From Macrostomum lignano (taxonomy: Eukaryota), in NCBI GenBank assembly GCA_002269645.1, contig NIVC01001698.1, forward strand, positions 124,001 to 188,000: 64,000 nt of DNA, in the 5' to 3' direction. How positions within the stretch are numbered: position 1 is the first letter of the stretch; each line of letters begins with the position of its first letter. Below, piece by piece: positions 1-64,000 of this stretch. The notes beneath the pieces were generated by a model that was given only the letters and a program-made list of their open reading frames with translations, was not told where the DNA came from and made no database searches. A program made the position numbers and the translations under genes.

Positions 1-413
1 CAAAGTGGGTAAAAACTATTATTTTTCAGATTGAGTTGCCTGTCCGCTCAAGTGTACGTAAAATTGTTCTGTTGGTAACTCTTATTCATAGGAGTATTTG
101 AGGTTGCCGTTTGGAAATAATAAGCGGTTGCTGCTCAACCCACTATGTAGTTCATGCCGCAGTAATGTGTTATTCGGTAATCTTTTCATCTGGCTAACAG
201 TTTGCTTCTAAAGGCAGGCCAAAGAACTTGTTATTCCATTCTTGTCACACTACTTATTAATTAAGTAGTTCTGCGTATTTTAAGCTTGCATCCGATACTT
301 GACTTATAATAAAATAGTTTTGATAGAAAAGGAATCTGAGATAGTAGGGCGGGGAGTGAAATGAGAGGAGCAGAGGATGAGAGATAAGATTATTAATAAA
401 GGGCGAGATGTTC

Positions 414-738
414 GCGAGGGAAGGGTGAGACGGGACACGTGAGGGAAGGGTGAGACGGGACACGTGAGGGAAGGGTGAGACGGACACGTGAGGGAATGGT
501 GAGACGGACACGTGAGGGAATGGTGAGACGGACACGTGAGGGAATGGTGAGACGGACACGTGAGGGAAGGGTGAGACGGACACGCGAGGGAAGGGTGAGA
601 CGGACACGTGAGGGAATGGTGAGACGGACACGTGAGGGAAGGGTGAGACGGACACGTGAGGGAAGGGTGAGACGGACACGCGAGGGAAGGGTGAGACGGG
701 ACACGCAAGGGAAGGGTGAGACGCAGGAGAGGGTGAGA
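414..738. repeat. Intronic minisatellite, 24-25 bp unit GGGAAGGGTGAGACGGACACGTGA
   Basis: About 13 tandem copies in the ACC intron upstream of exon 893. Confidence 0.95.
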
Positions 739-892
739 CAGAAAGAAAATGAGGATAAAGGAGTGACCGGAATGCTGTCTAAATCTATAACTCAACTAAT
801 GCCTTTGAACTTTAATACTTGTTGCTAAAATGCTAGTGAGCTACTGTAAGTAGAGCAATCAGCACACAAACCTTTCCCGCCATTCCCGCCAG

Positions 893-3800
893 GCACAAGA
901 CGCCAACCAAGCGGTTCTCCATCGCTTCCATCGAGCAGCCCGTCAACGACAGCTACGAGTCGCTCACCGACTCTCAGGAGGTGCCGAATGGCGCCGAGTC
1001 CGCCTTCGTCCAGGCCGGAACTGCAGTGGCCACCGGCCACAAGCGCTCGCCGTCCACGGGCTCCCGGCACCAGGCCGATGGCGGCCACATGAAACGAATC
1101 GGCTCGGCCACTAGCCTGCAGGCCTACTCAACCACCAGCTCCTACGGGGAGAACCTGGCCCTGTTGGATGTGTGCCTGTTCCCGCCGCCCTGCCAGCGGA
1201 TGGGCGCGATGACCGCCTTCGCCTCGCTGCAGGAGTTCGAGAGCAGCTTTGACGAAGTGCTGGACAGGTTCAAGATCAGCCCGCCGCAGAGTCCGTATCC
1301 GGGAGCGCAGGAGAGCGCCCCTATTGCTTTCCAGGGCCCGCCCTACGAGACTGTGAGTGCAGCTTGCCAGGGGAATTATCCGGGACAGGAACTTTGCACT
1401 TTGCTGGGTTGGGAATTATCAGGGACAGGGAACTTTGCACTTTGCTGGGTGGGGAATTATCCGGGACAGGAACTTTGCACTTTGCTGGATGGGGAATTAT
1501 CAGGGACAGGAACTTTGCACTTTGCTGGGTGGGGAATTATCCGGGACAGGAACTTTGCACTTTGCTGGGTGGGGAATTATCAGGGACAGGAACTTTGATA
1601 GATGGGGAATTATCCGGGACAGGGAACTTTGATAGATGGGGAATTATCCGGGACAGGGAACTTTGATAGATGGGGAATTATCCGGGACAGGGAATTCTCT
1701 GCTGGTGGGGAATTATCAGGGACAGGAAACTTTACTTAGTGGGGAATTATCCGGGACAGGGAATTCTCTGCTGGGTAGGGAGTTATCAGGGACAGGAGAC
1801 TCTCTGCTAGGTGGGGAATTATCCGGGACAGTGAATTCTCTGCTGGGTGGGGAATTATCAGGGACAGGGAATTTTGCTAGGTGGAGAATTATCCGGGACA
1901 GGGAATTCTCTGTTGGGTGGAGAATTATCTGGGACAGGGAACTTTGCTAGGTGGGGAATTATCCAGGACAGGGAATTCTCTGCTGGGTAGGGAATTATCA
2001 GGGACAGGGAACTCTCTGCTGGGTGGGGAATTATCCGGAACAGGGGAATTTGCTAGGTGGGGAATTATCCGGGACAGGGAACTTAATGGGGAATTATCCG
2101 GGACAGGGAATTCTCTGCTGGGTGGGGAATTATCAGGGACAGGGAATTCTCTGCTGGGTGGGGAATTATCAGGGACAGGGAATTCTCTGCTGGGTGGAGA
2201 ATTATCTGGGACAGGGAATTCTCTGTTAACTTTGGAGGTAAGGAGTTCTCTAGTTTGACGGGATTATCCAATTGCAAAGGAAATCCTCTATTTTGTGGAG
2301 ATAGCTTGTATCTGTTTAAGAATTTTTTTTTACTTTGTTAAGGAAAAATACCTCACTTTCTACTTACTAGTTCTCGTTGCAGTAGCGTTACGCGCATGCA
2401 CCCGATGCTGTCACTCATCACCCTGCGCAGGACAACCCGCTGGAGGAGCCAATCCACATCATCAACATGGCTATCCGGCTGTCGCAGTTGGACTTTGAAG
2501 GCATGTCCGGCCACAGCCTGGACAACCACCTGAGCGCCAAGCTGAAGCGCGCCATCGCGTCCAGGTCGGATTTGATGAAGGAGCGGGGAATTCGACGTGT
2601 CACCTTCATCTGCGTGCTGCACGTGAGTTTCCTGGAATGGGAGTTGGCGGCACTACTATATTCTACTGTATATTTTACCCTATTGTAATTAAATTCTACC
2701 CTACTGTAGTTATATTCTTCCCTACTGTGGTTATATTCTATCCTACTGTAGTTATATTCTGCCCTACCGTGGTTATATTCTACCCTACTGTAGTTATACT
2801 CTACCCTACTGTGGTTATATTCTACCCTACTGTGGTTATATTCTACCCTACTGTGGTTATATTCTACCCTACTGTGGTTATATTCTACCCGACTGTAGTT
2901 ATATTTCTACCCTACTGTGGTTATATTTCTACCCTACTGTAGTTATATTCTACCCTACTGTGGTTATATTCTTCCCTACTGTGGTTATATTCTTCCCTAC
3001 TGAGGTTATATTCTACCCTACTGAGGTTATATTCTTCCCTACTGTAGTTATATTCTTCCCTACTGAGGTTATATTCTTCCCTACTGTAGTTATATTCTTC
3101 CCTACTGAGGTTATATTCTACCCTACTGAGGTTATATTCTACCCTACTGTGGTTATATTCTACCCTAATGTTGTATTCTACCCTACTGTGGTTATATTCT
3201 ACTCTACTGTGGTTATATTCTACCCTACTGAGGTTATATTCTACCCTACTGTAGTTATATTCTTCCCTACTGTGGTTATATTCTTCCCTACTGTGGTTAT
3301 ATCTTTTCTATCCTACTGTAGTTATATTCTTCCCTACTGTAGTTATATTCTTCCCTACTGAGGTTATATTCTTCCCTACTGTAGTTATATTCTTCCCTAC
3401 TGTGGTTATATTCTTCCCTACTGAGGTTATATTCTACCCTACTGAGGTTATATTCTACCCTACTGTGGTTATATTCTACCCTAATGTTGTATTCTACCCT
3501 ACTGTGGTTATATTCTACCCTACTGTGGTTATATTCTACCTACTGAGGTTATATTCTACCCTACTGTAGTTATATTCTTCCCTACTGTGGTTATATTCTA
3601 CCCTACTGAGGTTATATTCTTCCCTACTGTGGTTATATTCTTCCCTACTAAGGTTATATTCTACCCTACTGAGGTTATATTCTACCCTACTGTAGTTATA
3701 TTCTTCCCTACTGTGGTTATATTCTTCCCTACTGTGGTTATATCTTTTCTATCCTACTGTAGTTATATTCTGCCCTACCGTAGTTATATTCTACCCTAAT

Positions 3801-6800
3801 GTTGTTGTATTCTACCCTACTGAGGTTATATTCTACCCTGCTGTAGTTATATTCTACCCTACCGTGGTTAAATTCTACTATGGGTATATTCGACCCTACT
3901 AATGCACAATACTGATTCCCCAAACCCGGCCGCAGCGCGACTACCCCAAGTACTTCACATTCCGGTGCCGCGACGGCTACGCGGAGGACGTGGTGTACCG
4001 GCACCTCGAGCCGGCCCTGGCCTTCCAGCTGGAGATCAACAGGCTGCGCAACTTTGAGCTGGAGACGCTAGACGTGCCGAACCACCGGATGCACCTGTAC
4101 CTGGCCAAGGCCCAGCAGGTGGCCAGCGCCTTCCCCGTCACCGACTATCGGTTCTTCGCCCGCTGCATCATCCGGCACGCCGACCTGGTGACCAAGGAGG
4201 CCTCGTTTGACTATTTGAAGCACGAGGCCGAGAGAGTCATTTTGGAGGCCTTGGACTCCATCGAGCTGGCCTTCGGCACGAACCCGGACGCGCAGCGCAC
4301 CGACTGCAACCACATCTTCATCAACTTCGTGCCGACCCTCACCCTGACGGACATGAAGCAGCTGGAGGACACGGTGCTGCGCATGGTGTACCGCTACGGC
4401 GACAGGTTCTGGAAGCTGCGCATCCTGCAGGCCGAGATCAAGCTGTGCGTCAGGGAGTCGCCGACCGGCCGCGGCAGCCCCATCCGCATCGTGCTGTCCA
4501 ACGAGTCCGGCGTCAGCCTGGCCTACCACGTCTACAACGAGGTGACGGACTCCAAGACCGGCCAGACGATTTTCTCCGCTCATGAGTCGGCCAGCTCGCC
4601 GGGCCCTCTGCAGAACATGTCGCTCAATACGCCCTACCAGACCAAGGACCATATGCAGGTGAAGCGGTCTCTGGCTAACAACTTCGGCACTACCTATGTG
4701 TACGACTTTCCGGATCTGTTTATGCAGGTGAGCAAGTCGCATTCTATGATGTAATACTCCTATTCTGATTCTGAGCAGGTGTGTGCACTAGTCTACATCT
4801 CTTACCCATCCCTTCCGCAGGCGCTGCAAACCGCCTGGACGTCGGCGGCCCTGTCGCCGCCGCAGGAGCTGCTGCAGTGCCGCGAGCTGGTGCTCAGCAC
4901 CGACGGCCAGCTGGTCGAGCAGAACCGGCCGCGCGGCTCCAACGACATCGGCATGGTCGCCTGGGAGATGCGCGCCAAGACGCCGCAGTATCCGGACGGC
5001 CGCCGCTTCATTGTCATCGCCAACGACATCACCCATCTGGTGGGCAGCTTTGGCGTCAAGGAGGACCAGCTGTACCACCGGGCCTCTGAGCGGGCGCGCC
5101 GGCTGCGTGTGCCCCGGATTTACCTGGCCGCCAACAGCGGCGCTCGCATCGGCCTGTCCGAGGAGGTCCGGCGCAGCTTCCGAGTGGCTTGGGAGGATCC
5201 CGCCGATCCACACTCCGGAGTCAAGTAAGATTTCGGTTTCTGTGCCGCGTAGCAACCGCCCTCTACCTGCCATAGCAGCCACCTCGCCAGGTACATACCT
5301 GTTCCAGGTACCTGAAGTTCACGCGGCAACCCCTCACTTTACAGCCAGATCACATAGCAACCACTCCTACCGTACAGGTACCCGAATGTCACAGCAACCA
5401 CTCCCACCCTGCAGGTACCCGAATGTCACATAGCAACCACTCCCACCCTGCAGGTACCCGAATGTCACATAGCAACCACTCCTACCCTACAGGTACCCGA
5501 TTGTCACATAGCAACCACTCCTACCCTACAGGTACCCGAATGTCACATAGCAACCACTCCTACCCTACAGGTACCCGAATGTCACATAGCAACCACTCCC
5601 ACCCTGCAGGTACCTGTACCTCACTCCGGAGGACTACAAGCGCCTGTCGCCCTACGTCGCTTGTCAGTTGGTCGAAGAGGCCGGCGAGAGTCGCTACCGA
5701 CTGTCCGACATCTACGGCAAAGAGACCGGCTTGGGCGTTGAGAACCTGCGCGGCAGCGGTCTTATCGCCGGCGAGACGTCGCGCGCCTACAACGAAGTGG
5801 TGACCATGTCGCTGGTCACCTGCCGCTCTATTGGCATCGGCGCCTACGTTGTCCGTCTGGGCCAGCGGGTCGTTCAGCGGGAGAATTCCCACATCATTCT
5901 GACTGGAGCGCAGGCGCTCAACAAACTACTCGGTCGGGAGGTGCGTCTATCGGGCTCTCTGAATTGTTTGCATTGTCACTTGGGGTCATTGTCACTTGAT
6001 TAGGTTCACTGGAGTCCTTGGGGACTGAAGTTGAGAAGGGTCCCATGAGAACAGCGGTTGATGGGAGTCACTGAGAGATTTGGGGTCACTGAAAGATTTA
6101 GGGTCACTGAAAGATTTGGGGTCACTGTAAGATTTGGGGTCACTGAAAGATTTGGGGTCACTGTAAGATTTGGGGTCACTGTAAGATTCGGGGTCACTGA
6201 AGTATTTGGGGTCACTGAAAGATTTGGGGTCACTGAGAGATTTGGGGTCACTGAATGGTTCGTATTCCACTGAACAGCTGAGCGCCACGAAATCCAGATC
6301 ACTTCTTTTTTTCAAATTTCACCTACATAGTCAAATTTATCATGTAGAATTGCATAATGCATTGCAAAACCCGATTTCGCAGGTGTACACCTCGTCCGAC
6401 CAGCTGGGCGGCCCCCAGATTATGGGCACCAACGGCGTCAGTCACCAGGTGGTCTCCAGCGACCTGGATGGAGTTCGCACCCTGCTCAAGTGGCTCTCCT
6501 ACATCCCGGCCACCAAGGACTCACCGCTGCCGGTCTACCTGGCCAGCCCGCCCGACCCCATCGAGCGGCCGGTGGGATTCGATCCCTCCCCAACGCCCTA
6601 CGATCCCCGCCTGATGCTGCGCGCCTTCTTTGACGCCGGCTCGTTCAACGAGATCCTTGAGCACTGGGGCGCCACCGTGGTCTGCGGCCGCGCCCGCCTC
6701 GGCGGCATCCCCTGCGGCGCTGTGGCCGTGGAGACTCGCACAGTGGAGGTGCAAATGCCGGCCGACCCGGCCAATCCCGAGTCGGACGCTCGCACCACCT

Positions 6801-9800
6801 CGCAGGCCGGCCAGGTCTGGTTCCCGGACAGCGCGTTTAAAACCTCCGCTGCTATTCGCGACTTCGGCCGCGAGGGCCTCCCGCTGATGGTGTTCGCCAA
6901 CTGGAGGGGCTTCTCCGGCGGCATGAAGGACATGCACGACCAGGTGATTGGCTGCTGGCCTGTGCCCTGCTTTGTGTGGCTTGCGAAAGCTATGCGCGTG
7001 TGTCAGTAGCTATGCGCGTGTGTCAGTACCTATGCGCGTGTGTCAGTAGCTATGCGCGTGTGTCAGTAGCTGTGCGCGTGTGTCAGTAGCTATGCGCATG
7101 TGTCAGTAGCTGATATGAGTATGTGTCAGTAGCTGATATGAGTATGTGTCAGTAGCTGATATGAGTATGTGTCAGTAGCTGATATGAGTATGTGTCAGTA
7201 GCTGATATGAATATGTGTCAGTAGCTGGTATGAGTATGTGTCAGTAGCTGATATGAGTATGTGTCAGTAGCTGATATGAGTATGTGTCAGTAGCTGATAT
7301 GAATATGTGTCAGTAGCTGGTATGAGTATGTGTCAGTAGCTGATATGAGTATGTGTCAGTAGCTGATATGAGAATGTGTCAGTAGCTATATGAGTATGTG
7401 TCAGTAGCTGATATGAGAATGTGTCAGTAGCTATATGAGTATGTGTCAGTAGCTACTTTTTCTAGGTGATGTAGCTGATGGCAGTGCCCTTTTTAATAGT
7501 TGCTTTAAGAAATATCGGAAAAAAGAGATTTTTTGCATAAGATATTTTTCTGCTATCCACTCTTATAACACCCTGGCCGATTCCACTCAGATCCTGAAGT
7601 TCGGCGCCATGATAGTGGACGCCCTGTGCAAGTACCCCAGCCCCGTGATGGTCTACATACCGCCGCAGGCTGAGCTGCGCGGCGGCGCCTGGGTTGTCAT
7701 CGACCCGTCAATCAACCCGGACATGATGGAGATGTACGCTGACGCCGACTGCCGCGGCGGGGTGCTGGAGCCCGAGGGCACCATCGAGATTCGCTACAGG
7801 GAGCGGGAGCTGGTCAAGACCATGCAACGGCTGGACGACCGCTGCGCCGCGCTGCTCAAAGCCGTGTCAACCGGCGGCGACGCCGAGGCGGCCAGGTCGG
7901 CTGAGCGGGCCCTGCTGGCCAGGCAGAAAGAGCTGCTGCCGGCCTACACGCAGGTGGCGCTGCGCTTCGCCGACCTGCACGACACGCCTGGCCGGATGCT
8001 GGAGAAGGTGGGCTGCGGGTTTTGGGAAGATGGGTCAAGATTGGGTCAAGCTGGAGCATATTGGGTCAAGCTGGAGCATATTGGGTCAAGTTGGAGCATA
8101 TTGGGTCAAGTTGGAGTATATTGGGTCAAGTTGGAGCATATTGGGTCAAGTTGGAGCATATTGGGTCAAGCTGGAGCATATTGGGTCAAGTTGGAGCATA
8201 TTGGGTCAAGTTGGAGCATATTGGGTCAAGTTGGAGCATATTGGGTCAAGTTGGAGCATATTGGGTCAAGTTGGAGCAGATTAGGTCAAGTTGGAGTATA
8301 TTGGGTCAAGTTGGAGTATATTGGGTCAAATCGGAGCATTTTGGGTCAAGTTGGAGCATATTGGGTCAAGTTGGAGCATATTGGGTCAAGTTGGAGCATA
8401 TTGGGTCAAGCTGGAGCATATTGGGTCAAGTTGGAGCATATTGGGTCAAGTTGGAGCATATTGGGTCAAGTTGGAGCATATTGGGTCAAGTTGGAGCATA
8501 TTGGGTCAAGTTGGAGCATATTGGGTCAAGTTGGAGTATATTGGGTCAAGTTGGAGCATATTGGGTCAAGTTGGAGTATATTGGGTCAAGTTGGAGTATA
8601 TTGGGTCAAATCGGAGCATTTTGGGTCAAGTTGGAGCATATTGGGTCAAGTTGGAGCATATTGGGTCAAGTTGGAGCATATTGGGTCACGTTGGAGTATA
8701 TTGGGTCAAGATTGGGTCAAGCTGAAGCATATTGGGTCAAGATTGGGTCAAGCTGAAGCATATTGGGTCAAGATTTGGTCAATATTGGGTCCAGCTGGAG
8801 CTTTTTGGGTTAAGTTGGAGCATATTGGGTCAAGATTGTGTTAAGTTGGAGCATATTGGGTCAAGTTGGAGCATATTGGGTCATGATTGGGTCAAGTTGG
8901 AGCATATTGGGTCAAATTGGAGTATATTGGGTCAAGTCGGAGCATATTGGGTCAAGTTGGAGCATATTGGATCAAGTTGGAGCATATTGGATCAAGTTGG
9001 AGCATATTGGGTCAAATTGGAGTATATTGGGTCAAGTTGGAGCATATTGGATCAAGTTGGAGCATATTGGATCAAGTTGGAGTATATTGGGTCAAGATTG
9101 GGTCAAGCTGAAGCATATTGGGTCAAGATTTGGTCAATATTGGGTCCAGCTGGAGCTTTTTGGGTTAAGTTGGAGCATATTGGGTCAAGTTGGAGCATAT
9201 TGGGTCAAGCTGGAGCATATTGGGTCAAGTTGGAGCATATTGGGTCAAGTTGGAGCATATTGGGTCAAGTTGGAGCATATTGGGTCAAGTTGGAGCATAT
9301 TGGGTCAAGTTGGAGCAGATTAGGTCAAGTTGGAGTATATTGGGTCAAGTTGGAGTATATTGGGTCAAATCGGAGCATTTTGGGTCAAGTTGGAGCATAT
9401 TGGGTCAAGTTGGAGCATATTGGGTCAAGTTGGAGCATATTGGGTCACGTTGGAGTATATTGGGTCAAGATTGGGTCAAGCTGAAGCATATTGGGTCAAG
9501 ATTGGGTCAAGCTGAAGCATATTGGGTCAAGATTTGGTCAATATTGGGTCCAGCTGGAGCTTTTTGGGTTAAGTTGGAGCATATTGGGTCAAGATTGTGT
9601 TAAGTTGGAGCATATTGGGTCAAGTTGGAGCATATTGGGTCATGATTGGGTCAAGTTGGAGCATATTGGGTCAAATTGGAGTATATTGGGTCAAGTCGGA
9701 GCATATTGGGTCAAGTTGGAGCATATTGGATCAAGTTGGAGCATATTGGATCAAGTTGGAGCATATTGGGTCAAATTGGAGTATATTGGGTCAAGTTGGA

Positions 9801-12041
9801 GCATATTGGATCAAGTTGGAGCATATTGGATCAAGTTGGAGTATATTGGGTCAAGATTGGGTCAAGCTGAAGCATATTGGGTCAAGATTTGGTCAATATT
9901 GGGTCCAGCTGGAGCTTTTTGGGTTAAGTTGGAGCATATTGGGTCAAGTTGGAGCATATTGGGTCAAGCTGGAGCATATTGGGTCAAGTTGGAGCATATT
10001 GGGTCAAGTTGGAGCATATTGGGTCAAGTTGGAGCATATTGGGTCAAGTTGAAGCATATTGGGTCAAGTTGGAGCAGATTAGGTCAAGTTGGAGTATATT
10101 GGGTCAAGTTGGAGTATATTGGGTCAAATCGGAGCATTTTGGGTCAAGTTGGAGCATATTGGGTCAAGTTGGAGCATATTGGGTCAAGTTGGAGCATATT
10201 GGGTCACGTTGGAGTATATTGGGTCAAGATTGGGTCAAGCTGAAGCATATTGGGTCAAGATTGGGTCAAGCTGAAGCATATTGGGTCAAGATTTGGTCAA
10301 TATTGGGTCCAGCTGGAGCTTTTTGGGTTAAGTTGGAGCATATTGGGTCAAGATTGTGTTAAGTTGGAGCATATTGGGTCAAGTTGGAGCATATTGGGTC
10401 ATGATTGGGTCAAGTTGGAGCATATTGGGTCAAATTGGAGTATATTGGGTCAAATTGGAGTATATTGGGTCAAATTGGAGTATATTGGGTCAAATTGGAG
10501 TATATTGGGTCAAATTGGAGTATATTGGGTCAAGTCGGAGCATATTGGGTCAAGTTGGAGCATATTGGGTCAAGTTGGAGCATATTGGATCAAGTTGGAG
10601 CATATTGGGTCATGATTGGGTCAAGTTGGAGCATATTGGGTCAAATTGGAGTATATTGGGTCAAGTTGGAGCATATTGGATCAAGTTGGAGCATATTGGG
10701 TCATGATTGGGTCAAGTCGGAGCATATTGGGTCAAGTTGGAGCATATTGGGTCATGATTGGGTCAAGTCGGAGCATATTGGGTCAAGTTGGAGCATATTG
10801 GATCAAGTTGGAGCATATTGGATCAAGTTGGAGCATATTGGGTCATGATTGGGTCAAGTTGGAGCATATTGGGTCAAATTAGAGTATATTGGGTCAAGTC
10901 GGAGCATATTGGGTCAAATTGGAGTATATTGGGTCAAGTCGGAGCATATTGGGTCAAGTTGGAGCATATTGGATCAAGTTGGAGCATATTGGATCAAGTT
11001 GGAGCATATTGGGTCATGATTGGGTCAAGTTGGAGCATATTGGGTCAAATTGGAGTATATTGGGTCAAGTCGGAGCATATTGGGTCAAGTTGGAGCATAT
11101 TGGATCAAGTTGGAGCATATTGGGTCAAGTTGGAGCATATTGGGTCAAGTTGGAGCATATTGGGTCAAGTTGGAGCATATTGGGTCATGATTGGGTCAAG
11201 TTGGAGTATATTGGTTCAGGATTAAGTCAAGTTAAAGTATATTGGGTCAAGATTAGGTCAAGTTGGAGCAGATTAGGTCAAGTTGGAGCATATTGGGTCA
11301 ACTTTGGGAAATCGGATCAAGATTAAGTCAAGGCTGAGCAGATTGGGTTAAGGCTGCGATATCAGTCAAGATTAGGTAAGGTCAAAGTTGGTCAAATTGA
11401 GTAAAGGTTATGAAAATCAAAGTTTAGATCAAGAAAGTAACAAATTGGGTCACGGCTGAGATGATTAGGTCCAAGGTTGAGCAGATTGTGTCACTGTTGG
11501 TCTTAGCCTGCTGTTTCCACAAAGTCGCGCAACCGCCGTTCTCTACCCGCAGGGCTGCATCTCGGCAGTCATCCGCTGGGAGTCGGCGCGCCCATTTTTT
11601 TACCACCGCCTGCGCCGGCGCCTAGCAGAGGAGCGCGCACTCCGCGTCATCCAGGTGCCAACCGGACAGTCGCGCGCCGCCTGCCTGTCCTCGCTGCGCC
11701 GGCTGTTCCTGGACACGCAGACGGGCTCGGCGGCCTCCGCCCACTACGACTCAGACAACGCCGCAGTGGCCGACTGGCTGTCCGAGCAGCTGGCCGAGTT
11801 CGAGTCCGGCCAGTCCTCAGGCTCCCTGGCGGGCCACATTACCCAATGCCGCCGCGACCATGCGCTTGCCCAGATGCAATCGTTGCTAAGCAGCAATCCC
11901 AGTGTTGCTATGGACGCCGTGGTGCACGCGCTGGGCACGATGGCTCCTGAGGAGCGGGCCAGGGTGGAGACCTACCTGGGCAGCCTGTCTGGCCGGGTGG
12001 CAGCCGAGCCGGGGCAGCAGACGCGGGTGAACTTTTCCTGA
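893..12041 (+). CDS. ACC: Acetyl-CoA carboxylase, 3' part (central region plus carboxyltransferase domains); 5' exons lie upstream of the window
   Basis: Exons with AG/GT ends and consistent phases: 893-1352, 2431-2622, 3936-4727, 4821-5224, 5610-5940, 6383-6943, 7591-8007, 11553-12041 (stop TGA); an upstream intron runs off the window start. ACC motifs: [108 protein letters not shown]. Confidence 0.97.
1371..2224. repeat. Intronic minisatellite, 33-40 bp units with core GGGAATTATC(C/A)GGGACAGG
   Basis: Tandem array in ACC intron 1353-2430; the unit variant changes along the array. Confidence 0.95.
2695..3870. repeat. Intronic minisatellite, 21 bp unit CTACCCTACTGTGGTTATATT
   Basis: Tandem array in ACC intron 2623-3935. 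Confidence 0.95.
5350..5613. repeat. Intronic minisatellite, 39 bp unit containing CAG|GTAC, ending in the true acceptor
   Basis: AG at 5376, 5413, 5452, 5491, 5530, 5569 and 5608; the last one is the acceptor of the exon starting at 5610. Confidence 0.93.
6066..6253. repeat. Intronic minisatellite, 18 bp unit ATTTGGGGTCACTGAAAG
   Basis: About 10 copies in ACC intron 5941-6382. Confidence 0.93.
6991..7453. repeat. Intronic minisatellite, 20-23 bp unit with core TGTGTCAGTAGCT
   Basis: Tandem array in ACC intron 6944-7590. Confidence 0.93.
8032..11300. repeat. Intronic satellite, 20 bp unit TTGGAGCATATTGGGTCAAG, with a 759 bp higher-order repeat
   Basis: Fills ACC intron 8008-11552; near-identical ORF translations start at 8732, 9491 and 10250 (period 759). 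Confidence 0.96.
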
Positions 12042-13085
12042 TCTGCTTCGTCGCAGGGTCATTCCGGGTCACAGTGCCGTCCCTCGGGCTTCATTGCGCT
12101 ATTTTCATTGACGTTTCTTTAACCGTACGCTTCCGCCGCTTTGTGAACAGATGTTGCCTTAGATACTGGGATTTCCCTTGGATACGAGATTCCCCTTAAA
12201 TACGGGAATTTCCCTTGGATACGAAATCGACCTTAAAAATGGGGATTTCCCTTGGATACGAGATTCCCAGTAGATATGTAATTCATCGGAGATTAATTCT
12301 ATTAACTTCTGAGCAAGTGCAACTCAAAAGGTTAAGGAAATTCTTATCTACAAAAAAGCTTCACTATTATTGTTGCTAAGCGGTTGGTAATTTTTTTTTA
12401 AATGTTGCCTCTTTAGCGTTGCGACTTTCTTCGGCGTTGTTCCTGTTTTGCTTTTCTCTGCCCAAATTTTTTTCGCTTCCTTGCCCGACCAGATAATTTA
12501 TAGGAATTGATTTTTTGTGAATAGAAAAATCCCCAGGCACCGTCCTCCCGCACCAGAATAGCAAAGTTTTTCAGTGTAATAAGTTAATAACAAACTTTTG
12601 TAACCGCTTGACTCCATGATTTGCCTGCAATATTTAATTTCCTTTTCGCCCAGATATTTTCTGCAACTGTCTGCCTGTTAGCGAGATCAACTTCCCCCTT
12701 AGCAGAGCGCGTTGATTTCTGATTCTAACTGCTGCAAGCTCGGCACGGACCTTCTGTCTCTCATTCGCTGGCGCGACAATGCAGTCCAATTTGTTTGTTT
12801 TCATTTCTCTCTGGGCTCTTTGTTTTCCTGCTGCATAGTCTTTGTTGCTCTACATGTACTTCTTCTGCTGCGTTTTGCTAGCTCCCGACACCTTTTTCTA
12901 CTGCGTGCTCATCGGCAGGTGTTCAAAAACTTTCTGACTGCCTTTGTTTTTGTTTTGCATTCAACTGGATAGCAGGGCATGAACTAAACACAATACACTG
13001 TATGCGACTGCGGATATGCCCGGAACTATTCCACTAATACCTCAGCTGCTGCTTCCGCCTCCGCTCTTTTATTGGGATTGCGGCT

Positions 13086-16000
13086 TGTCTGAGTGGGTCA
13101 TGTGTCTGAGTGGGGTCATGTGTCTAAGTGGGTCCTGTGTCTGAGTGGGTCATGTGTCTGAGTGGGGTCATGTGTCTAAGTGGGGTCATATGTCTGAGTG
13201 GGTCATGTGTCTGAGTGGGGTAATGTCTGAGTTAGAGTAGGGTCGTGTCTGAGTGGGGTCATGTGTCTGAGTGGGTCATGTGTCTGAGTGGGTCATGTGT
13301 CTGAGTGGGGTCATGTGTCTGAGTGGGTCATGTGTCTGAGTGGGTCATGTGTCTGATTGGGGTCATGTGTCTGAGTGGGGTCATGTGTCTGAGTGGGGTC
13401 ATGTGTCTAAGTGGGTCATATGTCTGAGTGGGTCATGTGTCTGAGTGGAGTTGTGTGTCTGAGTGGGTCATGTGTCTGAGTGGAGTTGTGTGTCTGAGTG
13501 GGGTCATGTGTCTGAGTGGTGTCATGTGTCTGAGTGGGGTCATGTGTCTGAGTGGGGTTGTGTGTCTGAGTGGGTCATGTATCTGAGTGGGTCATGTGTC
13601 TGAGTGGGTCATGTTTCTGAGTGGGTCATGTGTCTGAGTGGGGTCATGTGTCTAAGTGGGTCATGTGTCTGAGTGGGTCATGTATCTGAGTGGGTCATGT
13701 TTCTGAGTGGGTCATGTGTCTGAGTGGGGTCATGTGTCTAAGTGGGTCATATGTCTGAGTGGGTCATGTGTCTGAGTGGAGTTGTGTGTCTGAGTGGGGT
13801 CATGTGTCTGAGTGGTGTCATGTGTCTGAGTGGGGTCATGTGTCTGAGTGGGGTTGTGTGTCTGAGTGGGTCATGTATCTGAGTGGGTCATGTGTCTGAG
13901 TGGGGTTGTGTGTCTGAGTGGGTCATGTATCTGAGTTGGTCATGTGTCTGAGTGGGGTCATGTGTCTGAGTGGGGTTGTGTGTCTGAGTGGGTCATGTAT
14001 CTGAGTGGGTCATGTGTCTGAGTGGGGTCATGTGTCTGAGGGGGTTGTGTGTCTGAGTGGGTCATGTGTCTGAGTGGGGTTGTGTGTCTGAGTGAGTCAT
14101 GTATCTGAGTGGGTCATGTGTCTGAGTGGGGTCATGTGTCTGAGGGGGTTGTGTGTCTGAGTGGGTCATGTATCTGAGTGGGTCATGTGTCTGAGTGGGG
14201 TCATGTGTCTAAGTGGGTCCTGTGTCTGAGTGGGTCATGTGTCTGAGTGGGGTCATGTGTCTAAGTGGGGTCATATGTCTGAGTGGGTCATGTGTCTGAG
14301 TGGGGTCATGTGTCTAAGTGGGTCATGTGTCTGAGTGGGTCATGTATCTGAGTGGGTCATGTTTCTGAGTGGGTCATGTGTCTGAGTGGGGTCATGTGTC
14401 TGAGTGGGTCATATGTCTGAGTGGGTCATGTTTCTGAGTGGAGTTGTGTGTCTGAGTGGTGTCATGTGTCTGAGTGGGGTCATGTGTCTGAGGGGGTTGT
14501 GTGTCTGAGTGGGTCATGTGTCTAAGTGGGTCATGTTTCTGAGTGGGTCATGTGTCTGAGTGGGGTCATGTGTCTAAGTGGGTCATGTGTCTGAGTGGGT
14601 CATGTATCTGAGTGGGTCATGTTTCTGAGTGGGTCATGTGTCTGAGTGGGGTCATGTGTCTAAGTGGGTCATATGTCTGAGTGGGTCATGTGTCTGAGTG
14701 GAGTTGTGTGTCTGAGTGGGGTCATGTGTCTGAGTGGTGTCATGTGTCTGAGCGGGGTCATGTGTCTGAGTGGGGTTGTGTGTCTGAGTGGGTCATGTAT
14801 CTGAGTGGGTCATGTGTCTGAGTGGGGTTGTGTGTCTGAGTGGGTCATGTATCTGAGTTGGTCATGTGTCTGAGTGGGGTCATGTGTCTGAGTGGGGTTG
14901 TGTGTCTGAGTGGGTCATGTATCTGAGTGGGTCATGTGTCTGAGTGGGGTCATGTGTCTGAGGGGGTTGTGTGTCTGAGTGGGTCATGTGTCTGAGTGGG
15001 TCATGTGTCTGAGTGGAGTTGTGTGTCTGAGTGGGGTCATGTGTCTGAGTGGGTCATGTGTCTGAGGGGGTTGTGTGTCTGAGTGGGTCATGTATCTGAG
15101 TGGGTCATGTGTCTGAGTGGGGTCATGTGTCTAAGTGGGTCATATGTCTGAGTGGGTCATGTGTCTGAGTGGAGTTGTGTGTCTGAGTGGGGTCATGTGT
15201 CTGAGTGGTGTCATGTGTCTGAGTGGGGTCATGTGTCTGAGGGGGTTGTGTGTCTGAGTGGGTCATGTGTCTAAGTGGGTCATGTGTCTGAGTGGGTCAT
15301 GTATCTGAGTGGGTCATGTTTCTGAGTGGGTCATGTGTCTGAGTGGGGTCATGTGTCTAAGTGGGTCATATGTCTGAGTGGTGTCATGTGTCTGAGTGGG
15401 GTCATGTGTCTGAGGGGGTTGTGTGTCTGAGTGGGTCATGTGTCTGAGTGGGGTTGTGTGTCTGAGTGGGTCATGTATCTGAGTGGGTCATGTGTCTGAG
15501 TGGGGTCATGTGTCTGAGGGGGTTGTGTGTCTGAGTGGGTCATGTATCTGAGTGGGTCATGTGTCTGAGTGGGGTCATGTGTCTGACGGGGTTGTGTGTC
15601 TGAGTGGGGTCATGTGTCTGAGGGGGTTGTGTGTCTGAGTGGGGTTATGTCTGAGTTAGAGTGGGTCATGTGTCTGAGTGGGGTCATGTGTCTAAGTGGG
15701 TCCTGTGTCTGAGTGGGTCATGTGTCTGAGTGGGGTCATGTGTCTAAGTGGGGTCATATGTCTGAGTGGGTCATGTGTCTGAGTGGGGTCATGTGTCTAA
15801 GTGGGTCATGTGTCTGAGTGGGTCATGTATCTGAGTGGGTCATGTTTCTGAGTGGGTCATGTGTCTGAGTGGGGTCATGTGTCTAAGTGGGTCATATGTC
15901 TGAGTGGGTCATGTGTCTGAGTGGAGTTGTGTGTCTGAGTGGGGTCATGTGTCTGAGTGGTGTCATGTGTCTGAGTGGGGTCATGTGTCTGAGTGGGGTT

Positions 16001-16707
16001 GTGTGTCTGAGTGGGTCATGTATCTGAGTGGGGTTGTGTGTCTGAGTGGGTCATGTATCTGAGTGGGGTCATGTGTCTGAGTGGGGTTGTGTCTGAGTGG
16101 GTCATGTATCTGAGTGGGTCATGTGTCTGAGTGGGGTCATGTGTCTGAGGGGGTTGTGTGTCTGAGTGGGTCATGTGTCTGAGTGGGTCATGTGTCTGAG
16201 TGGGGTCATGTCTGAGTTAGAGTGGGGTCGTGTCTGAGTGGGTCATGTGTCTGAGTGGGTCATGTGTCTGAGTGGGGTCATGTGTCTAAGTGGGGTCATA
16301 TGTCTGAGTGGGTCATGTGTCTGAGTGGGGTAATGTCTGAGTTAGAGTAGGGTCGTGTCTGAGTGGGGTCATGTGTCTAAGTGGGTCATGTGTCTGAGTG
16401 GGGTCATGTCTGAGTTAGAGTGGGGTCGTGTCTGAGTGGGTCATGTGTCTGAGTGGGTCATGTGTCTGAGTTGGGTAATGTCTGAGTTAGAGTAGGGTCG
16501 TGTCTGAGTGGGGTCATGTGTCTGAGTGGGTCATGTGTCTGAGTGGGGTCATGTGTCTGAGTGGGTCATGTGTCTGAGTGGGGTCATGTGTCTGAGTGGG
16601 GTCATGTGTCTAAGTGGGTCATATGTCTAAGTGGGTCATATGTCTAAGTGGGTCATGTGTCTGATTGGGGTCATGTGTCTGAGTGGGTCATGTATCTGAG
16701 TGGGTCA
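13086..16707. repeat. Satellite array, 17-18 bp unit GAGTGGG(G)TCATGTGTCT
   Basis: About 3.6 kb tandem array between the convergent 3' ends of ACC and the SLIMP-like gene. Confidence 0.96.
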
Positions 16708-17036
16708 AGTCCGATTGGGCTCGTCTGTCGGATGTAGGCTTGATCATACGTCGGGGTGGGTCATGTCTGAGTGGACTCGTATTACTTGTGAAACTACTAT
16801 AATTTTGGTTACACAGAGCAATAGATATAAAAATAAGATATTTAGAGTCAGTCATTTGACCGGCTAAGGTCTGAAGTGCCTTCCGAGCTGTTACTAAAGC
16901 AAATAAAATCTGAAATCGATTTGTTTTTTGCAAAAATCGCGTGGCAATCAATATCATTGTATGCGGCATGTGTATTTTTAAGCTTGAGCAGCTCCGCAAA
17001 CTCAATAATAATAAAATGCATTTAAATAGCCTGCTG

Positions 17037-19064
17037 TCACTCGGGCCACACCGTGCGCAGCAGGGAGCCGCAGTCCAGCAGGCAGGTGTGCACCAGGCTG
17101 AGCGGCTGGCCGCGCGGGTTCAGGCACATCAGCCTGCGGCCCACAAACTCATCCAGCTGGGCCGCGCTGGCCACCGGGACCGGCGCCAGGCTGTCCGAGT
17201 CGCGGCTCTCCAGCGTCCAGTCGATGCGACGCGACTCGCCAAGCCGCAGGCGCTCCAGCGGCACCGTCCGGGCGACGATGCGACGCTGGCGGCCCGGAAG
17301 CGGCAGCTCATTGGCCAGGCGGTGCCAGACAGCACTGGCAAGTTCGACAGTCTCGGCGAAGGCGGCGTCGCAGGCGGCGGCCGAGACGGAGCCGTGCAGC
17401 AGCGAGAGGGCCTCGGCGGACTGGCGGCCCGGCGCGTGCAGGCGGCCCCGACAAGCCAGGCGGATCGGCAGGCTGGCGGTGGATGCCTGGCGGCGGCCCA
17501 GCTGGGCGGCCATGGCGGGCAGGGAGGCGGCGCCCACCAGGAGGAGCCGCAGGTGCGGGTTGTCGGCCGAGTCGGCACTGTCCCGCTTATCGGCCGGCAG
17601 GTCGATGGCGTCGGCTTCCGACCAGCCGCAGGCGGCGAGCACCGGCGCGGTGACCCAGTCCGGGCCGCGGGTCAGCAGCCAGCCGTGGCCGGCGGAGTTG
17701 ACGGCCTCGGCCGTCAGGCTGGCGGCGGCGTCCATCGCGCGGCTCTGCAGGCGGAGGCCGGCCGGCTCTACGAATTCAAGCTGCCGGCCGGCCAGGCGGA
17801 GGCGGCGCAAACCGGGCGGTGACGGCGTCTCTTCGGCTGCCATGTCGACGGAGAAGTCCGGAGCCGCGGCAGAGTCCGGGTGCAGCCGGTTGGGCAGTCC
17901 GAGAGCGCGGTCCCAGAAGGCGTCATTCAGTCTCCTGGGGAGGTCGGCGATGGTGGCGCGGGTTGCGTGCGAATTTGTACTTTTGGCTCAGTGCCATGGG
18001 TACTCATGAGAAACACACCGGTACTCATCCTTCAGTCCATAAGAAACACACCGGTACTCATCCTTCAGTGCCATGAGAAACACACCGGTACTCATCCTTC
18101 AGTGCCATGAGAAACACACCGGTACTCATCCTTCAGTGCCATGAGAAACACACCGGTACTCATCCTTCAGTGCCATGAGAAACACACCGGTACTCATCCT
18201 TCAGTGCCATGAGAAACACACCGGTACTCATCCTTCAGTGCCATGAGAAACACACCGGTACTCATCCTTCAGTGCCATGAGAAACACACCGGTACTCATC
18301 CTTCAGTGCCATGAGAAACACACCGGTACTCATCCTTCAGTCCATGAGAAACACACCGGTACTCATCCTTCAGTCCATGAGAAACACACCGGTACTCATC
18401 CTTCAGTGCTATGAGAAACACACCGGTACTCATCCTTCAGTGCCATAAGAAACACACCGGTACTCATCCTTCAGTCCATGAGAAACACACCGGTACTCAT
18501 CCTTCAGTCCATGAGAAACACACCGGTACTCATCCTTCAGTGCCATGAGAAACACACCGGTACTCATCCTTCAGTCCATGAGAAACACACCGGTACTCAT
18601 CCTTCAGTGCCATGAGAAACACACCGGTACTCATCCTTCAGTGCCATGAGAAACACACCGGTACTCATCCTTCAGTGCCATGAGAAACACACCGGTACTC
18701 ATCCTTCAGTGCCATGAGAAACACACCGGTACTCATCCTTCAGCAGCTTGGCCTCAGAACTCTCCAGTCGCCTGCCGGGCTCCCGCAGTCTGCCCGCCGC
18801 ATTGCGAGCAGCCGCCAGCGCCTCAGCAGCGGCTCGGACCGTCGCCCAGCCGATCCGGTCGCCGCCGCAGCCGCCCCGGGCATCAATGCTGCCAGCCAGA
18901 GCCTCGGGATCGGCGAGCAGCACCTCGGGTGGATAGTCGGGGGCCAGGGTCGGTGAGAAGTCGCGCGCATAGTGGTCGTAGAGGACACGAGTGTTGATGC
19001 AGCGAGCAGAGGCTCGTGGACAGCACAATGCACTGGCTGCTGAGATGCTGCGAGCAATTATCAT
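17037..19064 (-). CDS. Mitochondrial seryl-tRNA-synthetase-like protein (SLIMP-like, likely non-catalytic), 2 exons, about 409 aa
   Basis: Exons 19064-18733 and 17934-17037, phase-2 junction giving AKLLKDE|RLNDAFWDRALGLPNRLHPD. Arg/Ser/Ala-rich presequence-like N-terminus. Recalled SerRS-like segments: LLADPEALAGSIDARG, ALGLPNRLHP, LVGAASL, LPIRLACRGR, VASAAQLDEFVGRRL, LVHT. Catalytic motif residues are degenerate. Confidence 0.8.
18004..18743. repeat. Intronic minisatellite, 33-34 bp unit including the exon end and 5' splice site
   Basis: About 22 copies; on the minus strand each reads CTGAAGGATGA|GTACCGGTGTGTTTCTCATGG(C)A. Confidence 0.95.
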
Positions 19065-19755
19065 GAGATTTTTTGAAAAAATTAATTTTGCATAATTATG
19101 CTACTTTCAGTAAAGAGTAAACAAACATCAATGTTACTGTGGATATTTTAAATAAAAAATTCATTTGGCAAGACCTTTTGGTTAGAGCTCTGGATGCTTT
19201 TCAGTTTTAAAAAAATTTCTAGAATTTCCAGATGTTCAAGTCAGCTGTCTTTGAATACCATGACTAGGCAAGGCACTAGTCATGGTAATCATGGTATGAC
19301 TAGGCAAAGCATTTAGCCTTGTAGGCCTATGCTATCTAGTATACAGACCAATTAATAAAAAAGATCTGCTTTTGCTTTTGCTTTCAAGTTATCTGCTTTT
19401 CTGAACAGGACTATTATTAAAATTAACAATCATAATCTTATATATAGTAATCAGATATCAAATAGGCAAGCAATATTTTCAAGTTTGATATATTTATTAA
19501 TAAGTCTCATTATTAATGTCTAATTCAGGATCAACTAAGTAACAAAATTAACATGGGACAAGTATACAAGGCAAAATTGAAAAATAAAACAAATAACAAG
19601 ATAGAAGCATAGAAAAAAGAAAATAAATATATAATATAAATGATTAAAAAACATACATGTGCAACTGCTGGCCGACCTGGCCGATCTGGCCACCGTAAAT
19701 TGTGGTGGACCAGGGGTGAGTCGCAAAAATGCCCAGCCTAAAGAATACAGACGTA

Positions 19756-19869
19756 GTACTAATTAGATGACGGGGAATTTAGCCCTTATAAGACAGTCAT
19801 AGTTACTCCTGCCGTTTACCCAAAATTGCGTTAGGGTTTCTTTCACAGGTAAATCGCATTTTTGGTCAA
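19756..19869 (-). other. Degenerate 28S rRNA-like fragment (not an rRNA gene)
   Basis: Minus strand GGTAAACGGCAGGAGTAACTATGACTGTCTTATAAGGGCTAAATTCCCCGTCATCTAATTAGT versus recalled conserved 28S GGTAAACGGCGGGAGTAACTATGACTCTCTTAAGGTAGCCAAATGCCTCGTCATCTAATTAGT. Confidence 0.75.
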
Positions 19870-21595
19870 AAAGTAAGTTGCATGGCCAGTGTAAATCAGG
19901 GGGGTTGCGCATGTATGATTAAAAAAGCAAACTGAAAATGAAAAAAAAAGTATTAAATAGTCACACTGAGAAAATATTAAAATTGTAAAGCAAAGAGCTA
20001 TTGCAAAAAAAGCTTTCTAGATATAGGTTGCTACATTTTTGTGGAAAACTAATACTACTAACTGGGTAAAACTTAGGAGATTATAGGCCAGATCTATAAA
20101 GCCATCGTAAGATAAGATCGTTCTTAGCTCCTATCTCCACCATGTAAAAGTTCTGATGTACAATTGAACTTATGCTACGACAGCTTTATAGTACAACCCC
20201 TATAAATTTATTCTAGAGAATATATAAAACTTTTTAAAATAAACTATTATAGGCCTATATATTTAAAGTTAATATATATAGTTATATAATAGTTAAGTTA
20301 GATCACAATAAATTTTGTCTTCTTTTTTAATTGTATATTCCTTGTAACTAGAAAAAAATAAATAAGATAGATATCAAAGGCCAAGGGTAAAACCTATATT
20401 TTAGATGAATTTGATATTGCTCAGTCTCTTTAAAAAAGGATAGCTAGCTTGAACTTCTTGGCTATACTCCAAAAGACATCACTTATGCCAGAATTTTCTG
20501 GCATGCATTGTGTGCTTTTAGTTATGGCATGAATTCTAGCATGCACTCAACACAATTCAGAGCATTGCTCTTTGTCTTTGGCTTGGTTGTTTTATTCTTA
20601 AATCATGCATTGAATTTTGAATCGAATTATAATATCATATTAACATATAAATAAAATTCGATGAGAATTATAATTTAAAGTCCACATATTAGGCCTATGA
20701 CTACAATGTCAATAGTACAGAAAAAACTTTTACTTTTTGAATCATGACACTGAATTCTAAAAAATGAATATACATGGCCATCATGGCATTTTGCTAATTG
20801 TTTTTGCAGTTTTGTTAAATAATCTCAAGTTAACCACTTCTAAACATAAATGATTTATGTATCCTCCAGATAATTAGTTTCGAACTTTCATTTGAAGGTA
20901 ATTTTAGTCGCAATAGGTAAATTTAAGCAAATTTAAATTTAAATTTGCCTTCTAATTGCATTATATGATTTTAATCGACAGGTAGGTGTAAGTATCAGCA
21001 TACCATCAGCAAAGCGGAAGCAAAATTATGATGCACCTTAAAATTTCAAAAAGTTTTATATCATAGCTTGCAATAAACTTCCTATCAAATCCTAGTAACA
21101 TTAATTTTGAAGTGTTTCTTGGAAAGTAATGCTTTAAAAATTTTGAAATTATGAAATCTCTGAAGATACCACGTGACAATTAAACGAAGTCACCAGAGCA
21201 TGTAAAAATTATGTGAACTAAGGCAAGTTCACTTAATTCTTTTTTTGCGAATGCATTGAATTTTGCTGCATTGTATCTAAAATTATGAATAATTACTAAC
21301 CATTTATGACATTGTTACGACGAGCAAAATACTCATGCAGTTAGCACTGCATCCCAGAGGCGCAACCGGATGCAATGGAGACCCGGAAGGGAGGACAAAG
21401 CAAATTTTCGTCAAGATGTAGGCCCGCCTCTCCCTTTTGGTCTTTACCTCCAGAATCCACCCACCATCGAATTTCTGTTTGCGCCACTGAGGTCAACACA
21501 CAACTGCCATTCATAACACGTACATGTACCACTATCATATAGCCATAGCGCCAGTCACAGCTGCTCTGCTTTAGGAGCTCGTACTCTCTAGCTTT

Positions 21596-21979
21596 TATTT
21601 TTTTATTAGAGGCAGGGGGGTTGTGTGTGCACCCTGGCGCACTTTAAGCGACAGGCACACAACCGGCGAGAGGCATTAAATGCCCATTCCGCCGACTCCC
21701 CTGAGCAGGCACACAAGCGCGCGGATACGTACACAGGCACACATTCACATAGGAGTGTACAGCGGCCCTAACTTTATTTTATCGTTAGGCATGTACACTT
21801 CACTGCGCCTTGGGGGGTTGGCTCTCAAGGCCGTTAATAAAATTGCACGAGCAGAGCCAAGCCGAGATTCCAATTCAGCCCCAAATTAATGTGACTGCAC
21901 TTGGAATCGAGCCTGGGTCGCTGGCACACCAGAGCAGCTGCGCTACCGCTGGGCTACGGCCCCCCCCCTCCCCACTCTC
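21596..21979 (-). mobile_element. tRNA-derived SINE
   Basis: Minus strand: A box TAGCCCAGCGG, B box-like GGCTCGATTCC and A-rich tail AATAAAAAAAATAAAA. Flanked by 68 bp direct repeats 21528-21595 and 21980-22047 (1 mismatch). Confidence 0.8.
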
Positions 21980-22698
21980 ACCACCATCATATAGCCATAG
22001 CGCCAGTCACAGCTGCTCTGCTTTAGGAGCTCGTACTCTCTAGCTTTAGAATGCATCTCGTAAATGGCGCACTAAATCGATATTTCCTGCTCAGAAACTC
22101 CTTCACCGATTTTTACCTCAGTATGTAAATTGTACTGGCTGCATGGTCTTAAAGTCCTTAAGAGTATAGACTTGAGTAGCTAGAAATTCAATTTTTCTAA
22201 AGTTCAGCTTATTGTTATGCATAATATTAATAAAACCATTTGGTTTGATTAGACTAACACATGATGCCATGGACCATATAGATGCTATAAAAATCTTATT
22301 AAAAATCTGGACTTTGCCATGAGATCGCACGTACATGTACATGTGCATAAACTGTTAATATTTGACCAATTTGTTCTAACACAGTAATAGCTAGGTGTAT
22401 GATGGATCTGAAAACTTTAAGTATGATGGATAGCTTTGAGCATTCCTGTAAAAATGGTCACCTCAGTGAGGAAAATTTTGAGACACTCCCGGCCGGCCGT
22501 ATTACAGTTTACCCGCCGAATCAATCAGTATCAGTATATACGATCTACTTTAGTATTACGACAAAAAACGACTTTACTACTCGTGGAAAAGGATCGATGT
22601 CACGGAGCCACGCTTGAAGCGCCTCCATGCTCGTATTGAGGCATTAGAATTTTTTTCGACAGATCGTGTGCGATTCAGATGCATGCGTGTATTTTGCT

Positions 22699-25600
22699 TC
22701 AACTGCAGTCAGATGCCTCCAGATAGACGCGATTACTTAAATGGCGAAATGCCAGATAGGCAAACTCCAGCAGTTCCACAAAGAAGGCCATAGTGAGACC
22801 CAGGTACAGCGAGCAGAGGCCACCGATGCGGCTCACTAGCGCCTGAAAAGTGACAGTCAGCTTCTCCTCCTTCTGGATGGTGTCCACGCTTTTCCGTCGA
22901 ATCACAATGAACGCAAACTGCTTTTCGTCGTCTTTATTCGCGTCGAGAGAGGCGCCCGGGTGCGCACCGTCTCGCAGGCTGTTGGCGTGCACGTAGGCCA
23001 TCACTTGACGTCTCATCAGCTCGCGCTCTTCGGCGTCACCCATCGCTGCAGCTTTGAGAAGACCGGCCCAGCTGTGCGACTGGTTGAGCAGCCAGCGGAG
23101 CTGGAACTCCGAGTAGCGCCAGCCCGTGATGGACGCCGCTTGCTCGTAGAGTAACCTCTGGCAGCGCTTTTGGCACACGGCGCCGTCGGCAGCCTGACGG
23201 ATGGCACCGACGTCCAGCTGCTCCAGGCAGTACAGGCGGCTGCACGATCGGCGAGAGGTGAGCAGCAACACGTGAGAAAGCTGTGAGAAATACAATGCCT
23301 TCAATAATCCAGTCCATCATGAGTCATTTCGTCATTTCGTCATTTTGCTGCTAAATGTTGACTACAGGAATATTTCCGTCAGCATTTTCGAGATGTGATC
23401 GGGAATTGGACCGGACGGTTTGAAGGTCATTGCCAGTGCGGGTGCTCAGCTGAGTGTCGGATGAGCTGTACGTAAAGTAATCTGTACGATGTACGATCGA
23501 GTTTTTCATTTTCCCTTTCCAAAATAGAACGGCGAGTGCCAGCGACACTCCAAACTACTCAACTCGGCAAGTGGAACAGGCTGGGGCAGGGATATTGAGC
23601 AACTATGCCTACCTTTTGGCTAGGCTGAGCAGAGTGAAATGCTCTCTTTAATTTCCCGGCAAGTTCTCCACTTTACATCCTTGATCTCAGCTGAGCACCC
23701 GCACTACTGGCAATCCCTGACACTCATCAGCTGAGCACCCGCACTGGCAATCCCTGACACTCATAAGCTGAGCACCCGCACTGGCAATCCCTGACACTCA
23801 TAAGCTGAGCACCCGCACTGGCAATCCCCGACACCCATCAGCTGAGCACCCGTACTGGCAATCCCTGACACTCATCAGCTGAGCACCCGCACTGGCAATC
23901 CCTGACACTCATCAGCTGAGCACCCGCACTGGCAATCCCTGACACTCAGCTGAGCACCCGCACTGGCAATCCCTGACACTCAGCTGAGCACCCGCACTGG
24001 CAATCCCTGACACTCAGCTGAGCACCCGCACTGGCAATCCCTGACACTCAGCTGAGCACCCGCACTGGCAATCCCTGACACTCATCAGCTGAGCACCCGC
24101 ACTACTGGCAATCCCTGACACTCAGCTGAGCACCCGCACTGGCAATCCCTGACACTCATCAGCTGAGCACCCGCACTACTGGCAATCCCTGACACTCATC
24201 AGCTGAGCACCCGCACTACTGGCAATCCCTGACACTCATCAGCTGAGCACCCGCACTGGCAATCCCTGACACTCATCAGCTGAGCACCCGCACTGGCAAT
24301 CCTTGACACTCAGCTGAGCACCCGCACTGGCAATCCCTGACACTCATCAGCTGAGCACCCGCACTGGCAATCCCTGACACTCATCAGCTGAGCACCCGCA
24401 CTGGCAATCCCTGACACTCATCAGCTGAGCACCCGCACTGGCAATCCTTGACACTCAGCTGAGCACCCGCACTGGCAATCCCTGACACTCATCAGCTGAG
24501 CACCCGCACTACTGGCAATCCCTGACACTCATCAGCTGAGCACCCGCACTACTGGCAATCCCTGACACTCATCAGCTGAGCACCCGCACTGGCAATCCCT
24601 GACACTCATCAGCTGAGCACCCGCACTGGCAATCCCTGACACTCATCAGCTGAGCACCCGCACTGGCAATCCCTGACACTCATCAGCTGAGCACCCGCAC
24701 TGGCAATCCCTGACACTCATCAGCTGAGCACCCGCACTGGCAATCCCTGACACTCATCAGCTGAGCACCCGCACTGGCGATGGCACTCACTTGAAGAAGG
24801 CGGCGGTATTGTTGTAGTCGATGCGGCCGCAGTAGGGCAGCGCGGTGGTGGGCCGCGGCACCGGCCGGGGCAGCCGGGACAGCACGCAGCCGCACTCGGC
24901 CATGATGCGCTCGTTCAGCTGCTGGTCAATGCAGGCCGCATAGGAGTAGGTGTAGTTCACCCCCAGGTCAGTGATGACGGGCAGCCCAGACTCCTGGCAG
25001 CGATCGTTTGGGGAATCGTTGGCCTCACTCCAAAACACCGTGTCGAAGGCAATCTCCGTCATTTTGCCTGCGCGGTTGAGTTGGGTTACTCAGGAAACAT
25101 CTATTGATGAATAGCAAACTGTTTAATCTTCATCAATTATGCACAGAGCTGCTGGCAGATTCCCACTGCAACACAGAGCTGCTGGCAGATTCCCACTGCA
25201 ACACAGAGCTGCTGGCAGATTCCCACTGCAACACAGAGCTGCTGGTAGATTTCCACTGCAACACAGAGCTGTTGGCAGATTCCTACTGCAACACAGAACT
25301 GCTGTGAGATTCCTACTGCAACACAGAACTGCTGTGAGATTCCTACTGCAACACAGAGTTGCTGGCAGATTCTACACGTAACACAGAGCTGCTGGCAGAT
25401 TCTACACGTAACACAGAGCTCAATCCTCAATCCTGCTGCAGATTGAGATTGCAGATTGCTGGCAGATTCCAAATGTGTGTACTGCAACTACATGGCTGTG
25501 TTGGCAGTAACCCACCTGGCTCCACGTGCACCCCAGAGCGCTCCACATCCGGGAAGATGCCTTCCTCGTGCAGCAGCAGGCGCAGTCCAGTCGCCTGGTC

Positions 25601-28600
25601 GAAGACGTCCATGATGAAGGCCTCCGGGCCGGGTTTCCTCGGCGAGTTCAGCCTCAGGATGAGGTACATGGCCGACACCTGGCGGCTGTCCGCTGCCGGG
25701 CTGACTGAGTAGCAGTTGAAGTACCTGGGGCTGGACACCAGGCTGAAGGTGAGGCCGCAGTCCCTGGCCTTGCCAACAAAGGAGTAGCTGCCCTGAATGA
25801 TGAGGCAGTGCAGCAGCAGCTCGCCGGCCTTGTGCCCCATCTCAGTGGCCAGCTCCGGTTCCAGGTTCTGGTAGTACACGCTCAGCTTGTCGTACTGGGT
25901 CAGCTTGTGCGCCAGGTAGTCGCTGTTGCCTAGCAACAGCCGGCCGGTGAGATTGCGCAGCATCCGGTTGAAGTCGCTGGGCGAGAGGACTCCGCCGCGG
26001 CGCCACAGGCGGTGAGCGCCATGCGAGAATGGGTAGTGGCTGCACAGAGTGACGGTGGGGAAGGCGCTGGCATTGTTGAACAGCATGGAGGTCTGGATGG
26101 CCACATCGTAGTCCCAGTAGTTGCTGATGATGCGGCAGCTGGAGTACAGCAGCAGGAGGAACATCGTGAGCACGAACACCAGCCAGAGGGCGCGGAGGAA
26201 CCTCGAGCCGCTGTGTGCCACTTTGGAGACGCCGCGAAGCGAGCTGTTCTTGCAGAACAGGCGGCCCAGCTCGCTGCCCTGAGCTCCAAGGCGAGTCGTC
26301 GAGCCGGATGGCGCCGTCGACGAGAGTGCATTTGAAATCGGCGGCGGCGGCGGCGGCGGCGGCATCGTGTCGGCAACCTCGGACCCGTTGCGGCAGCGGG
26401 CGGGTGCGGAGCTTGTCAGCGGCTGCGAAAGAGGTGGAAGGAAAGAATGTCATCTGAAGCAGCGTCAGACAAACCTGCTGGACCTTCTGGACTGCGTGGA
26501 CACACACTGACGCGGACCTTGGTCCTGTTGTCGCGTGCAAAGGGGTGTCAAAACTTAGTCCCGAAGTGGAAGCGATGCATCAGAGCGGCGCGTAGAGAAA
26601 ATACGGCGGCCACGTAGACCCATGCAGGTGTCCAAGCTCCAGACTTGCCAGTCAAATTTCCAGGCAGATCTTCCTGTCGGAACTTCCAACGCTTCATTGC
26701 CCGAGAAGGTTGAGAAGCGCCGCTCTGATACATCGCTTTCATTTCGGGACTAAGTTGACAGCCCCTTTCTTGTACCTGGGCGACAGGCGACCCGCAGCCA
26801 GAAATGGAGGCAAGAGCATACGTGCCTGAGAACGCGGGTACACTTCTCAGAGGGTGTGCCGCGGCCCTGACTTTCTGTACTTGGGGGGGGGTTCCTCAGC
26901 CTCAGGCGAGCCTGAGAGGTATTTCGGCTTGAGTGCTACCGCCGACCTACTCTGTCTTTGCGTCCTCAGCTGTGACCTTTGCTTGCTTGCCAGCCGACAC
27001 AAAAGAACATTGGCCGATCCCACTCTGCCAGGCTCAGCCCCAGCTCCCGTATGATTTTATCCTACAGGTGTCGGAACTTCCATTAAGCGAGCTTCGATTT
27101 CAGCATCACATTTCTTGTCCCCTTAAACAGGAAAAGCCGAGTTGCTAAACAGTTGAGCCTCTGTTTGGCTTCTGGCCGGTTCGAATGCTTCCAGCTCTCA
27201 GAGGTGCAACCCCCCCCCCACCTGGGCAGAGCTGTAATTAATGCGATGGGGCTGCGGGACCTGCTGCTCTTGCTGTGTATTATTACTGCAGCCTTCGTGC
27301 CGGCATGAAACAAAATCTGGCACGGAAATTGATACGAGCCAACACTAGCAGGGTTGGCAGGAATGCTAATAAATTTTTGAGCTGAGTACTGGCGGGGGTT
27401 GGTGTCTGACTGTTGGGGCTGTAGTTTTTGTAAACATTCAAAACAGAAAAATATTTTGCAATCAGGCAAAAAACACTGAAATGTTTTGTTCCATGTAAAC
27501 GGAGAATCTTTGTTCTTAAAAAGAAACTGTTTATTAGATAGGCTATGAGGGGAGCTACTCGATAGGCTATGAGAGAAGCTACTAGCTAGATCGGCTATGA
27601 GGGAAGCTACTAGATCGGCTATGAGGGGAGCTACTCGATAGGCTATGAGGGAAGCTACTAGCTAGATCGGCTATGAGGGAAGCTACTAGATCGGCTATGA
27701 GGGGAGCTACTCGATAGGCTATGAGGGAAGCTACTAGCTAGATCGGCTATGAGGGAAGCTACTAGATCGGCTATGAGGGGAGCTACTCGATAGGCTATGA
27801 GGGAAGCTACTAGCTAGATCGGCTATGAGGGAAGCTACTAGATCGGCTATGAGGGGAGCTACTAGATAGGCTATGAGGGAAGCTACTAGATCGGCTATGA
27901 GGGGAGCTACTAGATAGGCTATGAGGGAAGCTACTAGATAGGCTATGAGGGGAGCTACTAGATAGGCTATGAGGGAAGCTACTAGATAGGCTATGAGGGA
28001 AGCTACTAGATAGGCTATGAGGGAAGCTACTAGCTAGATCGGCTATGAGGGAAGCTACTAGATAGGCTATGAGGGAAGCTACTAGCTAGATCGGCTATGA
28101 GGGAAGCTACTAGATCGGCTATGAGGGGAGCTACTAGATAGGCTATGAGGGAAGCTACTAGATCGGCTATGAGGGGAGCTACTAGATAGGCTATGAGGGA
28201 AGCTACTAGATAGGCTATGAGGAAGCTACTAGATAGGCTATGAGGGAAGCTACTAGATAGGCTATGAGGGGAGCTACTAGATAGGCTATGAGGGAAGCTA
28301 CTAGATAGGCTATGAGGGAAGCTACTAGATCGGCTATGAGGGAAGCTACTAGATAGGCTATGAGGGAAGCTACTAGATAGGCTATGAGGGGAGCTACTAG
28401 ATCGGCTATGAGGGGAGCTACTAGATAGGCTATGAGGGGAGCTACTAGATAGGCTATGTGGGGAGCTACTAGACAGGCTATGAGGGGAGCTACTAGATAG
28501 GCTATGAGGGGAGCTACTAGATCGGCTATGAGGGAAGCTACTAGATAGGCTATGAGGGAAGCTACTAGATCGGCTATGAGGGGAGCTACTCGATAGGCTA

Positions 28601-31600
28601 TGAGGGAAGCTACTAGCTAGATCGGCTATGAGGGAAGCTACTAGATCGGCTATGAGGGGAGTTACTAGATCGGCTATGAGGGGAGCTACTAGATAGGCTA
28701 TGAGGGAAGCTACTAGATCGGCTATGAGGGGAGCTACTAGATAGGCTATGAGGGAAGCTACTAGATAGGCTATGAGGGGAGCTACTAGATAGGCTATGAG
28801 GGAAGCTACTAGCTAGATCGGCTATGAGGGAAGCTACTAGATAGGCTATGAGGGAAGCTACTAGCTAGATCGGCTATGAGGGAAGCTACTAGATCGGCTA
28901 TGAGGGGAGCTACTAGATAGGCTATGAGGGAAGCTACTAGATCGGCTATGAGGGGAGCTACTAGATAGGCTATGAGGGAAGCTACTAGATAGGCTATGAG
29001 GAAGCTACTAGATAGGCTATGAGGGAAGCTACTAGATAGGCTATGAGGGGAGCTACTAGATAGGCTATGAGGGAAGCTACTAGATAGGCTATGAGGGAAG
29101 CTACTAGATCGGCTATGAGGGAAGCTACTAGATAGGCTATGAGGGAAGCTACTAGATAGGCTATGAGGGGAGCTACTAGATCGGCTATGAGGGGAGCTAC
29201 TAGATAGGCTATGAGGGGAGCTACTAGATAGGCTATGTGGGGAGCTACTAGACAGGCTATGAGGGGAGCTACTAGATAGGCTATGAGGGGAGCTACTAGA
29301 TCGGCTATGAGGGAAGCTACTAGATAGGCTATGAGGGAAGCTACTAGATAGGCTATGAGGGAAGCTACTAGATAGGCTATGAGGGAAGCTACTAGCTAGA
29401 TCGGCTATGAGGGAAGCTACTAGATAGGCTATGAGGGGAGCTACTAGATAGGCTATGAGGGAAGCTACTAGATAGGCTATGAGGGGAGCTACTAGATAGG
29501 CTATGAGGGAAGCTACTAGATAGGCTATGAGGGAAGCTACTAGATCGGCTATGAGGGAAGCTACTAGCTACATCGGCTATGAGGGGAGCTACTAGATAGG
29601 CTATGAGGGAAGCTACTAGATAGGCTATGAGGGAAGCTACTAGCTAGATCGGCTATGAGAGAAGCTACTAGATCGGCTATGAGGGGAGCTACTAGATAGG
29701 CTATGAGGGAAGCTACTAGATCGGCTATGAGGGGAGCTACTAGATAGGCTATGAGGGAAGCTACTAGATAGGCTATGAGGGGAGCTACTAGATAGGCTAT
29801 GAGGGAAGCTACTAGATAGGCTATGAGGGAAGCTACTAGATAGGCTATGAGGGGAGCTACTAGATAGGCTATGAGGGGAGCTACTAGATAGGCTATGAGG
29901 GGAGCTACTAGATAGGCTATGAGGGAAGCTACTAGATAGGCTATGAGGGAAGCTACTAGATCGGCTATGAGGGGAGCTACTCGATAGGCTATGAGGGAAG
30001 CTACTAGCTAGATCGGCTATGAGGGAAGCTACTAGATCGGCTATGAGGGGAGTTACTAGATCGGCTATGAGGGGAGCTACTAGATAGGCTATGAGGGAAG
30101 CTACTAGATCGGCTATGAGGGGAGCTACTAGATAGGCTATGAGGGAAGCTACTAGATAGGCTATGAGGGGAGCTACTAGATAGGCTATGAGGGAAGCTAC
30201 TAGCTAGATCGGCTATGAGGGAAGCTACTAGATAGGCTATGAGGGAAGCTACTAGCTAGATCGGCTATGAGGGAAGCTACTAGATCGGCTATGAGGGGAG
30301 CTACTAGATAGGCTATGAGGGAAGCTACTAGATCGGCTATGAGGGGAGCTACTAGATAGGCTATGAGGGAAGCTACTAGATAGGCTATGAGGAAGCTACT
30401 AGATAGGCTATGAGGGAAGCTACTAGATAGGCTATGAGGGGAGCTACTAGATAGGCTATGAGGGAAGCTACTAGATAGGCTATGAGGGAAGCTACTAGAT
30501 CGGCTATGAGGGAAGCTACTAGATAGGCTATGAGGGAAGCTACTAGATAGGCTATGAGGGGAGCTACTAGATCGGCTATGAGGGGAGCTACTAGATAGGC
30601 TATGAGGGGAGCTACTAGATAGGCTATGTGGGGAGCTACTAGACAGGCTATGAGGGGAGCTACTAGATAGGCTATGAGGGGAGCTACTAGATCGGCTATG
30701 AGGGAAGCTACTAGATAGGCTATGAGGGAAGCTACTAGATAGGCTATGAGGGAAGCTACTAGATAGGCTATGAGGGAAGCTACTAGCTAGATCGGCTATG
30801 AGGGAAGCTACTAGATAGGCTATGAGGGGAGCTACTAGATAGGCTATGAGGGAAGCTACTAGATAGGCTATGAGGGGAGCTACTAGATAGGCTATGAGGG
30901 AAGCTACTAGATAGGCTATGAGGGAAGCTACTAGATCGGCTATGAGGGAAGCTACTAGCTACATCGGCTATGAGGGGAGCTACTAGATAGGCTATGAGGG
31001 AAGCTACTAGATAGGCTATGAGGGAAGCTACTAGCTAGATCGGCTATGAGAGAAGCTACTAGATCGGCTATGAGGGGAGCTACTAGATAGGCTATGAGGG
31101 AAGCTACTAGATCGGCTATGAGGGGAGCTACTAGATAGGCTATGAGGGAAGCTACTAGATAGGCTATGAGGGGAGCTACTAGATAGGCTATGAGGGAAGC
31201 TACTAGATAGGCTATGAGGGAAGCTACTAGATAGGCTATGAGGGGAGCTACTAGATAGGCTATGAGGGGAGCTACTAGATAGGCTATGAGGGGAGCTACT
31301 AGATAGGCTATGAGGGAAGCTACTAGATAGGCTATGAGGGAAGCTACTAGATCGGCTATGAGGGAAGCTACTAGCTACATCGGCTATGAGGGGAGCTACT
31401 AGATAGGCTATGAGGAAGCTACTAGATAGGCTATGAGGGGAGCTACTAGATCGGCTATGAGGGGAGCTACTAGATAGGCTATTAGGGAAGCTACTAGATA
31501 GGTTATGAGGGGAGCTACTAGAAAGGCTATGAGGGGAGCTACTAGATCGGCTATGAGGGAAGCTACTAGATAGGCTATGAGGGAAGCTACTAGATAGGCT

Positions 31601-31706
31601 ATGAGGGAAGCTACTAGATAGGCTATGAGGGAAGCTATTAGCTGGACAATTAGAGAAGCAGGCTGCTCACCTCCAATAGAATTCCCTCACTGCACGTGTC
31701 CGCCAT
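22699..31706 (-). CDS. DEG/ENaC (amiloride-sensitive sodium channel family) subunit, about 586 aa
   Basis: Exons 31706-31671 (12 codons, predicted), 26422-25516, 25067-24791 and 23239-22699, with phases 0/1/2 consistent. TM1 (ALWLVFVLTMFLLLLYS), FPTVTLC, YFNCY, GLRLLLHE, Cys-rich thumb, and TM2 IGGLCSLYLGLTMAFFVELLE. Confidence 0.92.
23686..24778. repeat. Intronic minisatellite, 34-40 bp unit GACACTCA(TCA)GCTGAGCACCCGCACTGGCAATCCCT
   Basis: About 30 copies starting 12 nt from the donor at 24790; a single inverted copy lies at 23429-23458. Confidence 0.95.
25143..25420. repeat. Intronic minisatellite, 30 bp unit ACACAGAGCTGCTGGCAGATTCCCACTGCA
   Basis: About 9 copies in DEG/ENaC intron 25515-25068. 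Confidence 0.93.
26538..26768. mobile_element. MITE-like element with about 50 bp imperfect terminal inverted repeats
   Basis: Left arm GGGGTGTCAAAACTTAGTCCCGAAGTGGAAGCGATGCATCAGAGCGGCGC (26542-26591); right arm GCGCCGCTCTGATACATCGCTTTCATTTCGGGACTAAGTTGACAGCCCC (26717-26765); no clear TSD. Confidence 0.6.
27538..31640. repeat. Satellite, 24 bp unit GGCTATGAGGG(A/G)AGCTACTAGAT(A/C), with higher-order duplications
   Basis: 4.1 kb array inside the predicted first DEG/ENaC intron; a rare variant recurs at 28452, 29231 and 30622. Confidence 0.96.
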
Positions 31707-32646
31707 TGCAGTCTGGGAACTCAGCTGAGCTGAATTTCGCTGACTGATTTATGCAGCCCAGCCTGGCATCTCCGGCACGTTTTGATTGGCTGGAGCACAG
31801 AGCTTTGCCAAAGGCCTTCTACATGGAACAGTTGCTGCAGCCCGGGCAAGCGCTTATAAATTATCCCAGGGCCAAATTACGTGCTAGATGTTGCCTATCG
31901 TACTAAAAATAGATCGGGATACATGAGTCCCAGCTGTTTATTCTGCGGAAAAGTTTGAGCAGAGTTTGAAATCCATCAAAACTTTAAAAGTTAACTTTAA
32001 AGCCGCCATTATTAGGGTTCTTAGCGATTCTGTCGTCTTTTAGAAGAAAAGGACTTAAGCTCAGGGCTCAGAGCTGCTCAGCCAATGCTCCCGGAAGAGC
32101 GGCAGTCGCCAATTCCCAATGGAAGCCGAGAATCCCCATGGCAAGAGCAGCTTATGGAGGCAGATTTAATCAGTTTTCCCAGGACTCGCAAGTTCGGGAG
32201 GCTGGGCGGGAAATGAACGCCAGGCAATAATTCGGCTTCTGGAAGCAGGAGGCCGTGTTGCCGCCGGCAACGAGGAGGGGACGATGAGGTGCAGCAGATA
32301 ATGAGATTGGTGAATCAGAGTGGATCAGGTGCGTGTCCCCAGTGACCGATAGACTCAGGCTGAGCAGCTAAATGATAACTGAAACTGCTCTGGGAAGCTG
32401 GGCCGCTTGATTGATGCAGGAGAGAGGCTGAGGTCTGACTGAGAAGTGAAACAAGTACTACTCAGGGACCACTAGAAGCTATCGGTGCATAAGGAGGTGG
32501 CACTCGTGTTTATTGTTGCTCAGGAATTTTTGCAATTTTTTTCTACTTATTAAAAATTTTGCTCTTTTAAATAAAAATATTAATGCACTTTATTGTCATA
32601 ATTGAGAGAAACACTGAAGCACTTGTGGGTCCTGATAGCACCGTGT

Positions 32647-32678
32647 TAGAAGAAGAAGAAGAAGAAGAAGAAGAAGAA

Positions 32679-32764
<86 letters not shown>

Positions 32765-32803
32765 GGATGTTGATGATGATGATGACGATGATGACGATGA
32801 TGA
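32647..32803. repeat. Compound microsatellite (GAA)n(GAT)n
   Basis: Direct reading. Confidence 0.97.
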
Positions 32804-33115
32804 TCGGGTCGGACGACAGCCACGAGAGAAACCCCGGACTGTCGCACCGGCCCTTTTTCTAAACGACTGACGGAAGTAGCCGACCCGGACGTCGAAAAAC
32901 ACAAGGCCAAACACACAGATAGTGAAGAAAGGAGATGATCGGGTCGGACAGCTGCTAGAAAGTATCGTGCAGAGACAGCAAAGTGTGAAGGCTGTGGTCG
33001 AGACTTGTCCAAAACTAATATGGCAAGACACAGACAAACGTGCAGGGGAACGTAGCTATCGGTGTCCCATGCCCTTCGGGCGAGAACGGGATGAAGAAAA
33101 AGAAGATGATGATGA
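32804..33115 (+). mobile_element. Possible 3' remnant of an RTE-like non-LTR retrotransposon
   Basis: One frame encodes EERR*SGRTAARKYRAETAKCEGCGRDLSKTNMARHRQTC (CCHC finger) followed by a microsatellite tail. Confidence 0.4.
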
Positions 33116-33199
<84 letters not shown>

Positions 33200-33200
33200 G

Positions 33201-33241
<41 letters not shown>

Positions 33242-33242
33242 G

Positions 33243-33291
<49 letters not shown>
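33116..33291. repeat. Microsatellite (CTA)n
   Basis: Direct reading. Confidence 0.97.
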
Positions 33292-33400
33292 GATAGTTGT
33301 AAAAAAGAAGCATTTTACTATTTTTCAAGCATGATTTTATTTGTTCCAAAAATTATGAGCAATTAAGCCATGAAGCAAATTAATGTAAAGTCGTTCCGCT

Positions 33401-36400
33401 TTAACAAGGAAAAGTCTTGTCATGTTTGCGCGCATTCCGGAAATGACAAATGAATTTCCGCTTGCAGTTTCCGGTACACACAGCGGGCTGGTCGCTGGGA
33501 ACATTCAGCTTGTAGTGAAACCTGAATGTTTTAAATGTTCTGTGAGAATGTGCTCGGGAACTGCAATTCAGAGCTAAAAAGCGACTCACCGGTAGAACTT
33601 CTGAAACAGGCTGTCGTCGGATTCGAACCGCCGGACCAGGTCGGCCCAGCTTTGTGGGAAGGCGAATTGCATGCCGTAGGCGGACTGGCAATCGTCAGGA
33701 ATGAGTTTCATTGTTGGGGAAATGAGTGGCTTGTAAATTTAAACTAATTAGCCCAACTACTCACCGTGGTGTTGTACTCAAGGAACCAGACTGGCTCCCT
33801 GCCCTGCCCTGCCAAGTTGGCTTCCGTGAGGTTGAATATGTAGTTGCTGTAGCTGAGCACTTGCTGCAGTGGGTGGGTGAGCTGCTTGGGTCAGGGTGGG
33901 TGAGGGTTGCTTGGGTCAGGGTGGGTGAGAGTTGCTTGGGTCAGGGTGGGTGAGGGTTGCTTGGGTCAGGGTGGGTGAGGGTTGCTTGGGTCAGGGTGGG
34001 TGAGAGTTGCTTGGGTCAGGGTGGGTGAGAGTTGCTTGGGTCAGGGTGGGTGAGGGTTGCTTGGGTCAGGGTGGGTGAGAGTTGCTTGGGTCAGGGTGGG
34101 TGAGGGTTGCTTGGGTCAGGGTGGGTGAGGGTTGCTTGGGTCAGGGTGGGTGAGGGTTGCTTGGGTCAGGGTGGGTGAGGGTTGCTTGGGTCAGGGTGGG
34201 TGAGAGTTGCTTGGGTCAGGGTGGGTGAGGGTTGCTTGGGTCAGGGTGGGTGAGAGTTGCTTGGGTCAGGGTGGGTGAGAGTTGCTTGGGTCAGGGTGGG
34301 TGGGGGTTGCTTGGGTCAGGGTGGGTGAGGGTTGCTTGGGTCAGGGTGGGTGAGAGTTGCTTGGGTCAGGGTGGGTGAGGGTTGCTTGGGTCAGGGTGGG
34401 TGAGGGTTGCTTGGGTCAGGGTGGGTGAGAGTTGCTTGGGTCAGGGTGGGTGAGAGTTGCTTGGGTCAGGGTGGGTGAGGGTTGCTTGGGTCAGGGTGGG
34501 TGAGAGTTGCTTGGGTCAGGGTGGGTGAGGGTTGCTTGGGTCAGGGTGGGTGAGAGTTGCTTGGGTCAGGGTGGGTGAGGGTTGCTTGGGTCAGGGTGGG
34601 TGAGGGTTGCTTGGGTCAGGGTGGGTGAGAGTTGCTTGGGTCAGGGTGGGTGAGGGTTGCTTGGGTCAGGGTGGGTGAGGGTTGCTTGGGTCAGGGTGGG
34701 TGAGGGTTGCTTGGGTCAGGGTGGGTGAGGGTTGCTTGGGTCAGGGTGGGTGAGGGTTGCTTGGGTCAGGGTGGGTGAGGGTTGCTTGGGTCAGGGTGGG
34801 TGAGAGTTGCTTGGGTCAGGGTGGGTGAGGGTTGCTTGGGTCAGGGTGGGTGAGGGTTGCTTGGGTCAGGGTGGGTGAGGGTTGCTTGGGTCAGGGTGGG
34901 TGAGGGTTGCTTGGGTCAGCATTCATAGTTTATGAAGTCATAGCCAAATTAAGCTGTCACAATGTTCCAAGAAATCAGTAGAGCAGCTTGTTTATTTGCT
35001 CAGTTTACATTCCTAGTGAGTGCAGCTGGTGATGTCACTCACGAATGACGCCCCAGAGTAATTTCCATCAACTTCGTAGATCCGGTATGACGGGTTCTGC
35101 GAAGTCTTCAGGCTACCAGACACATAGATGGTGCCGAAGGCTCGGGTCTGGTTGGCTGGGTCCAGCATCACGGCGAAGTTGTCCAGGTGGGTGTGGCCGA
35201 AAAAGTGACCGGCGATTGTCGACTCGTATCTGCGAGTGTGTGTGACTGTGCGTTAGGGAATCCATGCCTTGGGGAATCCATGCCTTGGGGAATCCATGCT
35301 TGGGGAATCAATGCCTTGGGGAATCCATGCCTTGGGGAATCCATGCCTTGGGGATCCATGCTTGGGGAATCCATGCCTCAGGATCCATGCCTAATGGATT
35401 CCATGCCTTAGGGAATCCATGCCTTGGGGAATCCATGCCTTGGGGAATCCATGCCTTGTGGGAATCCATGCTTGGGAATCAATGCCTTGGGGAATCCATG
35501 CCTTGGGGAATCCATGCCTTGGGGAATCCATGCCTTGGGGAATCCATGCCTCAGGGAATCCATGCATTGGGGAATTCACGCCTTAGGGAATCCATGCAGT
35601 ATACCCAAATGCACAGCTGATGTCTATGGCAGCATCCGCTAGTGCAAAGCTGATGTCTATGGCGGCATCCTCTGCCATTTAACCCCGTCTTTACCGCTCA
35701 GCAATTTTAAAATAATTCCACGAGTAGCCCTTGATCACGCCGTTGGGCGGGATGTGGCCCAGTACGTGCACTTTCTCGCCGCTGTCCTCAGCCCGCTGCA
35801 GAACGTCGATGAACCACTGGTACTGGCCGTCCGGGTCGGTCAGGTTGCCTAGCAGCCACCTGCGGTTTGTTTTAATGAAAAATACCTATTCAACTTCAAG
35901 CGCTAATCTGGGAAGGGTGGATCGATCGATTTCCAAGAAAAACGCACCAGTTCAAATCGCCGCCATAGTTCATGTTGAGCGACACAACGCGCAGGCCGGG
36001 CCTCAGCAGATGCGTGTAGTAGCCGCCTCTGAAAGTGTGAAATCAGAGTGTGAGAGTCAGAGAAGTGAGAGTCGGGGAGGTGAGAGTCGGAGAGGTGAGA
36101 GTCCGAGAGGTGAGAGTCGGAGAGGTGAGAGTCGGTGAGGTGAGAGTCGGTGAGGTGAGAGTCGGAGAGATGAGAGTCGGAGAGGTGAGAGTCAGAGAGG
36201 TGAGAGTCGGAGAGGTGAGAGTCGGAGAGGTGAGAGTCAGAGAGATGAGAGTCAGAGAGGTTGGAGTCGGAGAGGTGAGAGTCAGAGAGATGAGAGTCAG
36301 AGAGGTTGGAGTCAAAGAGGTGAGAGTCGGAGAGGTGAGAGTCGGAGAGGTGAGAGTCAGAGAGGTGAGAGTCGGTGAGGTGAGAGTCAGAGAGATGAGA

Positions 36401-39400
36401 GTCAGAGAGGTGAGAGTCAGAGAGATGAGAGTCGGAGAGGTGAGAGTCAGAGAGGTGAGAGTCGGTGAGGTGAGAGTCGGAGAGGTGAGAGTCGGAGAGG
36501 TGAGAGTCTAAGAGGTTGGAGTCGGAGAGGTGAGAGTCAGAGAGATGAGAGTCGTAGAGGTGAGAGTCGGAGAGGTGAGAGTCGGAGAGGTGAGAGTCAG
36601 AGAGGTGAGAGTCGGTGAGGTGAGAGTCGGAGAGGTGAGAGTCGGAGAGGTGAGAGTCTAAGAGGTTGGAGTCGGAGAGGTGAGAGTCAGAGAGGTGAGA
36701 GTCGGAGAGGTTAGAGTCGGAGAGGTGAGAGTCAGAGAGATGAGAGTCAGAGAGGTGAGAGTCGGAGAGGTGAGAGTCGGTGAGGTGAGAGTCGGAGAGG
36801 TGAGAGTCAGAGAGGTGAGAGTCGGAGAGATGAGAGTCGGAGAGGTGAGAGTCAGAGAGATGAGAGTCGGAGAGGTGAGAGTCGGAGAGGTGAGAGTCGG
36901 AGAGGTGAGAGTCAGAGAGGTGAGAGTCAGAGAGGTGAGAGTCGGAGAGGTGAGAGTCAGAGAGGTTGGAGTCGGTCAGGTGAGAGTCGGAGAGGTGAGA
37001 GTCTAAGAGGTTGGAGTCGGAGAGGTGAGAGTCGGAGAGGTGAGAGTCTAAGAGGTTGGAGTCGGAGAGGTGAGAGTCGGTGAGGTGAGAGTCGGAGAGG
37101 TGAGAGTCGGAGAGGTGAGAGTCAGAGAGGTGAGAGTCGGAGAGGTGAGAGTCGGAGAGGTGAGAGTCTAAGAGGTTGGAGTCGGAGAGGTGAGAGTCAG
37201 AGAGATGAGAGTCGGAGAGGTGAGAGTCTAAGAGGTTGGAGTCGGAGAGGTGAGAGTCTAAGAGGTTGGAGTCGGAGAGGTGAGAGTCAGAAACTTAGAG
37301 GAAGTTGAGAGTATAGGAAAGGGTGAGTCAGACAGACGCTGCCATCCGTCAAGTCCCTGAGCAGCTCAGCCAATGCAGAAAGCGCCGAATACCCGAGCAC
37401 GTTCGCCTTCTGATCAGCCGGAATCCAGGGGGACAGGAGCTGCCACACCTTGGTGTAGAGCCAGTCCATTGAATCGTTGCCCATTATGTATCGCGGAGGG
37501 AAGCTGGATTGGCAGGCATCAAATTTAGCTTATTTATATCATTTTTAATTCAAAAAATTTGAAATTACACCAAACAAACCTATTCACTGGCACGCTCTCA
37601 TGGTTGCCCATAGCAACCACCAGAGGAACGCCAGGAAAGTACTTCTGCACCAGCTGGGTGAAGCCGCTGTACAGGGCGATCTCCTCCTGCCGGGTCTGCT
37701 CCCACACGTGGTGGTCCGGCAGGTCGCCGGTGAAGTAGATCAGGTCGAACTGCTCGAGTGCGGCGTCAACAGGTGATCGACGGGTGCAGGTTTTGTATTG
37801 AACTTGATGGAAATTTATTAGTTTTATGGTGACTGGGTGGCCAATCGAGTGGTCAAGTGGTGCTGTGTCCTCCCACTGAATGAGTTTGAGAGAGTGCTGT
37901 GTCCTCCCACTGAATGAGTTTGAGGCTGCTGTGTCCTCCCACTGAATGAGTTTGAGAGAGTGCTGTGTCCTCCTACTGAATATGCTAACTTCATTACTGA
38001 CAGTAGGAAGATGCAAACATCTTGCAGCTATTTTCTGCGCCGACCTGTCGATCCCTGGCGATCTGCTTGAAGGAGTTGTCGGCAGTCCACCAGGGCAGGT
38101 CGCAGTTGTAGTCGCCCCAGTAGGCGGCTCGGCGCTTCGATGAGGCTGCAAAATTGACGGTGGTGCGAAATATTCTCGCTTTTCTACTCTTATCAGTAGT
38201 ATCAGTAGCAATAGAAAGTTTGGCGTGTACTGCACTACAAGCGTAGTAAATTATGCTATTAAGTGGGCGCAAAAAGACATCCCAGTGTGCATGCACTTGT
38301 CTGACCTACATCGGATTCATCAATCAGATTAGTCTGAACCATTTCTGCAATAAGCCGGTTAGAGGATAACTGCCTATGCTTCTGCCTATGCCACTGTCTA
38401 TGCCACTGCCTATGCCACTGCCTATGCCACTGCCTATGCCACTGCCTATGCCACTGCCTATGCCACTGCCTATGCTTCTGCCTATGCCACTGTCTATGCC
38501 ACTGCCTATGCCACTGCCTATGCCACTGCCTATGCCACTGCCTATGCCACTGCCTATGCCACTACCTATGCCACTGCCTATGTCACTGCCTATGCCCCTG
38601 CCTATGCCACTGCCTATGCCACTGCCTATGCCACTGCCTATGCCACTGACGGAATGGGGAGGCCGCGAAGCCACCTAAAGCTTCTGCGGCTACCGAGTTC
38701 ACCGAGTTTACACAGCTGCATCCACAGACCATGGATAATAAGCCCATTCTAGCTTCATACTGCTTTGCTAGACTCCAGCATCATCCAGTCCCAGACTCCA
38801 GCATCATCCTGTCCCAGACAACAGCATCAACCAGTCCCAGACTCCAGCATCAACCAGTCCCAGACTCCAGCATCATCCAGTCCCAGATTCCAGCATCGTT
38901 TAGTCCCAGACTCCACCATCAGCATCATCCCAAACTCCCAAACTCCAGCATAAACCAGTCCCAGACTCCAGCATCATCCAGTCCCAGACTCCAGCATCAT
39001 CCAGTCCCAAACTCCAACATCATCCTGTCCCAGACTCCAGCATCATCCAGTCCCAGACTCCAGCATCATCCAGTCCCAGACTCCAGCATCATCCTGTCCC
39101 AGACTCCAGCATCATCCAGTCCCAGACTCCAGCATCATCCAGTCCCAGACTCCAGCATCATCCTGTCCCAGACTCCAGCATCATCCAGTCCCAGACTCCA
39201 GCATCATCCATTTCCAGACTCCAGCATCATCCAGTCCCAGACTCCAGCATCATCCAGTCCCAGACTCCAGCATCATCCTGTCCCAGACTCCAGCATCATC
39301 CAGTCCCAGACTCCAGCATCATCCATTTCCAGACTCCAGCATCATCTAGTCCCAGACTCCAGCATCATCCAGTCCCAGACTCCAGCATCATCCAGTCCCA

Positions 39401-41070
39401 GACTCCAGCATCATCCTGTCCCAGACTCCAGCATCATCCTGTCCCAGACTCCAGCATCATCCTGTCCCAGACTCCAGCATCATCCAGTCCCAGACTCCAG
39501 CATCTCACGCGGCATCCCGTCGCTCCTTCTGCAGCAGGTGGGGAGGCCGCAGTCGGCGCTGGCGCCCACGCTGTACAAGACGTCGATATGGACGTCGCTG
39601 AGGTGCAAAATTCGAAGCCTTGGCGCACCCGACTTTGGTGGCAAAATCGGCTTCACTGGCGGCTTGGGATTTGGCGGCAGGCTGATGTTCCAGAAGTAGT
39701 CGAACTGCGGAATTGAAGCGTTGGAGCAGCCGGCGCCCAAGTACTGGCCGCAGACATCGTCGGGGTCCAGGTAGACATGATCCAGGGCGTACATGAACAT
39801 CGGCTGGGGTGTCAGTGAGAGTGAGTTAGTCAGTGAGTCAGTCAGTGAGAGTGAGAGCTAGTGAGTCAGTCAGTGAGAGTGAGCTAGTCAGTGAGAGTGA
39901 GTCAGTCAGTGAGAGTGAGTCAGTCAGTGAGAGTGAGTCAGTCAGTGAGAGTGAGTCAGTCAGAGAGAGTGAGTCAGTCAGTGAGAGTGAGTCAGTCAGT
40001 GAGAGTGAGTCAGTCAGTGAGAGTGAGTCAGTCAGTGAGAGTGAGTCAGTCAGCGAGAGTGAGTCAGTCAGTGAGAGTGAGTCAGTCAGTGAGAGTGAGT
40101 CAGTCAGTGAGAGTGAGTCAGTCAGTGAGAGTGAGTCAGTCAGCGAGAGTGAGTCAGTCAGTGAGAGTGAGTCAGTCAGTGAGAGTGAGTCAGTCAGTGA
40201 GAGTGAGTCAGTCAGTGAGAGTGAGTCAGTCAGAGAGAGTGAGTCAGTCAGTGAGAGTGAGTCAGTCAGTGAGAGTGAGTCAGTCAGTGAGAGTGAGTCA
40301 GTCAGTGAGAGTGAGTCAGTCAGCGAGAGTGAGTCAGTCAGTGAGAGTGAGTCAGTCAGTGAGAGTGAGTCAGTCAGTGAGAGTGAGTCAGTCAGTGAGA
40401 GTGAGTCAGTCAGTGAGGTTCGGGGCTCACCTGCCACAATTTCACGACTCCATCGCACACCTGAGGCGCCTCCTTGTAGCTGTATAGGCAGATTATTCGA
40501 GCCACTTCTGGCACGAGGCTGTTTTCTGAAACAGTGGCGAGTTATGGAGAATGAGTCTGGGGTAGCCTGAGGAATGGAGTCTGATGTAGTCCTTGGAGTG
40601 GAGGCTGAGGTGGAGGCTGAGGTAGGCTCTGGTGTAGATTAGCTGGTAGGGCGTGCAGTGGAGGCTGTGGTAGGCTCTGGGAGTAGAGTATGTGGTAGGG
40701 CGTGCAGTGGAGGCTGTGGTAGGCTCTGGGAGTAGAGTATGTGGTAGGGCGTGCAGTGGAGACTGTGGTAGGCTCTGGGAGTAGAGTATGTGGTAGGGCG
40801 TGCAGTGGAGGCTGTGGTAGGCTCTGGGAGTAGAGTATGTGGTAGGGCGTGCAGTGGAGGCTGGTAAGGTGAGGCGGGTCGAGCAGCTGAGCTCTCCAAC
40901 TCACTCCCTTCATCCAACAGCCGACGCGCCAGAGCCACGCCAGTCTTGCAGACGTCGCACTCGAGGTTGACGCTGACGGCGCGGTCACTTTGAAACCGCA
41001 GTGGCGCCGAAAGTGCGGCGGCTATGGCCAGCGTGACGCAGACTCCGCTTAGCAACCAGTGACGCCTCAT
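33401..41070 (-). CDS. SMPD1: Acid sphingomyelinase (sphingomyelin phosphodiesterase), 12 exons, about 561 aa
   Basis: Exons 41070-40905, 40525-40431, 39803-39509, 38145-38045, 37749-37580, 37503-37393, 36028-35948, 35859-35695, 35229-35043, 33863-33765, 33684-33590, 33521-33401; phases consistent (donor at 37392 least certain). Signal peptide, saposin-B Cys pattern, Pro-rich linker, and metallophosphoesterase motifs [32 protein letters not shown]. Confidence 0.96.
33880..34919. repeat. Intronic minisatellite, 25 bp unit GGGTGGGTGAG(G/A)GTTGCTTGGGTCA
   Basis: About 41 copies abutting the acceptor at 33864. Confidence 0.96.
35256..35597. repeat. Intronic minisatellite, about 16 bp unit GGGAATCCATGCCTTG
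   Basis: Array in SMPD1 intron 35694-35230. Confidence 0.93.
36050..37290. repeat. Intronic minisatellite, 15 bp unit GAGGTGAGAGTC(G/A)GA
   Basis: Array in SMPD1 intron 37392-36029. Confidence 0.96.
37861..37978. repeat. Short intronic tandem repeat, about 34 bp x3 (GCTGTGTCCTCCCACTGAATGAGTTTGAG)
   Basis: In SMPD1 intron 38044-37750. Confidence 0.85.
38370..38648. repeat. Intronic minisatellite, 12 bp unit GCCTATGCCACT
   Basis: In SMPD1 intron 39508-38146. Confidence 0.95.
38770..39503. repeat. Intronic minisatellite, 23 bp unit CCAGACTCCAGCATCATCCAGTC
   Basis: Starts within about 5 nt of the donor at 39508. Confidence 0.95.
39813..40416. repeat. Intronic minisatellite, 18 bp unit AGTGAGTCAGTCAGTGAG
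   Basis: Fills almost all of SMPD1 intron 40430-39804. Confidence 0.96.
40650..40862. repeat. Intronic minisatellite, 49 bp unit
   Basis: About 4 copies (GGGCGTGCAGTGGAGGCTGTGGTAGGCTCTGGGAGTAGAGTATGTGGTA) in SMPD1 intron 1. Confidence 0.92.
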
Positions 41071-41329
41071 CCCGTATTGCTTACTGAAGATTTTTTGTTA
41101 TAGAGCTCTGCCTATGTAAACTGGTCAACGCTGATCTGAGTTTTTGCGCTTACCAGCTGCTCTGACTCAAAACAGCTCAGTTATAGCAGCCTGGCTGCTA
41201 TCTAGCTCTGGCCACGAACATAAATGCAGAGATTAGACTCTACCGGGCGAGTGCAGAAATGCAACGAGTTGGGGCCCTGGGTTGAACTTGCGCTTTTTAG
41301 GCTGTGCATACCTGAGTTTTTCTTGCCTG

Positions 41330-41700
41330 AACATGTGAACACTGAGTAGAATGACATGTGAACACTGAGTAGAATGACATGTGAACACTGAGTAGAATGA
41401 CATGTGAGCACTGAGCAGAATGACATGTGAACACTGAGTAGAATGACATGTGAACACTGAGTAGAATGACATATGAGCATTGAGCAGAATGACATGTGAA
41501 CACTGAGCAGAATGACATGTGAATACTGAGCAGAATGACATGTGAACACTGAGCAGAATGACATGTGAATACTGAGCAGAATGACATGTGAACACTGAGC
41601 AGAATGACAAGTGAACACTGAGCAGAATGACATATGAGCATTGAGCAGAATGACATGTGAACACTGAGCGGAATGACAAGTGAACACTGAGCAGAACGAT
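41330..41700. repeat. Minisatellite, 23 bp unit GAACACTGAG(T/C)AGAATGACATGT
   Basis: Direct reading; upstream of the SMPD1 ATG. Confidence 0.94.
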
Positions 41701-42192
41701 ATGAACAATATATATCTGCTCTGTACACTCTACACTCGATATATGAGCACACAATCCATAATCAGTTAGGATTTGTATACCAAAAACAGCAAAACAAAAA
41801 AGCTAATTGGAAGTTCGTGTAAGTTTTATTTCGGAAGCAATTGCTCCCTGTACACATCAAGTGCTGGAAAGCGCACAAGTAAAGCTAGCTGTGTTTATTG
41901 CAAGTCGCGGCATCAGGCAAAGTCTCGCTTGAAGCAGAAATTCTGCAACCACCTTGCTGCATCGCTTTATTGCTGTCCATTGTCGGATATTTGGGCTTTC
42001 TGTGCTACAGCTTTCTGTACTGCCAGCTGCTTTATAAAGCCATTGAACTGTGTGGGGTCAGTGCGCTACCTCCTAAATCCCATTATTCCTTTATCTAATC
42101 CCCTCTCTTCCCTGATTCCTTCCTTACAAGAAGGAAGAAATGTCCAGCTCCTTTCTTCCTAACCCTTCCTTCCTTCATTGCGTCTTTTTCTT

Positions 42193-42790
42193 TCCTGACA
42201 ATTTCATTGCTTCCTGACAATTTCATTCCTTCCTGGCAATTTTATTGCTTCCTGACAATTTCATTGCTTCCTGACAATTTCATTGCTTCCTGACAAGTTC
42301 ATTGCTTCCTGACAATCTCATTGCTTCCTGGCAATTTTATTCCTTCCTGACAATCTCATTCCTTCCTGACAATCTCATTGCTTCCTGACAGTTTCATTGC
42401 TTCCTGACAAGTTTACTACTTCTCTACAAGTTAATTCCTCCCTGACAATTTCATTGCTTCCTGACAATTTCATTCCTTCCTGGCAATTTTATTGCTTCCT
42501 GACAATTTCATTGCTTCCTGACAATTTCATTGCTTCCTGACAAGTTCATTGCTTCCTGACAATTTCATTCCTTCCTGGCAATTTTATTCCTTCCTGACAA
42601 TCTCATTCCTTCCTGACAATCTCATTGCTTCCTGACAGTTTCATTGCTTCCTGACAAGTTTACTACTTCTCTACAAGTTAATTCCTCCCTGACAATTTCA
42701 TTCCTTCCTGACAATTTCATTCCTACCTGACAATGTCATTTCTCCCTGACAATTTCATTCCTTTCTGACAATTTCATTCCTTTCTGACAG
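42193..42790. repeat. Minisatellite, 18 bp unit TTCCTGACAATTTCATTG
   Basis: Direct reading. Confidence 0.93.
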
Positions 42791-43837
42791 TTTCCCTCAT
42801 TCCTGCTCACTTTATTCACTTATGCTTGAAACTCCTCGCATTGATTCCTTGCTGATACATTCATTTCATCCCCGGCTATTCAATCCTTTCTGACCATCCA
42901 TTCATCACTAACGCTCGTGTTTTTGATTGCGAAGGCCTCTCTGACACTGCATGCAGTCGCACTGGGAGCAATCAATTCTGTTTTCATCGCAGATTGTGCG
43001 CAATACTTCATAGCGCAGTGTAAAATAGGCTTTTGTCTTGAAGTCCTGCGAACCAGACAAAACAGCCGAAGCCGGCCCTGAAGGACAAGCTGACGACATT
43101 TCTGCACAGCCGCCTCCCCGCGCCTGACGCGGGGCTGGGAAAGTCCTGAAGAAGAACAACAGGCAGCGGAAGACAGATGCGACCGGGAAATGGGCGGTTG
43201 GCGGCAGGCACGCAAGACATCCGATAAAATTTCAAGTTTAAAGTTTCTGCGCTTGAAGTATATAGTGTACTCGTATATGAAGTACATGAAGCATATTGAC
43301 TTATATAGTTTTTATTTATTTGATCAAAAGTACCAGAAAACATCATTTTCATACAGCAGTAAAGGACACTAATTAATAGTTATTGAAACTTTAGTGCTAA
43401 TAACAAAGGTGAAAAGAGCACTAAGTACACCAATAAGCCTGCAATATTAACTCAAAGAAGCTAAAGAAGGCAATCGAGCAAGCTCTAATAATTACAGTGT
43501 CGCATTGCACCGTTTCGACATTCGATTAAAACTATTGATTATTGATATTGATTGATATCAATATTGATATTGATTAGAAGCTTACACTGCGGCAGTAGTG
43601 GGGGCGGATTAAAGATTTATTGCATTATTTGTACGGTAGTCAAGGCCCTGCGCTGATAACGGAAGTGCATCCTGATCGGTTCTACTTTTATCACTTTACA
43701 CTCGGGGCTTGAATTCAGTCTCAGTGTTGGGTGAACTGCGTGCCGCTTTCGAAAATGTCTGGAGCGCTTTTCGACCCACTTTTGGTTAAATCTCTGGTGT
43801 TTTTCCTAGAAAGCCGAGTGCAGCCTGCGCTCGATCC

Positions 43838-44350
43838 TCAGCACTTGAATATCGGCTTCACCAGCTCGGCGTTGACGTCGGTGACGCTGAAGAAGGCGGC
43901 GACAACTGAGTTCACGTCGGCCTGGCCGCGAGAGCAGGCGGTCTGGGCCACGCTGAGCAGCAGCAGCTGCGAGAAGCTCACGTTCGCCTGCTTCGAGGAG
44001 GCGCCCGGCGGGCAGACGAAACCGAAAAAGTCGGCGCAGGCGCCGCCACCGCCACCGCCGCCGCCTCCGAGGCCGACTGTGACGGGGAAGGTGCGGTTCC
44101 GCAGCGCCTGGCAGGGGCCGCGCAGGCCAGCAGACCGGCCGGGGACCAGCGGGCAGCCGAACGGGCTGTTGTCATCGTCATCGGAAGCCTGCAGCTTCGT
44201 GTGCGTGTGTAGGCCGGTGACCACGATCAGCGCCACCAGCACCAGGCAGAGGCAGACGCTGAGGATGCACACCACGGGCGAACACTGGTTCTGCCGACTC
44301 TCCACCTCCTCGACTGTGGCTTCCGACGGCTTCTGTTGCTGATCCACCAT
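43838..44350 (-). CDS. Short type II membrane protein (170 aa) with a neprilysin/M13-like N-terminal Cys motif; apparently truncated
   Basis: Short cytosolic N-terminus, hydrophobic anchor (VVCILSVCLCLVLVALIVVTGL), then C..C and ACADFFGFVC resembling M13 PCxDFYxYAC; GC-rich codons; AATAAA about 220 nt downstream. Confidence 0.5.
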   Translation of the reverse strand: MVDQQQKPSEATVEEVESRQNQCSPVVCILSVCLCLVLVALIVVTGLHTHTKLQASDDDDNSPFGCPLVPGRSAGLRGPCQALRNRTFPVTVGLGGGGGGGGGACADFFGFVCPPGASSKQANVSFSQLLLLSVAQTACSRGQADVNSVVAAFFSVTDVNAELVKPIFKC

Positions 44351-45736
44351 GACTTGGCTCGGGCTGGTAGCTTGGCGGCTGAATTCAATTCGCTCCTTCG
44401 GGACCGGGATAAACCAGCTCGCTGGCTTATCAGTTTTTCAAGTCGGCGGCGGCTATTTCTTTTTCCTATCCTCCATTCATTTGCATCTCCCCCCCCCCTG
44501 GTGCACGCCTTTTCAGGGAGAACAGCCGCATGCATGGGCTTGGCAGGATGGCCGGGCCGGGCACAGGGCCGGTTTTCCTTACCCCGTAGAAGCCTTCAAA
44601 TGGTTCGAGCGCTCGTCATCCTCCATCGGTTTTCCTACTTCCAGTCGCGATCCGAATGGACAGATCCGGAAGTAGAGGGCGCAGTGACCCCAGCCTGGGA
44701 GGCACCCAGCTCCGCTCGGCGGACCTATTCAACATCGCCTTCTCCCAGGAGGGAAGGATATCCGTGTATGTGTAGGATATACGGCCCTCGCCACCCCAAA
44801 CCGGATTTTTCTAGTTGAGGCATTTTTAAGCAGATCCCCCACACACACGCACGCATACGCTCTCCCCGACCGATGCGATGAAGTCAGCTATAGCTACGCT
44901 TTTCTTTTCTTGCAATATACTGCATTTGGCCTGTTGCGCTAAAAGCAAAGGGCTGATCAGCCCCTCAGGTTGTTTAGCTAGGGTTATTAGGGCCAAAAGG
45001 ATCCCGGGATCTTCAAAGTTCAAATGAGTTCAATTCCATTTAGTTAGTATCTATAATTAGGCAAAAATCGGATCAGTCATTCCTGTAGACTCATCTTATT
45101 TCATATATAAGATGAAAGCTTATATAGAGCATATTTCGACGAACCAAAACCACTTATTTCTTCAATCTGATGAATGCCACGATCCTCCTCCTCCAGAATC
45201 TCGAATTTCTACGAAGATGGTGAATAAAAAATGGTTCTATTATTATTTATTATTTATTTACCATTTTTGTAGAAACGAGCTTCTTTGGAGGATCATAAAT
45301 ATATAGGATACGTCACTGCAGCCAAAAAATTACGTCTTGGAGACGTTTCACTTTCTATTGGATACGTAATTTTGCTATTCGGGAAATATGAAAGAGCATA
45401 TTTGGACGAACCAAAATCACTTATTTCTTCGATCAAATGAATGCTTGATCCAGTCACAGCTGTCAGCGCTGCTAAAAAATGATCGTGCCATCAACTGCAA
45501 CAGTCTCGCTATACGAACTACTGCGCGCTACTGGAAGCTGAAATGAACGACAGGATGCCTTTTAGAGAGCAGCACAGAAATGTTTTTCAAGCAGCGATAC
45601 GAGTCTTGATCGAAGTTGGGCCAACAGTCGGCCGACCTTCAACCGGAGACTCAGACGCTCTGTGAGAGACTGCTGGAGCAGATCGGTCCCCCAGAACTCG
45701 CACTCTAGCCGCCCATCTGGGAATTTCGCAAACAAG

Positions 45737-46757
45737 TGCAACAGTTGCCTATTATTTTGCCTACTTTGCCTATTTTTGTCTATTTTGTCTACTGATTTCA
45801 CGTATAATACGACTATTTTTTTATATTCGATTGAAGAATTCTGTGCCTAATAAATATATGTTTTTAATATTGTTAAGTAGTAAAATAGCATCAATAGTAG
45901 CTTTTAGCCTAATTCTGTATGTTTAATTAGTTTTAATACGTACGCCATTTTTGCCTGTAATACTATAAAAGAGAGAGAGAAAAATAAACGAAGGAGAACT
46001 TGCGCTCGTTGGTTTCCTCCGCCTGCCAATTTTAGACTCCGGTCTTGGCCCCAGCGGTTGTAATTGTTCCAAAAATAGATCTGAATTGGTCTTAGTCATT
46101 TAAAGGCGCTCCGCCTTCCCTCTCCCACGGAGCTTCGTACAGCCAGAAGCGTACAGGCCTCCTTTCCCCACTCTCCCCAGGACGTGCAGTCCTACCCCAA
46201 GCCGCTCCCCTTTCCTCCTCTTTCCCAGAGAATATACGCCCCGCCCCTCAATCCTCTCCCCTCTTTGTGGACATTCTGTCTGCACAGGTGTACAGCCTTA
46301 TTCCCTCGGACTTACAGTCTGATCCTCCCCCAAGCATCCCCGCTCCCGACCCTTCCTAGTAGAAATTTCCCACATTCATTAGGCAGATTGCCTTCTTATC
46401 TAATGCTGTCAGCATTCCCTATTAGTATTTAGAAGTTCCCATTAGTGTGCTTTCCCAGGCAACTCTGATCCATCGCGAAGCCCTTAATTCCCCTCTCCCA
46501 TCTTTATTCCCTCGGACTAGTTAAGTTTAATTTAGACAGTGTCTTGCCGCTCGGACACTCACGCCACCAGGAGCAACCATTGGCTTACTCCTATTAGTAA
46601 TAAAACTAGCACATCTATCAGAAATCCCCAAGAATCCCATAACTTACCCTACAACAAATTTGGTGTCAGCAATAGGAAACTTCCCTCCCCCAAGACCCCT
46701 ATAACAGATTTTGGTAACAGCGGTGGGATTTTCTTAAAAATAAACAGCCCTGTAACA
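45737..46757 (+). repeat. 5' LTR (1021 bp)
   Basis: No differences seen by eye versus 54164-55184 (offset 8427); TATAAAA at 45964 and AATAAA at 45983. Confidence 0.96.
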
Positions 46758-46761
46758 AATT

Positions 46762-46774
46762 TGGTGGCAGCGGT
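46762..46774 (+). promoter_or_regulatory. Primer-binding site complementary to the 3' end of tRNA-Leu
   Basis: TGGTGGCAGCGGT, 4 nt after the LTR end; complement of ...ACCGCTGCCACCA-3' (tRNA-Leu end recalled from vertebrate tRNAs). Confidence 0.8.
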
Positions 46775-46840
46775 AAAGGATCAGAATCTGGAGAAACGCG
46801 CAACCCCAGCCTAATTTCCCATCCCAATCCCTGAAGTATA

Positions 46841-47806
46841 ATGGCCGCAGGAATCAATGAAGCCCTTGCGCTCTTAGCCGAAGAGCTCCGCAACCGACTC
46901 GAATTAGGCCCCCTTAGACATGTGAAAATCCAGAAATACCTCCCCAGCCAAGATATCAGAATCTGGCTTACCGCATTTGACCAAAGATGTGAAAATGAAG
47001 GAATAGATGAGGAAAACCGAAAGCAGGAATTATTGACCAACTTAGATCTAAGCACTGCGTTTGCAGCAGTTCAACGCCTCAACCTCCCAGCTAATCTCCC
47101 CTATGAAGAATTCAAAGAGAGACTGATCGAAAGATTTGGAAAAGTAGGTAGCTCCGCCGAATTTCGCGAAGAGTTTAGGAATCGCTGCCAAGGCAGAAAC
47201 GAATCCACTGACAGCTTTGCCGATGCCCTGATCGAATTAGCCTCCCGCGCATTCCTGAACATGGATGCTGAGCAGAGAGAGGAAGAACTGGTTGAGCAGT
47301 TCATTAAAGGTGTGAGAACCCCTCCCGACACCCGTGAAAAGCTAATCTTTGCCCAACCTGCTAGTCTCCAAGCCGCCCGCAGAATGCTGCGCAGAATTGA
47401 AGCTGCTTACCAGATGTCCCATAAAGGTGGAATCCGAGTAACTAAGGAAGAAAAAGAGGAGTATAAAGGCAGAACTGACCAGTTGATCATCAATCAGCAG
47501 AACCAGATTGATCGCCAAGAACGAGTCATCCAGGACTTAAAGAAGCAGCTAGCAGCGCAAAGCGCTCCGCCACCCCAAGCCTATCCCCAGCAACAGTATA
47601 GACAGCCACCCCCTCAGCAGTATAGACTGCCACCTCCTCAGCAGTACAGACCGCAACCCCAGCAGCAGTTCAGACAGCCACCCCAGCTGATGAACCAACC
47701 ACCAAGGCGTGAACCCCCAAGAAGGAATGAGCGTCAGCCCCCCAATCCCAGATATGAGCCGCTGAAGTTCCGTAACCCCCGTGACTCCCAGAAGTCGGGA
47801 AACTGA
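46841..47806 (+). CDS. gag: Retrotransposon Gag (321 aa)
   Basis: ORF right after the PBS; WLTAFDQRC, F..R.Q...ES...F...L..LA..AF and L.EQFI.G capsid-like motifs; Gln/Pro-rich tail. Confidence 0.9.
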   Translation: MAAGINEALALLAEELRNRLELGPLRHVKIQKYLPSQDIRIWLTAFDQRCENEGIDEENRKQELLTNLDLSTAFAAVQRLNLPANLPYEEFKERLIERFGKVGSSAEFREEFRNRCQGRNESTDSFADALIELASRAFLNMDAEQREEELVEQFIKGVRTPPDTREKLIFAQPASLQAARRMLRRIEAAYQMSHKGGIRVTKEEKEEYKGRTDQLIINQQNQIDRQERVIQDLKKQLAAQSAPPPQAYPQQQYRQPPPQQYRLPPPQQYRPQPQQQFRQPPQLMNQPPRREPPRRNERQPPNPRYEPLKFRNPRDSQKSGN

Positions 47807-50800
47807 GAAGCCAGGGTCGAGTTAAGAGGCCACGCCCCTCAGGCCAAAATATTGCTTACTCTCCGGCCTCCCCATCATTCGAAAATGCCCCCCAACCAAA
47901 ATACCGGCAACCTCCCCAGTACGGTTTCCGCTATCCCCGCAAAACCTCCCATGTACAGCCAATGCCTGTAAATAATGCGATATCTGTCTCCCCCAATAAT
48001 TTTTCACTTCTTACCTTTGATGATGCCGACGATGCTATGCCAAATGCCCCCCATGACCCTCATGTGTACAATTCCCCCCATGCGACCGCCTCTCATGTAA
48101 CCAATGCGACCAAAGCTTATGTACATCATGCGTCCGCACCCCGTGTACCCACTGCGCTTGCACCCCATGTACCCCATGCGAGTGAAACCAATAATGCTCT
48201 ATCCAGTGCTGAAACCCGCTCAAAGAAGCGACAAAAGCCAAAAACCAATTCCCCATCTCGAATCGACCTGACCAAGCTAGAAGGCTATGAAGCTGTAATA
48301 GTCGGCGATATCCAGAAAGAATCGATTAATTTCTTGCTAGACACAGGCGCCAGAAATAACTTCCTGAGCCGCTCAACCTGGTCTAAGCTATTCCGTGCCG
48401 ATCAAATCCGAGACACTAGCAAAAGCATCAGTACATTTGACGGTACCCCAGTACAATTAGAAGGAGAAGTATCTGCCCAAGTGAAGTTTGGCGATATCCA
48501 AATCGAAGTAGACTTCCTCCTATGCCGACACGATTGCGATAATATCTTAGGAATGGAATTTTTCCTGTCCCAATGTGAAAGCATTCAGCTAGCCAAAGGA
48601 ATGCTAGTGCTTAATGAAGGTACCTGTATACCCATGCAGTATACCCGCCTACCCGTGAAAGTTTGTCGAGTTTATACTCAAGAAAGAGTAATCATCCCAG
48701 CTAATAGTGCCCTCCGAATACCCGTGAAGTTAGCCAAGAATTGTGAATCGAATTATGGCACCCCCATGACCATTGAAGCCATTGGCGATACTGTCCGAAC
48801 CCGAGATTTCTCCCTAGAAATGGTTCCAACCCTAGTAACCATGAAAGAAGGCAAAGGAATTGTCGAGATTATTAATCGTCACCCAGTAGATGTGAACCTA
48901 ACCAAAACTTCCCTAATTGGCTTAGCCAGACCCATGAAAGCTAAAGACTTAACCTATTGGCAAACCCAACCCCCCAGTTCCCAACTCCCTGCGAAAGTCA
49001 ACCAGACTCAATGTACTGAAGATTCCTGGATTAATGAAGTGAGCCTTGGCCCTGAATTGTCAGATGAACAGCGAAAAGCAGTCATCGACTTAATGAAAGA
49101 AAACCGTGAAGCCTTTTCCCAGAATGAATTAGACATGGGCCTGACACATTTAGTAACCCACGAAATCTCTATCAAAGACCCCACCCCCGTTAGAATCCCA
49201 GCTAGACGCATCCCCCCACACTTGCAGAAGCAAGTTGATGCCCAATTAGACGATATGTTAGCCAAAAACTTAATTAGACCCTGCTACTCAACCTATTCCA
49301 CCCCCCTAGTAATTGTCCCCAAGAAAGACGGTTCTATCAGAATCGTGAGCGATTTCCGAGTGCTCAACTCAAGAGTTAATTATTACCCCTACCCCCTCCC
49401 CAATATCCAAGAGACCTTCTCCCACCTGACTGGTAGCCAATACTTTAGCAGCCTTGATTTAAACTCAGGATACTGGCAAGTCCCCATCAAAGAAGAAGAC
49501 AAGCATCGAACCGCCTTCTCCACCCTAACTAGAGGCCAATTTGAATATCAAGTGATGGCCCAAGGACTTTCCAATGCCCCCGGAACCTTCCAACGCCTGA
49601 TGAATTTAGTACTATTAGGAATCCAACACAAGTTCGCCATGTCCTATATCGATGACATAATAGCCTACTCCCAAACTTTTGCCGACCATTTAGAGCACTT
49701 AAGAGAAGTATTTAAGCGACTTATTGCCGCAGGTCTGAAGTTGAGACCCAAAAAGTGCAATCTTTTCCATCACGAGTTGAAATATCTAGGACACGTGATT
49801 GGCCGAAAAGGCATCAGAACAGATGAAGCCAAAATAGAAGCTATCAAAACTTGGCCCCGTCCCAAAGACGTAAAGGAACTACGCAGTTTTCTTGGCCTAT
49901 GCAATTATTATTGCCGATTCGTGAAGAATTATGCCGAAGTGGCTCACCCCCTATTCCAATTGACTCGAAAAGGAGTTCAGAATTTCCAATCTAAGTGGAG
50001 CAAAGTGCATGACGAAGCCTTTGAATCCCTGAAGCAGCGCATGATGTCTACTGAAGTGTTAGCCTACCCCGAATATGTCGAAGATGAAAATGTGAAAATG
50101 GTGCTCGACACAGATGCCAGTGACGACAGGATTGGCGCATGCCTTGGCCAAATCCAGAGTGATGGCATAGAGCGACCAATAGCCTATTTTAGTAGAGCAA
50201 TGAAAGAATCTGAGAAGCGATACCCCATTACCCGGAAAGAATTGTTAGCCCTTGTCGACGCTATGAGGCATTTCAGATTTTATCTGATCGGCAAGAAATT
50301 CTTAGCCCGAACTGATCATAAAGCGATAATTTGGCTCATGAGACAAACTGAAGCAACCGGAATCCTAGGTAGATGGATAGAGCGTCTGAATGAATTCAGG
50401 TTCGACATTGAACACAGAAGCGGCGCAAAACATTCCAATGCCGATGGATTGTCGAGAAGACCAGCTGAGATAGCTGAAGCCCCTGAAGTATCCCCTGAAG
50501 CAGCCCCTGAACTTGCTGGAACAGCACCTGAAGTTTCCGAAGTCCCTGACGCAGCCACTGAGCCTGCTGAAGCGATCCTTGAAACCCCTGAAGTACCTGA
50601 AGCGATTCCTGAGAAAATTGAGCCAATCCCTGAGAAAGTTGAGAAGTTGACCCCTGTTCCCCTGAGAGATGAGAGTGCTCCCGCTGAAACTAAGGACAAC
50701 CCCATGTCCCAGTCACCTGAAGCTCTGATAGAAAGCGAGACCCAGCTTGAATATCCCGAATCTAGGATACAGCTGAATGTCTCAGGTAGAGAAGTAGAAT

Positions 50801-52614
50801 CAGAAGAAGAGACAGGAAAGTGTGAGAAACTATTAACTGATTACCTCCCCAACCCCCTGAAGAAAGAACAGATTGAAGAAGCCCAAGCTGCTGATCCCAT
50901 CATTAAAGCCCTGCTAGAAGCCAAGAAACAGAAATTGAGCCAATTTCCCAAATCACCGGACGTGCCAGAAAAGATCAGTAAGCATTATGCACTGATGAAA
51001 ATCGATAACGAATTATTAATAATCACCGAAGGCGAAAAGGACAAAGTAGTTTTGCCCCCATCCTTAGATAAAGCAGTCTTTATTGACCTTCACTGCAGCC
51101 CCCTCGCAGGACATCTAGGAAGAGATAAAACGCTCCAAAGAATCAGAGAAAGATTTTGGCGACCCGGACTGAGCACTGCAGTTGAGCAGCTAATTGCTGA
51201 GTGCATCCCCTGCCTTGAGAGCAAGAAAGGACATTTTGTTCAGGCCCCAGTCCAGTCATTCCCCATTGGTGAAGCATTTAGCCGCCTGCATATAGACATT
51301 ATCGGCCCAATATCTAAAGAAAGCAAACGAGGCCATAAATATGTCCTGACAGTTGTTGACAGCACAACTAGATATCCCTTCGCTTTTCCCATTAGAAACC
51401 AAAAGTCAGACACAGTTATTAAGATACTACTTGAACGGATAGTAGCAGAATATGGACAGCCCACCTGGATCCACACAGACAATGGAAAAACTTTCGCTAG
51501 TAAACAATTTAGAGCTTTTTGCGAACTTTATAATATTCGCCACACCTTCACTACCCCCTATCATGCCCAATCTAATGGCTTAGTAGAACGGTTTAATAAG
51601 CAAGTCAAGTCAATCATCACCTGTCTGATCAATAAGGATCATGGTGATTGGGATTTACTAATTCCCGCAGCTCTAGTAGCAGTCCGCACCAGCCCCAATT
51701 CAACCACAGGTTTTTCCCCTCACTTCCTATTATTTGGCAGAGAAGCCACCTTACCTCTAGACACTCAGATCAGAAGTACAGCAGAACACGCTGATTATCC
51801 CGCCTACATTACTAAGCATGCCGAAAGATTAGAGGAAGCTCATAAGATAGTCAAGAAGAAGTTGGAAAAAGTAGTAGAGAAAAGACAAGTCGCCGCTGAA
51901 ACTAACAAGTTACCCCCTAGAATCCCTATAGGTTGCCTTGCACTGATTAATAACCCCCAGCTAGATAGCGAAGAATCCCACAAGTTCCACCGAAAGAAGA
52001 GATCCGCCTTTAGAGTTTTAGCCCAATTATCAGAAGTGGTTTTCAAAGTCCAGAAAGAAGAAGAAGGAGAATTAGTAGGGAAAGAAATGCTCGTGCATCG
52101 AGATAACCTAACTCCAGTCCCGAACTCAACCCCAGAACAAATCACTAAGGAAGGCCAGCGAGATGCCCCTGATTCCGCCCCTGTTCCCATCCCCACTTCC
52201 GCTAAACCTAAGAGACAACCTGTAATTAAGGAAGGCCAACCCAGCCGAAATTCCCAAAAATTAATCTTGCCCGAACCAGTTGAATCTGAAGAAGAATCCG
52301 ATGAAGAAGAAATTAATTGGAGATGCCAAATTAGAGAAGCAGAGAACGAAGAGTTAGAAGAGGAAATCCAGCCAGAAGAATGGAGTGAAGCCCAAACAGA
52401 GGAAGAGAATGAAATGACCGATGAGTCAGAGAGTGAGGCTCCAAACGAAGAGATCCCTCAGCCCCAACCCCCCTCTCCTGCCCCGCGAGATCCCGAACCC
52501 CCGCGTCGTCACCCCTACAATTTAAGGCCCCCACCCCAAAATAAACAGCGTTGCAATTGTCATCTAGACAGACTACTATTAGCACTAAACCTCTTGCGCA
52601 ACTTAGAATTTTAG
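47800..52614 (+). CDS. pol: Pol polyprotein (protease, RT, RNase H, integrase), probably reached by -1 frameshift
   Basis: LLDTGA (protease), LDLNSGYWQ and YIDDI (RT), LDTDASD (RNase H), H..GH..C..C, LHIDIIGP, HTDNG and NGLVERFN (integrase). The frame is open from the slippery site at 47797 to the stop at 52614. Confidence 0.96.
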   Translation, partial: KLRSQGRVKRPRPSGQNIAYSPASPSFENAPQPKYRQPPQYGFRYPRKTSHVQPMPVNNAISVSPNNFSLLTFDDADDAMPNAPHDPHVYNSPHATASHVTNATKAYVHHASAPRVPTALAPHVPHASETNNALSSAETRSKKRQKPKTNSPSRIDLTKLEGYEAVIVGDIQKESINFLLDTGARNNFLSRSTWSKLFRADQIRDTSKSISTFDGTPVQLEGEVSAQVKFGDIQIEVDFLLCRHDCDNILGMEFFLSQCESIQLAKGMLVLNEGTCIPMQYTRLPVKVCRVYTQERVIIPANSALRIPVKLAKNCESNYGTPMTIEAIGDTVRTRDFSLEMVPTLVTMKEGKGIVEIINRHPVDVNLTKTSLIGLARPMKAKDLTYWQTQPPSSQLPAKVNQTQCTEDSWINEVSLGPELSDEQRKAVIDLMKENREAFSQNELDMGLTHLVTHEISIKDPTPVRIPARRIPPHLQKQVDAQLDDMLAKNLIRPCYSTYSTPLVIVPKKDGSIRIVSDFRVLNSRVNYYPYPLPNIQETFSHLTGSQYFSSLDLNSGYWQVPIKEEDKHRTAFSTLTRGQFEYQVMAQGLSNAPGTFQRLMNLVLLGIQHKFAMSYIDDIIAYSQTFADHLEHLREVFKRLIAAGLKLRPKKCNLFHHELKYLGHVIGRKGIRTDEAKIEAIKTWPRPKDVKELRSFLGLCNYYCRFVKNYAEVAHPLFQLTRKGVQNFQSKWSKVHDEAFESLKQRMMSTEVLAYPEYVEDENVKMVLDTDASDDRIGACLGQIQSDGIERPIAYFSRAMKESEKRYPITRKELLALVDAMRHFRFYLIGKKFLARTDHKAIIWLMRQTEATGILGRWIERLNEFRFDIEHRSGAKHSNADGLSRRPAEIAEAPEVSPEAAPELAGTAPEVSEVPDAATEPAEAILETPEVPEAIPEKIEPIPEKVEKLTPVPLRDESAPAETKDNPMSQSPEALIESETQLEYPESRIQLNVSGREVESEEETGKCEKLLTDYLPNPLKKEQIEEAQAADPIIKALLEAKKQKLSQFPKSPDVPEKISKHYALMKIDNELLIITEGEKDKVVLPPSLDKAVFIDLHCSPLAGHLGRDKTLQRIRERFWRPGLSTAVEQLIAECIPCLESKKGHFVQAPVQSFPIGEAFSRLHIDIIGPISKESKRGHKYVLTVVDSTTRYPFAFPIRNQKSDTVIKILLERIVAEYGQPTWIHTDNGKTFASKQFRAFCELYNIRHTFTTPYHAQSNGLVERFNKQVKSIITCLINKDHGDWDLLIPAALVAVRTSPNSTTGFSPHFLLFGREATLPLDTQIRSTAEHADYPAYITKHAERLEEAHKIVKKKLEKVVEKRQVAAETNKLPPRIPIGCLALINNPQLDSEESHKFHRKKRSAFRVLAQLSEVVFKVQKEEEGELVGKEMLVHRDNLTPVPNSTPEQITKEGQRDAPDSAPVPIPTSAKPKRQPVIKEGQPSRNSQKLILPEPVESEEESDEEEINWRCQIREAENEELEEEIQPEEWSEAQTEEENEMTDESESEAPNEEIPQPQPPSPAPRDPEPPRRHPYNLRPPPQNKQRCNCHLDRLLLALNLLRNLEF

Positions 52615-52986
52615 CCCGTCTACACCTTCCTACCCCTCCCTCGCCGTCCCCATTCGCCCAACAGACCCCAAATTTTAGACAAAGAGAGCCCTCGACTAGA
52701 CCCTTGCTATGCACAAAGGACCCCTCAAATTATCGATCGACAAAGAAACTAGAGCCCAAAGAGCGTAGAAAAATGAGGTTGGTCACGAAAACAAGAGGAC
52801 CTCCCTTGTCTGTGAACAATAGTCAGTAAATATAAGCATTTTTAGGCCATTGCACAATCAGATCCCAAGCCTTCTGCTCTCCAAAATTCCCACTCCTCGC
52901 TAATTAATACTGTCGAGCCCGACTTTTAAATTTTTACTATCTGAGTGATCTTTATACCCTGCGCTGATTAGGCAATCAGATTCCCA

Positions 52987-54018
52987 ATGTATTCAGAAGA
53001 GAGTCTTAAGCAGCTGGAGGACGACCTTCGTCTCAGCGACTCTAATGACAGTGAGTTCGACGAGGAATCGGACAATGATTTGCCCATCCCTGAGCGCCAA
53101 CCCACAAGGCCAAGCAAGCCAGGTCCTAAGCCTCGCATTGCCTCAGTTGTGACTCGTCCGCCGCAGCCGTCCACCTCTGACGCGCACTCGTCGTCAGCTA
53201 TCTCAGATGCCCACCCGCCATCGGTTGCCCCTGATCGTCAATCGCCGATCACCAATCGCCAATCGCCGACCGATTCAGTTTCCCGTCGATCAGACGAGCG
53301 AGTTAAATTGCTCCGACGCCATGCTGATGCCCCTGTCAGCATCCCCCCGACCGCCATACAGCGCCAGCCCCCTGATGCCAGATCTGCTATCGTGTTAACG
53401 ACTAATGAAGCACCCCGGCCAGCCATCCGCCAGAGACTTGGGCCTCGCCCTTCATCAACATCGCAGAAGCATCGATCCCGATCCAGGTCTCCGCCTAAGC
53501 AGCAGCCCGAGCAACCATTAGTCACTCCGCCATCGACTTATGGGGTTCGACCGATGAACCAACCGCGTCCCCGCCCCGTCCCACCTATCAAGATGGAACC
53601 GTTGGACTCCAGCATACCACCTCTGATGGCTGGATTTGTGAGACAGGACCAACCCCTGCGGGAGATTGGCGAAAATTTTACGCAGGCCATCGAGAGTCTG
53701 CCAGAGGCCCAACGCGCCGATTATCGCCGTATGGTTACAGCGATCAAGCTGTATTTCATTCATGCTGGCCGATTCCGAGACGGCCGCGAATTCCCTCAAC
53801 GCGAGACGCTGCGGCCAGTGCTGCATAATCTTCGCCGTCTGCAGCCAATGCACGCTGTCGCCGCCTGGCGGCGTGCGGCCCACTACGCACTGACAGACCT
53901 CCGCCGAGGTCCGCGCCGCTACAATGCGCAAAGCTTGCAGATCGAGATTCGCTGGCTAGGCCGAGAATGCGGCTGGCCCCATCAGCATCGGCTGCCGAGC
54001 GAACTCAATTTGAATTAG
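52987..54018 (+). CDS. ORF3 of the Gypsy element, 343 aa, unknown function (no env hallmarks)
   Basis: Intact ATG-to-TAG ORF between pol and the 3' LTR; no signal peptide or TM segment; Pro/Ser/Arg-rich N-terminal two-thirds and a globular-looking C-terminal 120 aa. Confidence 0.8.
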   Translation: MYSEESLKQLEDDLRLSDSNDSEFDEESDNDLPIPERQPTRPSKPGPKPRIASVVTRPPQPSTSDAHSSSAISDAHPPSVAPDRQSPITNRQSPTDSVSRRSDERVKLLRRHADAPVSIPPTAIQRQPPDARSAIVLTTNEAPRPAIRQRLGPRPSSTSQKHRSRSRSPPKQQPEQPLVTPPSTYGVRPMNQPRPRPVPPIKMEPLDSSIPPLMAGFVRQDQPLREIGENFTQAIESLPEAQRADYRRMVTAIKLYFIHAGRFRDGREFPQRETLRPVLHNLRRLQPMHAVAAWRRAAHYALTDLRRGPRRYNAQSLQIEIRWLGRECGWPHQHRLPSELNLN

Positions 54019-54163
54019 TTATATCGCTGACGAACATTTATTCTGCAATTTTATTAACTTCCATTATTCTTGTTTATTAACTATTTTGTTCTATCATTGC
54101 TATTTTACGTATCGTTTTGAAAATTCTCACTATATTCAAATTTATCAAGCCAGGAAGGCCAGT

Positions 54164-55184
54164 TGCAACAGTTGCCTATTATTTTGCCTACTTTGCCTAT
54201 TTTTGTCTATTTTGTCTACTGATTTCACGTATAATACGACTATTTTTTTATATTCGATTGAAGAATTCTGTGCCTAATAAATATATGTTTTTAATATTGT
54301 TAAGTAGTAAAATAGCATCAATAGTAGCTTTTAGCCTAATTCTGTATGTTTAATTAGTTTTAATACGTACGCCATTTTTGCCTGTAATACTATAAAAGAG
54401 AGAGAGAAAAATAAACGAAGGAGAACTTGCGCTCGTTGGTTTCCTCCGCCTGCCAATTTTAGACTCCGGTCTTGGCCCCAGCGGTTGTAATTGTTCCAAA
54501 AATAGATCTGAATTGGTCTTAGTCATTTAAAGGCGCTCCGCCTTCCCTCTCCCACGGAGCTTCGTACAGCCAGAAGCGTACAGGCCTCCTTTCCCCACTC
54601 TCCCCAGGACGTGCAGTCCTACCCCAAGCCGCTCCCCTTTCCTCCTCTTTCCCAGAGAATATACGCCCCGCCCCTCAATCCTCTCCCCTCTTTGTGGACA
54701 TTCTGTCTGCACAGGTGTACAGCCTTATTCCCTCGGACTTACAGTCTGATCCTCCCCCAAGCATCCCCGCTCCCGACCCTTCCTAGTAGAAATTTCCCAC
54801 ATTCATTAGGCAGATTGCCTTCTTATCTAATGCTGTCAGCATTCCCTATTAGTATTTAGAAGTTCCCATTAGTGTGCTTTCCCAGGCAACTCTGATCCAT
54901 CGCGAAGCCCTTAATTCCCCTCTCCCATCTTTATTCCCTCGGACTAGTTAAGTTTAATTTAGACAGTGTCTTGCCGCTCGGACACTCACGCCACCAGGAG
55001 CAACCATTGGCTTACTCCTATTAGTAATAAAACTAGCACATCTATCAGAAATCCCCAAGAATCCCATAACTTACCCTACAACAAATTTGGTGTCAGCAAT
55101 AGGAAACTTCCCTCCCCCAAGACCCCTATAACAGATTTTGGTAACAGCGGTGGGATTTTCTTAAAAATAAACAGCCCTGTAACA
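54164..55184 (+). repeat. 3' LTR (1021 bp)
   Basis: Matches the 5' LTR; preceded by a weak purine-rich tract AAGCCAGGAAGG. Confidence 0.96.
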
Positions 55185-57026
55185 CAAGCGTTGTGTACGT
55201 GCCATCTGCACCAGCTGGGGAAGGTTAACAATGTCAGGAACAGTGTCAAATTCTAGCTAATGTCAGAAAACCGCACGAAGTTTGGTTCATTCAATTGTAA
55301 TTTGCAAAGATACGACGAGTACTGGGTGCCCTAAAATCACGGTGCTACTTGGAAGCATATGGTCCCAACATCCAGAAATCGTGCATAAATACCGCTTGAA
55401 TATCAGTTTCAGTCTTAAGTGTCAGATTGCATGTCTCAGTGTCTGTGACACTAGTGTCATCATATTGGCCATTATCAGCATTCCATGGAACTTACAATGG
55501 GAGGTCGTATCTAAGGTTTTTAATAGGAGATCAAAGAGGCTTCAAATTCCTAATTGCCATTTTTTAAATTAGACTTGAAGCAAGAGACTAGTTTGCTGCT
55601 TAATTACGTTTTTCGCGTGCGCTCGATGCGTAAATTAAAAAAAAGTTAAATTTATTATTTTCGCCGAAACCAAGAATTGGCACAATGATGGGTAAAGTGT
55701 AAAAAGTTGCATTGAGGTTTTTATCACTCGTTTATGCACATAGGAGGATACTTTACTTTTGCTCTTTTCTTATGAACAATCGTAAATCAATGATTTGTAG
55801 GCGGTAGCTAGTGTTGTGATCTATTTTCATGATTAGGGAGGGTCTCGCCTAACATACAACCTGGGCCTAGGGCTAGGCGGCTAGTAGGCCTTGTTTTCAG
55901 TATTTTACTCCTATCCTATCCTGCATTCAATCCTTCATTATAATAGCTTATAAGCTTAATAATAGTATAAACAATTTACAAAACTAAAATGATAAACTCC
56001 AATAATAATAGGCTTGATTTGCTTTATATAGTAGGTCAATATAACAATGAGTATATTACTTGTCAATATTATTATTACTAATATTAGACAGGAATGAAAG
56101 TTTGGAAAAAAAACTAGGCCTGGACCTGGCTCACTGGCTGTTATTAGCGAAGCCTAATACATACAGTAATATAATAAAAATTAAATAGATTCCAACCTTC
56201 GTAGTTAACTATTTAGCCTAGGGATTAACCATTTTAATATTTGAATAGCCTTCATGGCTTTTTAGTAATATATTTTTATTACTATGAATATGGTATCAAT
56301 GATATAAAAAATATAATTTGAATTTAATTTACTGTTTTTAAATTTATCTATTTTACAATATTGAAAATATAAATCATAAATGTTATAGGCTACTTTCATC
56401 TGTTTGACAAATGGTTTAAATTAAATACTTTATGTCATGATACAATTAAACATATTTATTTATGAATATATATCTAAAATTTCCACTAGCTTTAGCATTC
56501 CTGTAAAAATGGTACCTTAGTCTAGAAATTTTTGAGATACTCTTCATATTATACTTTATCTTATATGCCATTTTATAAATGCTTTTGCTACCAATGTGGC
56601 AACAATAAAGCAATGTGGCAATAAATATATCCCAATAACCATTGACTTTAATATAAAAAAATTAAGATGAAATCAGCAAATTTATTATATTAAGCTTCAT
56701 TATTAATTTTTTTAATATCCTCAAGATTTTGTAAATAAGCTGTAGTATAGATATAAATTTAAAATATTTTAGGTGCCAATCTATACTACTCATAAGCCTT
56801 TCTAGCAGTAGTATTAGAAGTAAAAAGTTATAAAAAACTTTTTGCCCCAGCTGAGGGTGAGGCCATGACCCACTTGTCCACTGGAACTGCCACTGACTAG
56901 CTGTGTTCTGCTAGAGCCTGTTGGCTATTAAAGACTAGTGGTGAATTAATGTTAATTGCAGACTTCACTGCCATTGCAACACTGTTTGCCCTACTCATAA
57001 TGACCTAATTAATTTATTATTGTCAG

Positions 57027-58566
57027 ATATTGATTTTGTCTTCAATGGTCAACTCCAACTGCTGCTTTGCTTTTGCTATCTGGGCCGTCTGCTGCCCACA
57101 TTGGCTGCTCGTGGCCAGCCTGCCACTGCCATTGCTGCTTCAAGAGCCCAGCAACAGCTGCACTCACTGGCCCTGCCGCCATTGCTTCAGCACCCTCTGC
57201 CTGGACCTTCGTCACTGCCTCTACAGCCGCTGCGTTGGCAGCAGTGCCGCTTGAAGTCCAGGCACTCCTCAACAAAGGGCCGGGCTGGCCACTCGCCTTC
57301 CAGTCAAGCAGCAACAGATGATGATGAGGAATCTGATGATGAGGATGAGGCTGGCAGCGATGCCGACACGGAGTTTGACGAACTGAGCGATCCGTTCTAT
57401 GCCAGCGATGTCAGCCTGTGCGACAAATTCAAGGTGTGCGCAGCATGTCTGTGGAGTTGGGATTGGGACAGCGGCTTGGTGGCGTCACTCACCATCGATT
57501 GGGATCTGAACTGCACCTTAGCATTAGACCGACTTTAATGTGCGGATGCCCCTGCTCTCATGTCATGCTCTGCAGTGTGCGGATGCCCCTGCTCTCATGA
57601 TATGCTCTGCAGTGTTCGGATGCCCCTGCTCTCATGTCATGCTCTGCAGTGTGCGGATGCCCCTGCTCTCATGATATGCTCTGCAGTGTTCGGATGCCCC
57701 TGCTCTCATGATATGCTCTGCAGTGTTCGGATGCCCCTGCTCTCATGTCATGCTCTGCAGTGTTCGGATGCCCCTGCTCTCATGTCATGCTCTGCAGTGT
57801 GCGGATGCCCCTGCTCTCATGATATGCTCTGCAGTGTTCGGATGCCCCTGCTCTCATGATATGCTCTGCAGTGTTCGGATGCCCCTGCTCTCATGTCATG
57901 CTCTGCAGTGTTCGGATGCCCCTGCTCTCATGTCATGCTCTGCAGTGTGCGGATGCCCCTGCTCTCATGTCATGCTCTGCAGTGTGCGGATGCCCCTGCT
58001 CTCATGTCATGCTCTGCAGTGTTCGGATGCCCCTGCTCTCATGTCATGCTCTGCAGTGTTCGGATGCCCCTGCTCTCATGTCATGCTCTGCAGTGTGCGG
58101 ATGCCCCTGCTCTCATGACATGCTCTGCAGTGTGCAGGTACTGGGGTATCTGCACTCTGAGGGGCCTGAGAGAGTGCTTCGGTGTGTACAAACACGCAAC
58201 GGTCTATGTTTAGCAGCCCTAAATCCCTCATACTAAATGGCCCGTTGCACCACTCCGCAGGTGCAGTCTTTCACCTGCAAAAGCCTGCGCGCAGCCAAGC
58301 TGGCCAGCTTAGGCACCGGCCTGTCCAAGTCCAAGGTGGACCAGCTCTGCCTGCTGGGCCGCATGTACATCAACGGGCAGAAGACTATAAAGAAAGGCGC
58401 CGCCTGCGGCATAGGCGACTCGGTGTCTATAGCGATGAGCTTTCAAGACGACCTGGCGATGGTGAAGCAGGTGCGGCTGCTGCACGGTCGGGTGCTGCCG
58501 ACTGGCAGCTACAGGATTGTGCTGCGCTGCTGGAAGCAGCCGTTCATGCTGCGGCTGGCCTCCTAG
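57027..58566 (+). CDS. MTRES1: Mitochondrial transcription rescue factor 1-like (C6orf203 family, S4-like RNA-binding domain); start codon unresolved
   Basis: Exon ending at 57433 (AAG|GT) spliced in phase 0 to 58261-58566. Presequence-like region, then acidic linker, then SLRAAKLASLGTGLSKSKVD...INGQK..KK...GDSV...YRIVLRCWK, resembling recalled MTRES1. Confidence 0.8.
57539..58131. repeat. Intronic minisatellite, 37 bp unit GTGCGGATGCCCCTGCTCTCATGTCATGCTCTGCAGT
   Basis: About 16 copies in intron 57434-58260. Confidence 0.95.
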
Positions 58567-58976
58567 TTCCGGTTCTGGCTTGATTCTTGACGTAGCTTAG
58601 TAATTTTTATACGTGAGAAATGCAGGCCATTAAGGCTTATTTCATAATAAATAAATATTTTGCTAAGTGCTCAGGCACTGCTGCTTCAGGCATCCAGCTT
58701 TGTTACTGACTTCATTTTAATTTAACATATCTGAGAGCTATTTGAGTCTGAGGGGTTTCAAGACTTCTATCAGTTGTTATTTGACGTTTAAAACCCCAAA
58801 TTATATGGAGAAGATCGCCTACTAACGAGTAGCAAGCTAAGCATATGGAGCAAGAAATTTGCTTGCTTATCCGGCACCCATCGTCTTTCGACAGCCTCGC
58901 AGCCCGCAGAATTAAAGCATAGAAGCAGAGATCCGTTGCTGCTTTTTGAAGCCGAACTGCCGGGCGGTTCCGTTTC

Positions 58977-59399
58977 ATGGCGTCCGCCTGGACCTGGATC
59001 CTCTGCATGCTCGCCATCCTGGCCGCCATGGCTGTGCTCACCTGTCTCGTCTTGTGCAGCCTCTGCTCCCGCCACACCCGCCGCCGCCGCCGCCGCCGCC
59101 GTCCGCCAGCTCCGTTCAGCGACTACCAGCCGGACCAGACCGGCCACCTCTACAGTCACGTGATATTCGCGGACCGGACTTACCAGGCCCGGATGGGCGA
59201 GCGGCACAGCCGGATTGCCAATCAGGCGGCGCAGACTGAGCTCGCCGCGCCTCACGTGTCTCAGCTGCACCCCGCCTACCTGCCGCCCGCCTACAGCGAG
59301 ATTGTCGGCGACAGAGGCGGCAGCGGCGGCCATCCAGACGATGACGACCAGCCACCGCCGAACTATGCCGCCGCCGTAGCCGCTGCCGCCAATGTCTGA
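58977..59399 (+). CDS. Small single-pass membrane protein with cytosolic PPxY motifs (140 aa)
   Basis: Hydrophobic N-terminus with a Cys cluster, poly-Arg stop-transfer, LPPAY and PPPNY motifs; GC-rich codons; intronless. Confidence 0.75.
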   Translation: MASAWTWILCMLAILAAMAVLTCLVLCSLCSRHTRRRRRRRRPPAPFSDYQPDQTGHLYSHVIFADRTYQARMGERHSRIANQAAQTELAAPHVSQLHPAYLPPAYSEIVGDRGGSGGHPDDDDQPPPNYAAAVAAAANV

Positions 59400-61363
59400 C
59401 TGCTTGCTCAGTCTCTGTTCTCTAACGAAACTCTGTGCCAACTGCAGCTGTGCTCAAAATCTTTCATTCTCTTGGAATTTAAAGTCTTGGTGCCAGTGGA
59501 GCCGTGATGTGGGGCCCTCTACCTCTCCTGCTCTCCATCGCCTCTCCCTCCTCCCCTCACCCCTTTCTCACTACTCTCCCCTTATCCTTCCAGCGTTTTG
59601 TTCGTTTTGTACTTTTATTTCGTTGCCACAGCCCTATCAATGTCTGCCCCTTTGTCGGTGGTGCTGATGTGTTTAGTTTTTTGTGATTTATTATCGAACA
59701 AGGCTGAGTTGATAGGCGAGCTATCCGATTGTGCATTTTTAATTGAGTTGTCTTCTTAATGCTGATTGTGCCTTTAACCTGTTTATATACCAGTTTATAT
59801 ATGAACCCGACTGTTTCGCGCTGGCTTTAATTCGAACAAATTTATCCAATTTTATTGCAACTATATTACTTTAAGTACTATGTTGAAGGGATTCGCTTCT
59901 AGGTCGATTTTAACAGTGGATTCCCTCCATTCTCCTGCTCTCTATTGCTGTTATGCTACAGTGGATTGTGCTGCATTTCAATTGCTTTGGTTATTGCTGT
60001 CACAGATTGATGCTCAAGTACATCAACTGCACAGACCGTGCTTTCGTGCTGCTTCTCGAGGCACCCCTGAAACTTTGCCAGTAGTGCTTAGTTCGATGCT
60101 TTTCCTCTTTTAGAGCTGCGACTCTGCAATGCCGAATATCTACAGATTCTAATTTAGATTTCTGTACGAGCGTATGTATTCCGTGACCATGAGTTCCGCC
60201 TTTCGAACTACATGTACTTGAAGTACTGGAGGGCGGGGATTCCCCTCCCCTTCTGAAAAGTTTTTGCTGCGCCGGAACAGAGCAACGCAGGCGCACGAAA
60301 TTCAAGAACACGGACTGACTTTTTGTTGCTCATCTTCTCAAGCAAGAATCAAGTCGTCAACCCTGCGGACCGTCGAGGTATTCAACGATTCTGCTAAAAG
60401 GTCGGATTTTTCCCATAAGCGCCAGTGTATTCAGTACACCCCTGTGCGGCAATCAGCACTGCGCCTCAGTGCGGCCTTGCCAAGCCTCCAAATTTATAAG
60501 GTCGACCACGTGTGTCTGCATCAGCTCTGACTTCGTTGGTCGCTGGTATATTCACCCTGTCGGAACTTCTCGACCTTCAACAGGTGACACCAAGTGACCA
60601 TGGAACCCTGTTGCGAATGTTTCTAATGTTTCTGATCAAGCCTCGGCAGTAGGCAAACGATCACCTTTTAAGTTATAGTCTTTCAAGCATTCTGTCATCA
60701 CCCCGACGCCATCGGCACCTTTAAGGGTGACACCAGATAACCACCAGATGGTTAAAATTTGAACTACCAAGGGGTGCCAGTCTGATAAAGTAGATTGAGA
60801 AAGTTTCTGGCAGATTTGCTACGTGCTGATTTCTCTACTAAATTCGCTAAAACACGAGCGTAATGCCAAAAAATTGTCTTGATTAATGTTTAAACAAAAA
60901 CAAGCGATAAAATCGTCATTTTAAGAGCCTACATACGAGTATGCGGTATAATATATCAATGTAAATTTTGAATGGCTATAAGCACAAGTGTCAGTGTATT
61001 TAATGATTGGCAAAAATATGATTCTTAGTACTTCCAGCTGACCCCTGAGCCTAAGTATAACAGCGGCCCTGATCTACATATCACAGTTAAATTTGTAAAA
61101 TGAAAAACAGTTATTAGATATGAAATGTGGATAAATAAAATAAAGCTAAAGCTGTTGTGGCAAAACTTGCAAAAATCTGAGCAACAATTTTTGAGATAAA
61201 ATGGAAGTTAAATTCTATAAAAATAATGGCTTGTAAAAGGCAAAGCTGTGTTAGTACAATGGCACGCAGTTGGATTCACTACTGGGCATTGTGCAATAAG
61301 CTCAGGTTCCTAAAGAGAACATGCGCTTAGACACAGAAAGCATAAGCAAGCAGCTTGATGCAT

Positions 61364-63915
61364 CCCAGTGAAAAATGATTCATGGATTCCACGTGGGTTC
61401 CACGTGGCCATGTGGAATTTAAATGTTTCTTTAATTTTTGCAAATAATTGACTTAAAGATGACATAATGGTATGCAAAGTATTTTTTATGCATTATTTTT
61501 TTATTTTTACTGTCCTAATGTTGATGTGGATTTTACAAGGAATTCATGAGAAATAAGCGTATATTGATTCAACATGGAATCCACTTCGATAAAAAACTGT
61601 GATACACCTTATTTAGACGTTTTTATGAAATTACTAAAATTAATTATTATATTTATATGCTTTTAAGTAAAAATTATTATCTAAAAGCTAAATTATAATC
61701 GGAAAATAAGACACTGTTTGTTAAAATAGACAAAATAGAAGTTAACAATAAAAAACGTTTCGTACGTTTTAAAATTAAATTAATTTTATTTTATATTCGT
61801 CAATGTCTTGGTCCAAGGCCTTGAAAGATAAAGTGCCTTGTTTATGGCTATTTAAGCACCTTAAAAATTTTAGTAGACCTAGCCTATAGGCAATAACTTA
61901 CGAGTATAAGGCCATGGCCTCCATGGGATTAGAAATTAGATAAATCAGTATTTTATCATAGATAGGCCTAATACTTTTGGTAAAATCCATGATAAATTTA
62001 TTTAGGCCTAGGCCCTATCCAATTTCTAGGAATCCCATGGCCATGTCCATAGATTGGCTACTCATTTTTTAACTTAAATAGGCCTTTAGAAGTTCATAAT
62101 TTCCTCTTAGTCCTACCTATCTATTTATATGTATGCTTATTAGGCCTATTTTAAGCTAGGCCTATAACTATCAATTTAGGTCCTTCTATTTTAATTAAGG
62201 TTGGGAGTTGGGACTAGCTTGACTTTGTGAATTGTGACTAGTCAATCTAGTTAATCTGTTAAAAATCTATTAATTTATGATTTTCTTCAAAAAAGCCTAT
62301 TAGCATCTTTTGGACTTGTTGCATTTTTAAAAACAGTATTATTAATTATAATAAATAATTCTGCATTTACACTTGCAACTTGCTTTTGGCATAGCTAGCC
62401 TAGCAGATCCCTAAGGTTGCTATTATAAATAAATAATGATTATTGTAAATTTGATCTGATTTAGGCCAAGTCCAGAATTTAATAGCCATAGGCATAGGGC
62501 ATAGCTATTTAGGCTTAGGCCTAATGTTAAATCATACTAGGCCAGCAAATATAAAAAAACATGCATTGCTTTGCCTAAATACTTTATAGTTTAAAATCAA
62601 TTTTAAAATAAAAAATTAAATTTATAGAAACATAGGAATATTAATTATTTTTGTATTTATTATTTTATTGGTTTATTGATTGACTTAGGTAGGGTTTTCT
62701 TTTTTGCTAGAGACAAAGTGCAAAATTATATCCTATGCTCACTTTCAGGGTTTTATGATTTTAAGGCTTAGAATGCAATTTCTCTTTTTTCTTATATAAA
62801 GGCAGTGCAAATAAGGCTTCAACAGAAAAATAGGTAATGAAATCGCACCTAAACTGTATCCACTTTTTAATTTCAATTTTCAAGGTGCAATTTTAAAATT
62901 TAAGGCGCATATGCACACTTTGCGCTTAAAAAAATAAACCTAGAACTTAGGCCTAGTTAATTTTAAAATAAACTTTATTAAGTATTCATCCTTAAATTAG
63001 TTTTATGAATTATATCAATATAATCTATCAATCTTAATTGGCAACAATTATTTTTCTATTTCATTTCAGCCTAACATTACATGGCCCATCCTCAAACTTG
63101 GATGTCACCTTGGTCTTTCCTTTGAAGAAGCATGCAAAGCTACTTGGAATTTGAATATAATATCTAGAATGCTACCTTTTGTGAAGCAATGGTAAGTTTT
63201 AGTTATAAACTGATTTTTTTCTGTTATCAAAATCTGTTATAAGATCAAAATCTATCAAAATCTATTACAAAATCTATCATCAATCTGTTATAAAATTCTG
63301 TAATTTAACCCCTTTCTTTTCTAAGGTTTCTCACCTGACCTGAAGAAGCAGCATTCTGGCAATTGGCAGCAGCATGTTTCTGACTGTTCTAATTCTGGTG
63401 CATTATATTATTGTTAATTAATTAATGCTATTGACAATGTCAATTTCAAATTATATATTATATCATATGCGCAGCGCAACTTTAAAGATATCAATATCTA
63501 TATCTGTGTGTTTATTCTTTGTGTGCCAGTGACTCACTACTGTATATAAATACACCTTACTTATTGAGACATCCTTTTTGAATATATTTTTGTGCAGAAA
63601 TATTTTTTCGCTATAGCTAGTGTTTTTATCTGTGTTTCAGTTTCTTTTATATGGTATTGAGATCTGGGGTTCATATGAAGTTTTGAGATCTGATATTATT
63701 TTGAGATTTAGGATGCAACAATTTATTATGGCAACCAGTATAATGGCTGTTTACTCAATGACAATGTGGATTCTATGTGAAATACATAATTACTTCCATG
63801 TGGATCTTCCATGTGGAATCCATATCTCAATTCCACATGGATGGACGGAGACAAATGCACATATGGATTTCATATGAAAAATCCACATGGAATCCATATA
63901 CTTTTTTTCACTGGG
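61364..63915. mobile_element. Non-autonomous CACTA/CMC-EnSpm-like DNA transposon (about 2.55 kb)
   Basis: TIR CCCAGTGAAAAA / TTTTTCACTGGG, 2-bp AT TSD on both sides, subterminal CCA(C/T)(A/G)TGG repeats at both ends, AT-rich interior without transposase. Confidence 0.75.
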
Positions 63916-64000
63916 ATGTTGCTTTCAATAATTTGGCAATTCGCGCACAGGTACACCTGTTATATACAAAAACAAATCAGTAATTATTTAACGAAAATCT

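What the first reader, a model, noticed from the sequence alone, without database searches (positions are those of the whole stretch)
17037..19064. SLIMP-like pseudo-synthetase: mitochondrial SerRS paralogue lacking catalytic residues
The protein follows SerRS layout but the TxE serine-binding loop reads GAAS, motif 2 (F/Y-R-x-E...R.HQF) reads GRLHAPG...SLLHGS, motif 3 lacks NGT...R, and the C-terminus is short. The N-terminal LYDHYARDFSPTLAP...LAGSIDARG and LVGAASL/LPIRLACRGR segments resemble recalled Drosophila SLIMP, a non-aminoacylating partner of SerRS2 that also regulates mtDNA via LON. SLIMP is mainly characterised in insects, so a highly diverged copy in a probable flatworm would bear on its origin and distribution.
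Basis: partly seen in the sequence, partly recalled or inferred. Interest (0 to 1): 0.7.

Follow-up and report, generated by a model that had tools for sequence, protein, structure and literature searches.

The report
Flatworm SLIMP, a dead seryl-tRNA synthetase paralogue
This is a two-exon gene of the flatworm Macrostomum lignano for a very diverged copy of SLIMP, the catalytically dead partner subunit of the mitochondrial seryl-tRNA synthetase of invertebrates; the family is already known to be widespread, so this adds a phylum and little more.

Summary
Window 17037-19064 (minus strand) is a two-exon, 411-codon gene. It equals the Macrostomum lignano gene model Mlig007961.g1 (PAA64943.1), named only "hypothetical protein", and it matches no Pfam family.

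The protein is a full-length SerRS homologue of the SLIMP type. Its only hits among 1.84 billion representative proteins, apart from its own M. lignano cluster, are SLIMP-like proteins. A SLIMP profile built without it scores 89.5 bits, against 16.8 bits for a canonical mitochondrial SerRS profile. In a neighbour-joining tree the SLIMP/canonical split has 100/100 support with the candidate on the SLIMP side. It has the SLIMP state at 6 of 7 diagnostic columns. The serine- and ATP-binding residues are gone. The model built on a homologue alignment matches mitochondrial SerRS structures best.

Three intact paralogues with dN/dS 0.18-0.33 argue against a pseudogene.

De Potter et al. 2023 already showed SLIMP in most invertebrate phyla, though not in flatworms.

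Two features are unusual. The tRNA-binding arm is about 24 residues shorter than usual. The arm arginine that is essential in Drosophila is not at the aligned position.

The SerRS2alpha partner could not be searched for.

The parts
18727..19064 (-). Coding exon 1 (338 nt, residues 1-113 first two bases): presequence-like N-terminus, N-helix, first helix and start of second helix of the arm
   Evidence: ORF and sequence; junction KDEYR|RLND confirmed by PAA64943.1 / P0003
17935..18726 (-). Single intron (792 nt), GT..AG, almost wholly a 34-nt minisatellite
   Evidence: The paralogues have introns of 131 nt (g2) and 506 nt (g3) with fewer repeat copies
18005..18743 (-). 34-nt minisatellite, 21.9 copies, 98% matches. 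The unit contains the last 17 nt of exon 1 plus the 5' splice site, so the donor GAGTACCG|GTGTGT recurs about 22 times
   Evidence: Tandem Repeats Finder; sequence
17037..17934 (-). Coding exon 2 (898 nt including TGA at 17039-17037): end of the arm and the whole degenerate class II core
19062..19068 (-). Start codon region ctcATG|ATA. In paralogue g2 the same place reads CTTCAG|ATA, a consensus spliced-leader acceptor
   Evidence: Spliced-leader sequence and acceptor motif from PMC8629364
18987..19064 (-). Residues 1-26, presequence-like N-terminus (4 Arg, no Asp/Glu, rich in Ser and Ala)
   Evidence: Composition count; the mitochondrial targeting role is inferred
18945..18986 (-). Residues 27-40 VLYDHYARDFSPTL, equivalent of the mitochondrial SerRS N-helix (SALYI.G in SLIMPs, LLYEHAREGYS in bovine SerRS2)
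   Evidence: phmmer alignment to 1wle; alignment A1
17892..18878 (-). Residues 63-127 (spans the intron): shortened helical-hairpin arm from the invariant Arg of IDARG to LPN. The arm is 64 residues against 85-92 in most SLIMPs. E101/S102 lie where Drosophila SLIMP has R123
   Evidence: Arm lengths and alignment; model helices 70-94 and 102-123
17040..17891 (-). Residues 128-411: class II aaRS core with collapsed active site
   Evidence: SLIMP profile alignment over residues 92-406; Foldseek hits to SerRS structures
17520..17534 (-). Residues 247-251 G-A-A-S-L, in place of the serine-binding G-T-[AS]-E loop (Thr to A249, Glu to L251)
   Evidence: SerRS2alpha and SLIMP rows of the de Potter 2023 supplement
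17388..17447 (-). Residues 276-295, motif 2 equivalent: GRLHAPG in place of SRC[YF]RAE (Arg to A280, Glu to G282), shortened loop, RVHQF lost
17052..17099 (-). Residues 392-407, motif 3 equivalent: HTCLLDCGSLLRT in place of HT[VI]NGTA..PR. The protein ends 5 residues later

Best explanation
The gene encodes the Macrostomum lignano orthologue of SLIMP. SLIMP is the paralogue of mitochondrial seryl-tRNA synthetase that arose by duplication early in bilaterian evolution and lost its active site.

Shown here:
- It is a full-length SerRS homologue with an N-helix, a helical arm and a class II core.
- It groups with SLIMPs and not with SerRS2alpha or SerRS2.
- It lacks the serine- and ATP-binding residues.
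- It is kept under purifying selection in three intact copies.

Inferred from the Drosophila work (PMC10570016):
- After import into mitochondria it pairs with a catalytically competent SerRS2alpha subunit.
- It contributes the tRNA-binding arm in trans, so the heterodimer has one working site for charging mitochondrial tRNA-Ser.
- It cannot aminoacylate on its own.
- Any LON and mtDNA role is a further, weaker inference.

The flatworm copy is unusually diverged (about 20-26% identity to other SLIMPs, 72% GC). It has a shorter arm and a shorter C-terminus than most family members.
For: Database-wide search: phmmer against 1.84 billion representatives gave, besides its own M. lignano cluster, only 8 hits (E 1e-6 to 5e-4), and none was a canonical SerRS. 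Five of the 8 carry Pfam Seryl_tRNA_N and/or tRNA-synt_2b. One is a tick protein (Ixodes hexagonus) whose close relative in Ixodes scapularis NCBI names 'serine--tRNA synthetase-like protein Slimp'. Profile searches brought in further proteins named Slimp from a wasp, a snail and mayflies.

Profile scores: a SLIMP HMM built from 27 sequences without M. lignano scores the candidate 89.5 bits (E 9e-30) over residues 92-406. An HMM of SerRS2alpha, SerRS2 and fungal mitochondrial SerRS scores it 16.8 bits. The same pair of HMMs correctly separates five published SLIMPs, including the Drosophila prototype, from ten published SerRS2alpha/SerRS2 sequences.

Tree: in a neighbour-joining tree on 278 columns, the split of SLIMPs plus M. 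lignano from canonical enzymes has 100/100 bootstrap support. The split with M. lignano outside the SLIMPs has 0/100.

Diagnostic columns: the candidate has the SLIMP state at 6 of 7 columns and the canonical state at 0 of 7. It keeps 19 of 62 canonical invariant residues, like Drosophila SLIMP with 18, against 58-61 for the canonical enzymes listed.

Catalytic residues are lost.

Structure: the AlphaFold2 model from a 25-sequence alignment has pTM 0.71 and pLDDT 66. All top 50 Foldseek PDB hits are SerRS; the best are human and bovine mitochondrial SerRS at E 4.5e-11 to 5e-10.

Selection and expression: three paralogous loci have intact 1230-nt frames and dN/dS of 0.18-0.33. The gene models come from a transcriptome-based annotation (PMC5730564).
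Against:
- The tree is distance-based, and both SLIMPs and the candidate are long branches, so long-branch attraction is not excluded. The candidate's position inside an arthropod-like subgroup is surely an artefact.
- The canonical and some SLIMP sequences were typed from an OCR copy of a supplementary alignment and may carry small errors.
- The arm is about 24 residues shorter than in most SLIMPs, and the position of Drosophila R123 is E101/S102. R123 is essential for aminoacylation in Drosophila, so the tRNA-binding role may be altered.
- The structure model depends on an alignment of SerRS-like homologues, so it is not independent evidence of the fold.
- Mitochondrial targeting is judged only from composition.
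- Pfam itself detects nothing in the protein.
Confidence: 0.8

Rival explanations
1. It is a flatworm-specific degenerate duplicate of mitochondrial SerRS that lost its active site independently. It resembles SLIMP only by convergence and long-branch attraction.
For: The branch is very long and identity is low, about 20-26%. The published analysis lists only a 'SerRS2' for the flatworm Schistosoma mansoni. The placement within the SLIMP clade is implausible in detail.
Against: It shares specific derived residues with SLIMPs at 6 of 7 diagnostic columns: Thr to Ala, Ser to Gly before motif 2, Ala to Glu, Gly to Val and others. It shares the SLIMP-specific strings LVG[GA]ASLPAM, LP.RL...GR and D[YF][VI][SG][KR]RL. 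The profile scores differ by 73 bits. Bootstrap support is 100/100.
Confidence: 0.1
2. It is a SLIMP orthologue that no longer serves tRNA binding. With a truncated arm lacking the key arginine, it is kept only for a non-translational role such as the LON and mtDNA control or cell-cycle functions described in Drosophila.
For: The arm is 64 residues against 85-92 in most SLIMPs. E101/S102 lie where DmSLIMP R123 and human R146 lie. R123A and R123E abolish aminoacylation in Drosophila (PMC10570016). The C-terminus is also trimmed.
Against: A helical hairpin of about 25 + 22 residues is still predicted. R98 and R99 lie one helical turn upstream and could take over the contact. One other SLIMP-like protein has a 67-residue arm, and tick SLIMPs have Tyr at that position, so the family tolerates variation. 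The invariant Arg of the ARG motif, LPN and the N-helix are kept.
Confidence: 0.07
3. It is a decaying pseudogene or an annotation artefact in a GC-rich, repeat-rich region.
For: There is no Pfam hit. The composition is odd, with 18% Ala and 72% GC. The gene is flanked and interrupted by minisatellites. The UniRef names for the cluster are inconsistent.
Against: Three loci keep the complete frame with no stops or frameshifts, and dN/dS is 0.18-0.33. The gene models are transcript-derived. Homology runs over the full length.
Confidence: 0.03

Closest known systems
[quoted passage not shown] 2023, PMC10570016)
   Same: The layout is the same: presequence, N-helix, helical arm, class II core. The catalytic pocket is collapsed in the same way (TxE, motif 2, RVHQF, NGT). 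The derived residues are shared (G-A-S-L for G-T-x-E, G-R for S-R-C, E346, V365). There is no long C-tail. It retains 19 of 62 canonical invariant residues against 18 in Drosophila SLIMP.
   Different: It is far more diverged: 89 bits against the SLIMP profile, where other SLIMPs score 213-600, and no Pfam hit. The arm is about 24 residues shorter. There is no Arg or Lys at the R123-equivalent position. The motif 2 loop and the C-terminus are shorter. GC is 72%. It comes from a phylum (Platyhelminthes) for which no SLIMP is listed in the published survey.
SerRS2alpha / SerRS2 (catalytic mitochondrial seryl-tRNA synthetase; structures 1wle, 7tzb, 7u2a)
   Same: These are the best structural matches to the model (E 4.5e-11 to 5e-10). 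The N-helix is similar (LYDHYARDFS against LYEHAREGYS). The LPN.(T/L)HP motif is shared.
   Different: All residues that bind serine, ATP and the acceptor end are replaced. The canonical profile gives only 16.8 bits. SerRS2alpha of SLIMP-bearing species lacks the arm that this protein retains.
Other catalytically dead aaRS paralogues that serve as partner or regulatory subunits (for example HisZ with HisG, or the PheRS beta subunit); named from my own general knowledge
   Same: A class II synthetase fold is kept without aminoacylation chemistry and used as a subunit of another enzyme.
   Different: They have a different ancestry and different partners. The resemblance is only a functional analogy, and I did not test it.

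Membership tests
SLIMP | Full-length homology to SerRS (N-terminal arm domain plus class II core) | tested here: met
   Database-wide phmmer hits carry Seryl_tRNA_N and tRNA-synt_2b. The SLIMP profile gives E 9e-30. All top 50 Foldseek hits are SerRS.
SLIMP | Belongs to the monophyletic SLIMP clade, separate from SerRS2alpha and SerRS2 | tested here: met
   89.5 against 16.8 bits. The neighbour-joining split has 100/100 support. 6 of 7 diagnostic columns are in the SLIMP state. Caveat: the method is distance-based and the branches are long.
SLIMP | Collapse of the catalytic pocket (loss of the conserved serine, ATP and acceptor-binding residues) | tested here: met
   Thr and Glu of TxE become A249 and L251. 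The motif 2 Arg and Glu become A280 and G282. RVHQF and KVEMF are lost. NGT reads CLL.
SLIMP | [quoted passage not shown] | tested here: inconclusive
   A helical hairpin is predicted (helices 70-94 and 102-123). The arm is 64 residues against 85-92, and the R123-equivalent is E101/S102, with R98 and R99 one turn upstream.
SLIMP | N-terminal extension (N-helix) retained and C-tail absent | tested here: met
   VLYDHYARDF aligns with SALYI.G of SLIMPs and LLYEHAREGY of 1wle. The protein ends 5 residues after the motif 3 region.
SLIMP | Co-occurs with a SerRS2alpha gene that has an intact active site and no coiled-coil arm | not tested
None of the collections still searchable holds the M. lignano genome.
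SLIMP | Forms an obligate heterodimer with SerRS2alpha and has no aminoacylation or ATP binding alone | not testable with these tools
   This needs the partner sequence and biochemistry or a multimer prediction.
SLIMP | Mitochondrial localisation | tested here: inconclusive
   The first 26 residues have 4 Arg, no acidic residues and are rich in Ser and Ala. No targeting predictor was available.
SLIMP | Binding to LON protease and control of mtDNA level (Drosophila) | not testable with these tools
   Known only from Drosophila experiments (PMC10570016).
Canonical mitochondrial SerRS (SerRS2 / SerRS2alpha) | Class II motifs 2 and 3 and the TxE serine loop intact | tested here: not met
   Only 19 of 62 canonical invariant residues are kept, against 58-61 in the four canonical enzymes tallied.
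Pfam Seryl_tRNA_N (PF02403) / tRNA-synt_2b (PF00587) | Match to the curated profile at or above the gathering score | tested here: not met
   hmmscan found 0 families even at E <= 10. Homology is seen only through intermediate SLIMP sequences.

The most novel reading that the evidence does not exclude
Early-branching flatworms keep a SLIMP that has been remodelled. Its tRNA-binding arm is cut by about a third, the key arginine is moved or lost, and the C-terminus is trimmed. This may have co-evolved with the reduced mitochondrial tRNA-Ser of flatworms. Parasitic flatworms, for which only a single SerRS2 is listed, may have lost SLIMP. If so, Platyhelminthes would be a natural series showing how the heterodimeric mitochondrial SerRS is reshaped or reverts to a homodimer.
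Probability: 0.2. Interest if true: 0.5.

Novelty: new member of a known kind. Interest (0 to 1): 0.3.

Why it matters
It gives a functional name to a gene recorded only as 'hypothetical protein', or under inconsistent DUF names, in a flatworm model organism. It extends SLIMP to Platyhelminthes, a phylum not covered in the published survey. That supports the view that the heterodimeric mitochondrial SerRS dates to early bilaterians. M. lignano has working RNAi and transgenesis, so it could serve as a second, very distant system alongside Drosophila. Two questions could be asked there: whether the non-translational roles of SLIMP are ancestral, and how much of the tRNA-binding arm is needed. 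The gain is incremental, because the family, its mechanism and its wide distribution are already published.

Tried and rejected
1. My first splice model used the acceptor aaaag|T at 17979 and gave a 426-aa protein with an extra TNSHATRATIADLP. It was replaced by the acceptor at 17934 after comparison with the annotated M. lignano proteins.

2. Pfam on the candidate gave nothing. phmmer against PDB gave only a marginal hit to bovine mitochondrial SerRS (E 0.68).

3. The single-sequence AlphaFold2 model was useless (pLDDT 38).

4. Word-indexed searches with the Ala-rich candidate as first sequence returned almost only tick proteins, because the 8000-candidate limit was filled. A profile without the candidate worked better.

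5. The UniRef names of the 90% cluster are mutually inconsistent (DUF4461, Rad60-SLD and DUF2344 domain-containing protein) and are unsupported by the Pfam scan. I treat them as spurious.

6. I tried to learn the source organisms of the nearest Logan hits. P0009 and P0007 gave only run accessions SRR21676476 and SRR3401909, which cannot be resolved here.

7. I searched the literature for SLIMP in flatworms; among the listed papers none held SLIMP together with a flatworm term.

8. I considered and rejected three alternatives: a pseudogene (dN/dS), an active remodelled synthetase (no catalytic residues), and an extra hidden exon that would restore the motifs. The last fails because the annotated transcript-based CDS is continuous and aligns end to end with SLIMPs.
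Full report
**What is in the sequence.** The minus strand between 19064 and 17037 carries two long open frames in a very GC-rich stretch. Joined at a GT..AG intron they give a 411-codon reading frame. The donor is GAGTACCG|GTGTGT after 18727 and the acceptor is cctccccag|G before 17934. My first guess at the acceptor (17979) was wrong.

A word-indexed search found one 90% cluster, all from Macrostomum lignano. Its member PAA64943.1 (Mlig007961g1) is identical to my translation from residue 7 to the end. The gene segment occurs exactly in contig NIVC01001698.1 of assembly GCA_002269645.1.

**Is it related to SerRS?** Direct tests are nearly blind. Pfam finds nothing even at E <= 10. phmmer against all PDB sequences finds only the N-terminal part of bovine mitochondrial SerRS, at E = 0.68.

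An exhaustive phmmer scan of 1.84 billion representative proteins gave more. Apart from the M. lignano cluster it returned eight proteins of 400-530 residues, with database-wide E-values of 1e-6 to 5e-4. None of the very numerous canonical SerRS sequences appeared. Five of the eight carry Seryl_tRNA_N and/or tRNA-synt_2b. One is from the tick Ixodes hexagonus, and its close relative in Ixodes scapularis is named 'serine--tRNA synthetase-like protein Slimp' by NCBI. A profile of these proteins retrieved further proteins named Slimp from a wasp, a snail and mayflies, plus two canonical fungal-type SerRS as distant hits.

**SLIMP or canonical enzyme?** I built a SLIMP profile from 27 database sequences, leaving out M. 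lignano. It matches the candidate over residues 92-406 at 89.5 bits, E = 9e-30.

| Sequences | Score against SLIMP profile (bits) | Score against canonical profile (bits) |
|---|---|---|
| Published SLIMPs (not used to build the profile) | 213-303 | 57-168 |
| Published SerRS2alpha / SerRS2 | 110-180 | 424-499 |
| Candidate | 89.5 | 16.8 |

A neighbour-joining tree on 278 well-occupied columns of the core separates SLIMPs plus M. lignano from all canonical enzymes in 100 of 100 bootstrap replicates. M. lignano never falls outside the SLIMPs. It sits on a very long branch, and its exact position among arthropod-like sequences should not be believed.

The tree is distance-based and the branches are long, so I also looked at shared derived characters. 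There are seven columns where the canonical enzymes are at least 85% one residue and SLIMPs at least 60% another. The candidate has the SLIMP residue at six and the canonical residue at none. It keeps 19 of 62 canonical invariant residues. SLIMPs keep 18-35 and canonical enzymes 58-61.

**Active site.** In the alignment (with the published rows):
- The serine loop G-T-[AS]-E reads G-A-A-S-L, so Thr becomes A249 and Glu becomes L251.
- Motif 2 S-R-C-[YF]-R-A-E reads G-R-L-H-A-P-G, so Arg becomes A280 and Glu becomes G282.
- The loop and the RVHQF.KVEMF strand are shortened and unrecognisable.
- HT[VI]NGT reads HTCLLD.
- An Arg (R406) lies within one or two residues of the motif 3 Arg position. 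Some other SLIMPs, including the Drosophila one, also keep an Arg there.

**Fold.** A single-sequence model failed. With a 25-sequence alignment, AlphaFold2 gave pTM 0.71 and mean pLDDT 66. The model has a helical hairpin (helices 70-94 and 102-123) followed by an antiparallel-sheet core. Foldseek against the PDB returned only SerRS among the top 50. Human and bovine mitochondrial SerRS were first, at E 4.5e-11 to 5e-10 and TM 0.5-0.6. This is supportive but not independent, because the alignment consisted of SerRS-like proteins.

**Is it a working gene?** Three loci in the assembly hold intact 1230-nt frames: g1 is this window, g2 is L001 and g3 is L002. They differ by 12-15.5 non-synonymous and 17.5-24 synonymous changes, which gives dN/dS of 0.18-0.33. 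M. lignano is a hidden polyploid (abstracts), so several copies are expected. Purifying selection and transcript-based models argue against a pseudogene.

**What is unusual.**
1. Divergence and composition. The coding sequence is 72% GC with GC3 of 84%, and the protein is 18% Ala, 14% Leu and 11% Arg. Identity to other SLIMPs is about 20-26%.
2. The arm. From the invariant Arg of the ARG motif (R63) to the LPN motif (P127) there are 64 residues, against 85-92 in most SLIMPs (range 67-103). The gap falls at the tip of the hairpin.
3. The key arm arginine. Drosophila SLIMP has R123 and human SerRS2 has R146 at a position whose mutation abolishes aminoacylation (PMC10570016). The candidate has E101/S102 there, and R98 and R99 lie one helical turn upstream. 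Tick SLIMPs have Tyr at this position, so it is not invariant.
4. Termini and loops. The motif 2 loop is short. The protein also ends about 17 or more residues earlier than other members, while keeping a terminal WPE that aligns with the VP/WPG of relatives.

**Mechanism.** In Drosophila, SLIMP and SerRS2alpha form an obligate heterodimer (PMC10570016). SLIMP supplies the coiled-coil arm that holds the tRNA elbow, and SerRS2alpha, which has lost its own arm, supplies the single active site. The complex also binds LON and affects mtDNA.

I infer the same division of labour here. The homology, the dead active site and the retained (if shortened) arm are shown. The partner, the dimer, mitochondrial import and any LON role are inferred. 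The first 26 residues have four Arg and no acidic residue.

**Comparison with what is known.** SLIMP is no longer an insect curiosity. De Potter et al. 2023 place the duplication at the root of Bilateria. [quoted passage not shown] Flatworms are not mentioned in the text. I read five of the six parts of the supplementary alignment. The only flatworm row I saw is 'Schistostoma_mansoni_SerRS2', with a canonical motif 2, and a term search of the whole file found no flatworm SLIMP. A literature search for SLIMP together with flatworm terms listed no paper that holds both.

This is therefore a new member of a known family in a phylum where it had not been listed, and it is consistent with the published model. 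I rate interest at 0.3. The truncated arm gives a modest chance of something more instructive.

**Side observations.**
- The intron is almost entirely a 34-nt minisatellite whose unit includes the end of exon 1 and the splice donor. The donor is therefore repeated about 22 times here, but only about 2.5 and about 13 times in the paralogues.
- The start codon is not conserved. g2 has CTTCAG|ATA at the same place, and two UniRef models translate a CAG there. This fits the published trans-splice acceptor motif [T/C]TNCAG. The M. lignano spliced leader ends in TTGCATG, which would supply an in-frame AUG (PMC8629364).
- g1 and g3 read CATG and GCATG in the genome. Mlig_3_7 was polished with RNA-seq reads (PMC5730564), so the genomic ATG in this window may be a polishing artefact.

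Noticed in passing
window 19062-19068 (minus strand); L001 about 2981-2989; L002 about 2981-2989: The start codon is not conserved among paralogues. The window reads ctcATG|ATA, g3 reads cgcATG|ATA, g2 reads cttCAG|ATA, and two UniRef models translate CAG (Q) here. CTTCAG fits the published SL trans-splice acceptor motif, and the M. lignano spliced leader ends in ...TTGCATG, which would donate an in-frame AUG. The assembly was polished with RNA-seq, so the genomic CATG/GCATG may be a polishing artefact that copies the SL end.
   Followed up: partly
window 18005-18743: The intronic 34-nt minisatellite (21.9 copies, 98% identical) has a unit that includes the last 17 nt of exon 1 and the 5' splice site. 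About 22 identical donors therefore follow the real one, and using any later one would shift the frame. Copy number differs between paralogues: the introns are 792, 131 and 506 nt.
   Followed up: partly
window 13086-16707, 8040-11301, 27535-31641 and more than 20 other arrays: The window is packed with long minisatellite arrays, with units of 12-70 nt and up to about 200 copies. Many are G-rich on the plus strand, which explains the strong GC skew at 8-16 kb and 28-38 kb. Several appear to lie in the intervals between the coding stretches of the neighbouring genes.
   Followed up: no
window about 3990-8040 (plus strand): These are the 3' exons of an acetyl-CoA carboxylase gene (ACC_central and Carboxyl_trans domains). 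They correspond to the 2102-residue model that runs off the end of locus L003.
   Followed up: partly
window 22699-26365 (minus strand): Exons of an amiloride-sensitive sodium channel (DEG/ENaC, Pfam ASC) gene.
   Followed up: no
window 47962-52614 (plus strand): An uninterrupted 1550-codon ORF with aspartyl protease, reverse transcriptase, RNase H and integrase domains in Ty3/gypsy order. It is a probably recent LTR retrotransposon copy. Flanking ORFs at 46841-47806 and 52987-54018 have no Pfam match. The sequence was not printed or assembled.
   Followed up: no
L004 (Logan SRR21676476 contig, 2089 nt): P0009, the SLIMP-like protein nearest to M. lignano in the tree, is encoded on a transcript contig downstream of a second ORF (zf-C2H2_jaz, 114 aa). 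This suggests a polycistronic or operon-type transcript in an unidentified animal.
   Followed up: no
Protein cluster of P0001 (UniRef A0A1I8HSK4, A0A1I8GWE1, A0A1I8HRD1): Near-identical M. lignano proteins carry three unrelated UniRef names (DUF4461, Rad60-SLD and DUF2344 domain-containing protein). None is supported by a Pfam scan of the window-encoded copy, so the names look spurious.
   Followed up: partly

Follow-up and report, generated by a model that had tools for sequence, protein, structure and literature searches.

The third open reading frame (ORF3) of a young Ty3/Gypsy retrotransposon of Macrostomum lignano is a real and functional gene kept under purifying selection, and the protein it encodes may sustain transcription of the element as a nuclear activator or counter-silencing adaptor (we give this a probability of roughly 0.45), with a solitary relative at a host locus serving as a dominant-negative. 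We infer that an internal promoter separate from the LTR would drive ORF3 and that the protein would act in the nucleus, where its five-helix domain would bind either nucleic acid or a host factor of chromatin or silencing and its acidic helix would attract co-activators. Since such a promoter would not depend on the LTR, the protein could be produced before the LTR is active and then turn the LTR on, in the way known from foamy-virus Tas; the solitary protein, which consists of the domain alone, would be a brake on the element. The original prediction had listed nucleic-acid binding, silencing suppression and condensate scaffolding as candidate functions; a nuclear regulator or silencing antagonist is the predicted function that fits best.

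The element copy (hereafter the window copy) lies at 45737-55184 of the window, that is, of the whole 64-kb stretch of M. lignano DNA analysed (Table 1). It is complete and young, with identical 1021-bp LTRs. The pol order protease-RT-RNase H-integrase, the TG...CA ends of the LTRs, the primer-binding site (PBS), the polypurine tract (PPT) and the target duplication all identify it as Ty3/Gypsy. The PBS, TGGTGGCAGCGG, is presumably of the Leu-tRNA type. The end of the LTR contains two older PBS-like repeats (about 46660 and about 46712). Such extra repeats were seen at the LTR ends of the window copy (46654-46773 and 55082-55184) and of 12 of the 15 other elements checked, making two to four per element, a pattern that would fit a gradual shift of the LTR boundary across former primer sites. 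A second insertion (L091) carries an ORF3 identical to that of the window copy at a different target site. The named protein matches of the RT came from M. lignano, the nearest matches outside the RT clade being 47-51% identical, and a tree of 37 RT sequences, built without named Gypsy reference elements, recovered a host-specific clade with a support of 1.00. Elsewhere in the window, the element lies about 1.4 kb upstream of a 170-aa frame with a membrane segment (43838-44350, reverse strand), for which Pfam gave nothing clear and which we would read as the first exon of an M13-type peptidase, and tandem arrays with units of 18, 19, 23, 37, and 49 bp occupy 40000-42900 and 57390-58280.

Table 1. 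Features of the window copy, in window positions.
Feature	Position	Strand	Basis
5' LTR	45737..46757	+	1021 bp, TG...CA, same sequence as 3' LTR; 4-bp target duplication CAAG
Primer-binding site TGGTGGCAGCGG	46762..46773	+	From sequence
gag, 321 aa	46841..47806	+	Pfam Retrotrans_gag, E 0.0017, under curated cut-off
pol, 1550 aa, protease-RT-RNase H-integrase	47962..52614	+	ORF and Pfam
Predicted internal promoter of ORF3	52827..52864	+	TAAATATAAG box 52827, conserved TTGCACAA 52850, Inr-like TCAGATC 52858
Predicted 5' UTR of ORF3, no upstream ATG	52860..52986	+	Holds AGs at about 52970 and 52978
ORF3, 343 aa, accessory protein	52987..54018	+	ORF; purifying selection
Acidic N-terminal region, predicted helix at residues 4-15, activation-domain-like	52987..53076	+	Composition, pattern, model
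Linker motifs RxPTRP, helix 97-114, RLG, RSRSP	53095..53502	+	Alignment, model
Five-helix C-terminal domain, about residues 231-338	53677..54000	+	AlphaFold2 model, conservation
Polypurine tract	54152..54163	+	From sequence
3' LTR	54164..55184	+	Same sequence as 5' LTR

As predicted, a 343-aa sense frame occupies the env position, between the end of pol and the PPT with the 3' LTR. Disruption or neutral evolution in other copies had been proposed as a test of its function. A DNA search with ORF3 returned 22 matches including the window, seven of them with a full intact frame, and among six intact copies (the identical one left out) 12 diverged pairs gave dN/dS values of 0.045-0.161 at dS 0.55-3.0, far under 1; the linker alone gave 0.12-0.26. 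The C-terminal domain has at least 144 matches in the M. lignano genome (150 candidates scored), with 26-100% identity, and a search with a distant ORF3 member added 150 matches more or less overlapping the first set. Sixty regions were examined, picked for diversity and long open frames, so that rates of intactness among them are biased: 49 contain an ORF of at least 250 aa ending in the domain, and in 57 a gag or pol of the same clade lies upstream of ORF3, the exceptions being L059, L084, and L111.

The protein has a three-part architecture, namely an acidic N-terminus, a basic linker of variable length rich in Pro, Gln, Ala, and Ser, and a domain, likewise basic, some 110 residues long. 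The acidic start noticed originally is pronounced, the net charge over the first 30 residues being -10 in the window ORF3 and -7 to -11 in 49 of the 50 family proteins (the odd one out looks truncated). An acidic helix with a phi-x-x-phi-phi pattern was found in 16 of the 27 representatives and in the sister locus L143, the subclade of the window being without a match, and 13 of the 27 contain an activation-domain-like tile at the thresholds applied. The absence of a transmembrane segment was confirmed (maximum 19-residue Kyte-Doolittle mean 0.52 in the window ORF3 and at most 1.11 in all 50 family proteins), and that of a signal peptide is probable from the acidic, non-hydrophobic N-terminus. 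The Pro/Ser/Arg region, described originally as disordered, is indeed a basic linker with RSRSP, but motifs are conserved within it and a helix is predicted at residues 97-114. Kept across subfamilies are RxPTRP, whose T40 is invariant (30/30), a helix of the KRxxLLxxQA type and RxxSP sites; many representatives also carry basic clusters of the KRxR type. The C-terminal domain is basic and unrecognised, as had been said, with a pI of 10.9 over 118 residues (7.9-10.9 across the family) and no Pfam family.

AlphaFold2, given 24 domain sequences, returned an all-helical model of five helices (pLDDT 85, pTM 0.79), and the full-length model adds separate helices at residues 4-15 and 97-114. The comparison of this confident model by Foldseek, suggested at the outset, gave no fold match. 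No Pfam family rose above its cut-off in any of the 24 members, no relative was found by a single-sequence protein search, and no match was found among PDB sequences, by Foldseek in PDB and viral (BFVD) models, or at 0.9 or above in the ESM Atlas; the best Z in the VIA structure comparison, 6.7, is within the usual background. A profile search of longer proteins with the domain gave two matches, and one of 1.84 billion representative proteins gave seven, five from M. lignano, one a repeat protein taken as spurious, and one P0003, which has a 251-aa relative, P0008. P0003 aside, the protein searches found no relatives outside M. lignano records, and no cellular donor gene was found among the 1.84 billion proteins. 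The domain is likely an undescribed helical module, though blank searches do not prove a new fold. Three identities were considered and rejected: an errantiviral or retroviral Env (no membrane segment, an acidic N-terminus, no enrichment of acceptors before ORF3), a captured enzyme of the GDSL or DEDDy type (no Pfam enzyme domain in 24/24, an all-helical model), and a J-domain protein (no Pfam or fold match). Pfam, PDB and BFVD gave no fusion-protein family or fold match. The expectation of an undescribed, selected, non-env accessory protein was supported.

With its basic linker and domain, ORF3 could instead act on the element RNA, helping to export, stabilise or package it much as Rev/Rex or an SR-like protein would. 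The linker is rich in Pro, Arg, and Ser, RSRSP and RLG occur in the subclade of the window and in the sister loci L149 and L151, unspliced genomic RNA needs export, and the domain pI reaches 10.9. We consider this function unlikely, as the RS and RLG motifs are missing from most of the other subclade and the acidic N-terminus, the most constant feature outside the domain, would not be needed for it.

Related families carry a comparable module at the same place. In 17 of 20 regions from families with an RT 52-65% identical, the integrase is followed by a disordered region and a terminal domain-sized segment, either as a separate ORF just past the pol stop or, in 7 of the 20 loci, in frame with Pol. 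YTNCAG, the host trans-splice acceptor motif (PMC8629364), stands 7-30 nt before the module ATG in all 17 sister loci with an assignable start, a count that omits L154, L161, and L162, and a TATA box in none of the 17; among representatives the acceptor was found in 10/10, against 0.71 in shuffles (maximum 5 in 5000). In the in-frame cases, whose starts were picked by eye (for L157, where the Met chosen first had no acceptor, the Met aligning with L152 was taken instead), it lies 7 nt before an internal Met in 7/7 tested, so separate production of the module, in addition to its fusion with Pol, is probable. The sister domains are under purifying selection (pS 0.64-0.84, pN 0.10-0.41). The modules of L143-L147 are likely homologous to ORF3 (hhalign E 0.0016, probability 16; HMM E 0.004; a shared acidic helix), and homology of the others is possible (hhalign E 0.036, with short motifs shared by L149 and L151). 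On the RT tree the promoter clade (1.00) is sister to the acceptor families (0.74), all within the host clade (1.00); the two groups being sisters, the tree does not give the order of events. The modules of L152-L158 carry motifs of the VIDLT and CQT[DE] types, which to us resemble SUMO- and LC8-binding motifs, respectively; the former, as SUMO-interaction-like motifs, count toward the adaptor reading. Farther away, five Pol proteins of other animals (P0048, P0051, P0085, P0102, P0113; RT 47-48% identical) have a Met-led module behind the integrase tail. The module contains an acidic stretch and C2H2-finger-like segments that Pfam scored below cut-off, and in four of these proteins it also has RxxTxP. 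Judged from sequence, these modules are an analogous accessory module in the slot of ORF3. That of P0102 begins MARTKS, which we take to be like the histone H3 tail.

The position in frame with Pol and C-terminal to the integrase in 7/20 sister loci, together with the C2H2-finger extensions at the same place in distant Pol proteins of other animals, could mean that the module is an integrase cofactor or a targeting domain, steering the integration complex or accompanying it. This is rather unlikely: the acceptor precedes an internal Met in 7/7 in-frame cases, elements without pol carry the module, the in-frame domains are weakly homologous to ORF3 (hhalign E 0.036), and ORF3 alleles vary widely on near-identical integrases.

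The variation of ORF3 is indeed deep. In pairs of elements with close RT (pS 0.04-0.33, pN at most 0.011), the ORF3 domain mostly gave pS 0.6-0.8 and pN 0.08-0.44, which indicates ORF3 cassettes much older than the pol that carries them and spread by recombination. Some swaps left the promoter and U3 unchanged, as between the window copy and L088 (U3 0.99, ORF3 pN 0.11) and between L098 and L110 (U3 0.99, ORF3 pN 0.24). At depth, ORF3 tracks the RT family (Spearman 0.88), and some ORF3-U3 linkage is expected anyway from their adjacency. Cognate co-evolution of ORF3 and U3 was not supported, different alleles being found on one U3, and no motif common to the ORF3 promoter and its own U3 stood out in a comparison made with no control set. 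The swapping of alleles over one U3 favours a host protein as partner over a strict DNA-binding code for the cognate LTR. Among the U3 regions compared (L063-L112 and the subclade that includes the window copy), one subclade has TTTGTTTTAA boxes repeated ahead of the LTR TATA and the other a CGCCATTTT box, presumably YY1-like.

Fifteen of the 60 regions are elements without pol, about 5 kb long and with near-identical LTRs (L075, L076, L078-L080, L093, L094, L096, L097, L099, L102, L104-L106, L108), which form an old lineage. These satellites encode a Gag of 190-197 aa that ends in a zinc-knuckle-like segment and shares 32-47% identity with the window Gag; non-coding DNA comes next and then ORF3, intact in 12 of the 15. 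The mini-Gag gave a dN/dS of 0.06-0.16 where dS could be estimated (8 sequences). In the five tested, the 3' part was 93-98% identical to an autonomous partner, indicating that satellites take ORF3 and LTR from their helpers; its renewal by recombination may be the sole reason why ORF3 is present in them. L097 contains an inserted 701-aa ORF (4612-6717), probably another transposon. TR-GAG elements are non-autonomous LTR elements of plants with a gag frame and no pol, and the satellites share their LTRs, gag frame and lack of pol but differ in a shortened, separately evolving Gag and in an ORF3 from the 3' end of the helper.

The domain also exists as a solitary gene, BOX15_Mlig026206, a gene model of 118 aa comprising the domain alone. 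It was found at three loci (L113-L115:1501-1857; G000 C846, C3012, and C2203) whose flanks align at about 92-98% over kilobases, which makes it a single insertion present as three allelic or homeologous copies. In the 10 kb to each side no gag or pol match was found, and in the filtered list of DNA matches at these loci the ORF3 promoter of L080/L107 is the only one internal to an element. The gene keeps the conserved promoter block, TATATATA and an Inr-like TCATTC, with AATAAA downstream, and lacks both the acidic helix and the linker as well as the GWP segment at the end; against element copies it shows pN 0.40-0.50 and pS 0.66-0.79. Its frame is open in all three copies, in which four of the six variable coding sites are synonymous, too few to prove selection. 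Promoter block and domain have thus persisted here away from an LTR, and what was lost is the predicted activator part. The solitary gene is a candidate domesticated inhibitor, which would act as a dominant-negative. It sits upstream of a cystatin-like frame. Four gene ids were absent from the expression supplements of PMC12801592, PMC7806878, PMC12896417, and PMC5730564.

The many old alleles on one pol background, the 15 pol-less partners that carry ORF3 beside a selected mini-Gag, and the host-locus derivative would also suit a specificity factor in conflicts between elements (copy number, exclusion, or toxin/antidote addiction) with alleles under frequency dependence. We hold such a role to be about as improbable as one with the integrase, since no second, linked toxin or antidote gene was found and an arms race with the host predicts the same patterns.

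In the clade of the window, ORF3 is probably made from an internal promoter. This prediction draws on the enrichment of TATA boxes: a strict box lies 50-200 nt upstream of ORF3 in 12 of the 27 representatives, against 1.9 in shuffles (maximum 6 in 300), and a looser pattern, chosen after seeing the sequences, in 18 of the 27 against 5.8 (maximum 14), the representatives being related and their promoter and acceptor counts therefore not independent. It is tempered by the TATAAG variant of the window, which counts only under the looser pattern, and by the nine of 27 representatives without a TATA-like box under either. The predicted start, at about 52860, is 29 nt from TATAAG; this box and TCAGATC at 52858, which we read as Inr-like, are kept in L086-L088, and the predicted promoter begins at 52827, close to the left edge (52830) of the region first singled out. 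Repeated AGCCAAT boxes lie upstream of ORF3 in several representatives, and a GATGCGGTCCAG block is conserved ahead of the TATA in one subclade. In L076-L083, L103, L105, and L112, CCTAGCAAC is followed by a CCAAT box, an arrangement that we take to resemble an RFX/NF-Y pair.

The original prediction had ORF3 of the window element expressed, like env, from a spliced message using AG 52970 or 52978; such a route, whether by cis-splicing or by a spliced leader, is distinctly improbable. The sequences pointed out, GCTAAT (52899), CTGAT (52964) and the two AGs, are all there, and the window, L086, L087, and L088 all retain a TCAG at 7-11 nt ahead of the ATG, three of these four also having an upstream CTGAT. 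Trans-splicing of a leader affects about 30% of host genes (PMC8629364), so an internal promoter combined with trans-splicing is possible, and the sister families have an acceptor signal. However, neither AG fits YTNCAG and this motif does not occur in 52615-52990; the supposed pyrimidine-rich stretch has pyrimidines at only 8/12 and 5/12 upstream bases; and no AG occurs in the 80 nt or so before the ATG in L055, L057, and L061. Nor is the clade enriched, YTNCAG lying within 45 nt of the ATG in one of the 27 representatives (1.9 in shuffles) and a looser pyrimidine-tract rule finding seven (6.5 in shuffles), and no GTRAG donor was found between the LTR TATA and gag of the window copy. An env-like spliced mRNA thus survives as a sequence signal in the sister families, at 17/17 loci, and gives way in the window element to a signal of the TATA/Inr type. 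Contigs of seven runs guessed to be RNA have no joint or loose end at 52970 or 52978, and contig X6 bridges 52709-53028 without a gap; DNA or genomic RNA would look the same, so this coverage gives no evidence either way. In run X4, a contig from an L087-type copy, starting near 52850, has about 17 foreign letters joined near the predicted start, which were not in the genome and did not match the published leader.

The original prediction was right that ORF3 is richer in CpG than gag-pol (CpG o/e 1.08 versus 0.63 for gag and pol), but recent capture, which it took from this, is not supported, as synonymous sites are saturated, no cellular donor was found, and high CpG with CGN-arginine is common to all 23 elements measured, reflecting present codon use. 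That ORF3 is a recently captured, non-functional passenger, as its GC and CpG above gag-pol and the 15 of 22 DNA matches without a full intact frame might suggest, is refuted by a dN/dS far under 1 at saturated dS; it also occupies the same slot across RT families, and no cellular source was found among the proteins searched.

For a nuclear activator or counter-silencing adaptor speak the combination of an acidic helix, a motif-rich linker and a basic domain, a predicted promoter separate from the LTR, a diversity like that of an arms race, and a solitary copy without the acidic part. Against it, the modelled fold points to no function, and the window's subclade does not match the phi-x-x-phi-phi pattern.

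The foamy-virus protein Tas (Bel1) joins an acidic activation-type segment to a folded domain. ORF3 is similar in adjoining the 3' LTR, in its predicted LTR-independent promoter and in its acidic segment and folded domain, but belongs to a Gypsy retrotransposon without env, has its acidic part at the N-terminus and has alleles that swap over one U3; no homology to Tas was found in Pfam or BFVD. Tas is described as transcribed from an internal promoter and as activating both this promoter and the LTR (PMC8003144). The Ty3/Gypsy elements Tor3b and Tor4b of Oikopleura express a third ORF from a promoter after pol and related elements use splicing (PMC4402516), a division between promoter and splice modes that parallels the signals predicted in M. 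lignano, whereas the ORF3 of Tor is a membrane Env and that of M. lignano is without a hydrophobic segment. VANC, an anti-silencing protein of the Arabidopsis VANDAL transposons, also diverges fast between related families (PMC5735166); like ORF3 it is a transposon-encoded accessory protein, but it comes from a plant DNA transposon and acts on DNA methylation through tandem target motifs, and we found no homology between the two and no match of allele to target at U3. Extra non-Env ORFs conserved between pol and the 3' LTR are likewise reported from bdelloid LTR retrotransposons, as GDSL esterases and DEDDy exonucleases (PMC5408684), and from plant LTR elements (PMC7264820); unlike the captured bdelloid enzymes, ORF3 has no Pfam family and has pol-less carriers and a host-locus derivative. 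Platyhelminth errantiviruses are described with an Env of the gB type and another gene order (PMC13524379). Non-env third ORFs are hence of a known kind, and what appears to be new is this ORF3 family, its allele series, the satellites and the solitary gene. In the literature found, the family, the domain, the split between promoter and acceptor, the satellites and the solitary gene did not appear, and the main text of a study of the LTR elements of this host does not use the word 'ORF' (PMC12801592); an earlier study of host LTR elements or a Repbase-type annotation might describe ORF3.

Clear cases of elements with their own activators or silencing antagonists are the complex retroviruses and plant DNA transposons; ORF3 would be a candidate from an animal retrotransposon, and it comes with an allele series, two predicted expression modes in sister lineages, satellites and a truncated host-locus copy. 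Transgenesis, RNAi, and a working LTR reporter are described for M. lignano (PMC12801592), which makes the activator question directly testable in the host. In its widest form, which is tentative and somewhat doubtful, the finding would mean that a clade of animal Gypsy elements has turned into a 'complex' retroelement, with a nuclear activator or anti-silencer of new fold driven by an internal promoter, old arms-race alleles, mini-Gag satellites, and a docking domain that the host may have tamed as a dominant-negative.
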